DNA of 64,000 nt, taken from assembly GCA_025062275.1 (NCBI GenBank), contig JANXAP010000003.1, positions 10,950-74,949 on the forward strand, in the 5' to 3' direction. Of the stretch, positions 1 through 64,000 are shown piece by piece. The notes beneath the pieces were generated by a model, which saw only the letters and a list, made by a program, of their open reading frames with translations, did not search any database and was not told the origin of the DNA. Each line of letters starts with the position of its first letter. Within the stretch, counting starts at the first letter, position 1. The stretch comes from Dehalococcoidia bacterium. Its GTDB lineage: Bacteria > Chloroflexota > Dehalococcoidia > SM23-28-2 > HRBIN24. The position numbers were made by a program, and so were the translations under genes.

Positions 1-128
1 CTCACGCGCCTCCGGCCCGGGGCGGGCGACAGGCGACGGCGCCGCTGCCAGCGAGAAAGCCGGGTGTCCATGTCTCCCCGGCGCAGCGCAGTCCCCCGGC
101 GGGGGCCTCGCTGCGCTAAGCGCAGAGG

Positions 129-848
129 CTAGGACGACCCGGACGCCTGGCCGTGGGGGCAGGAGTCCAGCAGGGGACAGAGGGAGCAGAGGGGTCGCTG
201 GGCGCGGCACAGGCGCCGACCGTGGCGGATGAGGAGCACATGAAACTGGTAGTGCAGCTCCGGCGGCACCCACTCCTCCAGCAGGGCCTGGGCCCTGGCG
301 GGCGGCGTCCGCGGCGGCACCAGGCCCAGACGCAAGGCCACCCGGTGCACGTGGGTATCCACCGGTAGGGCGGGCCGACCCAAGGAGAAGAGCAGCACGC
401 AGGCAGCCGTCTTGGGGCCCACTCCCGGCAGCCGCTCCAGCCAGGCCCGCGCCTCGGCGGCGGGCAGCTCTGCCAGGAACGAGAGGTCGAGGGAGCCGCG
501 CTGGCGCATCACCTCTTCCAGGAGGGCCTTGATGCGCGCCGCCTTCACCTGGGAGAGGCCGCCTATGCGGATGGCCTCCTCGATGACAGCCAGGTCGGCC
601 GCCATCAGCGACTCCCAGGTGGGGAAGCGGGCGCGAAGGCGCATGAAGGCCCGGCCCGAATTGGCATCGCTGGTGTTCTGGGAAAGGATGGTCAGCACCA
701 GCTCCGTCAAGGGATCGCCATGGGGGCGCCACTCCGGAGTCCCGTAGAGGTCGGAGAGGCGACGCACTATCTCCTGGGGGGAAAGGCCCGCAGCGACAGC
801 CCCGCTCATCCCGCTGCCATGGTAGGCCCCGGCCATCGCCATGCACAA
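129..848 (-). CDS. nth: Endonuclease III (HhH-GPD DNA glycosylase with C-terminal 4Fe-4S Cys cluster)
   Basis: HhH-GPD motif LPGVGPKTAACVLLF...DTHVHRV and C-terminal CxxxxxxCxxCxxxxxC cluster. Start is one of several Met in the first 14 codons. Confidence 0.85.
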   Translation of the reverse strand: MCMAMAGAYHGSGMSGAVAAGLSPQEIVRRLSDLYGTPEWRPHGDPLTELVLTILSQNTSDANSGRAFMRLRARFPTWESLMAADLAVIEEAIRIGGLSQVKAARIKALLEEVMRQRGSLDLSFLAELPAAEARAWLERLPGVGPKTAACVLLFSLGRPALPVDTHVHRVALRLGLVPPRTPPARAQALLEEWVPPELHYQFHVLLIRHGRRLCRAQRPLCSLCPLLDSCPHGQASGSS

Positions 849-910
849 GGCTCCTTCCTTGTGGGGCCGGGGCGGCGGGCCTACACTGAGATGGTGTCCG
901 GGAGCGTGTC

Positions 911-1939
911 ATGAGCGAGCCGATGCGCCTGACGCAGATGGCGTCCTGCGCCGGTTGAGCCGGCAAGCTGGGGCCGGAAGCCCTGGCGCAGGTCCTGCGC
1001 CATCTCAGCGACCATGACCTGACGGGAGGCCGGCCCGACCTGCTGGTGGGCCTGGCCACCCCCGACGACGCCGCCGTCCTGCGCCTGAGCGACGAGCTGG
1101 CGGCGGTGTTGACGGTGGACTTCTTCCCGCCGGTGGTGGACGACCCTTATGACTTCGGGGCCATCGCCGCTGCCAACGCCATGAGCGACGTCTATGCTAT
1201 GGGCGGCGAGGTGGCCCTGGCCCTCAACGTGGCCGCCTTTCCCGAGGACCTGCCCCATGAGGTGGTGGCCCGCATCCTCCAGGGCGGCGCCGACAAGGTG
1301 CGGGAGGCGGGCGGCGTCATAGCCGGCGGGCACTCGGTCATCGACCGGGAGCCCAAGTACGGCCTCTGCGTTCTGGGCCTCGTCCATCCCCAGCAGGTGC
1401 TGACCAAGGGCGGCGCCCAGCCAGGCGATGTGCTGCTGCTGAGCAAGCCGATAGGCACCGGCATCGTCACCACCGCCGGCAAGCAAGGGACAGTGGAGCC
1501 TGGGCACCTGCAAACGGCGGTGGAGTGGATGAAGGCCCTGAACCGACACAGCCTGCACCAGGCCCGGGAGCTGGGCGCCCACGCGGCCACTGACATCACT
1601 GGCTACGGCCTCCTGGGCCATGCCTGGGAAATGGCCCAGGCCAGCGGCCTCCGCCTGCGCATCCGCGCCGGGGCCGTCCCCCTGTTGCCCGGAGTCCTGG
1701 AATATGCCGCCAGGGGGGTCTACTCGGGCGGCGGCCATCGCAATCTGCGCTACTTCGGCCCCCGCGTCCAGATAGACGAATCGCTTCCCGAACCCCTGCG
1801 CTTGGCCCTGTTCGACCCCCAGACCTCGGGCGGCCTGCTGCTGGCCGTGCCCCCACAGGCGGCGGCCCGCCTGGCCGACAGCGGCCTCTGGGCGATAGGC
1901 GAGGTCCTGGAAGGCAACGGGGTGGAGGTGACGCCCTAA
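911..1939 (+). CDS. selD: Selenide, water dikinase (selenophosphate synthetase), selenoprotein form with in-frame TGA (Sec) at 956-958
   Basis: ORF track gives only 1046..1939. Reading back in the same frame from ATG 911 gives MSEPMRLTQMASCAG-U-AGKLGPEALAQV, which aligns to E. coli SelD [26 protein letters not shown] with TGA at the catalytic Cys17 position. The rest of the protein is SelD-like along its length (DFFPPVVDDPYDFGAIAAANAMSDVYAMGG ... DITGYGLLGH ... DPQTSGGLL). GGGAG Shine-Dalgarno lies upstream of 911. Confidence 0.85.
985..1001 (+). promoter_or_regulatory. Candidate SECIS hairpin for selD: GGCGCA-GGUCC-UGCGCC (6-7 bp GC stem, GGU in apical loop) about 30 nt 3' of the UGA
   Basis: Seen directly. 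The loop GGUC resembles the E. coli fdhF SECIS apical loop GGUC. Spacing is longer than in E. coli (G of the loop at +36 versus +23). Confidence 0.45.
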
Positions 1940-3174
1940 TCCGCCAGCGGCCCGCCCAGGGAACGGGCGGCAGCCGCCGCAGGGGCCGCTCCCTGGGCCT
2001 CCAGCCTACGCCACAACAGGTAGAGGGCCATTCCACCGCCCCCGAGCAGGCAGGCCAGCGCCCCCGCTGCCAGCCCGAAGGAACGGTCGGCCAGGTACCC
2101 CAGAAGCGGTGCCGCCGGGGCGAAGACCAGCGCCCCCGACAGCGTCCCCAACGAGCCTATGGTAGCCCGCTGGCCGCTGGGAACGCGGCCGTTGACATAG
2201 TCGCTGAGGAGGGGGCGGGTGGCGGCGAAGACGAAGGCCAGCACGAAGAAGCCCACGGCGGCCTGCAAGGAGTCCCAGACGGCCAGAGCGCCATAGGCGG
2301 CGCCGCCCAGGAGCAACATCGCCGCCACAGCTCGCGAGAGGCCCAGCAGGCCCGACAGCCGGTAGGCCCCCAGGGCACCGACCATGCCCACCAGCCGCAT
2401 GGGCGTCTGCCAGAGCCCCGTCTCCCCGACCTCCACCCCGTGACTGGCCAGGAAGGGCTGCACGAACAGGACCGGCCCCAGGTTGGCCACCGTAGCCGCT
2501 GCCAGCAGGCCGATGGCCGCCGCCAGGGCCGGGTCACCCAGCAGCAGCCGCAACCCGTCCCGGGCCACGGCCAGGAGGGAAGGGGACATCTCGTGACGGA
2601 AGGCCGTCAGGGGCTCTCGGAAGCTCAGGGCCACCAGGGCCGCTGCCAGCGCTATGCCGCTGCTCAGGAAGATGGGCATGCGCAGATCGGTGGCAGCAGC
2701 CACGGGCGCGCCGATGAGGGTTCCCAGGACCATCCCCGCCATGGTGCAGGCGGTGGCGGCCCCCAGAAGACGCACGTACTGGGCGGTGCGGCCCGTGGCC
2801 CGCAGGGTGTCGTACAGGAAGGCGGCATCAGGCCCCCAGGCCATCCCGTAGGATACTCCCCACACCAGATACGACAGCACCAGCAGAGGGAAGCTGTCGG
2901 CCAGCCCGAAGAAGGCGACCGCTGCTGCCTGGGTGAGGGCGGCCAGGGCCAGCACCGGCCGACGTCCCCAGAGGTCGGCCAGCGTTCCGGCAGGCACCTG
3001 GGCCAGGGCGATGCTCAGCCAGAAGGGGACCTCCAGGGCCCCTACCTGGGCCAGGCTGAGGCCTCGCACGTCCTGCAGGTAGAGGACCCAGATGGGCCAC
3101 CACAGCCCGAGGTTGAACAGGAGCTGGTATAGGCAGAGCTTCCAGACGTTGCCCCCGAGCCCGCCGGTGGTCAT
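1936..3174 (-). CDS. MFS transporter
   Basis: 412 aa polytopic membrane protein with MFS-like motif GTLADLWGRRP and 12 predicted TM segments. Confidence 0.75.
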   Translation of the reverse strand: MTTGGLGGNVWKLCLYQLLFNLGLWWPIWVLYLQDVRGLSLAQVGALEVPFWLSIALAQVPAGTLADLWGRRPVLALAALTQAAAVAFFGLADSFPLLVLSYLVWGVSYGMAWGPDAAFLYDTLRATGRTAQYVRLLGAATACTMAGMVLGTLIGAPVAAATDLRMPIFLSSGIALAAALVALSFREPLTAFRHEMSPSLLAVARDGLRLLLGDPALAAAIGLLAAATVANLGPVLFVQPFLASHGVEVGETGLWQTPMRLVGMVGALGAYRLSGLLGLSRAVAAMLLLGGAAYGALAVWDSLQAAVGFFVLAFVFAATRPLLSDYVNGRVPSGQRATIGSLGTLSGALVFAPAAPLLGYLADRSFGLAAGALACLLGGGGMALYLLWRRLEAQGAAPAAAAARSLGGPLAD

Positions 3175-3192
3175 GTCGACCGAGGCCTCCCC

Positions 3193-3801
3193 CTAGAAGT
3201 CCAGGGCAAAGAAGAAGAGGCCCGGCGCCACCCCACCGATTCCCTCCACCTCGGCGATGTTGGCCAGGATGCCCATCACCAGGGCGAAGGCAGCGAAGCC
3301 GGCCAGAGTGGCCAGCAGGGCATGGCCGGGATCGCCGTCGGAGGCCGACTCCACCGCCACCAGGGATAGCAGCAGCGTGGCCGCCAGGGGAATGACGGCC
3401 AGAGGCACCGCCAGCTGGGCCACGGCCATCAGCACCGTCAGGGCCATGGGGGCGAAGGCCAGCCCCATGGCCCGCACCAGGCCATAGAAGTCGGCCCGCA
3501 CCCCGAAGGCCAGGGTCAAGGTCTGGTAGGTGACGTAGACCCAGAGGAGCCAGGCCGGCACCTGCAACAGGCTGCCCAGAAGGGCCGACTTGACGAACAC
3601 CTCGCCCGCCGCCTCCCGCGACTGGAAAAGCCACCACAGCCAGGAGCCGATGCCGGTGGCGAAGCTGGCTCCCGTCACCAGCGCCAGCATGGGCACGGTG
3701 GCACCGGGATCCGCGGCCACATCGCGGAAGGCGTCCAGGTCCAGGCGCAGGAGCCGCTGCAGCCAGTGGCCCGTGGTAGAGAGGGGTCGTCGCTCCCGCA
3801 T
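3193..3801 (-). CDS. Yip1-family integral membrane protein
   Basis: 202 aa with four or five TM helices after a soluble N-terminus, Yip1/DUF1282-like architecture. Confidence 0.5.
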   Translation of the reverse strand: MRERRPLSTTGHWLQRLLRLDLDAFRDVAADPGATVPMLALVTGASFATGIGSWLWWLFQSREAAGEVFVKSALLGSLLQVPAWLLWVYVTYQTLTLAFGVRADFYGLVRAMGLAFAPMALTVLMAVAQLAVPLAVIPLAATLLLSLVAVESASDGDPGHALLATLAGFAAFALVMGILANIAEVEGIGGVAPGLFFFALDF

Positions 3802-3916
3802 CGCATCACCTCCCTGAGTCGGGTCGCGGGGCCTGGGCCTCGTCTAAGCTTACCGCAGCGGGCGCCTGGGGGGTATCCCGTGAGCCGCTCCGTCCGACGT
3901 CACGTCGGCGCCCTGT

Positions 3917-3948
3917 CCACACAAAAGGGGCCGGCACTCGCCGGCCCC
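3917..3948 (-). terminator. Rho-independent terminator for P450 copy 1 (minus-strand hairpin GGGGCCGGC-GAGU-GCCGGCCCC followed by UUUUGU)
   Basis: 9-bp perfect GC stem at 3927-3948. On the minus strand it is followed by a T-tract (plus-strand acaaaa at 3921-3926). It lies 20 nt 3' of the P450 stop. Confidence 0.7.
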
Positions 3949-3969
3949 CGAGTCTCACCTCGGCCTCGC

Positions 3970-4491
3970 CTAACGCGAGCGGCGGCGAAAGCGGACAGGC
4001 ATGTGCTTGATGCCGTTGATAAAGTTGGAGCGCATGCGCTCCACCGGCCCCACCACCTCCACGTCGTAGGGGCGCGACAGCAGCTCCTCGAACAGCACCC
4101 GCGCCTCCAGCCGCGCCAGAGAGGCACCCAGACAGAAGTGGGGGCCGCCCGCCCCGAACGCCACATGGTCGTTGGGCTGACGGGTGACGATGAAGGCGTC
4201 AGGGTCGGGAAAGACGTCCTCGTCCCGGTTGGCCGAGATGTACCACATGGTCACCCGATCGCCCGCCTTCATGGGCACGCCGCGGAACTCGGTGTCGCGG
4301 GTCACCGTCCGACGCATGTACATGACGGGCGAGACGTAGCGGAGCATCTCCTCCACCGCCGTGGGCATGAGGGAGAGGTCGCTGCGCAGTAGCTCCATCT
4401 GCTCCGGGTGCTCCGTCAGGGCCAGGAGGCCGCCCGAGATGAGGTTGCGGGTGGTCTCGTTGCCCGCCACCGCCAGCAGCACGAACTGGGC
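3970..4491. repeat. Dispersed repeat copy A: P450 3' half, about 94% nucleotide identity to 58593..59114, with a core of about 215 bp that is near-identical
   Basis: Direct comparison of the two stretches. The spurious small ORFs 3900..4166 and 58541..58789 in the track are near-identical reflections of the same repeat. Confidence 0.85.
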
Positions 4492-5238
4492 ATGACGCTC
4501 CAGGGTGGAGAGCTTCTCGCCGTCCACCTCGGCATGCAGGTAGGTGGTAACCAGGTCTTCCTTCGGTTCCCGCAGCCGCTCCTCCTCCAGGCTGTTGAGG
4601 TAGGCGGCCATCTCCATGGCGGCGCCGGCGATGACCCGCCGGAACTGCTCGATGAGGGCCTGGACCTCCTCCTCCGTCTCGGGAGGCTTCTCGATGACGA
4701 TGCCTCCGTACTCGGGGTCGCCGGCCCCGAGGATCTTGTTGCTCCACTCGAATATCTTGTGGCGGTCCTCATGGGGGACGCCCAGGAAGCGGGCGATGAC
4801 CCGCAGGGGCAGCTCGGCCGCCACCTCGGTCACGAAGTCGCACTCGCCCTTGGCGATGGCGTTGTCCAGGAGCTCGTTGACCATCTGGCGGACGTCAGGC
4901 TCCAGGCGGTTGACCATGCGGGGGGTGAAGCCCGTGCTTACCAGTCGCCGCAGCTTGGTGTGGCGGGGCGGGTCGGTGGTGATCATCATCAGGTTCTGGC
5001 TGGGGAAGAACTCCATGGTGGCCAGGGTGATGCCCTTGGCCGAGGAGAAGGTGGCCGTGTCCATGGAGGCCTTCACAAGGTCATCGTACTTGGTGAGCAC
5101 CCAGAACCCGCCCCCCTCCGGGTCGGGGTGCCAGAAGATGGGCGCCTCGCGCCGCAAGAGCTTGAACATGTGATGCGGCGGCCCCTGAACGAAGGTATCG
5201 CCGTCCAGCAGGTCCACATCCTGGAGCTTGAGGGTCAT
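3970..5238 (-). CDS. Cytochrome P450 (copy 1)
   Basis: Heme-binding loop FGAGGPHFCLGASLA, EXXR (EEMLR) and AGNETT I-helix motif. Start MTLKLQDV chosen over upstream in-frame Met at 5307 by alignment with copy 2. Confidence 0.9.
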   Translation of the reverse strand: MTLKLQDVDLLDGDTFVQGPPHHMFKLLRREAPIFWHPDPEGGGFWVLTKYDDLVKASMDTATFSSAKGITLATMEFFPSQNLMMITTDPPRHTKLRRLVSTGFTPRMVNRLEPDVRQMVNELLDNAIAKGECDFVTEVAAELPLRVIARFLGVPHEDRHKIFEWSNKILGAGDPEYGGIVIEKPPETEEEVQALIEQFRRVIAGAAMEMAAYLNSLEEERLREPKEDLVTTYLHAEVDGEKLSTLERHAQFVLLAVAGNETTRNLISGGLLALTEHPEQMELLRSDLSLMPTAVEEMLRYVSPVMYMRRTVTRDTEFRGVPMKAGDRVTMWYISANRDEDVFPDPDAFIVTRQPNDHVAFGAGGPHFCLGASLARLEARVLFEELLSRPYDVEVVGPVERMRSNFINGIKHMPVRFRRRSR

Positions 5239-5353
5239 GGGCCCACCCTCCTTTCGCTTGCCTCCCTTTTCTGGGCACACTCTAAAACTTAGCATTTGCT
5301 TTGTCAATGGCCCATAGCCGGGCCGTTAAGATGGACAGTGTGCAGGGGGAGAC

Positions 5354-6094
5354 ATGAGTGACGGAGAGGGGCGCTCGAGCCTCCCGAAAGGGCCTCTGGT
5401 CATCAGCCATGCAGGCTGCGCCGGCCATGCGCCCGAGAACACCCTCGCCGGCATCGTCAGGGCGCTGGCCCTGGGCGCCGAGGCAGTGGAGGTGGACGTG
5501 AGGGCCACCGCCGACGGCGTCCCGGTCCTGATGCACGACGAGACGCTGGACCGCACCACCGACGGCCATGGGCCTCTCCGCTCCTACCCCTTGGCCAGGC
5601 TGCGACGCCTGGACGCCGGCAGCGGCGAGAGAGTGCCGACCCTGGCCGAGGCAGTGGCCCAGCTGGCGGGGCGCGCCCTCCTGGTGGCCGAGATAAAAGA
5701 GGGAGGGATCGAGCAACAGGTGGAGGCCGCTCTGGCGCCCCTGGGACAGGAGGAGGCCCAGGTCTGGTCCTTCCTGCCCGATGTGCTGGCATCGTACAGG
5801 CGCATCGCCCCTCACCGGCGGACGGTGCTGCTGGCGGAAGCCAGGTCCATGGCACGGTGGCCCGTTCCGCTGCAGTTGGCAAGGGAGGTAGGGGCCGCTG
5901 GCCTGAGCGTGCGCCACGAATGGGTGACAGCGGAAGTGGCCGCCCAGGTCCGGGAAGCGGGGCTGTCCCTCTACGCGTGGACGGCGGACGAGCCGGCTGA
6001 CCTCCGGCGCCTGCTGCTCCTGGGCCTGGACGGCATAGTCTCCAATTACCCCGAGCGGGCGCTCCTGCTGCGTCGCCAGGCGCTGGGCCATTGA
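5354..6094 (+). CDS. Glycerophosphodiester phosphodiesterase (GDPD family)
   Basis: N-terminal GDPD motifs ISHAG...HAPENTLAG...EVDVRATADGVPVLMHDETLDRTT. Confidence 0.8.
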   Translation: MSDGEGRSSLPKGPLVISHAGCAGHAPENTLAGIVRALALGAEAVEVDVRATADGVPVLMHDETLDRTTDGHGPLRSYPLARLRRLDAGSGERVPTLAEAVAQLAGRALLVAEIKEGGIEQQVEAALAPLGQEEAQVWSFLPDVLASYRRIAPHRRTVLLAEARSMARWPVPLQLAREVGAAGLSVRHEWVTAEVAAQVREAGLSLYAWTADEPADLRRLLLLGLDGIVSNYPERALLLRRQALGH

Positions 6095-6125
6095 GCACCC
6101 TCTGCCCCGGCGCCGCCACCGGGGG

Positions 6126-6154
6126 TTGCCAGGGCACCACCGAGGGCCTACAAT
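6126..6154 (+). promoter_or_regulatory. Sigma-70-like promoter candidate TTGCCA-N17-TACAAT upstream of rplI-dnaB
   Basis: Seen directly: -35 at 6126-6131, 17-nt spacer, -10 at 6149-6154, in a locally AT-richer intergenic region. Confidence 0.4.
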
Positions 6155-6241
6155 TAGACCAGATGTTCTATAATCGCCGACTGGACTGGGGTCGCCGTGG
6201 GGACTTAACCTTGTGGATTGGCGTAGAAATGTTCTGGACAA

Positions 6242-6280
6242 GGGCCGCCGCCGAGGGCTTAGCAGCGGGGGCGGCGGCCC
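6242..6280 (+). promoter_or_regulatory. Very stable 11-bp GC hairpin (GGGCCGCCGCC ... GGCGGCGGCCC, 17-nt loop) in the rplI 5' leader, 24 nt before the start codon
   Basis: Seen directly. No U-tract follows, so it is not a canonical terminator. It could be a leader, stability or processing element. Confidence 0.4.
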
Positions 6281-6304
6281 CATTACCATAAGACGGAGGT
6301 CGGC

Positions 6305-6802
6305 ATGAAGGTCGTCTTCCTGGAGGAAGTGGAGGGCAAGGCCCGCGTGGGCGAGGTGCGGGAGGTGGCCGATGGCTACGCCCGCAACTACCTGTTCCCC
6401 CGCAAGCTGGCAGCCCCGGCGACGCCCCACTACATCAGCATGGCCCGGGCCAAGGCCGAGAAGGAGGCCCGCCGCCAGGCCAAGCTGGACCAGGAGGTCC
6501 GGGAGAAGGTCCTGCCCAGGCTGGAGGGGTGCACCCTGCGTATCGAGGTGCGGGTGGGCGAGCAGGGCAAGCTCTTCGGCTCCGTCACCGCCCTGGACAT
6601 CGCCGAGGCCCTCAAGGAGCAGGCCGGGGTGGAGCTGGACCACCGCCAGGTGCTGCTGTCGGAGCCTATCCGCGAGGTGGGGACCTTTCCGGTGGAGCTG
6701 AGGCTCACCCGCAACGTGCATGCCCGGGTGACGCTGGAGGTGGTGCCCCTGGGTGCCGGTGAGGCCCCTGCCGCTTCCTCTCAGGAGGGCCAAGAGGCGT
6801 GA
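6305..6802 (+). CDS. rplI: 50S ribosomal protein L9
   Basis: [36 protein letters not shown] matches the L9 N-domain. GGAGG Shine-Dalgarno upstream. Confidence 0.9.
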
Positions 6803-8223
6803 ACCGAGGGGGGACCGAAGGCTTGGTCGCTGCCGAGAGGCTACCGCCCCACGACCTGGAGGCCGAGAAGGCGGTGGTGGCCTCCCTGCTGGTGGAGCCG
6901 GAGGCCATCTATCGCGTCGTCACCATCGTCAGCCCCGAGGACTTCTTCCGCGACGAGCACCGCTGGATTTACGAGGCCTGTCGCGACCTGTGGCAGCGGG
7001 GCGAGGCCGTCAACCAGGTGACGGTGGCCCACGAGCTGGCCCGTCGCGGGCTGCTGGAGCAGGCGGGGGGCACCGCCTACCTGTCGCAGCTGGTGGCCGA
7101 GCTGCCCACCCCTCTGGTGGCCGAGCATTACGCTCGCATCGTCCAGCGCGACTCGGTCTATCGTCGGCTCCTGCAGGCTGCCCAGGAGATAGCCCAGGAG
7201 GCCTATCGGGCCGAGGACCCCGACATCGCGCGGGTGCTGGCCCGGGCCGAGGCCCGCATCGCCGCCGTGCGCCAGGTGCAGGAGGTGCGGGACTTCGTGC
7301 ACCTGTCGGAGGTGCTGGAGGGCTGGCAGAAGACCCAGGCCGCCCTCACCGGCCCGGTGGCGGCCGAGGCGCGGGCCATCACCACCGGCTACATGGACCT
7401 GGACACCCTCTTGCTGGGCGGGCTGCGGCGCTCGGAGCTCATCGTGGTGGCCGCTCGCACGGGCCTGGGCAAGACCTCCCTCCTGCTGAACTTCGCTCGG
7501 AACGCCGCCCTGCGCCAGCGCGCGGTGGTGGCCATCTTCAGCCTGGAGATGGCAGCGGAGCAGCTCGCCCAGCGGCTGCTGGCCATGGAATCGGGTGTGG
7601 ACTCGGCCCGCATCGGCTCGGGCGTCATCTCCGACCGGGACGAGCGCCTCATCGCCCGCGCCCTGACCAGGCTGTCGGAGGCGGCCGTCTATATCGACGA
7701 CTCCCCTGTCCTCACGGTGGCCGAGATGCGGGCCAAGGCCCGCCGCCTGCAGGTGGAGCGGGGGCTGGACATGGTCATGGTGGACTACCTACAGCTGGTG
7801 CGGCCCGATATGCGGTTGGAGAACCGGGTCCAGGAGGTATCGTACGTCTCCCGCTCCCTGAAGGCGCTGGCCCGCGACCTGGACGTGCCGGTGGTAGCCG
7901 CAGCCCAGCTTTCCCGCGCCGCCGACGTCCGCGCCAGCCACATCCCCCAGCTCTCCGACCTGCGCGAGTCGGGCAGCATCGAGCAGGACGCCGACGTGGT
8001 CATGTTCATCTACCGCGAGGCGGCCTACGTGCGCCGGGAGGAGTGGGAGGAGATGCACCGGGACAAGCCGGGCAAGGCCTACCCGGCAGAGGACGCCCAG
8101 ATCATCGTGGCCAAGCATCGCAACGGCCCCACCGCCACCGTCCACCTGCGCTTTCGTCAGCGTTTCGCCCGCTTCGAGGACCTGCTGGTGCAGGAGCCCG
8201 AGGCGTGGGAGCCTCAGCCCTAG
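6799..8223 (+). CDS. dnaB: Replicative DNA helicase DnaB
   Basis: Walker A GLGKTS, DnaB motifs SLEM, DYLQL and [14 protein letters not shown] start overlaps the rplI stop (GTGA). Confidence 0.9.
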
Positions 8224-8237
8224 GAGCGAGAGCCATC

Positions 8238-8936
8238 GTGACCCCTCGGGAACAGGGCCAGCCCTTCGGCGGCTTTCCCCCGGGCAGCCTCGCCGTAGCC
8301 GTGCCCACCCCCTTCTTCACCCAGGTGCTGCCGGCCATCGAACGGGTGGAGGAACTGCTGGTCAGCGTCTACTTCTTCTTCGCTCAGGCCCGCACGCGGG
8401 GCGGGCCGCGGGCGATGGCCGAGTCCGAACTCACGGGCGACCCGCTGCTGCTGGAGGCCATGGGCCGCTTCCGGCCCGACGCCGCCGACGGGGTGCGGGA
8501 AGGGCTGGCCCTGGCGGTCCAGCGCGGCACCCTCCTCCAGGCCCAGGACCCGGAGGGAGGGGTCTACTACGCCCTGAACACCCCCTATCATCGCCGCGCC
8601 CTCCAGACGCTGCGCCCGGTGCCGGTGCCTTCGGGAGGCGGGCCAGCCAGCAACATCTTCCGCCTCTATGAGGACAACATCGGCACCATCACCCCCCTCA
8701 TCGCCGAAGAGCTGCGTCAGGCCGAGGAGCGCTATCCCTGGAGCTGGATCGAGGCCGCCTTCCGCGAGGCGGTCGAGCTGAACAAGCGCAGCTGGCGTTA
8801 CATCAAGGCCATCCTGCGCCGTTGGGAAGTGGAGGGGCCATCCCATGAAGCGCCTGGACGAGGTTCTGAGGTCGGCTGGCTGGAGGAGCGCTACCGGCGG
8901 GGCAAGCGGCGAAGGCCCTACAGCTCCTATCTCTGA
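8238..8936 (+). CDS. DnaD-domain replication initiation protein (wHTH N-terminus plus C-terminal DnaD/DDBH2 domain)
   Basis: C-terminal NIFRLYEDNIGTITPLIAEELRQAEERYPWSWIEAAFREAVELNKRSWRYIKAILRRWE carries the DnaD YxxxIxxxW signature. In the track this gene is hidden in the 3' end of the spurious fused ORF 6753..8936. GTG start is uncertain. Confidence 0.65.
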   Translation: MTPREQGQPFGGFPPGSLAVAVPTPFFTQVLPAIERVEELLVSVYFFFAQARTRGGPRAMAESELTGDPLLLEAMGRFRPDAADGVREGLALAVQRGTLLQAQDPEGGVYYALNTPYHRRALQTLRPVPVPSGGGPASNIFRLYEDNIGTITPLIAEELRQAEERYPWSWIEAAFREAVELNKRSWRYIKAILRRWEVEGPSHEAPGRGSEVGWLEERYRRGKRRRPYSSYL

Positions 8937-10227
8937 CGAGGAGGAGCAGCCCTCCTGCCCCCTGTGCGGTGGCGCCGGGCTGGTGCGCAAGGCCGTGCCC
9001 CTGGGCCACCCCGACTTCGGCAAGGCCTTCCCATGCCGTTGCACCCTGGAAGAGGACGCCGAGGCCCGCCGCCAGCGGCTGCAGCGCTTCTCCAACCTCC
9101 GCTTCTACCTGCGCCTTACCTTCGACAACCTGGACCCCCAGGGGCGGGGCCTGGAGGGCGCTGCCGCCCACCGCTATGCCCAGGCGGTGGAGGCCGCCCG
9201 GCAATATGCCGAGAACCCCCGCGGCTTCCTGGTGCTGGCCGGCCCCAGCGGCTGCGGCAAGACCCATCTGGCCGCTGCCGTGGCCAACGCCTGCATAGAG
9301 CGGGGGACCATGGCCCTGTTCATGGCCGTGCCCGACCTGTTGGACCACCTGCGCTCCGCCTACCGTCCCGAGGCCGAGACCACCTACGACGACCTGTTCG
9401 AGCAACTGCGTTCCGTCCCCCTGCTGGTGCTGGACGACCTGGGAGGCCACTCCTCCACCCCCTGGGCCGAGGAGAAGCTCTACCAGCTCATCAACTACCG
9501 CTTCGCCGGCCAGATGCCCACGGTGGTCACCCTAGCGGTGCCGCCGGAGCGGCTGGAGCCGCGGCTGCGCACCCGCCTGTGCGACCCCTCCCTTTCCCAG
9601 GTGCATCTGCTGGGCGACTGGGGGCCGGCAGGGCTGGAGCGCATCGACCACCTGGACTCGCCCCTGCTGCGCACCATGACCTTCGAGAGCTTCGACCCGG
9701 CCCGCATTGCCCGCGACCAGGAAGAGCTGCGCCTGCTGCGGGAGGCCAAGCGGGAAGCTATGCGCTTCGCCCGTCAGCCGCGAGACTGGCTGGTGCTGGC
9801 GGGGCCGCCGGGCAAGGGGAAGACGAGGCTGGCAGCGGCCATCGGCAATTACTGCCGGCAGCGGGGAAGGCCCGTCCTCTTCCTGGTGGTGCCTGACCTG
9901 CTGGACTACCTGCGCTCCACCTTCGATCCCCGCCACGGCCTGGCCTATGACGACACCTTCGAGGCAGTGCGAACGGCGCCGCTGCTGATCCTGGACGACC
10001 TGGGGTCCCACACCGCCACTCCCTGGGCCGAGGAGAAGCTCTACCAGCTCATCAACTACCGCTACAACTGCCTCCTGCCCACCGTCATCACCACCAACCT
10101 GACGGCGTCGCAGCTGGAGCCCAAAGTGAGGGCGAGGCTGACGGACCCCCAGGTGAGCACGGTGCTGCCCATGGGCCGCTTCCAGTTCTACGACGAGGGC
10201 AGAGAGACGGCCGCCCGTCGTCGCTAG
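8845..10227 (+). CDS. DnaI/DnaC-like helicase loader with N-terminal Zn-ribbon and two tandem AAA+ modules
   Basis: CPLCGG...CRC zinc motif, then two homologous modules, each with Walker A (GPSGCGKTHLAAAVA and GPPGKGKTRLAAAIG), Walker B (LLVLDDLG and LLILDDLG) and the repeated WAEEKLYQLINYR. The start overlaps the previous gene by about 90 nt, so it is uncertain. Confidence 0.8.
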   Translation: MKRLDEVLRSAGWRSATGGASGEGPTAPISDEEEQPSCPLCGGAGLVRKAVPLGHPDFGKAFPCRCTLEEDAEARRQRLQRFSNLRFYLRLTFDNLDPQGRGLEGAAAHRYAQAVEAARQYAENPRGFLVLAGPSGCGKTHLAAAVANACIERGTMALFMAVPDLLDHLRSAYRPEAETTYDDLFEQLRSVPLLVLDDLGGHSSTPWAEEKLYQLINYRFAGQMPTVVTLAVPPERLEPRLRTRLCDPSLSQVHLLGDWGPAGLERIDHLDSPLLRTMTFESFDPARIARDQEELRLLREAKREAMRFARQPRDWLVLAGPPGKGKTRLAAAIGNYCRQRGRPVLFLVVPDLLDYLRSTFDPRHGLAYDDTFEAVRTAPLLILDDLGSHTATPWAEEKLYQLINYRYNCLLPTVITTNLTASQLEPKVRARLTDPQVSTVLPMGRFQFYDEGRETAARRR

Positions 10228-10766
10228 GGGCGGACGATGGGCGAGCCCCGCTGGGCCAGATAGCTCTCCAGCGCCTGGCGCGTGGTGTCGTAGGCCAGCT
10301 CGTCCCAGGGGATGGCATCGGTGGGGACGAAGCGCGCCTCCAGCACCTCGTGGCCGGGCCTCAGCTTCCCGCCGACTATGCGCCCCCGGAAGACGATGGA
10401 GACGATGCCCGGGCCGTCAGGGGCGGGACGCGAGAATATGCCGACCAGCCCCAGCAGCTCCAGCTCTAGGCCCGTCTCTTCTCGCGACTCGCGGCGGGCG
10501 CACTCCTCCACCGACTCGTCGATCTCCATGTAGCCGCCGGGGAAGGTCCAGTAGCCGCGGCGAGGCTCGATGGCCCGTCGCAGCAGCAACACCTTCCCCT
10601 CCTCCTCGACGATGACGCTGACGATGACCTTGGGGTTGAGGTAGGAGATGTGGCCCTGGGGGCAGACCAGCCGCTGGCGTCCCTCCGCCTCCACCCAGCG
10701 CTCGGTCAGGGGGCCGCCGCAGTAGCCACAGTAGCTGGGAGGCGGAGGGGGATGGTGGTAGCTCAC
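10224..10766 (-). CDS. NUDIX hydrolase with N-terminal zinc ribbon (NudC-like)
   Basis: CGYCGG...CPQGH zinc ribbon followed by Nudix box GGYMEIDESVEECARRESREETG. Confidence 0.8.
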   Translation of the reverse strand: MSYHHPPPPPSYCGYCGGPLTERWVEAEGRQRLVCPQGHISYLNPKVIVSVIVEEEGKVLLLRRAIEPRRGYWTFPGGYMEIDESVEECARRESREETGLELELLGLVGIFSRPAPDGPGIVSIVFRGRIVGGKLRPGHEVLEARFVPTDAIPWDELAYDTTRQALESYLAQRGSPIVRP

Positions 10767-10770
10767 GGCC

Positions 10771-11196
10771 TCACCTGGGCAGGGGCAGCGCCCCCTCGAT
10801 CCACTCCTCCCCTCCCTCGAAGACCTCCTTCTTCCAGATGGGTGCCCTCTCCTTGAGTCGGTCCACCAGCCAGTGGGCTGCTTGGAAGGCCTCCGCCCGG
10901 TGGGCCGACGAGACGGCCACCACTAGGGACGTCTCTCCCACCTCCAGGCGGCCCGTGCGATGGAACACGGCCACCTCGGCGATGGGCCAGCGGGACTTGG
11001 CCTCCTGGGCCAGCTCCTGCATCACCTGTTGGGCCATCTCCGGGTAGGCGTCGTATTCCAGGTAGAGGACCCGGCGCCCCTGGTTGTGGTTCCGCACCAC
11101 CCCCAGGAAGACCACCACCGCGCCGGCCTCGTCACGACGCACCAGCTCGGCAGCCCTCTGAGGGTCCAGAGGCTCGGAAGTTAGCTGGAAGAGCAC
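10771..11196 (-). CDS. moaE: Molybdopterin synthase catalytic subunit MoaE
   Basis: 141 aa MoaE-like protein (VVFLGVVRNHNQGRRVLYLEYDAYPEMA ... WKKE). Confidence 0.8.
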   Translation of the reverse strand: MLFQLTSEPLDPQRAAELVRRDEAGAVVVFLGVVRNHNQGRRVLYLEYDAYPEMAQQVMQELAQEAKSRWPIAEVAVFHRTGRLEVGETSLVVAVSSAHRAEAFQAAHWLVDRLKERAPIWKKEVFEGGEEWIEGALPLPR

Positions 11197-11200
11197 GTCC

Positions 11201-11446
11201 TTACCCTCCCGAGACGGGCGGGATGAGGGCCACCTCGTCGCCCTCTCTCACCGGGTGCTCCGGCGGCACGTAGCGGGCGTTGACGGCGTAGGCCAGGGGG
11301 GCATCGTAACGCTGCAGCCCCGGATACAGCCGCTGCAACAGCGCGAAGACGTCGGCGGCGCTGAGGCCCTCGCCGATCTCCACCTCGGCCTCGCTCACGC
11401 CGGCCAGTTCCCTCAGGCGGGCGAAGAGGCGCACCCTGGCCTTCAT
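11201..11446 (-). CDS. moaD: Molybdopterin synthase sulfur-carrier subunit MoaD (ubiquitin-like, C-terminal GG)
   Basis: 81 aa, MKARVRLFARLREL ... EVALIPPVSGG ends in Gly-Gly, immediately upstream of moaE. The longer 147-aa track ORF is an N-terminal over-extension. Confidence 0.8.
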   Translation of the reverse strand: MKARVRLFARLRELAGVSEAEVEIGEGLSAADVFALLQRLYPGLQRYDAPLAYAVNARYVPPEHPVREGDEVALIPPVSGG

Positions 11447-11526
11447 GCGCCTCCAGTGTATGCCGAGGCCGCGGCCCCAGCAAGGCAGCCTTGTGGCGCC
11501 CGTCCGCCTGCGGCTAGCATGGGAGC

Positions 11527-12216
11527 ATGGCGCTGCTGCGGGGCCTGGCCCGCCTGGCCCTGGATGCCCTCTTTCCCGTGAGCTGCCTAGGCTGCGGGTG
11601 CGAGGGGGAGCTGCTCTGCCCCTCCTGCCTGCAGGCAGCTCCACGGGCGGCCCCGCCCCGATGCCCTGTGTGCTGGCAGCGCTGGACAGGCGACGGCTCC
11701 TGCCGCCAGTGCGTCCGCCAGCGGCCGTCCTATGAGGCGGTCCGCAGCGCCTTCGCCTATCAGGGGGCGGTGCGGGAAGCCGTGCACGCCCTCAAGTTCC
11801 GGGGCATCAGCGCTCTGGCCCCGATTCTCGCGGCACCCATGGCCCGACTGCTGGCCGCCTGGGCGCCTCCCGTGGAGGCGCTGGTTCCCGTCCCCCTCCC
11901 CTGGCTGCGAGAGCGCTATCGCGGCTACGACCAGGCCCTCCTCCTGGCCCGGGAGGTGGGACATTCCCTGGGCCTGCCGGTGCTGACGGACGCGGTCAGA
12001 AGGACCTGGACGCGGCCCCAGGCATCCCTGGCGGGCGATGCGCGGCGGCAGAACGTGGGCAGTGCCTTCCGCCCCCGTCGTCGCCTCGACGGCCTGCGCC
12101 TGGCCCTGGTGGACGATGTGGCCACCACGGGCGCCACCCTGGACGCCTGCGCCCGTGCGCTGCGCCAGGCCGGAGCGGCTGGGGTCTGGGCCATCACTCT
12201 CGCCCGAGAGGGGTGA
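11527..12216 (+). CDS. ComF-family phosphoribosyltransferase-domain protein
   Basis: N-terminal Cys4 zinc finger (CLGCGCEGELLCPSC...CPVC) plus C-terminal PRTase motif LALVDDVATTGATL. Confidence 0.75.
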   Translation: MALLRGLARLALDALFPVSCLGCGCEGELLCPSCLQAAPRAAPPRCPVCWQRWTGDGSCRQCVRQRPSYEAVRSAFAYQGAVREAVHALKFRGISALAPILAAPMARLLAAWAPPVEALVPVPLPWLRERYRGYDQALLLAREVGHSLGLPVLTDAVRRTWTRPQASLAGDARRQNVGSAFRPRRRLDGLRLALVDDVATTGATLDACARALRQAGAAGVWAITLAREG

Positions 12217-12257
12217 ACTGTCCACCCCCGCAGGGTGCGTGCTAGTCTGGGGTCAGC

Positions 12258-13379
12258 ATGGAGCGTCCCCTCCTCGTCCTTTTCCTGGCCGGTCGGGGCG
12301 AAAGCGACGTCGAGGAGCTGGTGGAGGGCGCCCGCCGGGCGGCGGCCCTGGACTGCCTGGAAGCGGCCCTGGGCACCGGCGCCTTCGCTGGCGCCGTCGT
12401 GGCCGCCGCCGACCCCGACCTGCTGGGCACCCTCCCGCCAGGTGTGGAGGTGGACGCCGATGTGGGCAGCTACCACTTCGGTCGCCGGCTGCAGCAACTG
12501 GTGGCTGCCCGGCGTCCCCGGGCGCTGGTCTACGCAGGGGGCGGCGGCCTTCCCCTGCTGACGGCCGACGAGTGGGCCTCCCTGGCCCTGGCCCTGGAGC
12601 GGGGAGATGGGGCCATCGCCAACAACGTCCACTCCTCGGACCTGGTGGCGGTGCGTCCGGCCGAGGCGTTGCTCGCCATTGCGCCGCCGGAGCGGGACAA
12701 CGCCCTGGCCCGCGCCCTCTCCCAGCAGGCAGGACTGCCCCTGTACGAGCTGCCCCGCACCCTCTCCTCCCTCTTCGACATCGACTCCCCCACCGACGTC
12801 GCGATCCTGAAGCTGACGCGACTGGCCCCCGGCCGTCACCTGAACGCCTACCTGGAGGGGGCATCGGTGGACGTGTCCCGCTACCGCGCCCTGCTGCCGG
12901 TGCTGACAGACCCGGAGAGGCAGCTCTTCGTGGCCGGCAGGGTGGGAAGCCACCTCTGGCGCTTTCTGGAGACGGAAACGGCCTGCCGCGTGCGGCTGCT
13001 GGCCGAGGAGCGGGGGCTGGAGGCCCTGGGGCTTCCCGCCCGGTCCCTGCTGGGCCTCTATCTGGAGGCAGTGGGGGCGGAGGGGGTGGCAGCGGCGCTG
13101 CCCGCCCTGGGCGATGCCGCCGTCATCGACACGCGGGTGCTGCTGGCCCACCTGGGCCTGAGGGCCACGCGCCGCGACCGCTTCCTGTCGGACCTGGGCT
13201 GTTGGCAACGGGTGGACGAGCCGGTGCTGCGGGAGCTGACCAGGGCACTGGTGGAGGCGCCCCTGCCCGTGCTGCTGGGGGGGCACTCGCTGGTCACAGG
13301 GGGCCTCATGGCCCTCGTCCGCTTCGCCTGGGAGGAGCGGGACAGGGCCCGCGTTGACCCCCATCCAGGGTCTACCTAA
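12258..13379 (+). CDS. Hypothetical protein (uncharacterised, possibly nucleotidyltransferase-like N-terminus)
   Basis: 373-aa ORF with coding-like composition and no motif I can name confidently. Confidence 0.45.
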   Translation: MERPLLVLFLAGRGESDVEELVEGARRAAALDCLEAALGTGAFAGAVVAAADPDLLGTLPPGVEVDADVGSYHFGRRLQQLVAARRPRALVYAGGGGLPLLTADEWASLALALERGDGAIANNVHSSDLVAVRPAEALLAIAPPERDNALARALSQQAGLPLYELPRTLSSLFDIDSPTDVAILKLTRLAPGRHLNAYLEGASVDVSRYRALLPVLTDPERQLFVAGRVGSHLWRFLETETACRVRLLAEERGLEALGLPARSLLGLYLEAVGAEGVAAALPALGDAAVIDTRVLLAHLGLRATRRDRFLSDLGCWQRVDEPVLRELTRALVEAPLPVLLGGHSLVTGGLMALVRFAWEERDRARVDPHPGST

Positions 13380-13499
13380 ACTGGGGCTGGACGGCCCTTG
13401 TACGAAGGCGGCAAGAGAGGTCGACAATCGGGCGAGGGGCAGCAGTCGGCCTGCAGCGGCCCGCTGCCCCGTCAGTCGTCATAAGAGGGGGCTGAAGCG

Positions 13500-14753
13500 A
13501 TGGGCGTGCTGGAGCGTGCCGACCCCGAGGTGGCAGCCATCATCCGCCGCGAAGAGGAGCGCCAGACCTACGGCCTGGAAATGATGGCCTCCGAGAACTA
13601 CGTCTCGGCGGCGGTGCTGGAGGCCATGGGGTCTGTCCTGACCAACAAGTACGCCGAGGGCTACCCCGGCAAGCGCTACTACGGCGGCTGCCAGTACATG
13701 GACGAGATCGAGTCCCTGGCCATCCGCCGGGCCAAGGAGCTGTTCGGGGCCGAGCACGTCAACGTCCAGCCCCACTCGGGGGCCGATGCCAACCTGGCCG
13801 CCTATCTGGCCATGATGGAGCTGGGCGATACCGCCCTGGCCATGCGCCTGGACCAGGGAGGCCACCTCACCCACGGCCACAGCGTCAGCGCCACCTCCCG
13901 ACTTTTCCGTTTCGTCCACTACGGGGTGGACCGGGAGACGGAGCTGCTGGACTATGACCAGATGCTGGCCCTGGCCCGAGAGCACCGTCCCAAGGTCATC
14001 GTGGTGGGGGCCACCGCCTACCCGCGCATCATCGACTTCGCGCGGGCGCGAGAGATAGCCGACGAGGTGGGGGCATATCTGATGGCCGACATCGCCCACA
14101 TCGCCGGCCTGGTGGCGGCCGGCGTCCACCCCTCGCCGGTGCCCTACGCCCACGTGGTCACCACCACCACCCACAAGACGCTGCGCGGCCCCCGTTCGGC
14201 CATGGTCATGTGCAAGGGGGAGCTGGCCGAGAAGATAGACCGCGCCGTTTTCCCCGGGCTGCAGGGGGGGCCTCACATGCACATCATCGCCGCCAAGGCC
14301 GTCTGCTTCGCCGAGGCCCAGCGCCCCGAGTTCGTCCATTATCAGCGGCGGACGGTGGAGAATGCCCGCGCCCTGGCCGAAGAGCTGATGTCCCTGGGCT
14401 GGCGCATCGTGTCCGGCGGCACCGATAACCACCTGGTGCTGGTGGACGTGGGCCAGCGGGGCATCAGCGGCAAGAAGGCGGAGCAGGTCCTGGACGCCGT
14501 GGGCATCTACTGCAACAAGAACACCATCCCCTACGACCCGCGGCCGCCGGCTGTCGGCTCGGGCATCCGCCTGGGCACCCCGGGGCTGACCAGCCGCGGC
14601 ATGGGCACCGACGAGATGCGACGCATCGCCCGCCTCATCGACGCCGCCCTGCAGGCTCGGGACGACGGTGCGGCCCTGGAGCGGGTGCGGGCCCAGGTGC
14701 GGGAGCTGGCGGCGGCCTTCCCCGTCCCCGGCATCAGCGACAGGGCACCTTGA
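13500..14753 (+). CDS. glyA: Serine hydroxymethyltransferase
   Basis: SHMT signature [12 protein letters not shown] (PLP-lysine) and overall conservation. Confidence 0.95.
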
Positions 14754-14796
14754 CTGGCTATGGCCCTGGGCTAAAATGAGTGATGGCTGACGGGGT

Positions 14797-14871
14797 GGGC
14801 GGTTAGCTCAGTGGGAGAGCGCTTGCTTCACACGCAAGAGGTCGCAGGTTCGAGTCCTGCACCGCCCACCA
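14797..14871 (+). tRNA. tRNA-Val (anticodon CAC)
   Basis: Cloverleaf GGGCGGT/ACCGCCC acceptor, anticodon loop UUCACAC, T-loop GGTTCGAGTCC, 3' CCA encoded. Confidence 0.8.
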
Positions 14872-14890
14872 CTGCCAGGCCAGAAGCGGT

Positions 14891-14978
14891 GCCCAGGTGG
14901 CGGAACTGGCAGACGCGCTGCGTTCAGGGCGCAGTGCCCCGCGCGGGCGTGCGGGTTCGAATCCCGCCCTGGGCACCA
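14891..14978 (+). tRNA. tRNA-Leu (anticodon CAG), class II with long variable arm
   Basis: Acceptor GCCCAGG/CCTGGGC, anticodon loop UUCAGGG, 15-nt variable arm, T-loop GGTTCGAATCC, CCA encoded. Confidence 0.8.
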
Positions 14979-15027
14979 ACGACCCGGGAAAGCTGACAGC
15001 TGCCGGCCTGGCGGCCCATACGGTAGC

Positions 15028-15105
15028 GCGCTCGTAGCTCAGCCCGGACAGAGCGCAGCCCTGCGGAGGCTGAGGTCGTGGGTTCGAATCCCACCGAGCG
15101 CGCCA
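15028..15105 (+). tRNA. tRNA-Arg (anticodon reads GCG)
   Basis: Acceptor GCGCTCG/CGAGCGC, anticodon stem CAGCC/GGCTG with loop CUGCGGA (G37), T-loop GGTTCGAATCC, CCA encoded. Confidence 0.65.
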
Positions 15106-15170
15106 TCTGTTCCCCCGGCCCCTTGCCCTCAGTGCCTTCGTCATGACATCATCGGCCCCGGAGGTGCCCC

Positions 15171-15533
15171 ATGGAGGCCATAGTCTATGAAATGCGGGGC
15201 TGAAGCACCTGCCAGCGAGCGAGAGAGTTCCTCTCGCAGAGAGGCGTGCAGGTGAAGGCCAGGGACTTCTTTCGAGAGCGGCTCACGGCCGAGGAGCTGC
15301 GGGAACTGCTGGGCGACCCCCCGCAGGCCGAGAAGGCCATCGCCTGGCGCAGTCCCAGGGCCAAGGCCCTCGGGCTGGACCCCGCCAATCCGCCGCCGCC
15401 CCAGGAGCTGCTGCGTCTCATCCTGGAAGTGCCCCACCTCTTGCGGCGTCCCGTCATACGCCTGGGGGAGCGGACCATATTCGGCTTCGACCGTCGAGCG
15501 CTGGAGGAGGCCCTGGCACAGGCTGGGAGATGA
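15171..15533 (+). CDS. ArsC/Spx-family thioredoxin-fold protein, selenoprotein with in-frame TGA (Sec) at 15201-15203 (UxxC redox motif)
   Basis: Not in the ORF track, which only has a GTG-start fragment 15246..15533. From ATG 15171 (Shine-Dalgarno GGAGGTG at 15160-15166) the frame reads MEAIVYEMRG-U-STCQRAREFLSQRGVQVKARDFF... This matches the ArsC/Spx/YffB N-terminal consensus I-x-I/V-Y-x(4)-C-S-T-C-R-K-A-x(3)-L-x(3)-G-I/V, with Sec in place of the first Cys. Without the N-terminus the fold would be incomplete. Confidence 0.75.
15205..15254 (+). promoter_or_regulatory. Candidate SECIS for the ArsC-like selenoprotein: inner hairpin GCGAGAG-AGUUC-CUCUCGC (15219-15237) nested in outer stem CACCUGC/GCAGGUG
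   Basis: Seen directly. The apical loop GU sits at +27/+28 from the UGA, close to the E. coli G23/U24 spacing. Confidence 0.45.
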
Positions 15534-15898
15534 GCCAGCAGGCGACGAGAGAGGACTCCCAGGAGGGCCGAGGCCCCCATCTCGAGATGGAGGTGGAGGA
15601 GCGCCTCTGCTACTCCCTGTCCTTCTACCACCAGGGACAGGTGGTGGGCCGCGCCCAGTTGCACCGCCACGACGCAGATGCCATGGACATCGTGGACCTC
15701 TACGTGCTGCCGGAGCACCGCGGCCGCGGCCTGGGAAGGGCCATAGTGGGCGAATGCCTGCGGCTGGCCGAGAGGCTGGGCGCACGAGTGGTGACGGCCC
15801 ACACCTCGCCCGCCAACGGCCCCGCCTATCGTCTCTTCCTGTCGCTGGGCTTCCGCCCCTGCCAGGAGGAGCACCACCTGGAGCACCAGCTGGCCTAG
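15530..15898 (+). CDS. GNAT family N-acetyltransferase
   Basis: Acetyl-CoA-binding motif LYVLPEHRGRGLGRAIV. ATG overlaps the stop of the upstream selenoprotein gene (ATGA). Confidence 0.75.
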   Translation: MSQQATREDSQEGRGPHLEMEVEERLCYSLSFYHQGQVVGRAQLHRHDADAMDIVDLYVLPEHRGRGLGRAIVGECLRLAERLGARVVTAHTSPANGPAYRLFLSLGFRPCQEEHHLEHQLA

Positions 15899-16040
15899 GA
15901 GAGGCCAGGCCACCTGGCGCCTCCCCGCCGGGCATCCCCTGGGCCTTGCCGGGTGGAGGGACGACCACGGGGGCGGGCGCGCCCGCTGCCCCCGTCGGGC
16001 CGTCGGAAATGGGGGACCTTCGCAGAGGGGCCGGGGGGAT

Positions 16041-16069
16041 TTGACAGAGGATTGGGGCGGGGCTAGACT
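16041..16069 (+). promoter_or_regulatory. Sigma-70-like promoter candidate TTGACA-N17-TAGACT upstream of the str operon
   Basis: Perfect -35 consensus at 16041-16046, 17-nt spacer, -10 TAGACT at 16064-16069, about 90 nt upstream of rpsL. Confidence 0.5.
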
Positions 16070-16158
16070 TATCATTTGGCGTTCCCAGAAAGACGGCGGG
16101 CGCCGAGGCCCTGCCCGAAGGCCGCTCGGCGCCTTCCTGTTGGTGAGGGGATTGAGCG

Positions 16159-16575
16159 ATGCCGACCATCAACCAGTTGGTGCGCAAGGGGCGTGAGCCG
16201 CTCAAGCGCAAGGCCAAGGCCCCGGCCCTGCGCTACTTCTACAACGCCCTCAAGAACCAGATGAAGGTGGTGCCCTCCCCCCAGAAGCGGGGGGTGTGCA
16301 CCGCTGTGCGCACCATGACGCCCAAGAAGCCCAACTCGGCCCTGCGCAAGATCGCCCGAGTCCGCCTCACCAACGGCATCGAGGTCACCGCCTACATACC
16401 CGGCGAAGGGCACAACCTGCAGGAGCACTCCATCGTGCTGGTGCGGGGCGGCCGCGTCAAGGACCTGCCGGGCGTGCGTTACCACATAGTGCGCGGCGCC
16501 CTCGACTGCGCCGGCGTGGCGGGCCGCAAGCAGCAGCGCAGCAAGTACGGCAGCCGCCGCGAGGGAGGGCGCTAG
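16159..16575 (+). CDS. rpsL: 30S ribosomal protein S12
   Basis: [12 protein letters not shown]...[10 protein letters not shown] matches S12. Confidence 0.97.
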
Positions 16576-16579
16576 GGCC

Positions 16580-17053
16580 ATGCCCCGCCGCAAGGGCCGC
16601 GTAGTCAGGCGCCAGATCCCGCCTGACGTCAAGTACGGAAGCGTCTGGGTGCAGAAGCTCATCAACCACATCATGTGGAACGGCAAGAAGGCTACGGCCG
16701 AGAAGATCGTCTACCGGGCCTTCGACCTGGTGCAGCAGCGCACAGGCGAAGACCCGCTGAAGGTGTTCGAGCAGGCGGTGCGAAACTGCATGCCGGTGCT
16801 GGAGGTGCGCCCTCGACGGGTGGGGGGCGCCACCTACCAGATCCCGGTAGAGGTGCGGCCGGAGCGACAGCTCTCCCTGGCCCTGCGCTGGCTGCGAGAT
16901 GCCGCCCGCTCCCGCCGCGGCCGGCCCATGCACGAGCGGCTGGCCGCTGAGATCATGGACGCCTACCGCGGCACCGGCGTCGCCGTCAAGCGGCGGGACG
17001 ACACCCACCGCATGGCCGAGGCCAACCGCGCCTTCGTCCACTACCGCTGGTAG
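16580..17053 (+). CDS. rpsG: 30S ribosomal protein S7
   Basis: S7 family similarity throughout, position after rpsL. Confidence 0.95.
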
Positions 17054-17079
17054 GCCGCGACCGAGAGAGTGATGGGGTC

Positions 17080-19164
17080 ATGGACAGGACGCCCATAGAA
17101 CGATTGCGCAACATCGGCATCATCGCCCATATCGATGCCGGCAAGACCACCGTGACGGAGCGGATCCTCTTCTTCACCGGCCGCTCCTACAAGATCGGCG
17201 AGGTGGACGAGGGGACGGCCACCATGGACTATCTGCCCCAGGAGCGGGAGCGGGGCATCACCATCACCGCCGCCGCCACCACCTGCGCCTGGCGCGACCA
17301 CACCATCAACATCGTCGACACCCCGGGCCACGTGGACTTCACGGTGGAGGTGGAGCGCAGCCTGCGGGTGCTGGACGGGGCGGTGGTGGTGTTCGAGGCC
17401 GTCCACGGCGTCCAGAGCCAGTCGGAGACGGTCTGGCGGCAGGCCGACCGCTACCGGGTGCCCCGCATCTGCTTCGTCAACAAGATGGACCGCATGGGGG
17501 CCGACTTCTGGCGCACGGTGGAGATGATCCGCGAGCGGCTGGGGGCGCGGCCGGTGGCCGTCCAGATCCCCATCGGGGCCGAGGACTCCTTCCGCGGGGT
17601 GGTGGACCTCATCGAGGAGGTGGCCTGGGTCTTCCCCGACGACCCGAGGGAGCAGCCCGAGCGCCAGCCCATCCCCTATGAGCTGCGGGAGGAGGCCCGC
17701 CGCCGACGCGAGCAGATGATCGAGGCTCTGGCCGAGGTGGACGACCAGGTGCTCATCAGCTACGTGGAAGGGCACCCCCTCACCCCGGCCGAGATCAAGA
17801 AGGCCATTCGCCGCGCCACCATCGCCTACCTCATCACGCCGGTCCTCTGCGGAGCGGCCCTGCGCAACAAGGGCGTGCAGCCCCTGCTGGACGCCATTGT
17901 GGACTACCTGCCTTCGCCCATCGACCTGCCGCCGGTGCGCGGCACCCACCCCGAGACGGGCGAGACCCTGGAGCGGGCGCCCAGAGAGGACGAGCCCTTC
18001 GCCGCCCTGGCCTTCAAGGTGGTGGCCGACCCCTTCGTGGGGAGGCTGGTCTACTTCCGCGTCTATTCGGGCCGCCTGAAGCAGGGTGCCCAGGTATACA
18101 ACTCCACCCGCCGTCAGCGGGAGCGGCTGGGGCGGCTGATGCGCATGCACGCCAACCGCCGCGAGGACATCGACGAGGTGTCGGCGGGGATGATCGCCGC
18201 CACCGTGGGCCTGAAGAACACCTTTACCGGCGACACCCTCTGCGACGAGCAGGCCCCCATCATCCTGGAGGCCATGAAGTTCCCCGAGCCGGTGGTGTCG
18301 GTGGCCATCGAGCCCCGCACCAAGGACGATCAGGACAAGCTGGCCACCACCCTGGCCCGCATGGCCGAGGAGGACCCCACCTTCCGCTACCGCTACGACC
18401 CCGAGACGGGCCAGACCATCATCTCCGGGATGGGCGAGCTGCACCTGGAGATCATCGTCGACCGCATGCGGCGGGAGTTCGGGGTGGAGGCCCACGTGGG
18501 CCGTCCCGAGGTGGCCTACAAGGAGACCATCACCCGCCCGTCCCGGGCCGAGGGGCGTTTCATCCGCCAGTCGGGCGGCCGCGGCCAGTACGGCGTGGTG
18601 GTCATCGAGGCAGAGCCCCTGCCCCGCGGGTCGGGCTTCGTCTTCGAGGACAAGACCACCGGCGGCGTCATTCCCAAGGAGTTCATCCCGGCGGTGGAGA
18701 AGGGCGTGCGCCAGGCCCTGGACACGGGCGCCCTGGCTGGCTACCCCGTCATCGACGTCAAGGTGACGCTGGTGGACGGCCAGTACCACCCGGTGGACTC
18801 GTCGACCTTCGCCTTCGAGATGGCCGGCGCCCTGGCCATGCAGGAGGCCCTGCGTCAGGGGGCGCCGGTGCTGCTGGAGCCTATCATGCGGGTGGAGATC
18901 GCCACCCCGGAGGAGTTCTTCGGCGACATCCTGGGGGACATAACCGCCCGCCGCGGCCACGTGGTGCAGGTGGACCAGCAAGGGCATCTGCGGCTCATCA
19001 CCGCCCTCATACCCCTGGCCGAGCTGTTCAACTACGCCACCGACCTGCGCTCCCTGTCCCAGGGTCGGGCCACCTACACCATGGAGTTCGACCATTACGA
19101 GCCGTTGCCCCAGTCCCTGGCCGATGCCATCGCCGGCCGGGTGCGGGGGGCTGTGCGGAGGTAG
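17080..19164 (+). CDS. fusA: Elongation factor G
   Basis: G-domain motifs [17 protein letters not shown] and NKMD. 694 aa. Confidence 0.97.
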
Positions 19165-19169
19165 CGGTC

Positions 19170-19478
19170 GTGGCCAGGCAGAAGATACGCATCCGCCTCA
19201 AGGCCTACGACCATCGCATCCTGGACCAGTCGGCCAGGATGATCGTGGAGGCGGCAGAGCGCAGCGGCGCTGCCGTGGCGGGGCCCATACCCCTGCCCAC
19301 CGAGATCAAGCGCTTCTGCGTCCTCCGTTCCCCCCACATCGATAAGGACTCGCGAGAGCACTTCGAGATCCGCACCCACAAGCGGCTCATCGACATCCTG
19401 GACCCCACCTCCAAGACGGTGGACGCCCTGATGCGGCTGCAGCTGCCATCGGGCGTCGACATCGAGATAAAGCTATGA
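19170..19478 (+). CDS. rpsJ: 30S ribosomal protein S10
   Basis: [19 protein letters not shown] matches S10. Confidence 0.95.
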
Positions 19479-20143
19479 GCATCGAAGGCACCCTGGGGCG
19501 CAAGCTGGGCATGACCCAGATCTTCGACCCGGACGGGACGGCGCGGCCCGTCACGGTGCTGGAGGTGCTGCCCTCCGTCGTCGTCCAGGTGAAGACCCGG
19601 GAGAAGGACGGCTACGACGCGGTGCAGTTGGGCTACGGTCAGCGCAAGCGCCTGAACAAGCCCCTGCAGGGCCACATGCGGGGCCTGGGCAACTTCCGCT
19701 ACCTGCGGGAGTTCCGGGTGGAAGACCCCTCCCAGTGGCAGGTGGGGCAGAAGGTGGGCTGCGAGCTGTTCCAGCCCGGCGACCTGGTGGACGTGACGGG
19801 CATCTCCAAGGGCCACGGCTTCGCCGGGGTGGTCAAGCGTCACGGCTTCGCCGGTGGCCCCAAGACCCACGGCCAGTCGGACCGCTGGCGAGCGCCCGGC
19901 TCCATCGGCGCCGGCACCGACCCGGGGCGAGTGATCCCCGGCCTGCGCATGGCCGGCCACATGGGCGCCCAGCAGGTAACCGTGCAGAACCTGCTGGTGG
20001 TCCACAGCGACCCGGCCCGCGGCATCCTGCTGGTGCAGGGAGCGGTGCCCGGGCACAAGGGCAGCCTGCTCAAGATCCGCTTCGCCCGCAAGGCCAGCGA
20101 CCTGAAGAAGAGGAGGGCCAAGGCCCGTGTTGCTGCCCGTTAG
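19475..20143 (+). CDS. rplC: 50S ribosomal protein L3
   Basis: L3 family similarity, S10-operon order. Confidence 0.95.
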
Positions 20144-20780
20144 GAACGCCGAAGGTCAGGAAGTGGGCTCCATCGAGGTGGAGGACTACGTATTCGGCAT
20201 TCGCCCCAACAAGGCAGTCCTCCACCAGGCCTACGTTGCCCAGCGGGCCAACCAGCGCCGCGGCACCCACAGCACCAAGACCCGCGGCGAGGTGAAGGGC
20301 AGCACCCGCAAGACCCGTCCCCAGAAGTACACGGGTCGGGCACGGCAGGGATCCATCCGCGCCCCCCACCGCAGGGGCGGCGGCATCGTCTTCGGGCCCA
20401 AGCCCAGGGACTACTCCCAGCGGCTGCCCAAGAAGATGCGGCGGCTCGCCATCCGCTCCGCCCTGTCGGCCAAGGCGGCCGATGGCGAGCTCATCGTCCT
20501 CGACCGGCTGGAGCTGGAGCGGCCCAGCACCAAGGAGATGGCCCGCATCCTCCAGAACCTGGGCGTGGACCGCTCCGCCCTGGTTGTGACCGGGGAGCCG
20601 GACCGCACCGTGTTCCTCTCGGTGCGCAACCTGGAGCGCAAGAAGTGCCTGCCGGCCGCCTACCTGAACGTGGTGGACCTTCTCCATCATCGCTACCTGG
20701 TGATGACGGAGGCCGCTGTGCGCAAGGCCGAGGAGCTGTGGGGCGAGGCCCGCGACCGCGAGCGGGCCCTGCGGAGGTGA
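20127..20780 (+). CDS. rplD: 50S ribosomal protein L4
   Basis: L4 family similarity. GTG start overlaps the rplC 3' end, so the start is uncertain. Confidence 0.9.
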
Positions 20781-20785
20781 TAGTC

Positions 20786-21085
20786 ATGGCCAAGGCCCTC
20801 CACCCCACCCAGGTCATCGTCCGCCCCCTCATCACCGAGAAAGCGGCGCGGCTGGCCGAGGAGAACAAGTACGTCTTCCAGGTCCACCCTGACGCCGACA
20901 AGACGCAGATCAAGGACGCGGTGCAGCGGGTCTTCGGCGTCAAGGTGGTCAAGGTCAACATCGTCAACCTGCAGCGCAAGTCGCGGCGGACCCGCGGCGG
21001 CCACATCCTCCACGGCCAGCGCTGGAAGAAGGCCATCGTCACCCTGGCCGAGGGGCACAAGATAGAGCTGTTCGAGGGCGTGTGA
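20786..21085 (+). CDS. rplW: 50S ribosomal protein L23
   Basis: [20 protein letters not shown] matches L23. The ATG sits inside the longer track ORF 20645..21085. Confidence 0.93.
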
Positions 21086-21090
21086 TAGCT

Positions 21091-21921
21091 ATGGGGATCA
21101 AGGTCTACAAGCCCACCTCCCCCGGCCGGCGCAACGCCACCGGCTACTCCTTCGAGGAGATCACCAAGAAGGAGCCGGAGAAGTCGCTCCTGGCCCCCAA
21201 GAAGCGGACCGGGGGGCGCAACAACCAGGGCAAGATAACGGTGCGCCACCGCGGCGGCGGGGCCAAGCGCCGCCTGCGCATCATCGACTTCAAGCGCGAC
21301 AAGTGGGGCGTGCCGGGCAAGGTGGTGGCCATCGAGTACGACCCCAACCGCACCGCCCGCATCGCCCTGATCCAGTACGCCGACGGTGAAAAGCGCTACA
21401 TCCTCTGCCCCCTGGGCCTGCAGGTGGGCGATACCGTGATGGCCGGGCCGGGGGCCGAGATCCGTCCCGGCAACGCCCTCCCCTTGCGGGAGATACCCGT
21501 GGGCACCCTCGTGCACAACGTGGAGCTGCACAAGGGCAAGGGCGGGCAGATGGTGCGATCGGCCGGGGCGGCGGCCCAGATCCTGGCCCGCGAGGAGCGC
21601 TACGTCCTGCTGCGCCTCCCCTCGGGCGAGGTGCGCCGAGTGCTGGGCGACTGCATGGCCACCGTGGGCCAGGTGGGCAACGTGGAGCACGACCAGATCG
21701 TGCTGGGCAAGGCGGGCCGCAGGCGGCACCTGGGCTGGCGGCCTGCGGTGCGCGGTTCGGCCATGACGCCCAGGGACCACCCCCACGGCGGCGGCGAGGG
21801 ACGGGCACCCATCGGCCTGCCCCACCCCAAGACCCCGTGGGGCAAGCCGGCCCTGGGGGTGAGGACGCGGCGGCGCAAGGACACCGACAAGTACATCGTG
21901 CGTCGTCGCTACCAGAGCTAG
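21091..21921 (+). CDS. rplB: 50S ribosomal protein L2
   Basis: [14 protein letters not shown]...[15 protein letters not shown] matches L2. Confidence 0.95.
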
Positions 21922-21934
21922 GAGGTGCTGGGGC

Positions 21935-22225
21935 GTGTCCCGCTCGCGCAAGAAGGGCCCATACGTAGACCCCAAGCTCATGAAGAAGGTGCTGCGGGCG
22001 CGGCAGACGGGCCAGCGCCAGGTCATACGCACCTGGTCGCGGCGCTCCACCATCGTGCCCGAGATGGTCGGCCTGACCATCGCCGTGCACGACGGGCGGC
22101 GGCACGTGCCCATCTTCATCACCGAGAACATGGTGGGCCACAAGCTGGGGGAGTTCGCTCCCACCCGCACCTTCCGGGGCCACAGCGGCAAGACGGCCCA
22201 GGTGGCCCGCATGAAGAAGAGGTAG
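21935..22225 (+). CDS. rpsS: 30S ribosomal protein S19
   Basis: [18 protein letters not shown] matches S19. GTG start. Confidence 0.95.
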
Positions 22226-22235
22226 GGCGAAGGCC

Positions 22236-22568
22236 ATGGAGGTCCGGAGCTTCGTGCGCAACGCCCCCGTATCGGCCAAGAAGGTTAACCTCATCCTGGA
22301 CCAGATACGGGGCAAGAGGGTGGACGAGGCCCTGACCATCCTGCGCTTTATGACCTCGCCCAAGGCCCGCATCGTGGCCAAGGCGGTGCGCTCGGCGGCG
22401 GCCAACGCCGAGAACAACTACAACCTGGACCCCCGCCGGTTGCGCATCGTCGCCTGCTGGGCCGGAGAGGGGATCCGCCTCAAGCGCCTCAACCCCCGCG
22501 CCCGCGGCCGGGCCGACATCATCCAGAAGAGGCGGGCCAACATCACCATCGTGGTGGACGAGGTGTGA
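22236..22568 (+). CDS. rplV: 50S ribosomal protein L22
   Basis: L22 family similarity, operon order. Confidence 0.93.
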   Translation: MEVRSFVRNAPVSAKKVNLILDQIRGKRVDEALTILRFMTSPKARIVAKAVRSAAANAENNYNLDPRRLRIVACWAGEGIRLKRLNPRARGRADIIQKRRANITIVVDEV

Positions 22569-22571
22569 GCT

Positions 22572-23250
22572 ATGGGGCATAAGGTGCACCCCACCGGCCT
22601 GCGCATCGGCATCATATACGACTGGCAGAGCAAGTGGTTCTCGGACAAGGACCCCCTTTACCGGGAGCTGCTGCACGAGGACCTGACCATTCGCCGCAGC
22701 ATCCTGGACATGCTGCGGGACGCCGCCATCTCGCGGGTGGAGATAGAGCGCAACGCCAACCAGGTGACGGTGACCATCCACACCGCCCGGCCGGGCATCG
22801 TCATCGGCCGGGGCGGCCAGCGGGTGGAGGAGATCCGCAACCGCCTGGAGGAGCTGACGGGCAAGCGGGTAAGGGTGAACATCACCGAGGTGCCGGCGCC
22901 GGAGCTGGACGCCCGCCTGGTGGCCCAGACGGTGGCGCGGCAGATCGAGCAGCGCATCTCCCACCGGCGGGCCATCAAGCAGGCGGCAGCCAGGGCCATG
23001 CAGCGGGGCGCCCTGGGCGTCAAGATCAGGGTGGCCGGCCGCCTGGGCGGCGCCGACATGAGCCGCAAGGCGGTGGAGCTGGTGGGGCGGGTGCCCCTCC
23101 ACACCCTGCGGGCCGACATCGACTATGGCTTCGCCGAGGCCCGCACCCAGCTGGGCGTCATCGGCGTCAAGGTCTGGATATACAAGGGCGACGTCCTCCC
23201 CGAGCGGGAGCGGGCCGAGGCCGCCGAGGCGGCAGCGGAGGTGAGCGAAG

Positions 23251-23273
<23 letters not shown>
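22572..23273 (+). CDS. rpsC: 30S ribosomal protein S3
   Basis: [14 protein letters not shown] plus KH domain. Confidence 0.95.
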
Positions 23274-23664
<391 letters not shown>

Positions 23665-23667
23665 GAG

Positions 23668-23886
23668 ATGGGCCGCTACGTCAAGACCATGGACGAGATC
23701 CGCCGCCTGTCGGACAAGGAGCTGGCGGAGGAGATCGAGGAGACCTATCGCCGCCTCTTTCAGTTGCGGCTGCAGCAACAGACGCGCCAGCTCCAGGACA
23801 CCAGCCAGCTCCAGAAGCTGCGGCGGCACCTGGCCCGACTGAAGACGGAGCAGCGGGCACGGGAGCTGGCCCGCATCAACCGGTAG
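23668..23886 (+). CDS. rpmC: 50S ribosomal protein L29
   Basis: 72-aa L29-like protein, operon order. Confidence 0.9.
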
Positions 23887-23903
23887 GGGAGGCACACCTG
23901 GTC

Positions 23904-24272
23904 ATGGCCGGCGAAGAGCTGAAGTTCGGGCGGCGCAGGGTGCTGGAGGGGGTCGTGGTCAGCGACCGCATGCAGAAGACTGTGACGGTGGCCGTGGAGC
24001 GGCTCACCCGTCACCCCCTCTACAAGAAGACCATCCGCCGCACCAAGAAGTACCACGCCCACGACGAGAACAACGAATGCCGCGTGGGCGACCGGGTGCT
24101 CATCGTCGAGAGCCGGCCCCTCTCCCGCACCAAGCGCTGGCGGGTGGTCCGCATCCTGCAGCGGGCCGAACAGGTGGAGGTCAAGGCCGAAGAGGTGGAC
24201 CTGGAGACCCTGGGCGAGCGCCGCCGACAGGAGGAGACGCCTGAGGCCGCTGGGGAGGCGCAACAGCCATGA
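23904..24272 (+). CDS. rpsQ: 30S ribosomal protein S17 (with a short acidic C-terminal tail)
   Basis: [45 protein letters not shown] matches S17. In the track it is embedded in the long spurious ORF 23343..24272. Confidence 0.92.
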
Positions 24273-24640
24273 TCCAGAACTACACTCGCCTCAAGGTGGC
24301 CGACAACTCGGGGGCGCGGGAGATCATGTGCTTCCGCGTGCTCGGGGGTTCCAACCGGAAGTACGCCGGCCTGGGAGACGTCATCGTCGCTTCGGTGAAG
24401 GATGCCATACCCCACGCGCCCGTCAAGAAAGGGGACGTGGTGCGGGCGGTGGTGGTGCGGGTGGCCAAGACCACCCGCCGCCGCGACGGCACGTACATCC
24501 GCTTCGACGACAACGCCGCCGTCATCCTGGCCCCCGACGGCCAGAACCCCCGCGGCACCCGCGTCTTCGGCCCGGTAGCCCGCGAGCTGCGGGAGAAGGG
24601 CTTCATGAAGATCATCTCCCTGGCGCCGGAGGTGGTCTGA
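24269..24640 (+). CDS. rplN: 50S ribosomal protein L14
   Basis: [21 protein letters not shown] matches L14. Confidence 0.95.
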
Positions 24641-24641
24641 G

Positions 24642-24956
24642 GTGGCCCAGAAGATCAAGCGCCAGGACACAGTGCTGGTGGTGCGGGGCCGCGACCGCGG
24701 CAAGGTGGGCACCGTTCGCCAGGTCATCCCCCGCGAGCAACGCATCGTCGTTGAGGGAGTGAACGTCGTCAAGCGCCACCTGCGGGCCATGCCCAACCGG
24801 CCGGGCGGCATCGTCCAGAGGGAGTCGCCCATCCACTGGTCCAAGGTCAAGCTGGTCTGTCCGGCCTGCGGCAAGGCCACCAGGGTGGGCTTTCGCCGCC
24901 TGGATGACGGGCGCAAGGTGCGATACTGTAAAAAGTGCGACGCCAACATCGACTGA
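24642..24956 (+). CDS. rplX: 50S ribosomal protein L24
   Basis: [25 protein letters not shown] motif. GTG start. Confidence 0.93.
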
Positions 24957-24960
24957 GGCC

Positions 24961-25524
24961 ATGCAGGGCAGCAACGGCTACATACCCAGGCTCAAGCAGC
25001 GCTACCGAGAGGAAGTGGTGCCGGCCCTGATGCGGGAGTTCGGCTACCGCAACGTCATGCAGGTGCCCCGCATCGAGAAGGTCTGCCTCAACATCGGCCT
25101 GGGGGAGGCAGTCCAGAACCCCAAGGCGGTGGAGGCAGCCAGCAACGACCTGGCCCTCATCAGCGGCCAGCGCCCGGTGGTGACCCGAGCGCGCAAGTCC
25201 ATCGCCAACTTCAAGGTGCGCAAGGGGATGCCCATCGGGCTGATGGTGACGCTGCGGGGCGACCGCATGTGGGAGTTCCTGGACAGGCTCATGAACGCTG
25301 CCCTGCCCCGCATCCGCGACTTCCAGGGAGTGCCGCCCGACTCCTTCGACGGCCGCGGCAACTACTCCCTGGGCATCCGCGAGCAGGTCATCTTCCCCGA
25401 GATCGACTACGACAAGATAGACCGGGTGCGCGGGCTTCAGGTGAACATCATCACCACTGCGCGCACCGACGAAGAGGGCAAGCGACTGCTGGAGCTGCTG
25501 GGCATGCCCTTCGCCAGGAGGTAG
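24961..25524 (+). CDS. rplE: 50S ribosomal protein L5
   Basis: L5 similarity ([32 protein letters not shown]). Confidence 0.95.
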
Positions 25525-25529
25525 GGAGG

Positions 25530-25718
25530 TTGACCAGGAAGGCGCTCTACGTCAAGACCTTCATGAAGACGCCCAAGTTCCGGGTGCGCCACCGCAACCG
25601 TTGTCGGCTGTGCGGGCGGCCCAGGGCCTATTTGCGCCAGTTCGCCCTGTGCCGCATCTGCTTCCGCCGCCTGGCCCACGAGGGGCAGCTGCCCGGCGTG
25701 CAGAAGGCGAGCTGGTGA
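25530..25718 (+). CDS. rpsZ: 30S ribosomal protein S14 type Z (zinc-binding, 61 aa)
   Basis: Cys4 motif CRLCGRP...CRIC. TTG start after GGAGG. Stop overlaps the rpsH ATG. Confidence 0.88.
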
Positions 25719-26122
25719 TGCTGGCCATGATGACGGACCCCATCGCCGACATGCTGACGCGCATCCGCAACGCCATCATGGCGCGGCACGACTACACCGA
25801 TGTGCCCGCCTCGCGGCTGAAGCTGGACATCGCGCGGGTGCTGAAGCGCGAGGGTTTCATCAAGGGCTACGAGGTCCGGGGCGAGGGGCCAAAGAAGACG
25901 CTGCGTATCTACCTGGCCTACACGGAGAAGGGGGAGCCCCTCATCTCGGGACTGCAGCGAGTCAGCAAGCCCGGCCTGCGCATCTACGTGCGGCGCAAGG
26001 AGATACCCCGCGTCTACGGCGGCCTGGGCATCGCCATCCTCTCCACCCCCCAGGGGGTCATGACCGGCCAGGAGGCCTGGCGCCGCAACCTGGGGGGCGA
26101 AGTGCTGTGCTACGTCTGGTGA
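25718..26122 (+). CDS. rpsH: 30S ribosomal protein S8
   Basis: [15 protein letters not shown] matches S8. Start chosen at internal ATG 25718 (M40) of track ORF 25601..26122; the following MLAMM has further in-frame Met codons (25727, 25730), so the start is approximate. Confidence 0.93.
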
Positions 26123-26136
26123 GGGGGCTGAAGGGC

Positions 26137-26685
26137 ATGTCGCGCGTCGGACGCAAGCCCGTGCCGATACCCCAGGGGGTCCAGGTCTCCCTGGACGGGG
26201 GGCGCATCACCGTCCGCGGCCCCCGCGGCGAGCTGTCATGGGAGTACCCGCGGGACATGCAGGTGGCGGTGGAGGACGGGCACATCGTCGTCAGGAGGCC
26301 CTCGGACCTGCCGCGCCACCGCGCCCTCCATGGCCTCACCCGCGCCCTCATCGCCAACATGGTGACGGGGGTAAGCGAGGGGTTCGAGAAGCGCCTGGAG
26401 CTGGTGGGCGTGGGATACCGCGCCCAGATGCAGGGCAACAAGCTGGTGCTGACGGTGGGCTACTCCCACCCCGTGGAGGTGGAGCCGCCTCCCGGCGTGG
26501 AGATCCAGGTGGAGGGCACCACCCAGGTGGTGGTGCGCGGCAGCGACAAGCAGTTGGTGGGGCAGGTGGCAGCCAACATCCGTGCCATCCGTCCGCCCGA
26601 GCCCTACAAGGGCAAGGGCATCCGCTACGTGGGTGAGGCCATCCGCCGGAAGGCGGGCAAGGGCGCCAAGGGAGGCAAGCGCTAG
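26137..26685 (+). CDS. rplF: 50S ribosomal protein L6
   Basis: [15 protein letters not shown] matches L6. Confidence 0.95.
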
Positions 26686-26688
26686 GCC

Positions 26689-27057
26689 ATGGTCAAGGTC
26701 AAAACGCCCCGCCAGGCACGCATCCGCCGCCACCTGCGGGTGCGCAAGAAGGTCTTCGGCACGCCGGAGCGGCCGCGACTGGCGGTGTTCCGCAGCCTGA
26801 AGCACATCTACGCCCAGGTCATCGACGACACGCGAGGCCACACCCTGGCCGCAGCCTCGGACCTGGAGCCGGAGCTGCGGGCGCTGCGCCAGGGCAAGTC
26901 CAAGGCGGAGATGGCTGCCCTAGTGGGGGAACTGGTGGCCCGCCGTGCCCTGGACAGGGGCATCACCAAGGTGGTGTTCGACCGCGGCGGCTTCAAATAT
27001 CATGGACGGGTGAAGGCCCTGGCCGAGGCAGCGCGGCAGGCCGGCCTCCAGTTCTAG
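26689..27057 (+). CDS. rplR: 50S ribosomal protein L18
   Basis: L18 similarity, operon order. Confidence 0.93.
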
Positions 27058-27069
27058 GCAGGTGACGTC

Positions 27070-27603
27070 ATGGGTATCCCGCTGAAGTACATCGCCGACC
27101 GCGACAGGGTGGTAAAGGACTCCTCGGGCCTGCCCCTGCAGGAGAGGACGGTCTACATCAACCGGGTGGCCAAGATGATGGCCGGAGGGCGTCGCTTCCA
27201 CTTCACCGCCCTGGTGGTGGTGGGCGACGGCCAGGGGCACGTGGGGGCGGCCCTAGGGAAGGCCACCGAGGTGCCCGAGGCCATTCGCAAGGCCTCCAAC
27301 AAGGCGCGCCAGTTCCTCATACGGGTGCCACTGGTCAACGGCACCATCCCCCACCCGTTGGTGGTCAAGTATGGCGCCTCGCGGGTGATCATCAAGCCCG
27401 CGCCGCCGGGCACCGGCCTCATCGCCGGCGGTGCCATGCGGCCCGTGCTGGAGCTGGCCGGCGTCAAGGACGCCGTCTGCAAGGCGCTGGGCAGCACCAA
27501 CCCCGTCAACCTGGTGAAGGCCACCATTTACGCCCTGTCCCAGATCAAAGAGCCCGAGGTGGTGCGGGCCCTGCGCGCCCGCGTGGCGGCGGAGGAGGTG
27601 TAG
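27070..27603 (+). CDS. rpsE: 30S ribosomal protein S5
   Basis: S5 dsRBD-like domain, operon order. Confidence 0.95.
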
Positions 27604-27608
27604 CTCCG

Positions 27609-27794
27609 GTGCCCCGTCTGCGCATCACCTGGCGCAAGAGCGCCATCGGCTACCGCCGCGACCAGAAGGAGACCATTCGCGCCCTGGGCCTGAAGCGCCT
27701 GGGGCACACGGTGGTGCACGAGGACACCCCCTCCATCCGGGGAATGATTTTCAAGGTCCGCCACCTGCTGACCGTGGAGGAGGTAAGGGACTGA
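27609..27794 (+). CDS. rpmD: 50S ribosomal protein L30
   Basis: 61-aa L30-like protein between rpsE and rplO. Confidence 0.9.
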
Positions 27795-28247
27795 TGCTGG
27801 CCCACGAACTGAGGCCGCCACGGGGGGCCAAGCACCGGCGCAAGCGCGTCGGCCGGGGCGACAGCAGCGGCCACGGCAGCTATTCGGGCCGCGGCATCAA
27901 GGGCCAGAAGGCCCGCGCTGGCAAGCCCGTGCCCCCCTGGTTCGAGGGCGGCCAGACGCGGCTGGTGAAGGGGCTGCCCAAGATGCGCGGCTTCGTCAAC
28001 CCCTTCAGGGTCGAATACGAGGTGGTCAACGTCGGCCAGCTGAACCGCTTCCCCGCCGGTAGCGAGGTGACGCCGGAGCTGCTGCGCCAGCAGCGTCTGG
28101 TGCGGGACGAGAAGCGCCCCCTAAAGGTGCTGGGCAGCGGCGAGCTGAAGGTGGCCCTGACGGTGCGCGCCCACCGCTTCAGTCAGTCGGCGCGCGAGAA
28201 GATCGAAGCTGCGGGGGGTCGCGCCCTGCCCCTGGAGGCGTCCGAGG

Positions 28248-28264
<17 letters not shown>
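27794..28264 (+). CDS. rplO: 50S ribosomal protein L15
   Basis: Gly/Arg-rich L15 N-terminus RGRGIKGQKARAG. Confidence 0.93.
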
Positions 28265-29615
<1,351 letters not shown>

Positions 29616-29624
29616 GTAAGGGAC

Positions 29625-30281
29625 ATGTTCCTGGTGCTGTTGGGTCTGCCTGGGGCCGGCAAGGGCACCCAGGCTGCCTTTCTGGCCCAACACCTGGGGC
29701 TGGCCCACATCACCACCGGCGAGCTGTTCCGCGAGAACATCCGCCGCGGCACGGAGCTGGGGGAGAGGGCGCGGCCTTACGTGGAGTCGGGGCGACTGGT
29801 GCCCGACGAGATCACCATCGCTATGTTGTTGAAGCGGTTGGAGGAGCCCGACTGCCAGCGAGGATGCCTTCTGGACGGCTTTCCCCGCACCCTGGCCCAG
29901 GCGCGGGCGCTGGACGAGGCCCTCGCCCAGCGGGGGCAGGGCATCGATATGGCCATCTACCTGCGGGTCTCGGAGGAGGAGCTGGTGCGCCGCCTGTCGG
30001 GGCGATGGAACTGCCCCACTTGCGGCGCCGTTTACCACGAGACCAACGCTCCGCCCAGAGTGCCGGGCATCTGCGACCGCGATGGCTCGCGGCTCTACCA
30101 GCGCGAGGACGATCGCCCTGAGGTGGTGCGCACCCGACTGCAGGTGAACATGGCGCAGCTCAGGGAGCTGCTCGAGCACTACCGGGGCCAGGGCAAGCTG
30201 CAGGAGGTGGACGGGGAGCAGCCTGTGGAGGCCGTGAGGGAGCGTCTCCTCGCCCTGGTGACGGCTGCCCGGGAGAGGTGA
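29625..30281 (+). CDS. adk: Adenylate kinase (Zn-lid type)
   Basis: P-loop GLPGAGKGTQA and lid CxxC...CxxC. Confidence 0.95.
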   Translation: MFLVLLGLPGAGKGTQAAFLAQHLGLAHITTGELFRENIRRGTELGERARPYVESGRLVPDEITIAMLLKRLEEPDCQRGCLLDGFPRTLAQARALDEALAQRGQGIDMAIYLRVSEEELVRRLSGRWNCPTCGAVYHETNAPPRVPGICDRDGSRLYQREDDRPEVVRTRLQVNMAQLRELLEHYRGQGKLQEVDGEQPVEAVRERLLALVTAARER

Positions 30282-30290
30282 ACCGGGGAC

Positions 30291-31040
30291 GTGCCCATCG
30301 TCATCAAGTCCGACGAGGAGATCGCCATTATGCGGGAGGCGGGCCGCCACGTGGCCCAAGTCCTGCAGATGCTGGTGGAGCACGTGCGCCCGGGAGTGGT
30401 GGAGAGGGAGCTGGACGAGCTGGTGCGCCGGGAGTTCGCCCGTCGGGGCGTCATTCCCACCTTCCTGGGCTACCAGGGGTATCCGGCTACCGTGTGCATC
30501 TCGGTGAACGACGAGATCGTGCACGGCATCCCCGGCGACCGGGCCTTCCAGGAAGGGGACATCGTCAGCATCGACCTGGGCTGCACCTACCGGGGGTTCG
30601 TGGCCGACTGCGCCGTGACAGTGGGAGTGGGCCGCATCAGCCCGGAGGCGGAGCGCCTCATTCGCGTCACCGAGGAGGCCCTGTGGCGGGGGATAAGGGC
30701 AGCCCGGGCAGGGTCGCGTCTCGGGGCCATCGGCCACGCCATCCAGACCTACGTGGAGGCGGAGGGATTCTCGGTGGTGCGGGAGTACGTGGGGCACGGA
30801 GTGGGGCGGCAGATGCACGAGGACCCGCAGGTCCCCAACTACGGTCCCCCCGACTGGGGGCCGGTGCTGAGGAAGGGGATGGTGCTGGCCATCGAGCCCA
30901 TGGTCAACATGGGCACCTGGCGCACCAAGCGGGACCCCGACGGCTGGACCGTGCGCACCGCCGACGGCTCCCTCTCGGCCCATTTCGAGCACACCATCGC
31001 CATAACCGATGGGGACCCGGTAGTGCTAACGCTGCCCTGA
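30291..31040 (+). CDS. map: Methionine aminopeptidase type I
   Basis: MetAP metal ligands (D..D..H..E..E pattern) and overall similarity. GTG start. Confidence 0.93.
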   Translation: MPIVIKSDEEIAIMREAGRHVAQVLQMLVEHVRPGVVERELDELVRREFARRGVIPTFLGYQGYPATVCISVNDEIVHGIPGDRAFQEGDIVSIDLGCTYRGFVADCAVTVGVGRISPEAERLIRVTEEALWRGIRAARAGSRLGAIGHAIQTYVEAEGFSVVREYVGHGVGRQMHEDPQVPNYGPPDWGPVLRKGMVLAIEPMVNMGTWRTKRDPDGWTVRTADGSLSAHFEHTIAITDGDPVVLTLP

Positions 31041-31045
31041 AGGCG

Positions 31046-31051
31046 TATAAT
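31046..31051 (+). promoter_or_regulatory. Consensus -10 hexamer TATAAT in AT-rich spacer upstream of infA (internal promoter candidate)
   Basis: Seen directly: gcgTATAATaaaaattt in an otherwise 68% GC region, about 45 nt before the infA ATG. Confidence 0.35.
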
Positions 31052-31094
31052 AAAAATTTGGTCGCCTGTTGAGGGGGGAACGGAAAGAGGCCTT

Positions 31095-31334
31095 ATGCCA
31101 AAAAAGGACACCATCGAGGTGGAGGGCATCGTCAGGGAGTCGTTGCCCAACGCCATGTTCAGAGTAGAGCTGCCCAACGGACACATGGTGCTGGCCCACG
31201 CCTCGGGCAAGATGCGCATGCACTTTATCCGCATCCTGCCCGGCGACCGGGTGCTGGTGGAGCTTTCTCCCTACGACCTGAGCCGTGGGCGCATCACCTA
31301 CCGCTTTCGCGAGAGCGGGGAGGCAGCGCGATGA
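31095..31334 (+). CDS. infA: Translation initiation factor IF-1
   Basis: S1-like OB fold [38 protein letters not shown]. Confidence 0.95.
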
Positions 31335-31444
31335 AGGTGCGACCTTCGGTGACCCGTCGCTGCGACAAGTGCAAGGTGGTGCGGCGCCGGGGCGTGGTCT
31401 ATATCATCTGCCCCAACCCGCGCCACAAGCAGCGCCAGGGCTAG
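31331..31444 (+). CDS. rpmJ: 50S ribosomal protein L36
   Basis: [37 protein letters not shown], 37 aa. Too short for the ORF track. ATGA overlap with the infA stop. Confidence 0.92.
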
Positions 31445-31454
31445 GAGGAAGGCC

Positions 31455-31838
31455 ATGGCGAGAATCGCCGGAGTAGACATACCCAATGACAAGCGGCTGG
31501 ATGTGGCCCTGACCTACATCTACGGCATCGGCCGCACCCGCGCCCTGGAGGTGTGCCAGAACACGGGTATCGATCCCGCCCGCAAGGTGAGGGACCTCTC
31601 GGACGAGGAGCTGAACCGGCTGCGGGAGTTCATCGACCGCAACTACAAGGTGGAGGGGGAGCTGCGGGCGGAGGTGCGGCAGAACATCCAGCGGCTCATC
31701 GAGATCAACTGCTACCGTGGCATACGTCATCGGCGGGGCCTGCCGGTGCGGGGGCAGCGCACCCGCACCAACGCCCGCACCCGCAAGGGCCCCCGCAAGA
31801 CGGTGGCTGGCAAGCGGCGGGCCAAGGTCAGGAAGTAA
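31455..31838 (+). CDS. rpsM: 30S ribosomal protein S13
   Basis: [26 protein letters not shown] matches S13. Confidence 0.95.
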
Positions 31839-31852
31839 GGGGGTAAGAGGAG

Positions 31853-32248
31853 ATGCCACGGCCGAGACCCAGCAGCGGCGTCCGGCGGCGCGACCGCAAG
31901 AACATCCCTGTGGGGCGCGCCTACATTCAGTCCACCTTCAACAACACCATCGTCACCCTCACCGACCCCCAGGGGAACGTCATCTCCTGGGCCAGCGGCG
32001 GCACCGTGGGCTTCAAGGGGTCCCGCAAGGGCACGCCCTACGCCGCCAGCGTGGCTGCCGAGACGGCCGCCCGTCGCGCCGTGGAGCACGGCCTGCGCCA
32101 GGTGGAGGTGCTGGTGAAGGGGCCGGGCAGCGGTCGCGAGCCGGCCATACGCGCCCTGCAGGCAGCCGGGCTGCAGGTCACCAGCATCCGCGACGTCACC
32201 CCCATTCCCCACAACGGCTGTCGGCCGCCGAAGCGGCGCCGCGTCTAG
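31853..32248 (+). CDS. rpsK: 30S ribosomal protein S11
   Basis: S11 similarity ([20 protein letters not shown]). Confidence 0.95.
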
Positions 32249-32283
32249 CTCGGGGTTACGCAGAGGGAGGAGGAAGTCAGGCC

Positions 32284-32913
32284 ATGGGACGTTACACCGG
32301 CCCTGTCTGCCGCCTGTGCCGGCGGGCGGGCGTGAAGCTCTACCTGAAGGGGAACAAGTGCTACACCAACTGCGTCCTGGAGAAGCGGCCCTACCCGCCC
32401 GGCCAGCACGGCCCCGAGCGACGTCAGTTCCGCCTGTCCGACCGTGGCATCCAGCTACGGGAGAAGCAGAAGGCGCGCTACATCTACGGGATGATGGAGC
32501 GCCAGTTCCGCCGCTTCTTCGAAGAGGCCCGGCGCCAGAAGGGCGTCACCGGCGAGAACCTGGTCAAGCTGCTGGAGCGGCGGCTGGACAACGTGGTCTA
32601 CCGGCTGGGCTTCGCCGAGTCGCGCAACCAGGCGCGGCAGCTGGTGCGACACGGCCACATCACCGTCAACGGTCGCAAGGCGGACATCCCGTCCATGCTG
32701 CTGCGGCCGGGCGACACGGTGGGCTGGACGCCGCAGGGGCAGCGCACCGCCCTGTTCGAGATGGCCAAGGCCCAGGTGGGCTCCAGGCAGGTGCCCTCAT
32801 GGCTCTCTCTGGACACTGAGGCCATGACGGGGCGGGTGCTCTCGGAGCCCAACCTGGAGGAGGTGCCCGTGTTCTTCAACACGGCCTCCATCGTGGAATA
32901 CTACTCGCGCTGA
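32284..32913 (+). CDS. rpsD: 30S ribosomal protein S4
   Basis: MGRYTGPVCRLCRRAG plus S4 domain. In the track it is hidden in the longer ORF 31717..32913. Confidence 0.93.
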   Translation: MGRYTGPVCRLCRRAGVKLYLKGNKCYTNCVLEKRPYPPGQHGPERRQFRLSDRGIQLREKQKARYIYGMMERQFRRFFEEARRQKGVTGENLVKLLERRLDNVVYRLGFAESRNQARQLVRHGHITVNGRKADIPSMLLRPGDTVGWTPQGQRTALFEMAKAQVGSRQVPSWLSLDTEAMTGRVLSEPNLEEVPVFFNTASIVEYYSR

Positions 32914-32933
32914 TCGAAGTCCGTCAGTCGTTC

Positions 32934-34217
32934 TTGAGGTTTGGAGGTGGGTCTGCCTTGACCCTGCAAGAGGTGCTCGAACTGCCCCGCATCGAGATCG
33001 AGGAGGACCAGGGCGATTACGCCCGGGTAGTGGTGGCGCCCCTGCTGCCCGGCTTCGGCATCACCCTGGGCAACTCCCTGCGCCGGGTGCTCCTGAGCTC
33101 CCTGCCCGGGGCAGCCATCACCCAGGTGCTCATCGAGGGGGTGCTGCACGAGTTCTCCACCATACCCCACGTCAAGGAGGACACCATCGAGTTCCTCCTG
33201 AACGTGAAGGCCATCCGGCTGCGGGCCCTGTCCGACCGTCCGGCCACCCTGGTGCTGGACATCCAGGGGCGGGAAGGGGAGATAACCGCCGCCGACATCC
33301 AGGTCCCCGAGCACATCGAGGTGGTAAACCCCGAGCAGCACCTGCTCACCGTGGACTCTCCCGAGGCCCGTCTGCACATCGAGTTCACGGTGGAGACGGG
33401 CCGCGGCTACCGTCCCGCCAGCCAGACCGATGGCCTGCCCATAGGCACCATCGCTGTGGACGCCATCTTCACCCCTGTGCGCCGCGTCAGCTACCGGGTG
33501 GAGCCCACCCGCGTGGGGCAGGCCAGCAACTATGACCGCCTGATACTGGAGGTGTGGACCGACGGCACCGTGGGTGCGGTGGAGGCCGTCAGCCGCGGCG
33601 CCGACATGCTCCTGCAACACCTGCGGCTGTTCACCAGCATGGGCCGCGCTGCCGCCCCGGTCCTCAGCCGCGGCATCGGTGCTGGCCTCCTGATCTCCGA
33701 GGACCAGTACAATATGCCCATCGACGACCTGGACCTCTCCATGCGGACCTACAACTGCCTGCGCCGCAGCGGCATCACCACCGTGGGACAGGTCCTGGAG
33801 CGCACCGAGGAGGAGCTGCTGTCCCTGCGCAACTTCGGCCGCAAGTCCTACGAAGAGCTGAGACAGCGCCTGGCCGAGCTGGGCATCCTTCCTCTGACGG
33901 CCGAGACCCTGACGGGCGCCACCGAAGAGGAAGAAGAGGAGGAGCTGGCTGAGGAGGGGGAGCTGGCCGAAGAGGCGCAGCCCGAGGCGGCCGCCCCGGC
34001 CGAGGCTGTCCAGGAACCGGTCGCGGAGGCCCCGCCCGAGGCGGAGATGAAGGCGCCGACCCCCAAGGAGGAGAAGAAGCGGGAGCGGCGCAAGGAGAAG
34101 GCCCCAGCCGAGACCATCGCCGGCGGCGACGGCCAGGAGGCGCCCGAGGCCGAGGAGATCGATCCCCGCTGGGCCAAGCTGCGGGAGCTCAAGCAACAGG
34201 CAGAGGAAGAGGAGTGA
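32934..34217 (+). CDS. rpoA: DNA-directed RNA polymerase subunit alpha, with about 95-aa low-complexity acidic/Lys-rich C-terminal extension
   Basis: Alpha NTD and CTD (MRTYNCLRRSGITTVGQVLERTEEELLSLRNFGRKS) followed by an EEEEEE...KKRERRKEK tail. Start uncertain (ATG 32934 or TTG about 32958). Confidence 0.93.
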   Translation: MRFGGGSALTLQEVLELPRIEIEEDQGDYARVVVAPLLPGFGITLGNSLRRVLLSSLPGAAITQVLIEGVLHEFSTIPHVKEDTIEFLLNVKAIRLRALSDRPATLVLDIQGREGEITAADIQVPEHIEVVNPEQHLLTVDSPEARLHIEFTVETGRGYRPASQTDGLPIGTIAVDAIFTPVRRVSYRVEPTRVGQASNYDRLILEVWTDGTVGAVEAVSRGADMLLQHLRLFTSMGRAAAPVLSRGIGAGLLISEDQYNMPIDDLDLSMRTYNCLRRSGITTVGQVLERTEEELLSLRNFGRKSYEELRQRLAELGILPLTAETLTGATEEEEEEELAEEGELAEEAQPEAAAPAEAVQEPVAEAPPEAEMKAPTPKEEKKRERRKEKAPAETIAGGDGQEAPEAEEIDPRWAKLRELKQQAEEEE

Positions 34218-34220
34218 GCC

Positions 34221-34571
34221 ATGGCCCACCAGGTGGACGGACGCAAGCTCGGTCGGCCCACCGACCACCGCCTGGCCCTCTTCCGCAACCAGGTCACCGA
34301 CCTGCTGCGCTACGAGCGCATCGTCACCACCGAGGCCAAGGCCAAGGAGGTGCGGGGCCTGGCCGAGAAGATGATAACCCTGGCCAAGAAGGGCGACCTG
34401 GCCTCGCGCCGTCGCGCCCTGGCCTTCATTTACGACAAAAAGGTGGTGCGCAAGCTCTTTGACGAGCTGGGCCCTCGCTACGCCGACCGCCCAGGCGGCT
34501 ACACCCGCATCACCAAGCTGGGACGTCGGCAAGGCGACGGGGCGCACCTGGTGCAGCTGGAGCTGGTCTAG
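34221..34571 (+). CDS. rplQ: 50S ribosomal protein L17
   Basis: [24 protein letters not shown] matches L17. Confidence 0.95.
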
Positions 34572-34589
34572 CCCGACCGAGGGCGGGAC

Positions 34590-35393
34590 GTGGGTGGGGA
34601 GGGCACCCGTCGACGCATCGCCCTCCTGCTGGAATACGAGGGGACGGCCTACGCTGGCTCTCAGCTGCAGGCCAATGCCCCCACCGTTCAGGGGACGGTG
34701 GAGGCCGCCTTACGCAGCTTAACAGGCGAACGCGTCCGTCTGGCCCTGGCCGGCCGCACCGACGCCGGCGTCCACGCCAAGGGGCAGGTGGCCTCTTTCC
34801 TCACCGCCAGGGACTACCCCCTGGAGGCATTCGTGGATGGCCTCAACGCCCACCTGCCCGAGGACATCGCCGTGGTGGCGGCCGCCCAGGTGCCCCTGGG
34901 CTTCGATGTGCGCCGCCACGCCCGCCGCCGCTGGTACCGCTACACGTTGCTGCTGCGGCCGGCCAGGTCGGCCCTGCTGCGAAGCTTCGCCTGGCACCTG
35001 CGAGGGCCCCTGGACGTGGCGGCCATGGCCCGGGCGGCGGGACTGCTGGAAGGGGAGCACGACTTCGCCTCCTTTACCCGGCCGGACCAGGCGGGCAGGC
35101 GCACCGTGCGCACCGTCTATCGCTGCAGCCTGCAGCGCCGCGGTCCCCTGCTGCTGCTGGACATGGAGGCCAACGCCTTCCTGCCCCAGCAGGTGCGGCG
35201 CACCGTCGGCGCCCTGGTAGAGCTGGGCAGAGGGAGGCTGTCGCCGGCCGAGCTGGTGGATATGCTCGCGCGGCCCAGGCCCGGTGCGGCCCGCTGGGCC
35301 GCACCCCCTCACGGACTGTGCCTGATGCGGGTATACTATGACCAGGAGATATTCGACCATGCCTTTGAAGAGGCCCAAGACCTACCAACCTAA
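34590..35393 (+). CDS. truA: tRNA pseudouridine(38-40) synthase
   Basis: TruA catalytic motif GRTDAGVHA. Confidence 0.9.
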   Translation: MGGEGTRRRIALLLEYEGTAYAGSQLQANAPTVQGTVEAALRSLTGERVRLALAGRTDAGVHAKGQVASFLTARDYPLEAFVDGLNAHLPEDIAVVAAAQVPLGFDVRRHARRRWYRYTLLLRPARSALLRSFAWHLRGPLDVAAMARAAGLLEGEHDFASFTRPDQAGRRTVRTVYRCSLQRRGPLLLLDMEANAFLPQQVRRTVGALVELGRGRLSPAELVDMLARPRPGAARWAAPPHGLCLMRVYYDQEIFDHAFEEAQDLPT

Positions 35394-35838
35394 GGAACGG
35401 GAGCTGGTGGCCGACTGGCATGTGCTGGACGCCGACGGCCAGATATTGGGGCGTCTGGCCAGTCAGGCCGCCCGCCTGCTCATGGGCAAGCACAAGCCCA
35501 CCTACACCCCCCACCTGCCCGTGGGGGACTACGTGGTCATTGTCAACGCCGCCAAGGTGCGGGTGACGGGCAAGAAGCTGACCGACAAGGTCTACTACCG
35601 GCACACGGGCTACATGGGTGGCATCCGCGCCGTCACCCTGCGGGACATGCTGGCCAAGCACCCCGAGCGGGTCATCCAGCTGGCGGTGAGGCGCATGTTG
35701 CCCAAGAACCGCCTGGGCCGCTACCTTCTGGGGCGGCTGAAGGTCTACGCCGGCCCCGACCACCCCCACGAGGCCCAGGTAGCGGCCAGCCGAAAGTGCC
35801 GGGCCGCCTCGGCCAGCGAACTGCCGACGAAGGAGTGA
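35359..35838 (+). CDS. rplM: 50S ribosomal protein L13
   Basis: WHVLDADGQILGRLASQAARLL matches L13. Internal ATG of track ORF 35338..35838 chosen; overlaps the truA end. Confidence 0.9.
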   Translation: MPLKRPKTYQPKERELVADWHVLDADGQILGRLASQAARLLMGKHKPTYTPHLPVGDYVVIVNAAKVRVTGKKLTDKVYYRHTGYMGGIRAVTLRDMLAKHPERVIQLAVRRMLPKNRLGRYLLGRLKVYAGPDHPHEAQVAASRKCRAASASELPTKE

Positions 35839-35844
35839 CGGACC

Positions 35845-36291
35845 ATGGCCCAGGAGACGCTGACCATCCCCAGCCCCTACGACGAGCTGTTCCAGGGCAC
35901 CTATTACGAGGGGGTGGGCCGCCGCAAGACCACAGTGGCCCGCGTCCGCCTATTCCCGGCCCAGGGCGAGGGCGGCCACATCATTGTCAACGGCCGGCCC
36001 TACACTCAGGTGTTCCCCCGCCTGCTGCACCAGGTGATGGTGCGCAAGCCCCTGGAGGTGACGGGCACGCTGCAGCAGTTCAACGTCAGCGTCAAGTGTC
36101 GTGGTGGGGGCATCAGCGGCTGGGCCGGGGCTGTCTCCCACGGCATCGCCCGCGCCCTCATCGAGTGGAACCCTGAACTGAAGCCGGTGTTGCGGCGAGC
36201 GGGGCTGGTCACTCGAGACCCCCGCGTCAAGGAGCGGCAGAAGTACGGGCTCAAGCGGGCCCGCAAGGCGCCCCAGTACAGCAAGCGGTGA
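35845..36291 (+). CDS. rpsI: 30S ribosomal protein S9
   Basis: S9 similarity, ends ...KRARKAPQYSKR. Confidence 0.95.
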   Translation: MAQETLTIPSPYDELFQGTYYEGVGRRKTTVARVRLFPAQGEGGHIIVNGRPYTQVFPRLLHQVMVRKPLEVTGTLQQFNVSVKCRGGGISGWAGAVSHGIARALIEWNPELKPVLRRAGLVTRDPRVKERQKYGLKRARKAPQYSKR

Positions 36292-36295
36292 CGCC

Positions 36296-37348
36296 CTAGC
36301 GCTGCGCCAGCCAGGCCTTGAGGCGCTCGATCTCCGGCACAGGCGTCGGGTCTACCCCGTTCAACAGCGCCAGATAGAAGCTGGTGTAGTCGGCGAAGAG
36401 GGTGGCGGCCAGCAACTGGGCCAGGGGGCCGGTGCCGGGCACGTCCACCGTCCGGCACTCGACCCCCGCCTCCTCCAGCGCCCGCTGGGTGAACTCGTAA
36501 CGCAGCAGCACTCGCGGGTGCAGCCCCGACGAGCGCAGGAACACCGCACAGGTGCGGCGGGCCACCTCCTCAGGCCGGGCGAAAGCGACAACGGCGTTGT
36601 GGTCGGCCTCGGGCAGCTCCTCGTAAAAGGCCCAGGCCTTGGCGTTCTCGTTCACCTGGGTCTTGAAGCGGTGGGCGGCCTCGGCCAGGGGTCCCGCCCC
36701 GAAGACCACGACCAGCCGTCCGTGCAGGCGCAGGGCCAGGGCCTTGGCGGGATTGCTGGGCGTGGGCACCCCGGCATCGAGCCGCTGGCGCTCGGCCTCC
36801 ATGACCGATAGGGCCTCCTCTACCAGGGCCGCAGGATCGTCCAGGGCGCCCGCCAGGTGGGCCACCCGCAGCAAAGGCATCAGGCTGTAGCCCAGGGCGG
36901 CCCGCGGCTGGGCGCGATAGCCGATGGTGAACAGGGGCAGCCCCCGCTCCTTCGCCAGCTCCCCCAGCCGACCGCCGCCGGTGATGGCCACCACCCTGGC
37001 CCCCCGCTCCAGCGCCTGCTGGCAGGCGGAGAGAGTCTCCTCGGTGTTACCCGAATAGCTGGAGGCCACCGCCAGCGTGTCGGCGTCCACCCACGGCGGA
37101 AGGTCGTAGGCGCGCACGATGCCCACCGGCAGCCTCGTGCCCAGGGCGCGCAGGTAGTCGCCGGCGATAGCCGAGCCGCCCATGCCCAGCACGGCTATCT
37201 TGCCGACGCGGCGGTAGCTCTCGGGCAGTTGGAGCGAGCGGGCCTCCTGCCATGCCTGGCGGCACTGGCGGGGCAGGTCGCGAATGGACTCCAGCATCCC
37301 GCCCGGATCGAGGGAGGCGATGCGGGCGGGGTCGTCCAGCACGTCCAA
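36296..37348 (-). CDS. Bifunctional phosphoglucose/phosphomannose isomerase (SIS domain)
   Basis: SIS motifs VLGMGGSAIAGDY and VASSYSGNTEET. 350 aa. Confidence 0.8.
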   Translation of the reverse strand: MDVLDDPARIASLDPGGMLESIRDLPRQCRQAWQEARSLQLPESYRRVGKIAVLGMGGSAIAGDYLRALGTRLPVGIVRAYDLPPWVDADTLAVASSYSGNTEETLSACQQALERGARVVAITGGGRLGELAKERGLPLFTIGYRAQPRAALGYSLMPLLRVAHLAGALDDPAALVEEALSVMEAERQRLDAGVPTPSNPAKALALRLHGRLVVVFGAGPLAEAAHRFKTQVNENAKAWAFYEELPEADHNAVVAFARPEEVARRTCAVFLRSSGLHPRVLLRYEFTQRALEEAGVECRTVDVPGTGPLAQLLAATLFADYTSFYLALLNGVDPTPVPEIERLKAWLAQR

Positions 37349-37350
37349 GG

Positions 37351-38772
37351 CTATACTCCCAGCAGCCGGCGGGCGTCGTCCAGGACGCGGTAGACCGAAC
37401 GCTCGTCCCCCTGAGCCTCGCTGTAGATGCGCAGCAGCGGCTCCGTGCCCGAGAAGCGGAACACCACCCAGCCCCCCTCCAGGAGGAAGCGCAACCCGTC
37501 CAGGTCGTCCTGGCCTACGACCCTCAGCCCGCCTATGCGGTCCGGCGAGAGGTCCCGCAGGCGGGCCTGCAGCCGCTCCCGCTGCCCCTCCTGCAGGTGC
37601 ACGTCCACCCGGTCGTAGTAGTGGGGGCCTACCAGGTCGAACAGCTCCCGCAGCAGCTCCGAGGGGGTCTTGCCCCGCCGCACCATCAGGTCCAGGAAGC
37701 AGAGGGCAGCCAGGATGCCGTCCCGCTCGGGCAGGTGGCCGCGAAAGGCGTAGCCTCCCGACTCCTCACCGGCCATGAGGGCATCGGTCTCGCGCATCTT
37801 GGGGCCCAGGAACTTGAAGCCCACCGGCGTCTCGTAGACGGGCAGCCCCAGAGGCTCGGCCAGGGCGAAGGCCATCCGGGTGGCGGTCAGGGACTTGACG
37901 ATGGGCCCGCGCTCGCCGCGGACATGCAGCATGTAATAGGCCAGCAGGGCGAAGGTGCGCTGGTTGTCCAGGAACATCCCCCTTTCGTCCACCACACCCA
38001 GGCGGTCGCCGTCGCCGTCGTTGGCCAGGCCCACCTGGGCACGGTGGCGGCGCACCGCCTCCATGAGGGCCTTCAGGTTGCGAGCGATGGGCTCCGGCGC
38101 GTCCATGCCGGGGAAGATGGGGTTGCGGCGGCCCCGTATCTCCCACACCTTGGTGCTGTCGCCCTGAAGGAGTCGGCGCAGGTAGCCGGCGGCGGCGCCG
38201 TGCATGGGATCGGCCACAACCTGCAGGCCAGCCCTGCGCAGCGCATCCAGGTCCAATATCTCCTCCAGGTGACGAAGGTAGGCGGGGTCGGGGTCGTAGT
38301 CCTCCACCAGGCCCCGGCGTCTGGCCTCCATCAGGGGCAAGCGGGGTATGGCCCCCCACTCGTCTTCGGGGGGGATGTGGGCCTCGATGGCGGCGGTGTA
38401 TTCAGGCGGGGGAGCGCCGCCGTAGTCGGGCCGCACCTTGAACCCCAGCCAGCGCCAGGGGTTGTGGCTGGCGGTGATGACTACGGCACCGTCGGCGCCC
38501 AGCTGGAGGATGCCGTGGGCCACCACCGGCGTGGGCGTGGGCCGGGGCGTGAGGAAGACGCGGACGCCGTGGGCGGCCAGCACCTCGGCGACAGCGGCGG
38601 CGAAGTCCTCAGCGGCGAAGCGGCGGTCGTATCCCACCAGCACGCCCCGCCGCACGCCCCGTTCCGCAAGATAGCGGGCGTAGCCCTCGGCACAGGCGCG
38701 GACGGCATCGAAGGTGTATTCGTCGGCGATGACGGCCCGCCAGCCGTCGGTCCCGAAACGAATGGGGCTCAT
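37351..38772 (-). CDS. Phosphomannomutase/phosphoglucomutase
   Basis: Active-site SHNP (ITASHNPW), FGTDGWR N-terminus and Mg loop DGDGDR. Confidence 0.88.
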   Translation of the reverse strand: MSPIRFGTDGWRAVIADEYTFDAVRACAEGYARYLAERGVRRGVLVGYDRRFAAEDFAAAVAEVLAAHGVRVFLTPRPTPTPVVAHGILQLGADGAVVITASHNPWRWLGFKVRPDYGGAPPPEYTAAIEAHIPPEDEWGAIPRLPLMEARRRGLVEDYDPDPAYLRHLEEILDLDALRRAGLQVVADPMHGAAAGYLRRLLQGDSTKVWEIRGRRNPIFPGMDAPEPIARNLKALMEAVRRHRAQVGLANDGDGDRLGVVDERGMFLDNQRTFALLAYYMLHVRGERGPIVKSLTATRMAFALAEPLGLPVYETPVGFKFLGPKMRETDALMAGEESGGYAFRGHLPERDGILAALCFLDLMVRRGKTPSELLRELFDLVGPHYYDRVDVHLQEGQRERLQARLRDLSPDRIGGLRVVGQDDLDGLRFLLEGGWVVFRFSGTEPLLRIYSEAQGDERSVYRVLDDARRLLGV

Positions 38773-39467
38773 GTCAGGGCCAGCGCCTTTACCTCAGCCT
38801 CCGCCTCCCGCAGGTCCTTGACCGTGTCCACCGCCCGCCAGTAGGCGCGGCTGCGGTAGCCGAACAGCTTCCCCTCGGCGGCCAGCGCCGGAAAAGTGGT
38901 GGTCTCGTGGTCGCCCTTCTCGGGCAGGCGGGCGAAGAACTCCGGCGAGAGGACGTAGATGCCGGCGTTGATCCAGTAAGGGAGGGGAGGCTTCTCCAGG
39001 AACTGGGAGATGTGGCCGTCCCTGCCCACACGGACGACGCCGTAGGGGCTCATGAGGGGTACCAGCATGACGGTGGCCGTCGCCCCCTTGCGCCGATGAT
39101 AGGCCAGCAGGGGGGCCAGGCGCTGGTTGGTGATGATGTCGCCGTTGAGGCCGATGACCACCTCCTGGTCGGGTGGCACCTGCTGGTAGCCGAGGCGCAG
39201 GGCGCCGCCGCGACCCAGAGGCTCCGGCTCCACTGTGTAGGTGATGTGCACGCCGAAGCGGGAGCCGTCGCCGAAGTGCTCCTGCACCACCTCCGCCTTG
39301 TAGTGGCAGAGCATGACGATGTGAGTGACGCCCTGGGACCTGAGCCAGAGGACCTGGTACTCCAGGATGGGGCGTCCGTTGACGGGCACCATGGGCTTGG
39401 GGCGGTCCCAGGTGTAGGGCCGCAGCCGCTCCCCCTCGCCACCGGCGATGATGAGGGCATACAGCAA
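38769..39467 (-). CDS. Sugar-1-phosphate nucleotidyltransferase (mannose-1-P guanylyltransferase-like)
   Basis: N-terminal IIAGGEGERLRP nucleotidyltransferase motif. Operon with PMM and PGI/PMI suggests GDP-mannose synthesis. Confidence 0.8.
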   Translation of the reverse strand: MLYALIIAGGEGERLRPYTWDRPKPMVPVNGRPILEYQVLWLRSQGVTHIVMLCHYKAEVVQEHFGDGSRFGVHITYTVEPEPLGRGGALRLGYQQVPPDQEVVIGLNGDIITNQRLAPLLAYHRRKGATATVMLVPLMSPYGVVRVGRDGHISQFLEKPPLPYWINAGIYVLSPEFFARLPEKGDHETTTFPALAAEGKLFGYRSRAYWRAVDTVKDLREAEAEVKALALT

Positions 39468-39509
39468 CTACCCTCACCTCCCCCCTTCAGGCCACGCTAC
39501 CGGTCCGGG

Positions 39510-40700
39510 TCAGGCCCGCTGGGCAAGGCCCGCCGCCCGCCGCAGCTCCTCGGCCATGTCGGTGCGCTCCCAGGGCAGGTCCAGGTCGGTGCGGCCGAAG
39601 TGCCCGTAGGCAGCGATGGGACGGTAGATGGGACGCCGCAAGTCCAGCCGGCGGATGATGCCCCGTGGGCTCAGATCGAAGTGCTGCCTGACCAGCTCCA
39701 CCAGCCCGCCGTGGTCGAACTTGTGGGTGCCGAAGGTCTCCACCGAGATGGCGATGGGCTGAGGATGGCCGATGGCGTAGCACAGCTCCACCTCCACCCG
39801 GTCGGCCAGGCCCGCCGCCACCAGGTTCTTGGCCACCCAGCGGGCGGCGTAGGTGGCGGAGCGGTCCACCTTGGAGGGGTCCTTGCCCGAGAAGGACCCT
39901 CCCCCGTGGCGGGCGGCGGAGCCGTAGGTGTCCACCATCGTCTTCCGCCCCGAGAGGCCCGAGTCGGCAGCCGGGCCACCCAGCACGAAGCTGCCGCTGC
40001 GGTTGACGTGAATGTCCGTCTGGCTGTCCATCCAGTTGCCCAGCACGGGGCGGACGACGTGTTCTATGACGTCGGCGCGGATGCGTTCCTGCGTGATGGG
40101 GCCGCGGTCGTCGCGGTCATCGTGCTGGGCAGCGATGACCACCGCCGCTGCCCGCTTGGGCTCGCCGTAGGAGTACTCGATGGTGACCTGGGACTTACCG
40201 TCGGGCCGGAGGTAAGGGATGATGCCCCGCTTGCGGCACTCGGCCAGGCGCATGCACAGGCGGTGGGCCAGGACGATGGGCAGGGGCATCAGCACCTCCG
40301 TCTCGCGGCAGGCGAAGCCCACCATGATGCCCTGGTCACCGGCGCCCTCGTCCTCGCCCACGGCCTGGAAGATCTCCGGCGACTGGCGCTTGATGGCCAC
40401 GATGATGCCGCAGGAGTCGGCGTCGAAGCGGTACTCCGGGCTGGTGTATCCGATCTCGCGGATGACACGGCGGGCCACATCGTCGTAGTTGACGTAGTGC
40501 TTGGTGGTGATCTCGCCCAGGATGACGATGAGGCCGGTGGTGGCCGTCACCTCGCAGGCCACGTGGGCATCGGGGTCGTGGGCCAGGATCTCGTCCAGGA
40601 TGGCGTCGGCGATCTGATCGCAGACCTTATCGGGGTGCCCCTCCGTCACCGACTCGGCGGTCATCAGCACCGAGGGGGCGCTCATGAGGGTCAGTGCCAT
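39510..40700 (-). CDS. metK: S-adenosylmethionine synthetase
   Basis: MetK signatures [10 protein letters not shown] and GGGAFSGKD-like [16 protein letters not shown]. Confidence 0.95.
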
Positions 40701-40734
40701 GGCCCTACCTCCTGTATTTGGGGGTCTGCTCCCG

Positions 40735-42042
<1,308 letters not shown>

Positions 42043-42951
42043 TCATAATACGACCACCTCGGCCCCCAGGCTACGCCCCCGCCAGCGGGCGGCTGCCCGC
42101 CTCAGCAGGGAGAGAAGGCCGAGGGGTTCCCGCCGCAGGGCGGGCGTTTCATACAAGGTGCACTCTACCCTATATCCCAGCTTACGGTAAACCTGCACCG
42201 CCGCCGCGTTCTCCGTTTCCACCGTCAGATACACGTTAGAACAGGAACGCAGGAGTTCCTGGGTGACGGCCCCCGTCACCAGCGTGGCCAGTCCCCTCCC
42301 CCGCCAGTCGGGGTGAGTGTAGACGTTGCCCACCACCGCCACCCCCTCCTCCGGCGCGAAGACATGGGTGCCGGCAATGGCCACCAGGCGACCGGCAGCG
42401 ACGACCCCGTAATAGACGCCCTCTTCCAGGACCCGGGCCGGGTAGCTCGTGAAGCCCCCCTCAGCGCCGTAGAGGCGGTTGACGGCCCCTATCTCCCGAG
42501 GGCGCAGGCGCACCACCTGGTAGGTAGGACCCGCCGGGGGCGGCGGCCGGAAGCCATCGGCGGTGACCCCCATGCGGTACATCAGGCGCTCTCGAGAGAG
42601 GAGAAAATGGCGGCGCAGAGCGTCCAGGTGCTCGGGACGGCAGGTGGCAAAGGAGTAGCGGGGGCCAGGGTGCAGCCGCAGCCCCGCCTCCACCGCCTCC
42701 GCTTCCCCCAGGGTGAGGAGGGATGGGCCGGCGCCGCTGCGGGCGTAGAAGACGATCCCCCAGCCCCCGTCCTCGCCCTGGCAGAGGAAGAAGCGGCTGA
42801 GGGGGAAGAGACGCGGCGCCAGGTGGGCGATGGCGAAGGCGGCGTAGGGTCGCTGGGGCTCCAGGTAGGGACGCAAGGCAGAGGGGGTCGTGAGAGGTCG
42901 CACCAGGTAGGTGCGACGTGCCCTGCCCACGGGCAGCGCCGTCTCAGCCAC
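42043..42951 (-). CDS. GNAT-family acetyltransferase-domain protein
   Basis: C-terminal GNAT core HPDWRGRGLATLV...VYRKLGY. Confidence 0.6.
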   Translation of the reverse strand: MAETALPVGRARRTYLVRPLTTPSALRPYLEPQRPYAAFAIAHLAPRLFPLSRFFLCQGEDGGWGIVFYARSGAGPSLLTLGEAEAVEAGLRLHPGPRYSFATCRPEHLDALRRHFLLSRERLMYRMGVTADGFRPPPPAGPTYQVVRLRPREIGAVNRLYGAEGGFTSYPARVLEEGVYYGVVAAGRLVAIAGTHVFAPEEGVAVVGNVYTHPDWRGRGLATLVTGAVTQELLRSCSNVYLTVETENAAAVQVYRKLGYRVECTLYETPALRREPLGLLSLLRRAAARWRGRSLGAEVVVL

Positions 42952-43828
42952 CGCCGCCCCCCTCCAGGTATCTCCCGATTATAGGCCGCAGGCGCTCCTT
43001 CGTCTCTTCGGGGACCAGGTGGAAGGGGGTGATGAGGGCGTCGCGCAATGCCTCGGCGCAGGGGCAACGTCGCTCCCGCGGCAGCAGGCCCACCGCCCGC
43101 CTCACCACCGCCTGAGCGAGGCTCACGCCCTGGCGCAGGTTGGCGATGACCAGCTCCGCCGTCACGTCCGCCTCCCGCGGGTGCCACACGTCGTAGTCGG
43201 TGACCACGGCCAGGGTGGCGTAACACATCTCGGCCTCCCGTGCCAGCCGCGCCTCGGGCAGGGCCGTCATGCCGATGAGGTGAGCGCCCCATGAGCGGTA
43301 GAGCTGCGACTCGGCGCGGGTGGAGAAGGCGGGGCCCTCGATGACCACGTAGGTGCCGCCGTCGTGCACCGTTGCCCCTGCCTCCCGCGCCGCCGTCACC
43401 AGGGCACGCCGCAAGACCGGACAGAAGGGGTCGGCGAAGGCGATGTGGGCCACCAGCCCTCCGCCGAAGAAGGTGCCCGGCCGCCCCCGCGTGCGGTCTA
43501 TGAGCTGGTCCGGCACCGCCAGGTGCAGGGGGGCATAGTCCTCGTGCAGCGAGCCCACGGCGCTGACGCCGATGACCACCTCCACCCCCAGGAGCTTCAG
43601 GGCATAGATGTTGGCCCTGCTGGGCACCTCCGCCGGCAGCAACCGGTGGCCACGACCGTGCCGGGGCAGGAAGGCCACCCGTTCCCCGTCCAGGGTGCCG
43701 ATGACGATGTCGTCGGAAGGCGGGCCGAAGGGCGTCTCCAGCCGCACCTCCTCCAGCCCGCCGATGCCCTCCATCTCGTAGAAGCCGCTGCCGCCGATGA
43801 CGGCTACGCGGGCCTTCGCCTCAGCCAT
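42944..43828 (-). CDS. mtnP: S-methyl-5'-thioadenosine phosphorylase
   Basis: PNP/MTAP family (VAVIGGSGFYE ... RANIYALKLLGVE ... MTALPEARLAREAEMCYATLAVVTDYD). Start at MAEAKARV inside the longer track ORF. Confidence 0.88.
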   Translation of the reverse strand: MAEAKARVAVIGGSGFYEMEGIGGLEEVRLETPFGPPSDDIVIGTLDGERVAFLPRHGRGHRLLPAEVPSRANIYALKLLGVEVVIGVSAVGSLHEDYAPLHLAVPDQLIDRTRGRPGTFFGGGLVAHIAFADPFCPVLRRALVTAAREAGATVHDGGTYVVIEGPAFSTRAESQLYRSWGAHLIGMTALPEARLAREAEMCYATLAVVTDYDVWHPREADVTAELVIANLRQGVSLAQAVVRRAVGLLPRERRCPCAEALRDALITPFHLVPEETKERLRPIIGRYLEGGGGG

Positions 43829-44864
43829 GCTCTTTACCTCCGCAGAGGAGCTGGGGCAGCGACTCGGCATAGGGGGGTCTCGCGATGCCCCGCTCGGTGA
43901 CGATGGCATCCACGCAGGCGGCCGGCGTCACGTCGAAGGCCCAGTTGAGGACGTCCACCCCCTCGGGGGCGAGGGCCACCCCGCCCACCCTCCGCACCTC
44001 CTCCGCCGGCCGCTCCTCGATGGGAATGCGGGAGCCGTCGGGCGTGGAGAGGTCGAGGGTGCTGGTGGGGGCGGCGACGTAGAAGGGGACGCCGTGGGCG
44101 CGGGCCAGGACGGCCAGGGCGTAGGTGCCCACCTTGTTGGCCACGTCACCGTTACGGGCGATGCGGTCGGCCCCCACCACCACCGCGTCCAGCCGCTGGC
44201 GGGCCATGAGGGCAGCCGCCGCTCCGTCGACGATGAGGGTGCAGGGGATGCCCTCCCGCCATAGCTCCCAGGCGGTGAGGCGGGCGCCCTGCAGGAGAGG
44301 ACGAGTCTCGGTAGCGTAGACGCGCGACAGCCGTCCCGTCCGCCAGGCCACGCGCAGGATGCCCAGGGCGGTGCCCAGGCCACCGGTGGCCAGGGCGCCG
44401 GTATTGCAGTGGGTGAGGACGACGGCCCCCGTGGGCAAGAGCGACGCCCCCAGCTCCGAGAGACGCTGGTCGGCCTCCACCTGCTCCCGGTGCAGCGCTC
44501 GGGCCTCCTCCTCCAGGGCCTCCGTCGCCTCATCGGGAGACGCGCAGGTCCGGGCGCGCCCGAGGAGGCGCTCCAGTGCCCAGGAAAGGTTGACCGCCGT
44601 GGGGCGGGTGGAGGCCAGCTCCCCGGCCGCCTCCTCGAGGCCCGCTAGGAAGCCCGCCATGTCCCTGCCCCGGAGGCTGCGGGCGGCCAGCACCAGACCG
44701 TAAGCGGCAGCGATGCCTATGAGGGGAGCGCCCCGCACCCGCAACGAGCGGATGGCCTCCGCCACTGCGCGGTGATCGCGGGCCACCAGGTATCGCTCCC
44801 GGGCAGGCAGAAGGGTCTGGTCCAGCAGGCGCAGGCCCTCTCTCGACCAGGCGATAGCCTTCAT
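43821..44864 (-). CDS. mtnA: S-methyl-5-thioribose-1-phosphate isomerase
   Basis: eIF2B-related MtnA (VRGAPLIGIAAAYGL ... TGALATGGLGTALG). Start at MKAIAW. Confidence 0.88.
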   Translation of the reverse strand: MKAIAWSREGLRLLDQTLLPARERYLVARDHRAVAEAIRSLRVRGAPLIGIAAAYGLVLAARSLRGRDMAGFLAGLEEAAGELASTRPTAVNLSWALERLLGRARTCASPDEATEALEEEARALHREQVEADQRLSELGASLLPTGAVVLTHCNTGALATGGLGTALGILRVAWRTGRLSRVYATETRPLLQGARLTAWELWREGIPCTLIVDGAAAALMARQRLDAVVVGADRIARNGDVANKVGTYALAVLARAHGVPFYVAAPTSTLDLSTPDGSRIPIEERPAEEVRRVGGVALAPEGVDVLNWAFDVTPAACVDAIVTERGIARPPYAESLPQLLCGGKEHG

Positions 44865-44909
44865 GCCTAGGCTGCCTCCGCCTTCCATGCTATCAGAAGG
44901 GTGGACGCC

Positions 44910-46013
44910 CTAGGGCAGCTCCTGGGCATCCACATCGTCCAGGAGCCAGCGGCCCTCCTGGGCCAGCACCGTGCGGAAGCGCACCTCGAAACGGCGCCAG
45001 ACCACGTCCTCCCCCTCCCGCTGGCGCAGGGAGACCACCATCGCCAGCAGGGCGCGGTCGTCGTCCAACCGACGCGGCGGCTCCACCGCCTCCACCTGGA
45101 CGGCCTCGCTGAAGCGAAAGCCGTTGATGAAGCCCCGCCAGGTCTGGCGCTGCTGGAACTGGGGCGAGAGGTGCTCCCAAGCCTGACGGAAGGCGTCATA
45201 CACGGCCTTTAGATGTTGCCGCACTTCCTCCTCGGGCCGTGCCTGCTCTTGGGCCAGCTCCTGGGCCACCTGGGCCATGTCCTCCTCCTGCCCCTGCTCC
45301 TGCGCCCCCAGCCAGGGCCAAACGTAGCGATAGCGCTGCACGGGCGTCCAGGCCGAGGCCTTCTCCAGGGCAGCACCCACGGCCGACCAGTAGTCCAGGG
45401 CGGCCTGGGCGGGCGTGTGCACTTCTCGCCGCAACGTCCAGCCCTGGCCCTGGCGCCAGTAGATGCGATAGCGGAGAGGGCCCTCCGGCCCCTGCCAGGC
45501 GAGGGCGATCTCGTCGAGGCCATCGCCGTCGGCGTCGAGGGCCAGCAGAGGGCGCACGGCGCCAGGTGGTGCTGGACGGGCGGAAAGTCCCTGCCCCATC
45601 TCCGTCAGGGGCAGCAGGCGAGAGGCGTCCAGGTCGATGAAGTAAGTCGAGGCTTCGGCGGTGACGGCGTAGGTGCCCCTGGGCAGCTCCAGTCCAGGGG
45701 CGAGGCCTTCGGGCCCTTCCAGGGCGAAGAAGGACAGGAGGCCCCATGGCTGCCCCTGTAGGGGCGGCGGGAGGGAGACGATGCGCCAGCGGGGGTCGGC
45801 GGCCAGCGACAGCCCCTGTCCGGGCACCGACTCCAGGGCGACGGCGGGAAAGGCCCGTTGCAGAAGCTCGGCCAGGCCCGGCAGGCGGATCTCGTCGGCG
45901 GGAGGGGGCGATGCCTGGCGGCCGCCGCAGGCCAGCATCAACGCCACCGGCATGGCCGCCAGGGCGAGGGCTGCGCTTCGCAGTCCGGGCAACGAGAACC
46001 GTCGGCCTCCCAT
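44910..46013 (-). CDS. Hypothetical lipoprotein (lipobox LMLAC after signal peptide)
   Basis: MGGRRFSLPGLRSAALALAAMPVALMLACGG signal/lipobox. The rest is unannotatable. The 737-aa track ORF 44910..47123 is an antisense over-extension across the peptidase gene. Confidence 0.6.
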   Translation of the reverse strand: MGGRRFSLPGLRSAALALAAMPVALMLACGGRQASPPPADEIRLPGLAELLQRAFPAVALESVPGQGLSLAADPRWRIVSLPPPLQGQPWGLLSFFALEGPEGLAPGLELPRGTYAVTAEASTYFIDLDASRLLPLTEMGQGLSARPAPPGAVRPLLALDADGDGLDEIALAWQGPEGPLRYRIYWRQGQGWTLRREVHTPAQAALDYWSAVGAALEKASAWTPVQRYRYVWPWLGAQEQGQEEDMAQVAQELAQEQARPEEEVRQHLKAVYDAFRQAWEHLSPQFQQRQTWRGFINGFRFSEAVQVEAVEPPRRLDDDRALLAMVVSLRQREGEDVVWRRFEVRFRTVLAQEGRWLLDDVDAQELP

Positions 46014-46052
46014 GCTACAATGGGGCCGACATCGCAGGCTGGAGCGGAGCAA

Positions 46053-47231
46053 ATGTCCGCGCACGACGCCCTCAAGCAGATTGTAGCGCAGGCTATAGAC
46101 CAGCGGCGTCCGGACCTGGTGGAGCTGAGCCTGCGCATACACTCCCACCCCGAGACAGCCTTCCAGGAACATCAGGCAGCCCGGTGGCTGTCCGACTATC
46201 TGGAGGCCAACGGCTTTCGGGTCGAGAGAGGCATCTGCGGCATCGAGACGGCCTTCCGGGCCACCTACGGTTCGGGGAGGCCCCACATCGCCTTTCTGGC
46301 CGAATACGACGCCCTGCCCGGCATCGGCCACGGCTGCGGACACAACATCATCGGCACCTCGTCGGTGGCGGCAGGCATCGCCGCCAAGGCAGCCGTAGAT
46401 GCTCTGGGGGGCACCATCTTCGTCATCGGCACCCCGGCCGAGGAGGCAGCGGGGGGCAAGGTCTACATGGCCGCCCGTGGCGCCTTCGATGGTCTCGACT
46501 GCGCCATGCTGGTCCACCCGGCCTCTCGCGATTCGGCCGTCACCTATGCCCTGGCCTGCCTCGAGCTGGACGTGGAGTTCTTCGGCCGGGCGTCCCACGC
46601 CGCCGCTGCCCCCGAGCTGGGAGTCAACGCCCTGGACGCTATGGTCATCGCCTTTTCGGCCATCGGTCTCCTGCGGCAACAGGTGCGCAGCGACGCCCGC
46701 ATCCACGGCATCATCACCGATGGCGGCCAGGCAGTGAACGTCATACCCCACCACACGGCAGCCAAGCTGCTGCTGCGGGCCCTGGACGACGACTACCTGG
46801 ACGAGCTGCGGGAGCGGGTGCTGGCCTGCTTTCGGGCCGGGGCTGAGGCCAGCGGCTGCCGCCTGGAGCATCGCTTTGGCGACGAGTCCCGCTACATGAC
46901 CATGCGCACCAACCGGGTGCTGGCCCAGGTGTTCGCCGCCAACCTGGAGGCGCTGGGCCGCCGGCCGGAGGAGCCGCGGGAGCGCCGCGCCCTGGGGTCC
47001 ACCGATATGGGCAACGTGAGCCACCTGGTACCGGCCATTCACCCCACGGTGGCCATCGCGCCGCCGGAGGTCTCCATCCACACCGAGGAGTTCCGCGAGT
47101 TCGCCCGCAGCGAGTCCGGGCACCGGGGACTGGTGGACGCGGCCAAGGCCCTGGCCATGACGGCGGTGGACCTGCTGTCCGACCCCTCCCTGCTGGAGCG
47201 GGCCTGGCAGGAGTTCCGCCAGGGCCCCTGA
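46053..47231 (+). CDS. M20-family amidohydrolase/peptidase (M20D, N-acyl-amino-acid amidohydrolase-like)
   Basis: Metal-ligand motifs HSHPE...GHGCGHN...GTPAEE. Real start ATG 46053, not 45858. Confidence 0.85.
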   Translation: MSAHDALKQIVAQAIDQRRPDLVELSLRIHSHPETAFQEHQAARWLSDYLEANGFRVERGICGIETAFRATYGSGRPHIAFLAEYDALPGIGHGCGHNIIGTSSVAAGIAAKAAVDALGGTIFVIGTPAEEAAGGKVYMAARGAFDGLDCAMLVHPASRDSAVTYALACLELDVEFFGRASHAAAAPELGVNALDAMVIAFSAIGLLRQQVRSDARIHGIITDGGQAVNVIPHHTAAKLLLRALDDDYLDELRERVLACFRAGAEASGCRLEHRFGDESRYMTMRTNRVLAQVFAANLEALGRRPEEPRERRALGSTDMGNVSHLVPAIHPTVAIAPPEVSIHTEEFREFARSESGHRGLVDAAKALAMTAVDLLSDPSLLERAWQEFRQGP

Positions 47232-47239
47232 AGCCCCCT

Positions 47240-48286
47240 TCAGGCGACGGGGGCAGCCACCTGCCGCAGGGCGTCCAGCATGCCCGAGCGGGCCGCCTCT
47301 CGGGCCACCCGCAGCGAGCTGTAGATGGCGCGGGCATCGCTGCGGCCATGGGCCACGAACACAAGCCCGTCCACCCCCAGCAGAGGGCCGGCGCCGTATT
47401 CCCGCCAGCTGGTGCGGCGCAGGAGGTCGCGCACCGCCGGCGCCAGCACCACCCCCGCCAGCAACAGGAAGGGGACGGCGGGCAGCAGGAGAGGCAGGGC
47501 CAGGACGTGGTAGGGACGCCCCAGGAGGGCCTCCCGCCCCAGCCGCTTGATCAGGTCCACCATGCCCTCCATGGTCTTGATGACCACGTTGCCAGTGAAG
47601 CCATCGGTGACGATGACGTCGGCCAGGCCGCGGGTGATGTCCTTCCCTTCCACGTTGCCGATGAAGTTCAGGCCCGATTCCCTCAGCAGCTTATAGGCCT
47701 CCTGGGCCAGGGCATTGCCCTTGGTCTCCTCCTCGCCGATGTTCAGCAGGCCCACGCGCGGCCTCTCCACCTTCCAGGCCCGCTCCAGGTAGGCGGAGGC
47801 CATCTGGGCCCACTGGACCAGGTAATGGGGCTTGACGTCGGCGTTGGCGCCCACGTCCAGCAATAGCGTCAGGGGGCGGCCCAGGGGCATGAGGGCGGCC
47901 AAGGTGGGGCGCTCGATGCCGCGGATGCGCCCCAGGTGCATGATGGCGGCGGCCATGATGGCGCCGGTGTTGCCCGCGGAGACGAAGGCCTGGGCCTTGC
48001 CCTCCTTCAGCAGACGCAGGCCCACGGCGATGGAAGAGTCTCGCTTGCGCCAGGCGGCCCGGGCCGGCTCCTCGTCCATGCCGATGACCTCGGCGGCGGG
48101 AACCACTTCCAGGGCGGGGGGCCGCCCGCCCAGGCGCTCCAGCTCGGCTGCGATGGCCTGGGGCTGGCCCACCAGGGCCACCCGCACCCCCAGGCGACGG
48201 GCCGCCATCACGGCCCCCCGCACCGGTTCCCTGGGGGCGTGGTCGCCGCCCATGGCGTCCAGGGCGATGACCGGCTCCTCGGGCAT
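47240..48286 (-). CDS. plsX: Phosphate acyltransferase PlsX
   Basis: PlsX similarity (IALDAMGGDHAP ... DVIVTDGFTGNVVIK ... EYGAGPLLGVDGLVFVAHGRSDA). Confidence 0.9.
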   Translation of the reverse strand: MPEEPVIALDAMGGDHAPREPVRGAVMAARRLGVRVALVGQPQAIAAELERLGGRPPALEVVPAAEVIGMDEEPARAAWRKRDSSIAVGLRLLKEGKAQAFVSAGNTGAIMAAAIMHLGRIRGIERPTLAALMPLGRPLTLLLDVGANADVKPHYLVQWAQMASAYLERAWKVERPRVGLLNIGEEETKGNALAQEAYKLLRESGLNFIGNVEGKDITRGLADVIVTDGFTGNVVIKTMEGMVDLIKRLGREALLGRPYHVLALPLLLPAVPFLLLAGVVLAPAVRDLLRRTSWREYGAGPLLGVDGLVFVAHGRSDARAIYSSLRVAREAARSGMLDALRQVAAPVA

Positions 48287-48427
48287 CCTCTCGCCTCGGC
48301 AAGCCTATGCTATCCTCCCGCGGCGGGGACGTCCACCTGCTGCGATACTTGACTTACTCCATCGATAAAGTCCACAATTGGGACATGCCCCTCCGTGGAG
48401 GCCGACCGACCAGGAGGTGAACCGACC

Positions 48428-49813
48428 ATGGCGCTTTTCCGACCCGACCCCACCTTCTACCCTTCGCCGCGGCTGGCCATGCAGGCCCCGCCCGAGACCC
48501 TGGCCTATGTGGCCCTGCTGAATGTAGGCAACGGCCGCCCCGATGCCCTGGCCGTGGTGGACGTGGACCCCAGGTCGTCCAGCTATGGCCAGGTCGTCGA
48601 CCGGCTGGAGCTGCCCAACGTGGGCGACGAGCTGCACCACTTCGGCTGGAACGCCTGCTCCTCGGCCCTGTGCCCCCACATGCCCCATCCCCACCTGGAG
48701 CGGCGTTACCTGCTGGTGCCTGGCCTGCGCTCCTCCCGCATCTACGTGGTGGACACGCGGCCCGACCCCGCCAGGCCGCGCATCGTCAAGACCATCGAGC
48801 CCGAGGAGGTCAAGGGGCGGGCAGGCTACTCCCGCCTGCACACCGTCCACTGCGGCCTGGACGGCATCTACATCTCGGCCCTGGGCGGGGCCGACGGCGA
48901 CGGCCCCGGCGGCATCCTGGTGCTGGACCACGACACCTTCGAGGTGCTGGGCCGCTGGGAGATCGACCGTGGCGACCAGTTCCTGGCCTACGACTTCTGG
49001 TGGCACCTGGCCCACGACGTGGTGGTGACCAGCGAGTGGGCCACCCCCGATCTGTTCGAGAACGGCCTGCGGCTGGAAGACCTGGTGGGGCGCCGCTTCG
49101 GCCACCGCCTCCACTTCTGGGACGCGCGCCGACGCAAGAAGGTGGCCACCGTCGACTTCGGCGACGAGCACCAGATGGTGCTGGAACTGCGTCCTGCCCA
49201 CGACCCCACCAAGACCTACGGCTTCGTCAACGTGGTGGTGAACGTCAACGACCTGTCCAGCTCCATCTGGGTCTGGCACCGAGACAACGGCTCCTGGGCG
49301 GCGCGCAAGGTCATCGAGATCCCCGCCCAGCCGGCCGATAAGGACAAGCTGCCGCCGGCCCTCCAGGACGTGGGCGCGGTGCCGCCCCTGGTCACCGACA
49401 TCAACCTGTCCCTGGACGACCGCTTCCTCTACGTGTCCTGCTGGGGCACCGGCGAGCTGCGCCAGTACGACGTCAGCGACCCCTTCAGTCCCAAGCTGGT
49501 TTCCACCGTGAAGCTGGGCGGCATCGTCGACCCCGGCGCCCACCCTGCCGGCCACGTCCTGACGGGCGGCCCGCAGATGGTGGAGGTCTCCCGCGATGGC
49601 CGCCGCGTCTACGTCACCAACTCCCTCTACAGCTCCTGGGACGTCCAGTTCTATCCGCAGGGCCTCAGGGGCTGGCTGGTGAAGCTGGACGTGGGCGCCG
49701 AGGGGGGCATGGAGGTGGACAGGGACTTCTTCGTGGACTTCGGCGAGGCGCGGGCCCACCAGGTGCGGCTGCTGGGCGGCGACGCTTCGTCCGACTCCTT
49801 CTGCTATCCGTAG
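48428..49813 (+). CDS. Selenium-binding protein SBP56 family (methanethiol-oxidase-like), cytoplasmic form
   Basis: Aligns with human SELENBP1 along its length (ATVDVDP...DELHHFGWNACSS...SSRIYVVD...ITDINLSLDDRFLYVSCWGTGELRQYD...GGPQMVEVSRDGRRVYVTNSLYSSWDVQFYP...GGDASSD). No signal peptide. AGGAGGTGA Shine-Dalgarno before ATG 48428. Confidence 0.9.
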   Translation: MALFRPDPTFYPSPRLAMQAPPETLAYVALLNVGNGRPDALAVVDVDPRSSSYGQVVDRLELPNVGDELHHFGWNACSSALCPHMPHPHLERRYLLVPGLRSSRIYVVDTRPDPARPRIVKTIEPEEVKGRAGYSRLHTVHCGLDGIYISALGGADGDGPGGILVLDHDTFEVLGRWEIDRGDQFLAYDFWWHLAHDVVVTSEWATPDLFENGLRLEDLVGRRFGHRLHFWDARRRKKVATVDFGDEHQMVLELRPAHDPTKTYGFVNVVVNVNDLSSSIWVWHRDNGSWAARKVIEIPAQPADKDKLPPALQDVGAVPPLVTDINLSLDDRFLYVSCWGTGELRQYDVSDPFSPKLVSTVKLGGIVDPGAHPAGHVLTGGPQMVEVSRDGRRVYVTNSLYSSWDVQFYPQGLRGWLVKLDVGAEGGMEVDRDFFVDFGEARAHQVRLLGGDASSDSFCYP

Positions 49814-49819
49814 CGGGGC

Positions 49820-50479
49820 ATGGGCGTCTGGGAGCTTTCCGCCCTGGGCGGGCTGGCCCTGGCCGGGGTGCTGCACGGCATCAACCCGGCCATGGGCTGG
49901 CTCTTCGCCCTGTTCTTCGGCCTGCACCGCGGCGGCCAGCGGGCCCTGTGGCTGGCCCTGGCCGCCGTGGGGCTGGGGCACCTTTTAGCGCTGGCCCTCT
50001 CGCTGGTGCTGCTGCTGGCTGCCAGCTCCACCGTGCCCATCGGCCCCCTGCGCATCGCCGCCGGCGCCGGTGCCCTCGTCCTGGGCCTGGGGAGGCTGCT
50101 CTCCTGGTGGCGGCACCCGGGCTGGCGGGGCCTCAACCTGGGATACGGCGAGCTGGTGCTCTGGGCGGCAGTCATGGGCCTCCTGCACGGTGGCGGGCTG
50201 GCCTTCGCGCCTCTGGTGCTGGGGGAGGGGAGGGGCAGCCTGCTCGACTTCGGGCACTGGGTGCTGCCCACGGCCGTGCACGGGGCGGCGGCGATGGCCA
50301 CCATGGCCGCCTGCGCCGTGGCCGTGCAGCGCTGGCTGGGGCTGATGGCCCTGCGCCGCTACTGGTTCAACTTCGACCTGGCCTGGGGAGTGGCCCTCAT
50401 CGTCATCGGGCTGGCGGTGCTGCTGATGCCCTGGCTATTGCCGGTGGAAGAGGCAGCCCACCACGCGCCGGGGGTCTGA
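49820..50479 (+). CDS. Polytopic membrane protein with repeated His-Gly motifs (possible metal transporter, HupE/UreJ-like?)
   Basis: 219 aa, about 6 TM, motifs VLHGINP, GLLHGGGLAFAP, FGHWVLP, VHGAAAMA. Starts 7 nt after the SBP56 stop, so probably co-transcribed. Confidence 0.5.
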   Translation: MGVWELSALGGLALAGVLHGINPAMGWLFALFFGLHRGGQRALWLALAAVGLGHLLALALSLVLLLAASSTVPIGPLRIAAGAGALVLGLGRLLSWWRHPGWRGLNLGYGELVLWAAVMGLLHGGGLAFAPLVLGEGRGSLLDFGHWVLPTAVHGAAAMATMAACAVAVQRWLGLMALRRYWFNFDLAWGVALIVIGLAVLLMPWLLPVEEAAHHAPGV

Positions 50480-50756
50480 AGGCGGTCTCGGGCACCCGGG
50501 GCAGGCCCACTAAACAAAAAGGGCGGCCCACCGAGAGCGAACGGAGACTGATGCCACGCGCCGGATACTCCTCTCCTGGCTCATGGCTATCACCCCCCTT
50601 CGCTTCGGCGTTCCGCTGGCTAGGGAGGTCGCCCCGAAGAACCGGTGCCCGGCGGGGGGCTCCGCCCAGGGCCTCCGACAGGCCCACGCACAGCCGGAGC
50701 TGCGGGTGGGCCGCCCTCGGCCCCGGGCGCCCGGGCGGGCCCGGCCCCACCGGGCC

Positions 50757-50792
50757 CGCGCCCCTCAGGGGCGGCCTCCACTTATTATTTTA
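50757..50792 (+). terminator. Weak terminator-like element: GC hairpin CGCCCC-UCA-GGGGCG then U-rich ACUUAUUAUUUUA, at the end of a roughly 400-nt non-coding stretch
   Basis: Seen directly. 8-nt gap between stem and U-tract, so non-canonical. Confidence 0.25.
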
Positions 50793-50887
50793 CAGCGGCC
50801 CTTTCGTCGAGACGGGGGCCACGAGACGCCCGACATCCGCTGACCGCTCAGGCCGGACCCTCGCTGGGCGGGTGGCCGGCCGCGGCT

Positions 50888-51913
50888 CTACAGCACCAGC
50901 GGCCGTGGGCGTCGCAGGAGGCGCCAGCGAGTGTCGAAGCGCCACAGCCCCGCCTCGCGGGCGCAGGCGTAGGCCGCCGCCATCTCCTCGCTGCGGACGC
51001 GGCGGTTGATCTCGGCGTATTTGGGCTCCGTCTTCGCCTTCCAGGCCGGGTAGTACTGGTCCATGATGTTCACGTAGGTATCGGGCGAAAGCTCGCGGGC
51101 CAGGAAGCGCATGATCTCCCGCGTGTCCTCCAGGAGGCCCGGCATCACCAGGTGGCGCACCAGCACTCCCCGCAGGGCCAGGCCGTTCTCGTCCACCACC
51201 AGCTCCCCCACCTGCTCGTGCATGGCCTTCACCACCCGCCGCGCCACCTCCGGATAGTCCGGGGCCAGCAGGTACTTGCGGGCGTGCTCCCGCTGCCACA
51301 GCTTGAAGTCGGGCATGTAGATGTCCACCACGCCCTCCATCAGGCGGATGGAGTGCAGGGAGTCGTAGGAGCTGGTGTTGTAGACGATGGGCAGGCGCAG
51401 GCCCATCTCGATGGCGTAGGGCAGCGCCTCCAGCACCTGGGGCACCACGTGCTCGGGAGTGACGAAGTTGATGTTGTGGCAGCCCATCTCCTGCAGGCGG
51501 AGCATGATGCGGGCCAGGTCCCGCGGCGATACCTCTTCACCCTCACCGATCTGGCTCACCTCGAAGTTCTGGCAGAAGACGCAACGCAGGTTGCACCAGG
51601 AGAAGAAGATGGTGCCCGAGCCGCGCCAGCCCCGCAGCACGTCCTCCTCGCCGAAGTGGGGAAAGAAGGAGGCGACACGGGCGTAGCGCCCCACCCTGCA
51701 CACGCCGAAGCGGTCGTGGAGCCGGTCCACGTGGCAGTCGCGGGGGCAGACGGTGCAGTCGGCCAGGGCAGCGAGGGCCTCCTCCACCTTCTCCTTCAGG
51801 CGTCCCTCCTCATAGGTCTTCAGGTAGGCGGGGACGAAGTTGCGACGGGGCAGTACGAAGCGACCGTCCCCGTGCACCTCCCTGGGGATGTCGGGAGCGA
51901 TGGCGAGGACCAC
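50888..51913 (-). CDS. Radical SAM protein, PflX-like (COG1313) activating-enzyme homolog
   Basis: CNLRCVFCQN radical-SAM Cys triad plus extra N-terminal Cys cluster CTVCPRDCH...FGVCRVG. GTG start after GGAGGAGGG. Confidence 0.8.
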   Translation of the reverse strand: MVLAIAPDIPREVHGDGRFVLPRRNFVPAYLKTYEEGRLKEKVEEALAALADCTVCPRDCHVDRLHDRFGVCRVGRYARVASFFPHFGEEDVLRGWRGSGTIFFSWCNLRCVFCQNFEVSQIGEGEEVSPRDLARIMLRLQEMGCHNINFVTPEHVVPQVLEALPYAIEMGLRLPIVYNTSSYDSLHSIRLMEGVVDIYMPDFKLWQREHARKYLLAPDYPEVARRVVKAMHEQVGELVVDENGLALRGVLVRHLVMPGLLEDTREIMRFLARELSPDTYVNIMDQYYPAWKAKTEPKYAEINRRVRSEEMAAAYACAREAGLWRFDTRWRLLRRPRPLVL

Positions 51914-51915
51914 AG

Positions 51916-52845
51916 CTATCCCTCCTCCCCGGTCGGGGAGATGAAGGCCACCGCCTCGCGGGCCCGACGGACGGTGCGGCACTGAGCGCATACCTCGGCA
52001 GTGGTGGGCTCGCCGCACTCGGCGCAGGGCCGCAGGGGCGGCGGCTCGTAGATGCCGAAGAACTGGCGCCCCTTCTCCAGGAAGCCGAACAGGAGCGATT
52101 GCTTGCTGCCCGGCGACTGCCTTTCGATGAGGTTCAGGGCCTCCTTGTACAGCAGCTCCTTGGCCCCTACGGCGTGGGGGCATTCGTCCACGACGTAGTC
52201 GATGCGGCGCAGGACGGCATAGGCGGCGGTCTCCCGCTCGCCCAGGCGGTAGAGGGGCTTGATGCGCTTCACCAGGCCCTCGCGGGCGGGGAGCACCGGC
52301 GCCTGCCGCGCCAGGTAGTCCACGTTCCAGTGCAGCAGGTTGCCCAGCAGGGCTGCCGCTTCGTCGTCCAGGTTGTGGCCGGTGGCCAGCACATCGTAGC
52401 CGAGCTGGCGGGCGGTGCGGTTGAAGGTGTAGCGCTTGGTGGTGCCGCAGACGGCACAGGTGGGCCGTCGGTTGGCACGCGCCAGTTGCGGCACCGACAG
52501 CCCGTATTCCTCCTCGACGGCGACCACGTGGAGGGTGGCGCCGCGCTCCTGGGCGAAGCGCTGGCAGGCCTCCCTCGACTGCCGGGAATAGTCGCCGATT
52601 CCCAGGTCTAGGTAGAGGCCGTGGGCCTCATACCCCAGGCGCAGCAAGACGTCCCAGAGGGCCAGGGAGTCCTTGCCGCCCGAGACGGCCACCAGCACCT
52701 GCTGGCCAGGCTCCAGCATCTCCCAGTCGCGGATGGCGCGCCGCACCTGGTTCTCGAAGTAATTGAAGAAATGGTCGCGGCAGAAGGCGGAGCGGTGGCG
52801 AGGTATGTCCACCACCGCCTGGGAGCGACACACTATACACCGCAC
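51916..52845 (-). CDS. ttuA: tRNA 2-thiouridine (s2T54) synthetase TtuA-like PP-loop ATPase with N- and C-terminal zinc fingers
   Basis: CIVC...CRDH zinc finger, PP-loop SGGKDS, Fe-S Cys CAVC...ECPH, C-terminal CAEC...CAQC. Only the C-terminal 310 codons of the 565-aa track ORF are real. Confidence 0.8.
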   Translation of the reverse strand: MRCIVCRSQAVVDIPRHRSAFCRDHFFNYFENQVRRAIRDWEMLEPGQQVLVAVSGGKDSLALWDVLLRLGYEAHGLYLDLGIGDYSRQSREACQRFAQERGATLHVVAVEEEYGLSVPQLARANRRPTCAVCGTTKRYTFNRTARQLGYDVLATGHNLDDEAAALLGNLLHWNVDYLARQAPVLPAREGLVKRIKPLYRLGERETAAYAVLRRIDYVVDECPHAVGAKELLYKEALNLIERQSPGSKQSLLFGFLEKGRQFFGIYEPPPLRPCAECGEPTTAEVCAQCRTVRRAREAVAFISPTGEEG

Positions 52846-52856
52846 GGCTTCCCCCC

Positions 52857-53063
52857 TCAGCCTCCCGAGACGACGGGCCGCACCTCGATCTCGTCCTCGG
52901 GCCCCAGCACAACGTCGGGCGTGAGAAGCTCGTCGCCGCGGATGACCAGGACTGTGCCCGGGTCGATACCCAGGTGGGCCAGCACCTGAGCTACCGTGCG
53001 CCGACCGTCCAGCTCGAGGGTCTGACGCCTGGGGCCGCGGACGTGCACGCGCATCTCCCTCAC
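52857..53063 (-). CDS. ttuB: Ubiquitin-like sulfur carrier TtuB/ThiS-like (C-terminal GG)
   Basis: 68 aa ending VRPVVSGG, 11 nt upstream of ttuA on the same strand. Confidence 0.75.
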   Translation of the reverse strand: MREMRVHVRGPRRQTLELDGRRTVAQVLAHLGIDPGTVLVIRGDELLTPDVVLGPEDEIEVRPVVSGG

Positions 53064-53096
53064 CCAGGGAAAAGGATAGCACGGCGGGACGGGCCT

Positions 53097-54783
53097 TCAG
53101 CCGTCGCGGCGGCTGAGGCAGTCGTCGGGGAAGGGGCAGGGGAGGGAACGGAGGCGGTGGCTGAGGCGCAGGTTCTCGTCGCCGTCCACGGGGACCGCCA
53201 CCACTGCCGGCTTGCCCTGGTGGAAGGCCTCCTCCAGGACGGCTGACAGGTCGTCGTCGGGCCCCACCTGGTAGCCGAAGGCGCCGAAGGAGCGGGCGAG
53301 GGCGGCGAAGTCGGGATTGCCGAAGTCCACCCCGAAGGGGGCCTTCCCTTCCAGTTGCTGCTTCCACTTGATCATGCCGTAGGAATTGTCCTGCCAGACC
53401 AGGACCACCACCGCCAGACCCAGGCGGACGGCCGTCTCCAGCTCGGCGCAGGACATGAGGAATCCGCCATCGCCGGTGCATACCAGCACGCGGCGGTCCG
53501 GGTAGACCAGCTTGGCCGCCAGCCCCGCCGGCAGGCCGAAGCCCATGGCCGAGTAGCCGTTGGAGATGAGTACGGTGTTGGGCAGGTAAGTGGGAAAGTA
53601 GCGGCCCAGCCACAGCTTGTGGGCGCCCACATCGCTGATGAGGATGTCCTCCTCTCCCAGGGCCTGCCGGGCTGCCTGGACGAGGCGCATGGGATGCACC
53701 GGGACACCGTTTTCCACGGGCGCCGGCCGCCGCTCCCGGGCCACGAGGGCCGTCAGCTCCGCCAGCTTGCCCTGGGCCTTCTCGGAGGGCTGGTATTGGA
53801 GGACGGAGCCCAGCAGCTCCAGGCTCTCGCGAATGTCGGCCACTACCTCCACCTCGGGTCGATAGAAGCGGTCCACCTCCGAGGGTGTGTAGTCGATGTG
53901 GACGATGCGCTTGTCACAGCGGGGGTTCCAGCGCTCGGGATGGTACTCCACCTGGTCGTAGCCGACGCAGATGACGGTGTCGGCCCCGCACAGCCCGCTG
54001 GTGCACAGGTCGGCGTTGCCGGGCAGCCCCACCGGCATCAGCGACAGGGGTTCGTAGTCGGAGACCGCCCCCTTGCCCATGAAGGTGTGGGTGACGGGGA
54101 TCCCGAAGCGGCTGGCAAACCGGCGCAGCTCCATAGCGGCCTCGCGTCGCCGCACGGCGCTGTAGCCAGCCAGGATGACAGGAAAGCGGGCGCGGGCGAT
54201 GACGTCGGCGGCATGCCGCAGGGCGGTGCGGTCGGGCGATGGGCGCCGCGCCCGCCGGGGCGTCAGAGGCCGCAGGCCGTCGTCCACCTCCGCCTCCTGG
54301 ACGTCGGTGGTAAGCTCGATGTGGGTGGCCCCTGGCTTCTCCTGCTCCGCCATCCGGAAGGCCTTGCGCACCACCTCCGGGATGGTCTCGGGGCGGTGGA
54401 CGCGGATGTTCCACAGGGTTACCGCCTCGAAGATCTTGACCACGTCCACGAACTGGTGGCTCTCCTTGTGCAGCCGCTCCAGCCCGGTCTGGCCGGTGAT
54501 GGCCACCAGGGGGGCGAAGTCCAGCTGGGCATCGGCGATGCCGGTGGTCAGGTTGGTGGCCCCCGGCCCCAGGGTGGCGAGACAGACGCCCGCCTTGCCC
54601 GTCAGGCGGCCGTAGGCGTCGGCCATGAAGGCTGCCCCCTGCTCGTGGCGGGTGACGATGAAGCGTATGGAGGAGCGGGCGAGGGCGTCCATGATGTCCA
54701 GCACCTCCTCCCCCGGCACCCCGAAGACGAACTGGACGCCCTCGTTCTCCAGGCAGCGCACCAGCAGCTCGGCAGCCTTCATC
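53097..54783 (-). CDS. Thiamine-pyrophosphate enzyme of the acetolactate synthase large-subunit family (candidate 2-oxoglutarate decarboxylase or ALS-like)
   Basis: TPP motif GDGGFLM...N, N-terminal Pyr domain FGVPGEEVLDIMDAL. No adjacent small regulatory subunit. Confidence 0.8.
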
Positions 54784-54784
54784 G

Positions 54785-56182
54785 TTATTCGGCCGGCGGG
54801 AGCTGGGGGCCGCGGGCCGGCCCCACCCACACTGTCTGGATGTTGACGAACTCGCGGATGCCGAACACCGACAGTTCGCGTCCGTAGCCGCTGCGCTTGA
54901 CGCCGCCGAAGGGAAGCCTCGGGTCGGAGGCCACCATGCCGTTGACGAAGACGTTTCCGGCCTCGATCTCGGCCGCCAGGGCCTGACCTCGCTCGGGGTC
55001 GCCCGTCCAGATGGCGGCACCCAGGCCGTAAGGAGACAGGTTGGCCAGGCGGACCGCCTCGCCCGCGTCCCGCGCCCGCACCAGGGCCGCCACCGGGCCG
55101 AAGGTCTCCTCCCGGAAGGCGGGCATCTCGGGCGTCACATCGGCCAGGACGGTGGGGGCGTAGAAGTAGCCTCTGCCTTCCAGCTTGTGGCCTCCCAGCA
55201 GCAGGCGGGCGCCCATGTCCAGGGAGCGGCGCACCTGCCGGTCCAGCTCCTCCCGCAGGTCGCTCCGGGCCAGGGGGCCGATGTTGGTGGCCGGGTCCAG
55301 GGGGTCGCCCACCCTCAGGGACCTCACCGCCTCCACCAACAGCTCGCTGAAGCGCTCCGCCACCGGCTCCTCGACGATGAAGCGCTTGGCGGCGATGCAG
55401 CTCTGGCCGTTGTTCTGGTTGCGGGCGCGGGCGCCCACCCTGGCCGCCTCCTCCAGGTCGGCGTCGGCCAGGACTATGAAGGGGTCGGAGCCGCCCAGCT
55501 CCAGCACCGTCTTCTTCAGGTGCTGACCGGCGGCCGCGGCCACCTTGGCGCCGGTGGCGTCGGAGCCGGTGAGGGTCACCGCCCGCACCCGCTCGTCGGC
55601 GATGACCCCTTCCACCGCCGCTGCCGGCAGAAGGAGGGTCTGGAAGACGCCCTCGGGGAACCCCGCCGCGCGAAAGACCTCCTCGATGGCCAGGGCGCAC
55701 TGGGGGACGTTGGAGGCGTGCTTCAACAGCAAGGTGTTGCCGGCCATGAGGGCCGGGGCAGCCGCCCGCAACACCTGCCAGAAAGGGAAGTTCCAGGGCA
55801 TGATGGCCAGCACCGGCCCCAGGGGGACGAACTGCACGTAGCTGCGGGTGGCGTTGGTCTCCACCTCCTGGGGCGCCAGGAAGCGGGCGGCGTTGTCGGC
55901 GAAGTAGTCGCAGCACCAGGCGCACTTGAGGACTTCCGCCTCGGCCTCGACGATGGGCTTGCCCATCTCCAGGGTGATGAGGCGGGCGTAGCGGTCCTTC
56001 TGTTGGCGCAGGTGCCTGGCAGCCGCCCGCATCAGCTCCCCTCGCCGCTCCAGGGGAAGGCGACGCCAGTCCTGATAGGCGCGCCAGGAACGCTCCAGGG
56101 CGGACTCCACCTGCTGGGGGCTGTGCTCTTCGAAGGTGGCGAGAACTTCTTCAGTAGCGGGGTTCCGGGAGACGAAGGCCAC
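54785..56182 (-). CDS. NAD(P)-dependent succinate-semialdehyde dehydrogenase-like aldehyde dehydrogenase
   Basis: ALDH catalytic Cys region NQNNGQSCIAAKR, Glu motif LELGGSDP. 1-nt gap to the downstream TPP enzyme gene. Confidence 0.85.
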   Translation of the reverse strand: MAFVSRNPATEEVLATFEEHSPQQVESALERSWRAYQDWRRLPLERRGELMRAAARHLRQQKDRYARLITLEMGKPIVEAEAEVLKCAWCCDYFADNAARFLAPQEVETNATRSYVQFVPLGPVLAIMPWNFPFWQVLRAAAPALMAGNTLLLKHASNVPQCALAIEEVFRAAGFPEGVFQTLLLPAAAVEGVIADERVRAVTLTGSDATGAKVAAAAGQHLKKTVLELGGSDPFIVLADADLEEAARVGARARNQNNGQSCIAAKRFIVEEPVAERFSELLVEAVRSLRVGDPLDPATNIGPLARSDLREELDRQVRRSLDMGARLLLGGHKLEGRGYFYAPTVLADVTPEMPAFREETFGPVAALVRARDAGEAVRLANLSPYGLGAAIWTGDPERGQALAAEIEAGNVFVNGMVASDPRLPFGGVKRSGYGRELSVFGIREFVNIQTVWVGPARGPQLPPAE

Positions 56183-56265
56183 GGCTGTCCACCCCCTCCT
56201 GCCGTTCCATTATACCCCCCCACCCCTCCCTGGCCCCGCTATGGCGCCGCGGGAGAGGGCCACCG

Positions 56266-56844
56266 CTAGGTCTCTCGGTCTCCCTTGCGCAGGCGCCCCA
56301 TGAGGCGGCCTAAAGAGGAGCGGGCCGCCTCCGCCGCCAGCGATATGCCGGAGATAGGCTCGCCGCTCTTGGGTGGCGCCCCGGCCTCGGGGTTCTCCAG
56401 TTGCTGCTTGACGCAGGCCACGAACTGCCGGAAGAGCTGTCGCGACACGTCCTGGACCATGCCCCGGCCGAACTGCATCAGCCTGCCCACCACATCGATG
56501 TCGGCCGTGACCTCCACCTCGGTGGCCGAGTCGGACAGGGGGCGGACGCGGGCCTGCAGGGTGGCGCGGGCGCTGCCGCTCCCGGCCGACTCTTTCCCCT
56601 GGGCCAGCATGCGCACCAGCCCGGCTGCCTCGTCCACCTCCTCTAGGTGGGCCTGGCCCGAGTAGCTGGCGGTGATCATGCCCACCTTCACCCTTACGTT
56701 GCCCTTGAAGGTGCGGTCGTCCACCACCTCGGTCAGCTGGGCGCCGGGGGCGCAGGCAACTACTTTGTGAGGGTCCAGCAGGAAGGCCCAGACTCGCTCC
56801 TTGGGCGCCTCTACCTGGAACTTCTCCTCGATGCGGATGGCCAA
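56266..56844 (-). CDS. SRPBCC-family protein CoxG-like
   Basis: CoxG/SRPBCC N-terminus MAIRIEEKFQVEAPKERVWAFLLDPHKVVACAPGAQL. Confidence 0.7.
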   Translation of the reverse strand: MAIRIEEKFQVEAPKERVWAFLLDPHKVVACAPGAQLTEVVDDRTFKGNVRVKVGMITASYSGQAHLEEVDEAAGLVRMLAQGKESAGSGSARATLQARVRPLSDSATEVEVTADIDVVGRLMQFGRGMVQDVSRQLFRQFVACVKQQLENPEAGAPPKSGEPISGISLAAEAARSSLGRLMGRLRKGDRET

Positions 56845-57031
56845 ATCCTCACCTCCTGGATGGCATGGTCGGTGCGCCGGCGAGGGGCCAGCCCTGTCGC
56901 CGCCGCCGAGCGGTGGGGGGCCTTCGCCCCGGGAGCCAGGCCACAGACACGTCCCATCATCCCACAGCGGGGGCTAGGGTCAACGACGACGGCCGTGGTG
57001 GCTCCGGCCCGCCGTCTCCGGCCCCACTACC

Positions 57032-58501
57032 TCAGAGGAGCCGCTGGGCTGCCCGTCTCAGCTCCGCACGGAAATCGGGATGGGCGATAGCGATGAGCTC
57101 CTCCGCCCGCTGGCGATGGTTCTTGCCCATGAGCCTGGCCACCCCGTATTCGGTTATGACGGTGTCGGCGAAGAAGCGCGGGATGGTGATGAGAGACCCC
57201 TCCTCGTGCTTGGCCACGATGCGGGAGACGGTGCCGTTGAGGGCGGTGGACAGGAGGAGGGTGATGGCCCGGCCGCCGCGGGAGAGGACGGCCCCGATGT
57301 GGGCCTCGGGCTGCCCGCCGGTGCCGTTGATCATGCGGGAGCCGAAGACGCTCTCGGAGTTGATCTGGCCCAACAGGTCGATGGAAAGGGCGTTGTTGAT
57401 GGCGTAAAGGTTGTCCAGGCGCGAGAGGTTGCGCAGGTCTAGGACGTACTCGGCGTCGTAGACCTCGAAGGCGGGGTTCTCCACCACCATGGCCAGCTCG
57501 CGGCCGGTGAGGCCGGACCAGGCGGCAGCCACAGCCTTGCCTGTGTGCAAGGTCTTGCGACGGCCGGTCGCGATGCCCCGCTCTACCAGCTCGGCCATGC
57601 CCGGACACGACATCTCGGTGTGGATGCCCAGGTCATGCTTGCGGTCGAAGGCGCCGGCCTTGACCATGAACATGCTCGGCTCGCCGATGCCGATCTGGAG
57701 GGTGGCACCGTCGGGCACTATCTCGCTGAGGTAGCCGGCGATGGTCTGACACTCGGGGCCGGGCTCGCGCATGAGGAGGGCCGTCTTGATGGACTCGGCC
57801 GGCAGCTGGCGAGCGATGCCGGCCCGTAGCGCCAGCACATGTTCCGGGCCGATCTGTTCTATGGAGTCCACCAGCGCCTCGTAGTCGGCCCGCAGGGCAG
57901 GGTCGGGTATCTGCTGTAGCCAGCCCTTCACAACTTCCTTGGTCAGCTCCACGGTCGGCACTTCCACGAATACGTCGATGTCGGACACGTGTACGTAGTT
58001 CTCGCCGTACATGGGGCGGATGCCGGCGTCCACCTCGGCGATGACGGTCTTGGCCCGCCTCAGGTAGCTGCGCTTGTTCCAGTGATGGGGGCCGAAGTAG
58101 ACCCTCCCCTGCTCGTCGGGGGGCGAGACCGTCACCAGGGCCACATCTATGGGCCGCGCCTCGGGACGGCCCTCGTCCAGGGGCTTGAACTGGGTGGTGA
58201 ACAGGTTTGGGAGGTAGGTGACCCTCCCGTCGTCGTGGGCCTCGCGGGCCACGTTGCCGATGAACAGCTCTATCTCCACCGTGAACAGGTGCTGCAGCCC
58301 CGGCTGCAGCCAGCCAGGGTCGCTGGTGGGGGCCGACAGGCGCACCTCCAGGCCCCCCAGCTCTTGCCCACGGCGAAAGACGGCCTCGGGCAGGACTCTC
58401 GGGCCGGCCAGCGGCACCACCACCCTGTGCCCCGGCCGGACACGGCTGACCGCCTCGTCCACCGATGCGAGCTTACGCTTGTATTCCTCGCGCCAGTCCA
58501 T
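57032..58501 (-). CDS. Acetyl-CoA hydrolase/transferase family CoA-transferase (4-hydroxybutyrate or succinyl-CoA:acetate CoA-transferase-like)
   Basis: 489 aa with family-wide similarity (MDWREEYKRKLASVDEAVSRVRPGHRVVV ... GIGEPS ... GTGGQ). Confidence 0.8.
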   Translation of the reverse strand: MDWREEYKRKLASVDEAVSRVRPGHRVVVPLAGPRVLPEAVFRRGQELGGLEVRLSAPTSDPGWLQPGLQHLFTVEIELFIGNVAREAHDDGRVTYLPNLFTTQFKPLDEGRPEARPIDVALVTVSPPDEQGRVYFGPHHWNKRSYLRRAKTVIAEVDAGIRPMYGENYVHVSDIDVFVEVPTVELTKEVVKGWLQQIPDPALRADYEALVDSIEQIGPEHVLALRAGIARQLPAESIKTALLMREPGPECQTIAGYLSEIVPDGATLQIGIGEPSMFMVKAGAFDRKHDLGIHTEMSCPGMAELVERGIATGRRKTLHTGKAVAAAWSGLTGRELAMVVENPAFEVYDAEYVLDLRNLSRLDNLYAINNALSIDLLGQINSESVFGSRMINGTGGQPEAHIGAVLSRGGRAITLLLSTALNGTVSRIVAKHEEGSLITIPRFFADTVITEYGVARLMGKNHRQRAEELIAIAHPDFRAELRRAAQRLL

Positions 58502-58592
58502 CCTGATACCCCCGACTGACGTCGTCTCTCTCGCCCTCCGTTAGGGTATGCCGCGCCCGCCTGCGGCCGCCCGAGGAGCTGGGGACAGCCCC

Positions 58593-59114
58593 CTAGCGGG
58601 AGCGGCGGCGGAAGCGGACGGGCATGTGCTTGATGCCGCTGACGAAATTGGAGCGGAGCCACTCCACCGGCCCCACCACCTCCACGTCGTAGGGGCGCGA
58701 CAGCAGCTCCTCGAACAGCACCCGCGCCTCCAGCCGCGCCAGAGAGGCACCCAGGCAGAAGTGGGGGCCGCCCGCCCCGAACGCCACATGGTCGTTGGGC
58801 TGACGGGTGACGATGAAGGCGTCAGGGTCGGGAAAGACGTCCTCGTCCCGGTTGGCCGAGACGTACCACATGGTCACCCGGTCGCCAGCCTTCATGGGCA
58901 CGCCGCGCACTTCCGTGTCTCGGGTGACGATGCGCGCCATGTACATGACGGGCGAGACGTAGCGGAGCATCTCCTCCACTGCCGTGGGCACCAGCGAGAG
59001 GTCGCTGCGCAGCAGCTCCATCTGCTCCGGGTGCTCCGTCAGGGCCAAGAGGCCGCCCGAGATGAGGTTGCGGGTGGTCTCGTTGCCCGCCACCGTCAGC
59101 AGCACGAACTGGGC
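58593..59114. repeat. Dispersed repeat copy B (P450 3' half)
   Basis: See copy A. Confidence 0.85.
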
Positions 59115-59852
59115 GAACCGCTCCAGATCGCTCAGCCTCTCGCCGTCCACCTCGGCGTTCAGGTACACCGTCACCAGGTCTTCCTTCGGCTCGCGCATTC
59201 GCTCCTCTTCCAGCCGCCGAAGGTAAGAGGCCATCGCGGCGATGGTGTTCTCGGAGCGACGGACGAACTGCTGCGGCGCCGGAGCCGCCTCGGCCTCGGT
59301 CGTTCCGGCACGGCTGTACTCGGGGTCCATGGCGCCGATCAGGGCGTTGCTCCATTCAAAGATGAGGTGTCGGTCCTCTTTGGGAACGCCGATGAAGCGG
59401 GCGATGACCAGGAGGGGTAGCTGGGACGATACCTCGGTGACGAAGTCGCACTCACCCTTGGCGATGGCGCTGTCCAACAACTCGTTCACGATCTCGCGGA
59501 TGTCGGGCTCGAGGAGGCTTATCATGCGCGGCGTGAACCCGGGGCTCACGAGACGCCGCAGTTTGGTGTGCCGGGGCGGGTCCGTGGTCACCATCATGGG
59601 GAACTGGTTGGGGCTCACGATGGATTCCAGGGTGATACCCCTGGACGAGGAGAAGGTAGACGTGTTCATGGAGACCTTCACCAGGTCCTCGTACTTGGTG
59701 AGAACCCAGAAGCCTCCCGCGACGGGGTCGGGATGCCAGTAGACGGGAGCCTGCTGGCGCAGGACCTTGAAAAGGTGATGGGGCGGCCCCGAAAGGAAGA
59801 CGTCCAGGTCCAGGAGGTTGACGTCCTTCAGCTCGGTCGTCATCGGTCTCAC
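58593..59852 (-). CDS. Cytochrome P450 (copy 2, paralog of 3970..5238)
   Basis: Same heme loop FGAGGPHFCLGASLA. C-terminal 150 aa is about 97% identical to copy 1, N-terminal half about 70%. Start at M1 or at MTTELKDV (59843). Confidence 0.9.
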   Translation of the reverse strand: MRPMTTELKDVNLLDLDVFLSGPPHHLFKVLRQQAPVYWHPDPVAGGFWVLTKYEDLVKVSMNTSTFSSSRGITLESIVSPNQFPMMVTTDPPRHTKLRRLVSPGFTPRMISLLEPDIREIVNELLDSAIAKGECDFVTEVSSQLPLLVIARFIGVPKEDRHLIFEWSNALIGAMDPEYSRAGTTEAEAAPAPQQFVRRSENTIAAMASYLRRLEEERMREPKEDLVTVYLNAEVDGERLSDLERFAQFVLLTVAGNETTRNLISGGLLALTEHPEQMELLRSDLSLVPTAVEEMLRYVSPVMYMARIVTRDTEVRGVPMKAGDRVTMWYVSANRDEDVFPDPDAFIVTRQPNDHVAFGAGGPHFCLGASLARLEARVLFEELLSRPYDVEVVGPVEWLRSNFVSGIKHMPVRFRRRSR

Positions 59853-59950
59853 CTCCGCCCGTGCTGCAGCCCCCGAGGGGTCGGGAGCGACTGCTCCTCC
59901 TTCAGGATGGAGGTCGAACGCTTACCAGGATTATACAACATGACCACACC

Positions 59951-61123
59951 TCATGGCCCATCCTTGCCCACGAGGGAGGCCTGGGTGTAGGAGGGGGCGA
60001 CGCGGCCCAGGATCTCCGCTGCCTGGGCCACCATCTCCTCCAGGATCTCGCGGGCGGGGCGGATGCGGCGCAGCATGCCCGCTATCTGTCCGGCGGCGTT
60101 CATGAGCAGCTCCTTGCGCCCTGCCTGCTCGGCGGCGTAGGTGATCTGGCGGACGACCCCCATCTGGAAGGGGAAGGGCAGGGTGGGAGCGCCGGCCCTC
60201 TCCCACTCCTCGATGAGGGGGTTGGTGATGTTGCGCATGGTCTTGCCCGAGTAGATGCGGGTGACGCGGGTGTCCTCCTCGCTGGCCTCCAGGATGCGCC
60301 GCTTGAACAGGGGGTCCAGGGGCGATTCCTCGGCTACCAGGAAGGCAGTCCCGACCCAGACACCGATAGCGCCCAGGCAGAGGGCGGCTGCCAGGCCTCG
60401 GCCGTCGCCTATGCCTCCTGCCGCCACCACCGGCTTGGGGGCCACCGCGTCCACCACCTGGGGCACCAGGGCCATGGTGCCGACCCTTCCCGTGTGCCCG
60501 CCGCCCTCGTACCCCTGGGCCACCACTATATCCACCCCTGCCTCGGCCACGCGGCGGGCGTTCTTGACGTTGCCTACCAGGGACATGACCACCATGCCGG
60601 CGGCGTGCATGTCGGGCACGAAGGGGCCAGGGCTGCCCAGGCCCGAGGCGAAAACGGGCACCTTCTCCTCGATCACCACCTCCACCTTCCGCCTGATGTA
60701 ATCGGGGCTGAAGAGCTGGGGATTGCCGGCAGGAGGCGGCTGCACATCGGGGAGATTGAACTTCTGCCGGACCTCCAGGATGAACTTCTTCGTCTGCTCG
60801 GGGATGAACTGCTGGACGTCTAGGAAGCTCAACTGGGTACCGCCGGACTCCCCCTGAACCTGTCCCCATGTGGGGAAGATGAGATCGACGCCGAAGGGCT
60901 TGTCGGTGAGGTCGCGCACCTTCCGTATCTCCTGGCGCAGCTCCTCCACCGACATGGCCACGCCGCCGATGACGCCCAGGCCGCCGGCGTTGGAAACGGC
61001 CGCCACCAGCTCGGCCTTGGCCATGGTGGGACCGCCGCCGCTACCGCCCATGCCCGCCAGGATCACGGGGTATTCGATGCCCAACATGTCGCACAGTGGC
61101 GTCCGCAAGACTGGACGGGTCAT
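59951..61123 (-). CDS. Nitronate monooxygenase / FMN-dependent enoyl reductase family (NMO)
   Basis: FMN TIM-barrel motifs ILAGMGG...GVIG and QGYEGGGHTG. Confidence 0.85.
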   Translation of the reverse strand: MTRPVLRTPLCDMLGIEYPVILAGMGGSGGGPTMAKAELVAAVSNAGGLGVIGGVAMSVEELRQEIRKVRDLTDKPFGVDLIFPTWGQVQGESGGTQLSFLDVQQFIPEQTKKFILEVRQKFNLPDVQPPPAGNPQLFSPDYIRRKVEVVIEEKVPVFASGLGSPGPFVPDMHAAGMVVMSLVGNVKNARRVAEAGVDIVVAQGYEGGGHTGRVGTMALVPQVVDAVAPKPVVAAGGIGDGRGLAAALCLGAIGVWVGTAFLVAEESPLDPLFKRRILEASEEDTRVTRIYSGKTMRNITNPLIEEWERAGAPTLPFPFQMGVVRQITYAAEQAGRKELLMNAAGQIAGMLRRIRPAREILEEMVAQAAEILGRVAPSYTQASLVGKDGP

Positions 61124-61186
61124 TTCCTCACGCCTCCTACAGCGATGGCCAGTTTTTTGATAGCAGACTAAAGAATGCCTGGCCGG

Positions 61187-61215
61187 TTGTCAAGGCGTGG
61201 CAGGGCTGTTAGACT
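61187..61215 (+). promoter_or_regulatory. Sigma-70-like promoter candidate TTGTCA-N17-TAGACT upstream of the DUF1326 genes
   Basis: Seen directly. Same TAGACT -10 as the str-operon candidate. Lies in an AT-richer divergent intergenic region. Confidence 0.4.
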
Positions 61216-61355
61216 ATTTTACATCCGTCCTCCGTCGCGGCCAGGAGGCCGCCCCCGCACCGAGGGGAGGGTAGCTGCACAGGTGCGGGGTCTCGCCGAA
61301 GCCCCAGCGCTGACCGACCGCGAGCTTCGTTTCTGCCGAGGGAGGGGGTGGTCTC

Positions 61356-61538
61356 ATGGTCGGGTGGCTCATGCGCGGTCAGTATCTCGAGAACTGCAAC
61401 TGCCTGCCCTCCTGCCCCCGCGACGCCATCGGCGTGCCCGCCCCCAACCGCTTCCGCGAGGGCGTCTCGGCCATGCGCATCGTCGAGGGCCACGCCGACG
61501 GCTTGCGCCGGGCACCCTCCTACTGCTGGCCGGAGTGA
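61356..61538 (+). pseudogene. Truncated DUF1326-like N-terminal fragment (60 codons)
   Basis: WLMRGQYLENCNCLPSCP resembles the DUF1326 N-terminal Cys motif (compare full copy MGTYWGPCSCKVSCPC). No continuation of homology in any frame downstream. Confidence 0.4.
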
Positions 61539-61858
61539 CCCACACCCGCCGGGGCCTTCAGGCCTGGACGGGCGCCGAAAACGTGTCCACCATGGGGGAG
61601 AGAGGGAAAGGGGGTGGAGGACGGCGCCGCAAGAGAGCGCACTTCTGTCCCCGCCAGGGTGCGCTGGGGCAGGGCCACCATGCGCCGCCCCCGCATGAAG
61701 TCCGCATCCTGCGCCAGCTCGGTCTCCTGCAGCAGCGCTAGACGGTGAGGAGGTGGTACGGCTCCAGACGCTCAGGGACTCGGCGGCCGAGGCGGCCGCC
61801 AGGCGTGAGGTAGGGCGCCCGCGGGGCTGATCCGCGGGCCGGAAAGGGAGGGGAGGTC

Positions 61859-62452
61859 ATGTCCTGGCAGATCATGGGCACCTACTGGGGCCCGTGCAGT
61901 TGCAAGGTGAGCTGCCCCTGCGAACTGGGCGAGCCCGAGGGTGACGACGGCTACTGCTCCGGCGCCCTGGCCCTGGAGATCGAGCGCGGCCAGGTGGAGG
62001 GCGTGGACGTGAGCGGCTGCCGTGTCGTCTTCGATGGCGACTGGCCCAAGGGCTTCATCTCCGGCGAGGGCACCGCCCGCCTCTACTTCGACCCGTCCGT
62101 CTCGTCCGAGCAGCGACAGTCCCTGGAGGCGGTGCTGCAGGGGAAGAAGGGCGGCGTGTTCGAGGCGATAGCGGGGCTGGTGCCGCGCTTCCTGCCCTCC
62201 CGCGAGGCGCCCATCCGCCTCGAGAAGAGCGAGGAGGAGACGCGCATACAGGTGGGGGACTTCGGCCTGCTCGTCACCCGCCCCATGAAGGGCGCCACCG
62301 GCGAGCCGACCAAGCTCCTGCACGCCGCCTTCGCCTTCCGCGACGAAGTGGTGCTGGCCAAGGGCCACGGCTCCTACTGGCGCGACCCCGATATGCGCCA
62401 GTGGGAGAGCCGCGGCCACAGCGAGATGGCCGCCTTCGACTGGAGCGCCTGA
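61859..62452 (+). CDS. DUF1326-family protein
   Basis: MSWQIMGTYWGPCSCKVSCPCE N-terminal signature. 197 aa. Confidence 0.7.
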   Translation: MSWQIMGTYWGPCSCKVSCPCELGEPEGDDGYCSGALALEIERGQVEGVDVSGCRVVFDGDWPKGFISGEGTARLYFDPSVSSEQRQSLEAVLQGKKGGVFEAIAGLVPRFLPSREAPIRLEKSEEETRIQVGDFGLLVTRPMKGATGEPTKLLHAAFAFRDEVVLAKGHGSYWRDPDMRQWESRGHSEMAAFDWSA

Positions 62453-62658
62453 CAGGCAGAACATCCGACCGCTACGTAGGCCGGCAAGGCCGGCAGGAAG
62501 GGGACGAGGCTGTGCTTTACACCATGCTCCTGAGCTGGAAGCCAGGGCTCGACCGGCAGCAGATGGACGAGGCCCTGGCGGGATGCGGGTAGGCCCCGAG
62601 ATCCTGCAGCGACGCTCCCACTAACGCGGCAGTCCGCAAGGTAAGAGAGGAGATAGCG

Positions 62659-64000
62659 ATGCGAGAGACGATAGCGACCGGCACCGACGGCGGCCCCGTA
62701 GTCATCGCCGCCGCCAGGGTGGGGGCCCTGGCCGATGCCCTGGAAGGTGACCTGCTCTCAACGGAGCATCCAGAGTACGAGGCCACCCGGCGCGTCTGGA
62801 ACGCGATGTTCGACCGGCGCCCCGCCCTCGTCGCCCGTTGCCAGACCGAGGCCGATGTGGTGCGGGCGGTGCAGTTCGCCCGCGAGCACGGCCTGCTGCT
62901 GTCGGTGCGCGGGGGCGGCCACAGCCTGCCCGGACACTCGGTCTGCGACGGCGGCATGATGGTGGACCTGTCGGCCATGAAGGGCGTGCAGATCGACGCC
63001 AAACAAAGGATGACATGGGCCGGCCCGGGACTGGTCTGGGGAGAACTGGACGCGGCCACCCAGGCGCACGGCCTGGCCGTCACCGGCGGCCAGATCTCCC
63101 ACACCGGCGTCGCCGGCCTCACCCTAGGCGGGGGCATGGGCTGGCTGATGCGCCGCCATGGCCTGACCAGCGATAGCCTCCTGGGCGCCCGCCTGGTGAC
63201 GGCCGAAGGCCAGGCCATCGCCGTGGACGACGAGTACAGCGACCTGCTCTGGGGACTGCGCGGCGGTGGAGGCAACTTCGGCATCGTCACCGCCTTCCGC
63301 TTCGGCCTGCACCGCGTCGGCCCGCAGGTGGTGGGCGGCCTGATGGCCTTCCCCTTTCCCGAGACTCGTCAGGTGCTGCGGTCCTTTCGCGAGTTCGCCG
63401 ACGCCGCCCCCGACGAGCTGACCTGCACCGTCGCCTTCCTCACCACCCCCGAGGGGCAGAAGGCGCTGGGCATAGGCGTGTGCTATGCCGGCGACCTGAC
63501 CCAGGGGGAGCGGACGGTGGCACCCCTGCGGGGCATGGGCACGGTGGTCATGGACCAGGTGGGCCCCGTCCCCTACACCGCCGTCCAGTCCATGCTGGAC
63601 GAGACTGCGCCCCACGGCTCCCGCTACTACGTGAAGGCGGGTATGCTGGCCGGCCTGGGCGACGAGGTCATCGAGGCCTGCGCCCACCACTTCGCCCGAG
63701 TGCCATCGCCCCTCACCCAGGTCCTGCTGGTGCAGATGGGCGGGGCAGTCTCGCGACGCCGTGACGACGACAGCGCCTTCGCCCACCGTCAGGCAGCCTA
63801 TAACTTCGTCGCCTTCTCCCAGTGGCGTCATCCGGGGGAGGACAGGGCCAACATCGAGTGGACGAGGGCCTTTCACCGCGCGCTGGAGCAGCACTGGTCG
63901 CGCGGCGTCTACGTCAACGACCTGATGGACGAGGGCAGGGAGCGGGTGCACGAGGCCTACGGCGCCGCTTACGGCCGGCTGGCCGCCCTAAAGGCGCGCT
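62659..64000 (+). CDS. FAD-linked oxidase (PCMH/VAO-type FAD-binding domain, berberine-bridge-like), 3'-partial at window end
   Basis: Translated by hand: VRGGGHSLPGHS FAD-binding His motif, GLTLGGGMGWL. Absent from the ORF track because there is no stop within the window. Confidence 0.8.
   Translation, partial: MRETIATGTDGGPVVIAAARVGALADALEGDLLSTEHPEYEATRRVWNAMFDRRPALVARCQTEADVVRAVQFAREHGLLLSVRGGGHSLPGHSVCDGGMMVDLSAMKGVQIDAKQRMTWAGPGLVWGELDAATQAHGLAVTGGQISHTGVAGLTLGGGMGWLMRRHGLTSDSLLGARLVTAEGQAIAVDDEYSDLLWGLRGGGGNFGIVTAFRFGLHRVGPQVVGGLMAFPFPETRQVLRSFREFADAAPDELTCTVAFLTTPEGQKALGIGVCYAGDLTQGERTVAPLRGMGTVVMDQVGPVPYTAVQSMLDETAPHGSRYYVKAGMLAGLGDEVIEACAHHFARVPSPLTQVLLVQMGGAVSRRRDDDSAFAHRQAAYNFVAFSQWRHPGEDRANIEWTRAFHRALEQHWSRGVYVNDLMDEGRERVHEAYGAAYGRLAALKAR

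Follow-up and report, generated by a model that had tools for sequence, protein, structure and literature searches.

Four neighboring genes in a Dehalococcoidia genome, encoding a CoA-transferase, a CoxG-like protein, an aldehyde dehydrogenase (ALDH) and an acetolactate synthase-like thiamine diphosphate (ThDP) enzyme, raise the question of whether they act together in one pathway and, if so, on which substrate. The original prediction had read them as a candidate operon for a TCA-cycle bypass, in which a 2-oxoglutarate (2-OG) decarboxylase (2-OGDC) and a succinate-semialdehyde dehydrogenase (SSADH) are joined by the CoA-transferase and the CoxG-like protein. A bypass of this kind, formed by OgdA (2-OGDC) and SsaD (SSADH), was reportedly described in cyanobacteria by Zhang and Bryant in 2011. 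The cyanobacterial OgdA/SsaD bypass corresponds to SynPCC7002_A2770/A2771, and the operon of ogdA and ssaD in PCC 7002 has been documented together with its function in vivo (PMC5160925); characterized KGDs are available from Microcystis, Synechocystis and Synechococcus (PMC10418658).

Organization of the locus

The four genes were confirmed to be contiguous on the minus strand of the window (the whole 64-kb stretch of DNA analyzed here), with full-length family matches for their products. The CoA-transferase gene (57032-58501; 489 aa; Pfam AcetylCoA_hyd_C, E 4e-46) is followed by the gene for a CoxG-like SRPBCC protein (56266-56844; 192 aa, TTG start; Pfam COXG, E 5e-20, 72 bits), an ssaD-type ALDH gene (54785-56182; 465 aa, GTG start; Pfam Aldedh, E 1e-142) and the gene for a stand-alone, ogdA-like ThDP enzyme comprising all three TPP_enzyme domains (53097-54782; 561 aa, ATG start). 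The CoA-transferase and CoxG-like genes are separated by 187 nt and the CoxG-like and ALDH genes by 83 nt. Between the stop codon of the ALDH gene (TAA, 54787-54785) and the start codon of the ThDP enzyme gene (ATG, 54782-54780) there are two nucleotides (CG), and not one as initially given.

The coding frames of the CoA-transferase, CoxG-like and ALDH genes have a GC3 of 0.86-0.92; the ThDP enzyme frame has no GC3 listing because it is nested in a long ORF (53097-55925). This mechanically called ORF of 942 aa was rejected as a high-GC artefact, the true start of the ThDP enzyme being the ATG at 54782.

Phylogeny and active-site residues of the ThDP enzyme

The ThDP enzyme scored 694.6 bits on the NCBIfam model NF006187 (PRK08322), passing the curated cut-off of 509, and the same model was the best one for three cyanobacterial ThDP enzyme genes located directly 3' of ssaD (859-882 bits). 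It fell below both AlsS cut-offs (NF006378, 507.7 vs 510; TIGR02418, 466.7 vs 551) and below that of biosynthetic IlvB (TIGR00118, 392 vs 538 bits). Sequence identity was 47-50% to the cyanobacterial orthologues, 35-40% to AlsS and 30-32% to E. coli IlvB and IlvI. A neighbor-joining (NJ) tree of 36 sequences with 300 bootstraps, a distance method used with few outgroups, placed the enzyme with OgdA and not with IlvB/IlvI, in line with the original prediction: the clade of cyanobacterial OgdA, Rokubacteria-type proteins and the window clade received 99% bootstrap support and was separate from AlsS, IlvB, IlvI and Gcl, while a grouping of the window clade with AlsS received 1%.

Public records name the gene 'acetolactate synthase large subunit' or 'Acetolactate synthase, catabolic', and a reading matching this annotation is that the enzyme is an acetolactate synthase, either a catabolic AlsS or an orphan AHAS large subunit, and that its adjacency to the ALDH gene is coincidental. 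AlsS is a sister family whose members from K. pneumoniae (1ozf) and B. subtilis (4rjj) are the nearest solved structures, aligning over the full length (E 1e-105 to 1e-118) and sharing the three-domain ThDP architecture and the lack of a regulatory subunit; moreover, the NF006378 cut-off was missed by 2.3 bits only. We nevertheless consider this reading highly improbable. Apart from the low identity and the position outside the AlsS clade, the window enzyme has GxPGEE where AlsS has GIPGAK and HKESHQ where AlsS has K(Q/R)xHQS, and it carries S411 and K474 at two positions occupied by Gln in both AlsS sequences, which we take to be the active-site residues Gln424 and Gln487 of B. subtilis AlsS. 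Its partner is an SSADH rather than alsD, neither alsD, budC nor ilvN/ilvH was found nearby among the scanned window genes or in relatives, and the SSADH adjacency recurs across phyla. A biosynthetic AHAS large subunit was likewise rejected, with TIGR00118 missed and no adjacent ACT-domain small subunit in the window or in relatives. Sulfoacetaldehyde catabolism, which had been raised as an alternative, found no footing either, as no Xsc model appeared among the best 25 of 53 NCBIfam matches.

The active site was compared with that of MaKGD. Residues E47, V385, A387, H388 and K389 of the window enzyme correspond to MaKGD E50, V382, A384, H385 and K386, and M413, the GDGG motif at 437-440, D465, Y468 and K474 correspond to M410, 434-437, D462, Y465 and K471. 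In MaKGD, mutagenesis showed E50, M410, D435 (of the GDG motif), D462 and Y465 of the ThDP/Mg2+ machinery to be essential (PMC10418658), and all of these are kept in the window enzyme (E47, M413, D438, D465 and Y468). The proposed 2-OG contacts Q254, V382, K386, A408, L467 and K471, as well as the role of H385, were assigned by docking, for K386, K471 and Q254 by docking rather than by mutagenesis or a crystal structure (PMC10418658). V382, K386 and K471, and thereby both docked lysines, are kept in the window enzyme; AlsS has His or Ala at the K386 position and Gln at the K471 position. The resulting H-K...K pattern was also found in most of the metagenome homologues (70 of 80). Compared with cyanobacterial OgdA, the window enzyme has a longer C-terminus, and its Dehalococcoidia subclade has a Pro in place of Q254, inside a loop with a one-residue insertion, along with the changes A408S, L467M and Y531G at further docking-predicted contacts.

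The ALDH and the substrate of the pair

The best PDB matches of the ALDH were 4it9 and 3vz1, both the SSADH of Synechococcus PCC 7002 (E 6.6e-155), to which it is 52.8% identical without gaps over residues 1-453. The second-best solved group consisted of E. coli/Salmonella Sad (YneI; 8qmq and 3efv; E 1e-138 to 1e-143), which belongs to the same ALDH subfamily; the window enzyme is nearer to cyanobacterial SsaD and differs from Sad in its NADP+-type K154 and S157. Sad/YneI is a stand-alone enzyme of putrescine/GABA-related catabolism, and we know of no pairing of it with a ThDP decarboxylase. All eight functional residues compared (N131, W135, R139, K154, S157, E228, C262 and S419) are identical to those of the PCC 7002 SSADH, in which Cys, Glu and Asn are catalytic, W135, R139 and S419 bind the carboxylate, and K154 and S157 serve NADP+ binding (PMC7510979). 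From these residues the predicted cofactor preference is probably NADP+; the public name of the protein is 'NAD-dependent succinate-semialdehyde dehydrogenase'. Among the matches listed, the ALDH fell below every NCBIfam SSADH equivalog cut-off (NF006915, 618.7 vs 730; NF010575, 544 vs 855), NF006915 and NF010575 being built on other SSADH branches.

A module acting on another 2-oxo acid, for example converting 2-oxoadipate to glutarate semialdehyde for oxidation by the ALDH in a catabolic or detoxifying role, would fit the remodelled Q254 loop (Gln to Pro, one added residue) and the A408S, L467M and Y531G changes. It would also fit the JGI name of the ALDH, 'succinate-semialdehyde/glutarate-semialdehyde dehydrogenase', and a 67%-identical relative (L086), in which the adjacent ALDH is of another type (36% identical; W135N, R139H and S419R). 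Still, we judge such a shift unlikely, since both lysines proposed to bind the substrate carboxylates are retained and since the partner ALDH has every residue with which the PCC 7002 enzyme contacts the carboxylate of succinic semialdehyde. Furthermore, the characterized KGDs accepted 2-OG alone of the acids assayed (PMC10418658); these are cyanobacterial enzymes, and no characterized member from the non-cyanobacterial branches of the OgdA family was found in the literature. We infer that 2-OG is the substrate of the window decarboxylase.

Conservation of the pair and its neighbors

The pairing of an ALS-like ThDP enzyme with an SSADH had been likened to the cyanobacterial 2-OGDC/SSADH arrangement, a likeness upheld by family assignment, phylogeny and active-site residues and also by synteny across phyla. 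The order ssaD then ThDP enzyme gene was found in 32 of 35 cyanobacterial-type loci, as opposed to none of 36 loci with the SSADH of another phylum. The window has this cyanobacterial order, which also occurs in four close relatives; relatives at 78-82% identity keep it, with Pho/Pst genes upstream of the pair. In a Rokubacteria-type relative the two genes are divergent, and its ALDH has all the SSADH residues. The upstream flank was long enough in 59 metagenome loci; an SSADH-type gene was located just upstream in 18 of them, in 17 of these on the same strand, and was not present there in the other 41.

The predicted operon had included all four genes, with a CoA-transferase that could make or consume succinyl-CoA or, in a 4-hydroxybutyrate/GABA variant, 4-hydroxybutyryl-CoA at the succinic semialdehyde node. 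The genes are indeed adjacent on one strand, and this adjacency is kept at identities of at least 90% (consecutive accessions MCS7275497-500; HXG42758, -60, -61). Succinic semialdehyde is also a node of the 4-hydroxybutyrate metabolism of Clostridium kluyveri-type pathways. Of the two enzymes by which the prediction had named its class, AarC and 4-hydroxybutyrate CoA-transferase, the CoA-transferase sides with the second (AbfT/Cat2 branch), with 3eh7 as the best PDB match (E 5e-70) followed by 3gk7 (E 7.7e-50), whereas the match to AarC was weak (E 1e-10). The window protein belongs to the same Pfam family as AbfT/Cat2, has a well-conserved C-terminal domain and a GTGGQ motif, and its E296 aligns with E238 of the 3gk7 chain, leaving the catalytic Glu intact. 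It differs from AbfT/Cat2 by approximately 55 extra residues between two matched stretches and by a TIGR03948 score far below the cut-off for a 4-hydroxybutyrate/butyryl-CoA:acetate CoA-transferase (183 vs 674.8 bits), and neither 4-hydroxybutyryl-CoA dehydratase nor 4-hydroxybutyrate dehydrogenase was found nearby among the window genes scanned.

We regard the four-gene operon as very unlikely. Neither of the two additional genes is located beside the pair in the relatives at 78-82% identity, where the Pho/Pst genes take the upstream position, and both are missing from all 80 metagenome loci in which the ThDP enzyme gene has a homologue. Homologues of the CoA-transferase at 62-75% identity have unrelated neighbors and no CoxG; the protein is conserved only in family fold and catalytic Glu and not in genomic context. 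The 4-hydroxybutyrate/GABA variant further lacks gabT, gad and 4-hydroxybutyrate dehydrogenase among the window genes scanned. Of the four genes, the conserved unit is the ALDH-ThDP enzyme pair only; the genes for the CoA-transferase and the CoxG-like protein are apparently no part of the ssaD-ogdA module, and together with an upstream P450 gene they are lineage-specific neighbors and probably separate transcription units.

The CoxG-like protein matched PDB 8uds_D (E 2.6e-25). A role as CoxG, the accessory protein of aerobic CO dehydrogenase, was not supported: the domain is present, but no CO-dehydrogenase gene (molybdo-flavoprotein; coxMSL) was found among the neighboring genes scanned. SRPBCC protein, the generic name used by NCBI, is the more apt description of the product.

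Both of the gaps mentioned above (187 nt and 83 nt) hold a promoter-like element, which also speaks against a four-gene operon. A sigma-70-like site is located upstream of the CoxG-like gene (56983-56956), and a perfect TATAAT hexamer on the minus strand (56214-56209) lies between the CoxG-like and ALDH genes, approximately 26 nt 5' of the ALDH GTG and followed by the Shine-Dalgarno-like run GGAGGGGG. TATAAT occurs five times on the two strands of the window against 0.72 expected (at least five in 0 of 100 shuffles), and all five copies were read off the gene map as sitting just 5' of a gene that points the same way. These observations are suggestive only, and make the hexamer a candidate -10 element and promoter of the ssaD-ogdA pair.

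Proposed function and implications

The reading we prefer, with a probability of about 75%, is that the conserved unit is a cyanobacterial-type ssaD-ogdA module and a candidate route from 2-OG via succinic semialdehyde to succinate. The pair would be co-transcribed, probably from its own promoter with the -10 element at 56214-56209, and would probably be translationally coupled across the 2-nt spacer. Using ThDP and Mg2+, the ALS-like enzyme (53097-54782) would non-oxidatively convert 2-OG to succinic semialdehyde and CO2, and the ALDH (54785-56182) would oxidize succinic semialdehyde to succinate with NADP+ as the probable oxidant, giving the net reaction 2-OG + NADP+ + H2O -> succinate + CO2 + NADPH. 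Such a route would need neither 2-oxoglutarate dehydrogenase nor succinyl-CoA synthetase, and could serve either in closing the TCA cycle or as an auxiliary route; OGDH, KorAB and SucCD were all missing among the genes scanned in the 64-kb window, all of which lie outside the ribosomal-gene stretch at ~15-32 kb.

The module resembles cyanobacterial OgdA/SsaD in its two protein families, in the decarboxylase model NF006187 and in the one-strand ssaD-then-ogdA order, and it shares the ThDP and catalytic residues, both candidate substrate lysines and all SSADH functional residues. It differs in its identity of only 47-50% (OgdA) and 53% (SsaD) and in its host, a non-phototrophic Chloroflexota (Dehalococcoidia) lineage of metagenome-assembled genomes (MAGs).

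Judged by its genes, this hot-environment Dehalococcoidia genome carries a predicted two-gene module of the cyanobacterial 2-OG-to-succinate type, that is, of a known system. Under 'acetolactate synthase' names, genes of the OgdA/SsaD type occur in Chloroflexota that are thermophilic and non-phototrophic, as well as in genomes of the Rokubacteria/Methylomirabilota type. The predicted succinic semialdehyde route is thus extended to one lineage of Chloroflexota and to genomes of the Rokubacteria type. The assignment also corrects a systematic misannotation, as members of NF006187 are named 'acetolactate synthase large subunit' and the characterized ones are 2-OG decarboxylases. Metabolic reconstructions from MAGs are affected with regard to TCA-cycle completeness and NADPH supply, and through branched-chain amino-acid or acetoin pathways that are called falsely. 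The principle of the route has been known since 2011, when related genes outside cyanobacteria were also noted, and the gain is therefore incremental. A broader proposal is possible but rather doubtful: OgdA/SsaD could be a widespread bacterial route from 2-OG to succinate and the sole closure of the TCA cycle in this Dehalococcoidia lineage, or the remodelled Q254 loop of the Dehalococcoidia subclade could mark a substrate range shifted within the family.

Downstream of the pair, a small ThiS/TtuB-like sulfur-carrier gene on the minus strand (52857-53048; 63 aa per public record), the product of which ends in GG, is the first of a set of ttuB-ttuA-radical SAM tRNA-thiolation genes that includes TtuA (51916-52845; NF049949, E 5.7e-86). 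The ThiS/TtuB-like gene is syntenic with the ssaD-ogdA pair and has no functional relation to it; the same ttuB-ttuA-radical SAM order follows the pair in two relatives (L084 and L085).

Gene organization of the interval

Because the G+C content of the window is about 70%, its ORF list is full of spurious long ORFs, and genuine genes were picked by frame-specific GC3 together with family searches. By these measures the four minus-strand genes originally predicted in the interval are real, encoding a CoA-transferase (57032-58501, 489 aa), a CoxG-like SRPBCC protein (56266-56844, 192 aa), an aldehyde dehydrogenase (ALDH; 54785-56182, 465 aa) and a three-domain ThDP enzyme (53097-54782, 561 aa). 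An ORF of 942 aa at 53097-55925 was rejected as an artefact, and the ThDP gene was found to start at the ATG at 54782. The TAA of the ALDH gene is separated from this ATG by two bases (CG), and not by one as had been claimed; the spacers between the CoA-transferase and CoxG genes and between the CoxG and ALDH genes measure 187 and 83 nt, respectively. A cytochrome P450 gene (58593-59852, minus strand) lies upstream of the CoA-transferase gene, and a ThiS/TtuB-like gene, ttuA and a radical-SAM gene lie downstream of the ThDP gene. An exact-sequence look-up returned identical sequences from Dehalococcoidia bacterium MAGs and 'bacterium HR24', with the ThDP enzyme labelled as acetolactate synthase large subunit, the ALDH as NAD-dependent succinate-semialdehyde dehydrogenase, the CoxG-like protein as SRPBCC family protein and the CoA-transferase as hypothetical protein or 4-hydroxybutyrate CoA-transferase.

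Similarity of the ALDH to cyanobacterial SSADH

The top solved matches of the ALDH were the succinic semialdehyde dehydrogenase (SSADH, SsaD) structures from Synechococcus PCC 7002 (4it9 and 3vz1, E 6.6e-155), followed by a second group comprising enterobacterial Sad/YneI. The window ALDH aligns with the cyanobacterial enzyme free of gaps across 453 residues (52.8% identity), and all functional residues of the latter are identical. In the PCC 7002 enzyme these comprise the nucleophile C262, the base E228 and N131 in catalysis, W135, R139 and S419 in carboxylate binding, and K154 and S157 as NADP+ determinants (PMC7510979). Of the NCBIfam SSADH equivalog models shown, the ALDH reached the curated cut-off of none (best 618.7/730); these models are built on other branches.

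Phylogeny of the ThDP enzyme

The only NCBIfam cut-off passed by the ThDP enzyme among its best matches was that of NF006187 (PRK08322, 'acetolactate synthase large subunit'; 694.6 bits, cut-off 509). Its scores fell below the cut-offs of the AlsS models (507.7/510 and 466.7/551) and of the biosynthetic IlvB model (392/538). Sulfoacetaldehyde catabolism, raised as an alternative in the original prediction and implying an Xsc enzyme, is unlikely, as no Xsc model appeared among the best 25 NCBIfam families shown. An acetolactate synthase, as in the public label, would fit the PDB search, where the nearest solved structures were catabolic AlsS enzymes and neither an OgdA-family structure nor any closer one was found; the family and tree results below make this reading unlikely.

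To obtain sequences of cyanobacterial 2-oxoglutarate decarboxylase (OgdA, also KGD), the PCC 7002 SSADH sequence, rebuilt from a PDB alignment, was used as search seed. The cyanobacterial loci retrieved came from strains other than PCC 7002 (at most 68% identity), and their TPP orthologues stand in for SynPCC7002_A2770. An ALS-like gene followed the SSADH gene on the same strand in 32 of the 35 cyanobacterial-type loci with enough flank, bearing out the proposal that an ALS-like TPP enzyme beside an SSADH is the cyanobacterial arrangement; among loci of other phyla from the same search, this was seen in 0 of 36. The ALS-like proteins from the cyanobacterial ssaD loci share 47–50% full-length identity with the window ThDP enzyme and have NF006187 as their best model, at 859–882 bits. 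The model therefore describes the OgdA/KGD family, and its name is out of date.

A neighbor-joining tree was built from Kimura-corrected p-distances, with K. pneumoniae and B. subtilis AlsS (rebuilt from alignments) and E. coli IlvB, IlvI and Gcl as outgroups. A single clade with 99% bootstrap united the cyanobacterial proteins with a large Rokubacteria/Methylomirabilota-type group (54–57% identity to the window enzyme) and the Dehalococcoidia clade of the window enzyme; AlsS was its sister group, and IlvB/IlvI were more distant. The phylogeny called for by the original prediction thus places the TPP enzyme with cyanobacterial OgdA, and IlvB, AlsS, Xsc, Oxc, Gcl and PoxB were rejected as its identity on NCBIfam scores, PDB ranking and tree.

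Active-site residues of the ThDP enzyme

Residues were mapped via a cyanobacterial orthologue (locus L010) whose numbering equals exactly that of MaKGD, the characterized Microcystis enzyme. E50, V382, A384, H385, K386, M410, G434-D-G-G437, D462, Y465 and K471 of MaKGD are all kept in the window protein (E47, V385, A387, H388, K389, M413, 437-440, D465, Y468 and K474, respectively). AlsS differs in having Gln at MaKGD positions 408 and 471 and His or Ala at 386, and AHAS in having Gln at 386 and Trp or Gln at 471; the two AlsS glutamines we take to be the active-site Q424 and Q487 of the B. subtilis enzyme. Q254 of MaKGD is replaced by proline in the window protein, in a loop that is one residue longer, and A408, L467 and Y531 are replaced by Ser, Met and Gly, respectively. 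Mutagenesis of MaKGD has shown that E50, M410, D435, D462 and Y465 matter, and the contacts of K386, K471 and Q254 to 2-oxoglutarate come from docking only (PMC10418658). Given the altered loop at Q254, a somewhat different range of substrates is conceivable.

Conservation of the gene pair

In relatives of the ThDP enzyme at 78–82% identity, the order of ALDH followed by TPP gene is kept, and the ALDHs (79–82% identical to that of the window) retain all SSADH residues. What lies upstream of the pair in these relatives is a divergent two-component system together with pst genes; both the CoA-transferase and CoxG are absent there. The SSADH orthologue of one Rokubacteria-type relative (63% identity, residues conserved) is transcribed in the divergent direction, and another such relative has no SSADH gene by the ThDP gene. 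Among 80 metagenome loci carrying a ThDP homologue, 59 had 1.5 kb or more of flanking sequence upstream; an SSADH-type gene lay immediately upstream in 18 of these, in 17 cases on the same strand, and none of the 80 loci contained a CoA-transferase or CoxG homologue. Homologues of the CoA-transferase (75%, 67% and 62% identity) have unrelated neighbours, including TatA, HMA, AP endonuclease-2 and a sigma factor, with no CoxG nearby.

In a Chloroflexi MAG (L086, GCA_016210265.1, 725-3895), the gene after that of a ThDP enzyme with 67% identity encodes an ALDH of a different type, which has 36% identity to the window ALDH and is without the carboxylate-binding W135, R139 and S419. The module may exist here in a variant form that employs another aldehyde dehydrogenase or acts on another substrate.

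Some 26 nt ahead of the ALDH start, the CoxG-ALDH spacer contains a perfect TATAAT (56209-56214, minus strand), after which comes a GGAGG-like run. The hexamer was noticed on reading the spacer, and its rarity was then tested; for the ALDH, a simple promoter/terminator scan gave no useful information. The hexamer occurs five times on the two strands of the 64 kb together (0.72 expected), and by the gene map each site lies just ahead of a gene in matching orientation: the L9 gene (6169-6174, plus), a ribosomal-cluster gene (31046-31051, plus), a GNAT gene (42978-42983, minus), ssaD itself and the P450 gene (59930-59935, minus). This pattern suggests that a canonical -10 box is in use in this Chloroflexota lineage and could serve to map its transcription units. 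The CoxG gene is preceded by a TTGACC-16-GATGAT site.

Adjacency of all four genes was found solely in genomes of at least 90% identity, and an operon including the CoA-transferase and CoxG, as first proposed, was rejected, since the relatives of the pair lack these two genes and those of the CoA-transferase lack the pair; the full four-gene model is unlikely. Synteny and the TATAAT in the spacer therefore identify the ssaD-ogdA pair as the conserved functional unit.

Predicted function of the pair

An OgdA/SsaD module is the most likely reading of the pair, with a probability that we put at roughly three in four. The ThDP enzyme would decarboxylate 2-oxoglutarate to succinic semialdehyde in a ThDP-dependent, non-oxidative reaction, and the ALDH would oxidize this to succinate with NADP+. 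Biochemical and genetic work in cyanobacteria has demonstrated this route (PMC5160925, PMC10418658), and Zhang and Bryant had already noted close relatives of the genes in some genomes outside the cyanobacteria, as recounted in PMC12214013; no relevant paper turned up when the literature was searched for the module in Chloroflexi or Tepidiforma. In this organism the module may close a TCA cycle that would otherwise be open. If the cyanobacterial proteins of L003-L058 are 2-oxoglutarate decarboxylases, the product name that NF006187 has passed on to many genomes is probably a misnomer for this family. The result is useful as a correction of annotation and is not surprising.

The window genes were scanned apart from the ribosomal stretch at ~15-32 kb, and the outcome speaks for these genes alone, not for the rest of the genome. 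None encodes OGDH, 2-oxoglutarate:ferredoxin oxidoreductase or succinyl-CoA synthetase, nor ilvN/ilvH, alsD, gabT or gad. GABA/4-hydroxybutyrate catabolism, the other alternative originally put forward, is unlikely given that neither gabT nor gad is among them.

Neighbouring genes and other features

By its PDB match (3eh7, E 5e-70), the CoA-transferase is a member of the 4-hydroxybutyrate CoA-transferase branch, one of the two classes originally named; similarity to the other, AarC, is marginal (E 1e-10). Its E296 aligns with E238 of C. aminobutyricum AbfT (chain 3gk7), presumably the catalytic glutamate, and the enzyme is therefore probably active. At residues ~189-251, about 55 extra residues lie between the two stretches matching the solved 4-hydroxybutyrate CoA-transferases (434–450 aa, compared to 489 aa here), an insertion common to Chloroflexota homologues (485–499 aa). 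The CoxG-like protein has a COXG/SRPBCC fold, and no CO-dehydrogenase gene was found near its gene. Of two P450 genes in the window (3970-5325 and 58593-59852, both minus), the one adjoining the CoA-transferase matched Cyp119 and SolI best, both below cut-off, and is preceded by a nitronate monooxygenase-family gene (59951-61189, minus). These two genes, the CoA-transferase and the SRPBCC protein may form a small oxidative catabolic cluster.

Directly after the ogdA-like gene lie the ThiS/TtuB-like gene and ttuA (51916-53048, minus) and the radical-SAM gene (50888-51913, minus), an order also found in two relatives at ~80% identity (L084 and L085). TtuA is of the tRNA m5U54 2-sulfurtransferase type (NF049949, E ~6e-86), as would suit a thermophilic host; nothing apparent links these genes functionally to the pair. 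A full-length SBP56 protein (selenium-binding protein/methanethiol oxidase family; Pfam E 2e-196) is encoded at 48353-49813 (plus), followed by a 221-aa protein without a Pfam family, and both also occur near the ogdA-like gene in locus L083. A methyl-cycle/methionine-salvage cluster at 39510-44909 (minus) encodes SAM synthetase, SAH hydrolase, GNAT, PNP_UDP_1 (MTA phosphorylase-type) and an IF-2B-family (MtnA-like) isomerase; PNP_UDP_1 and IF-2B-family genes also lie near the ThDP gene in L086. Finally, dnaB is followed, at some distance, by a gene for a 481-aa IstB/DnaC-like AAA+ protein (6763-10227, plus; IstB_IS21 E 4e-30, Bac_DnaA weaker), which is more likely a helicase loader than part of an IS21 element.
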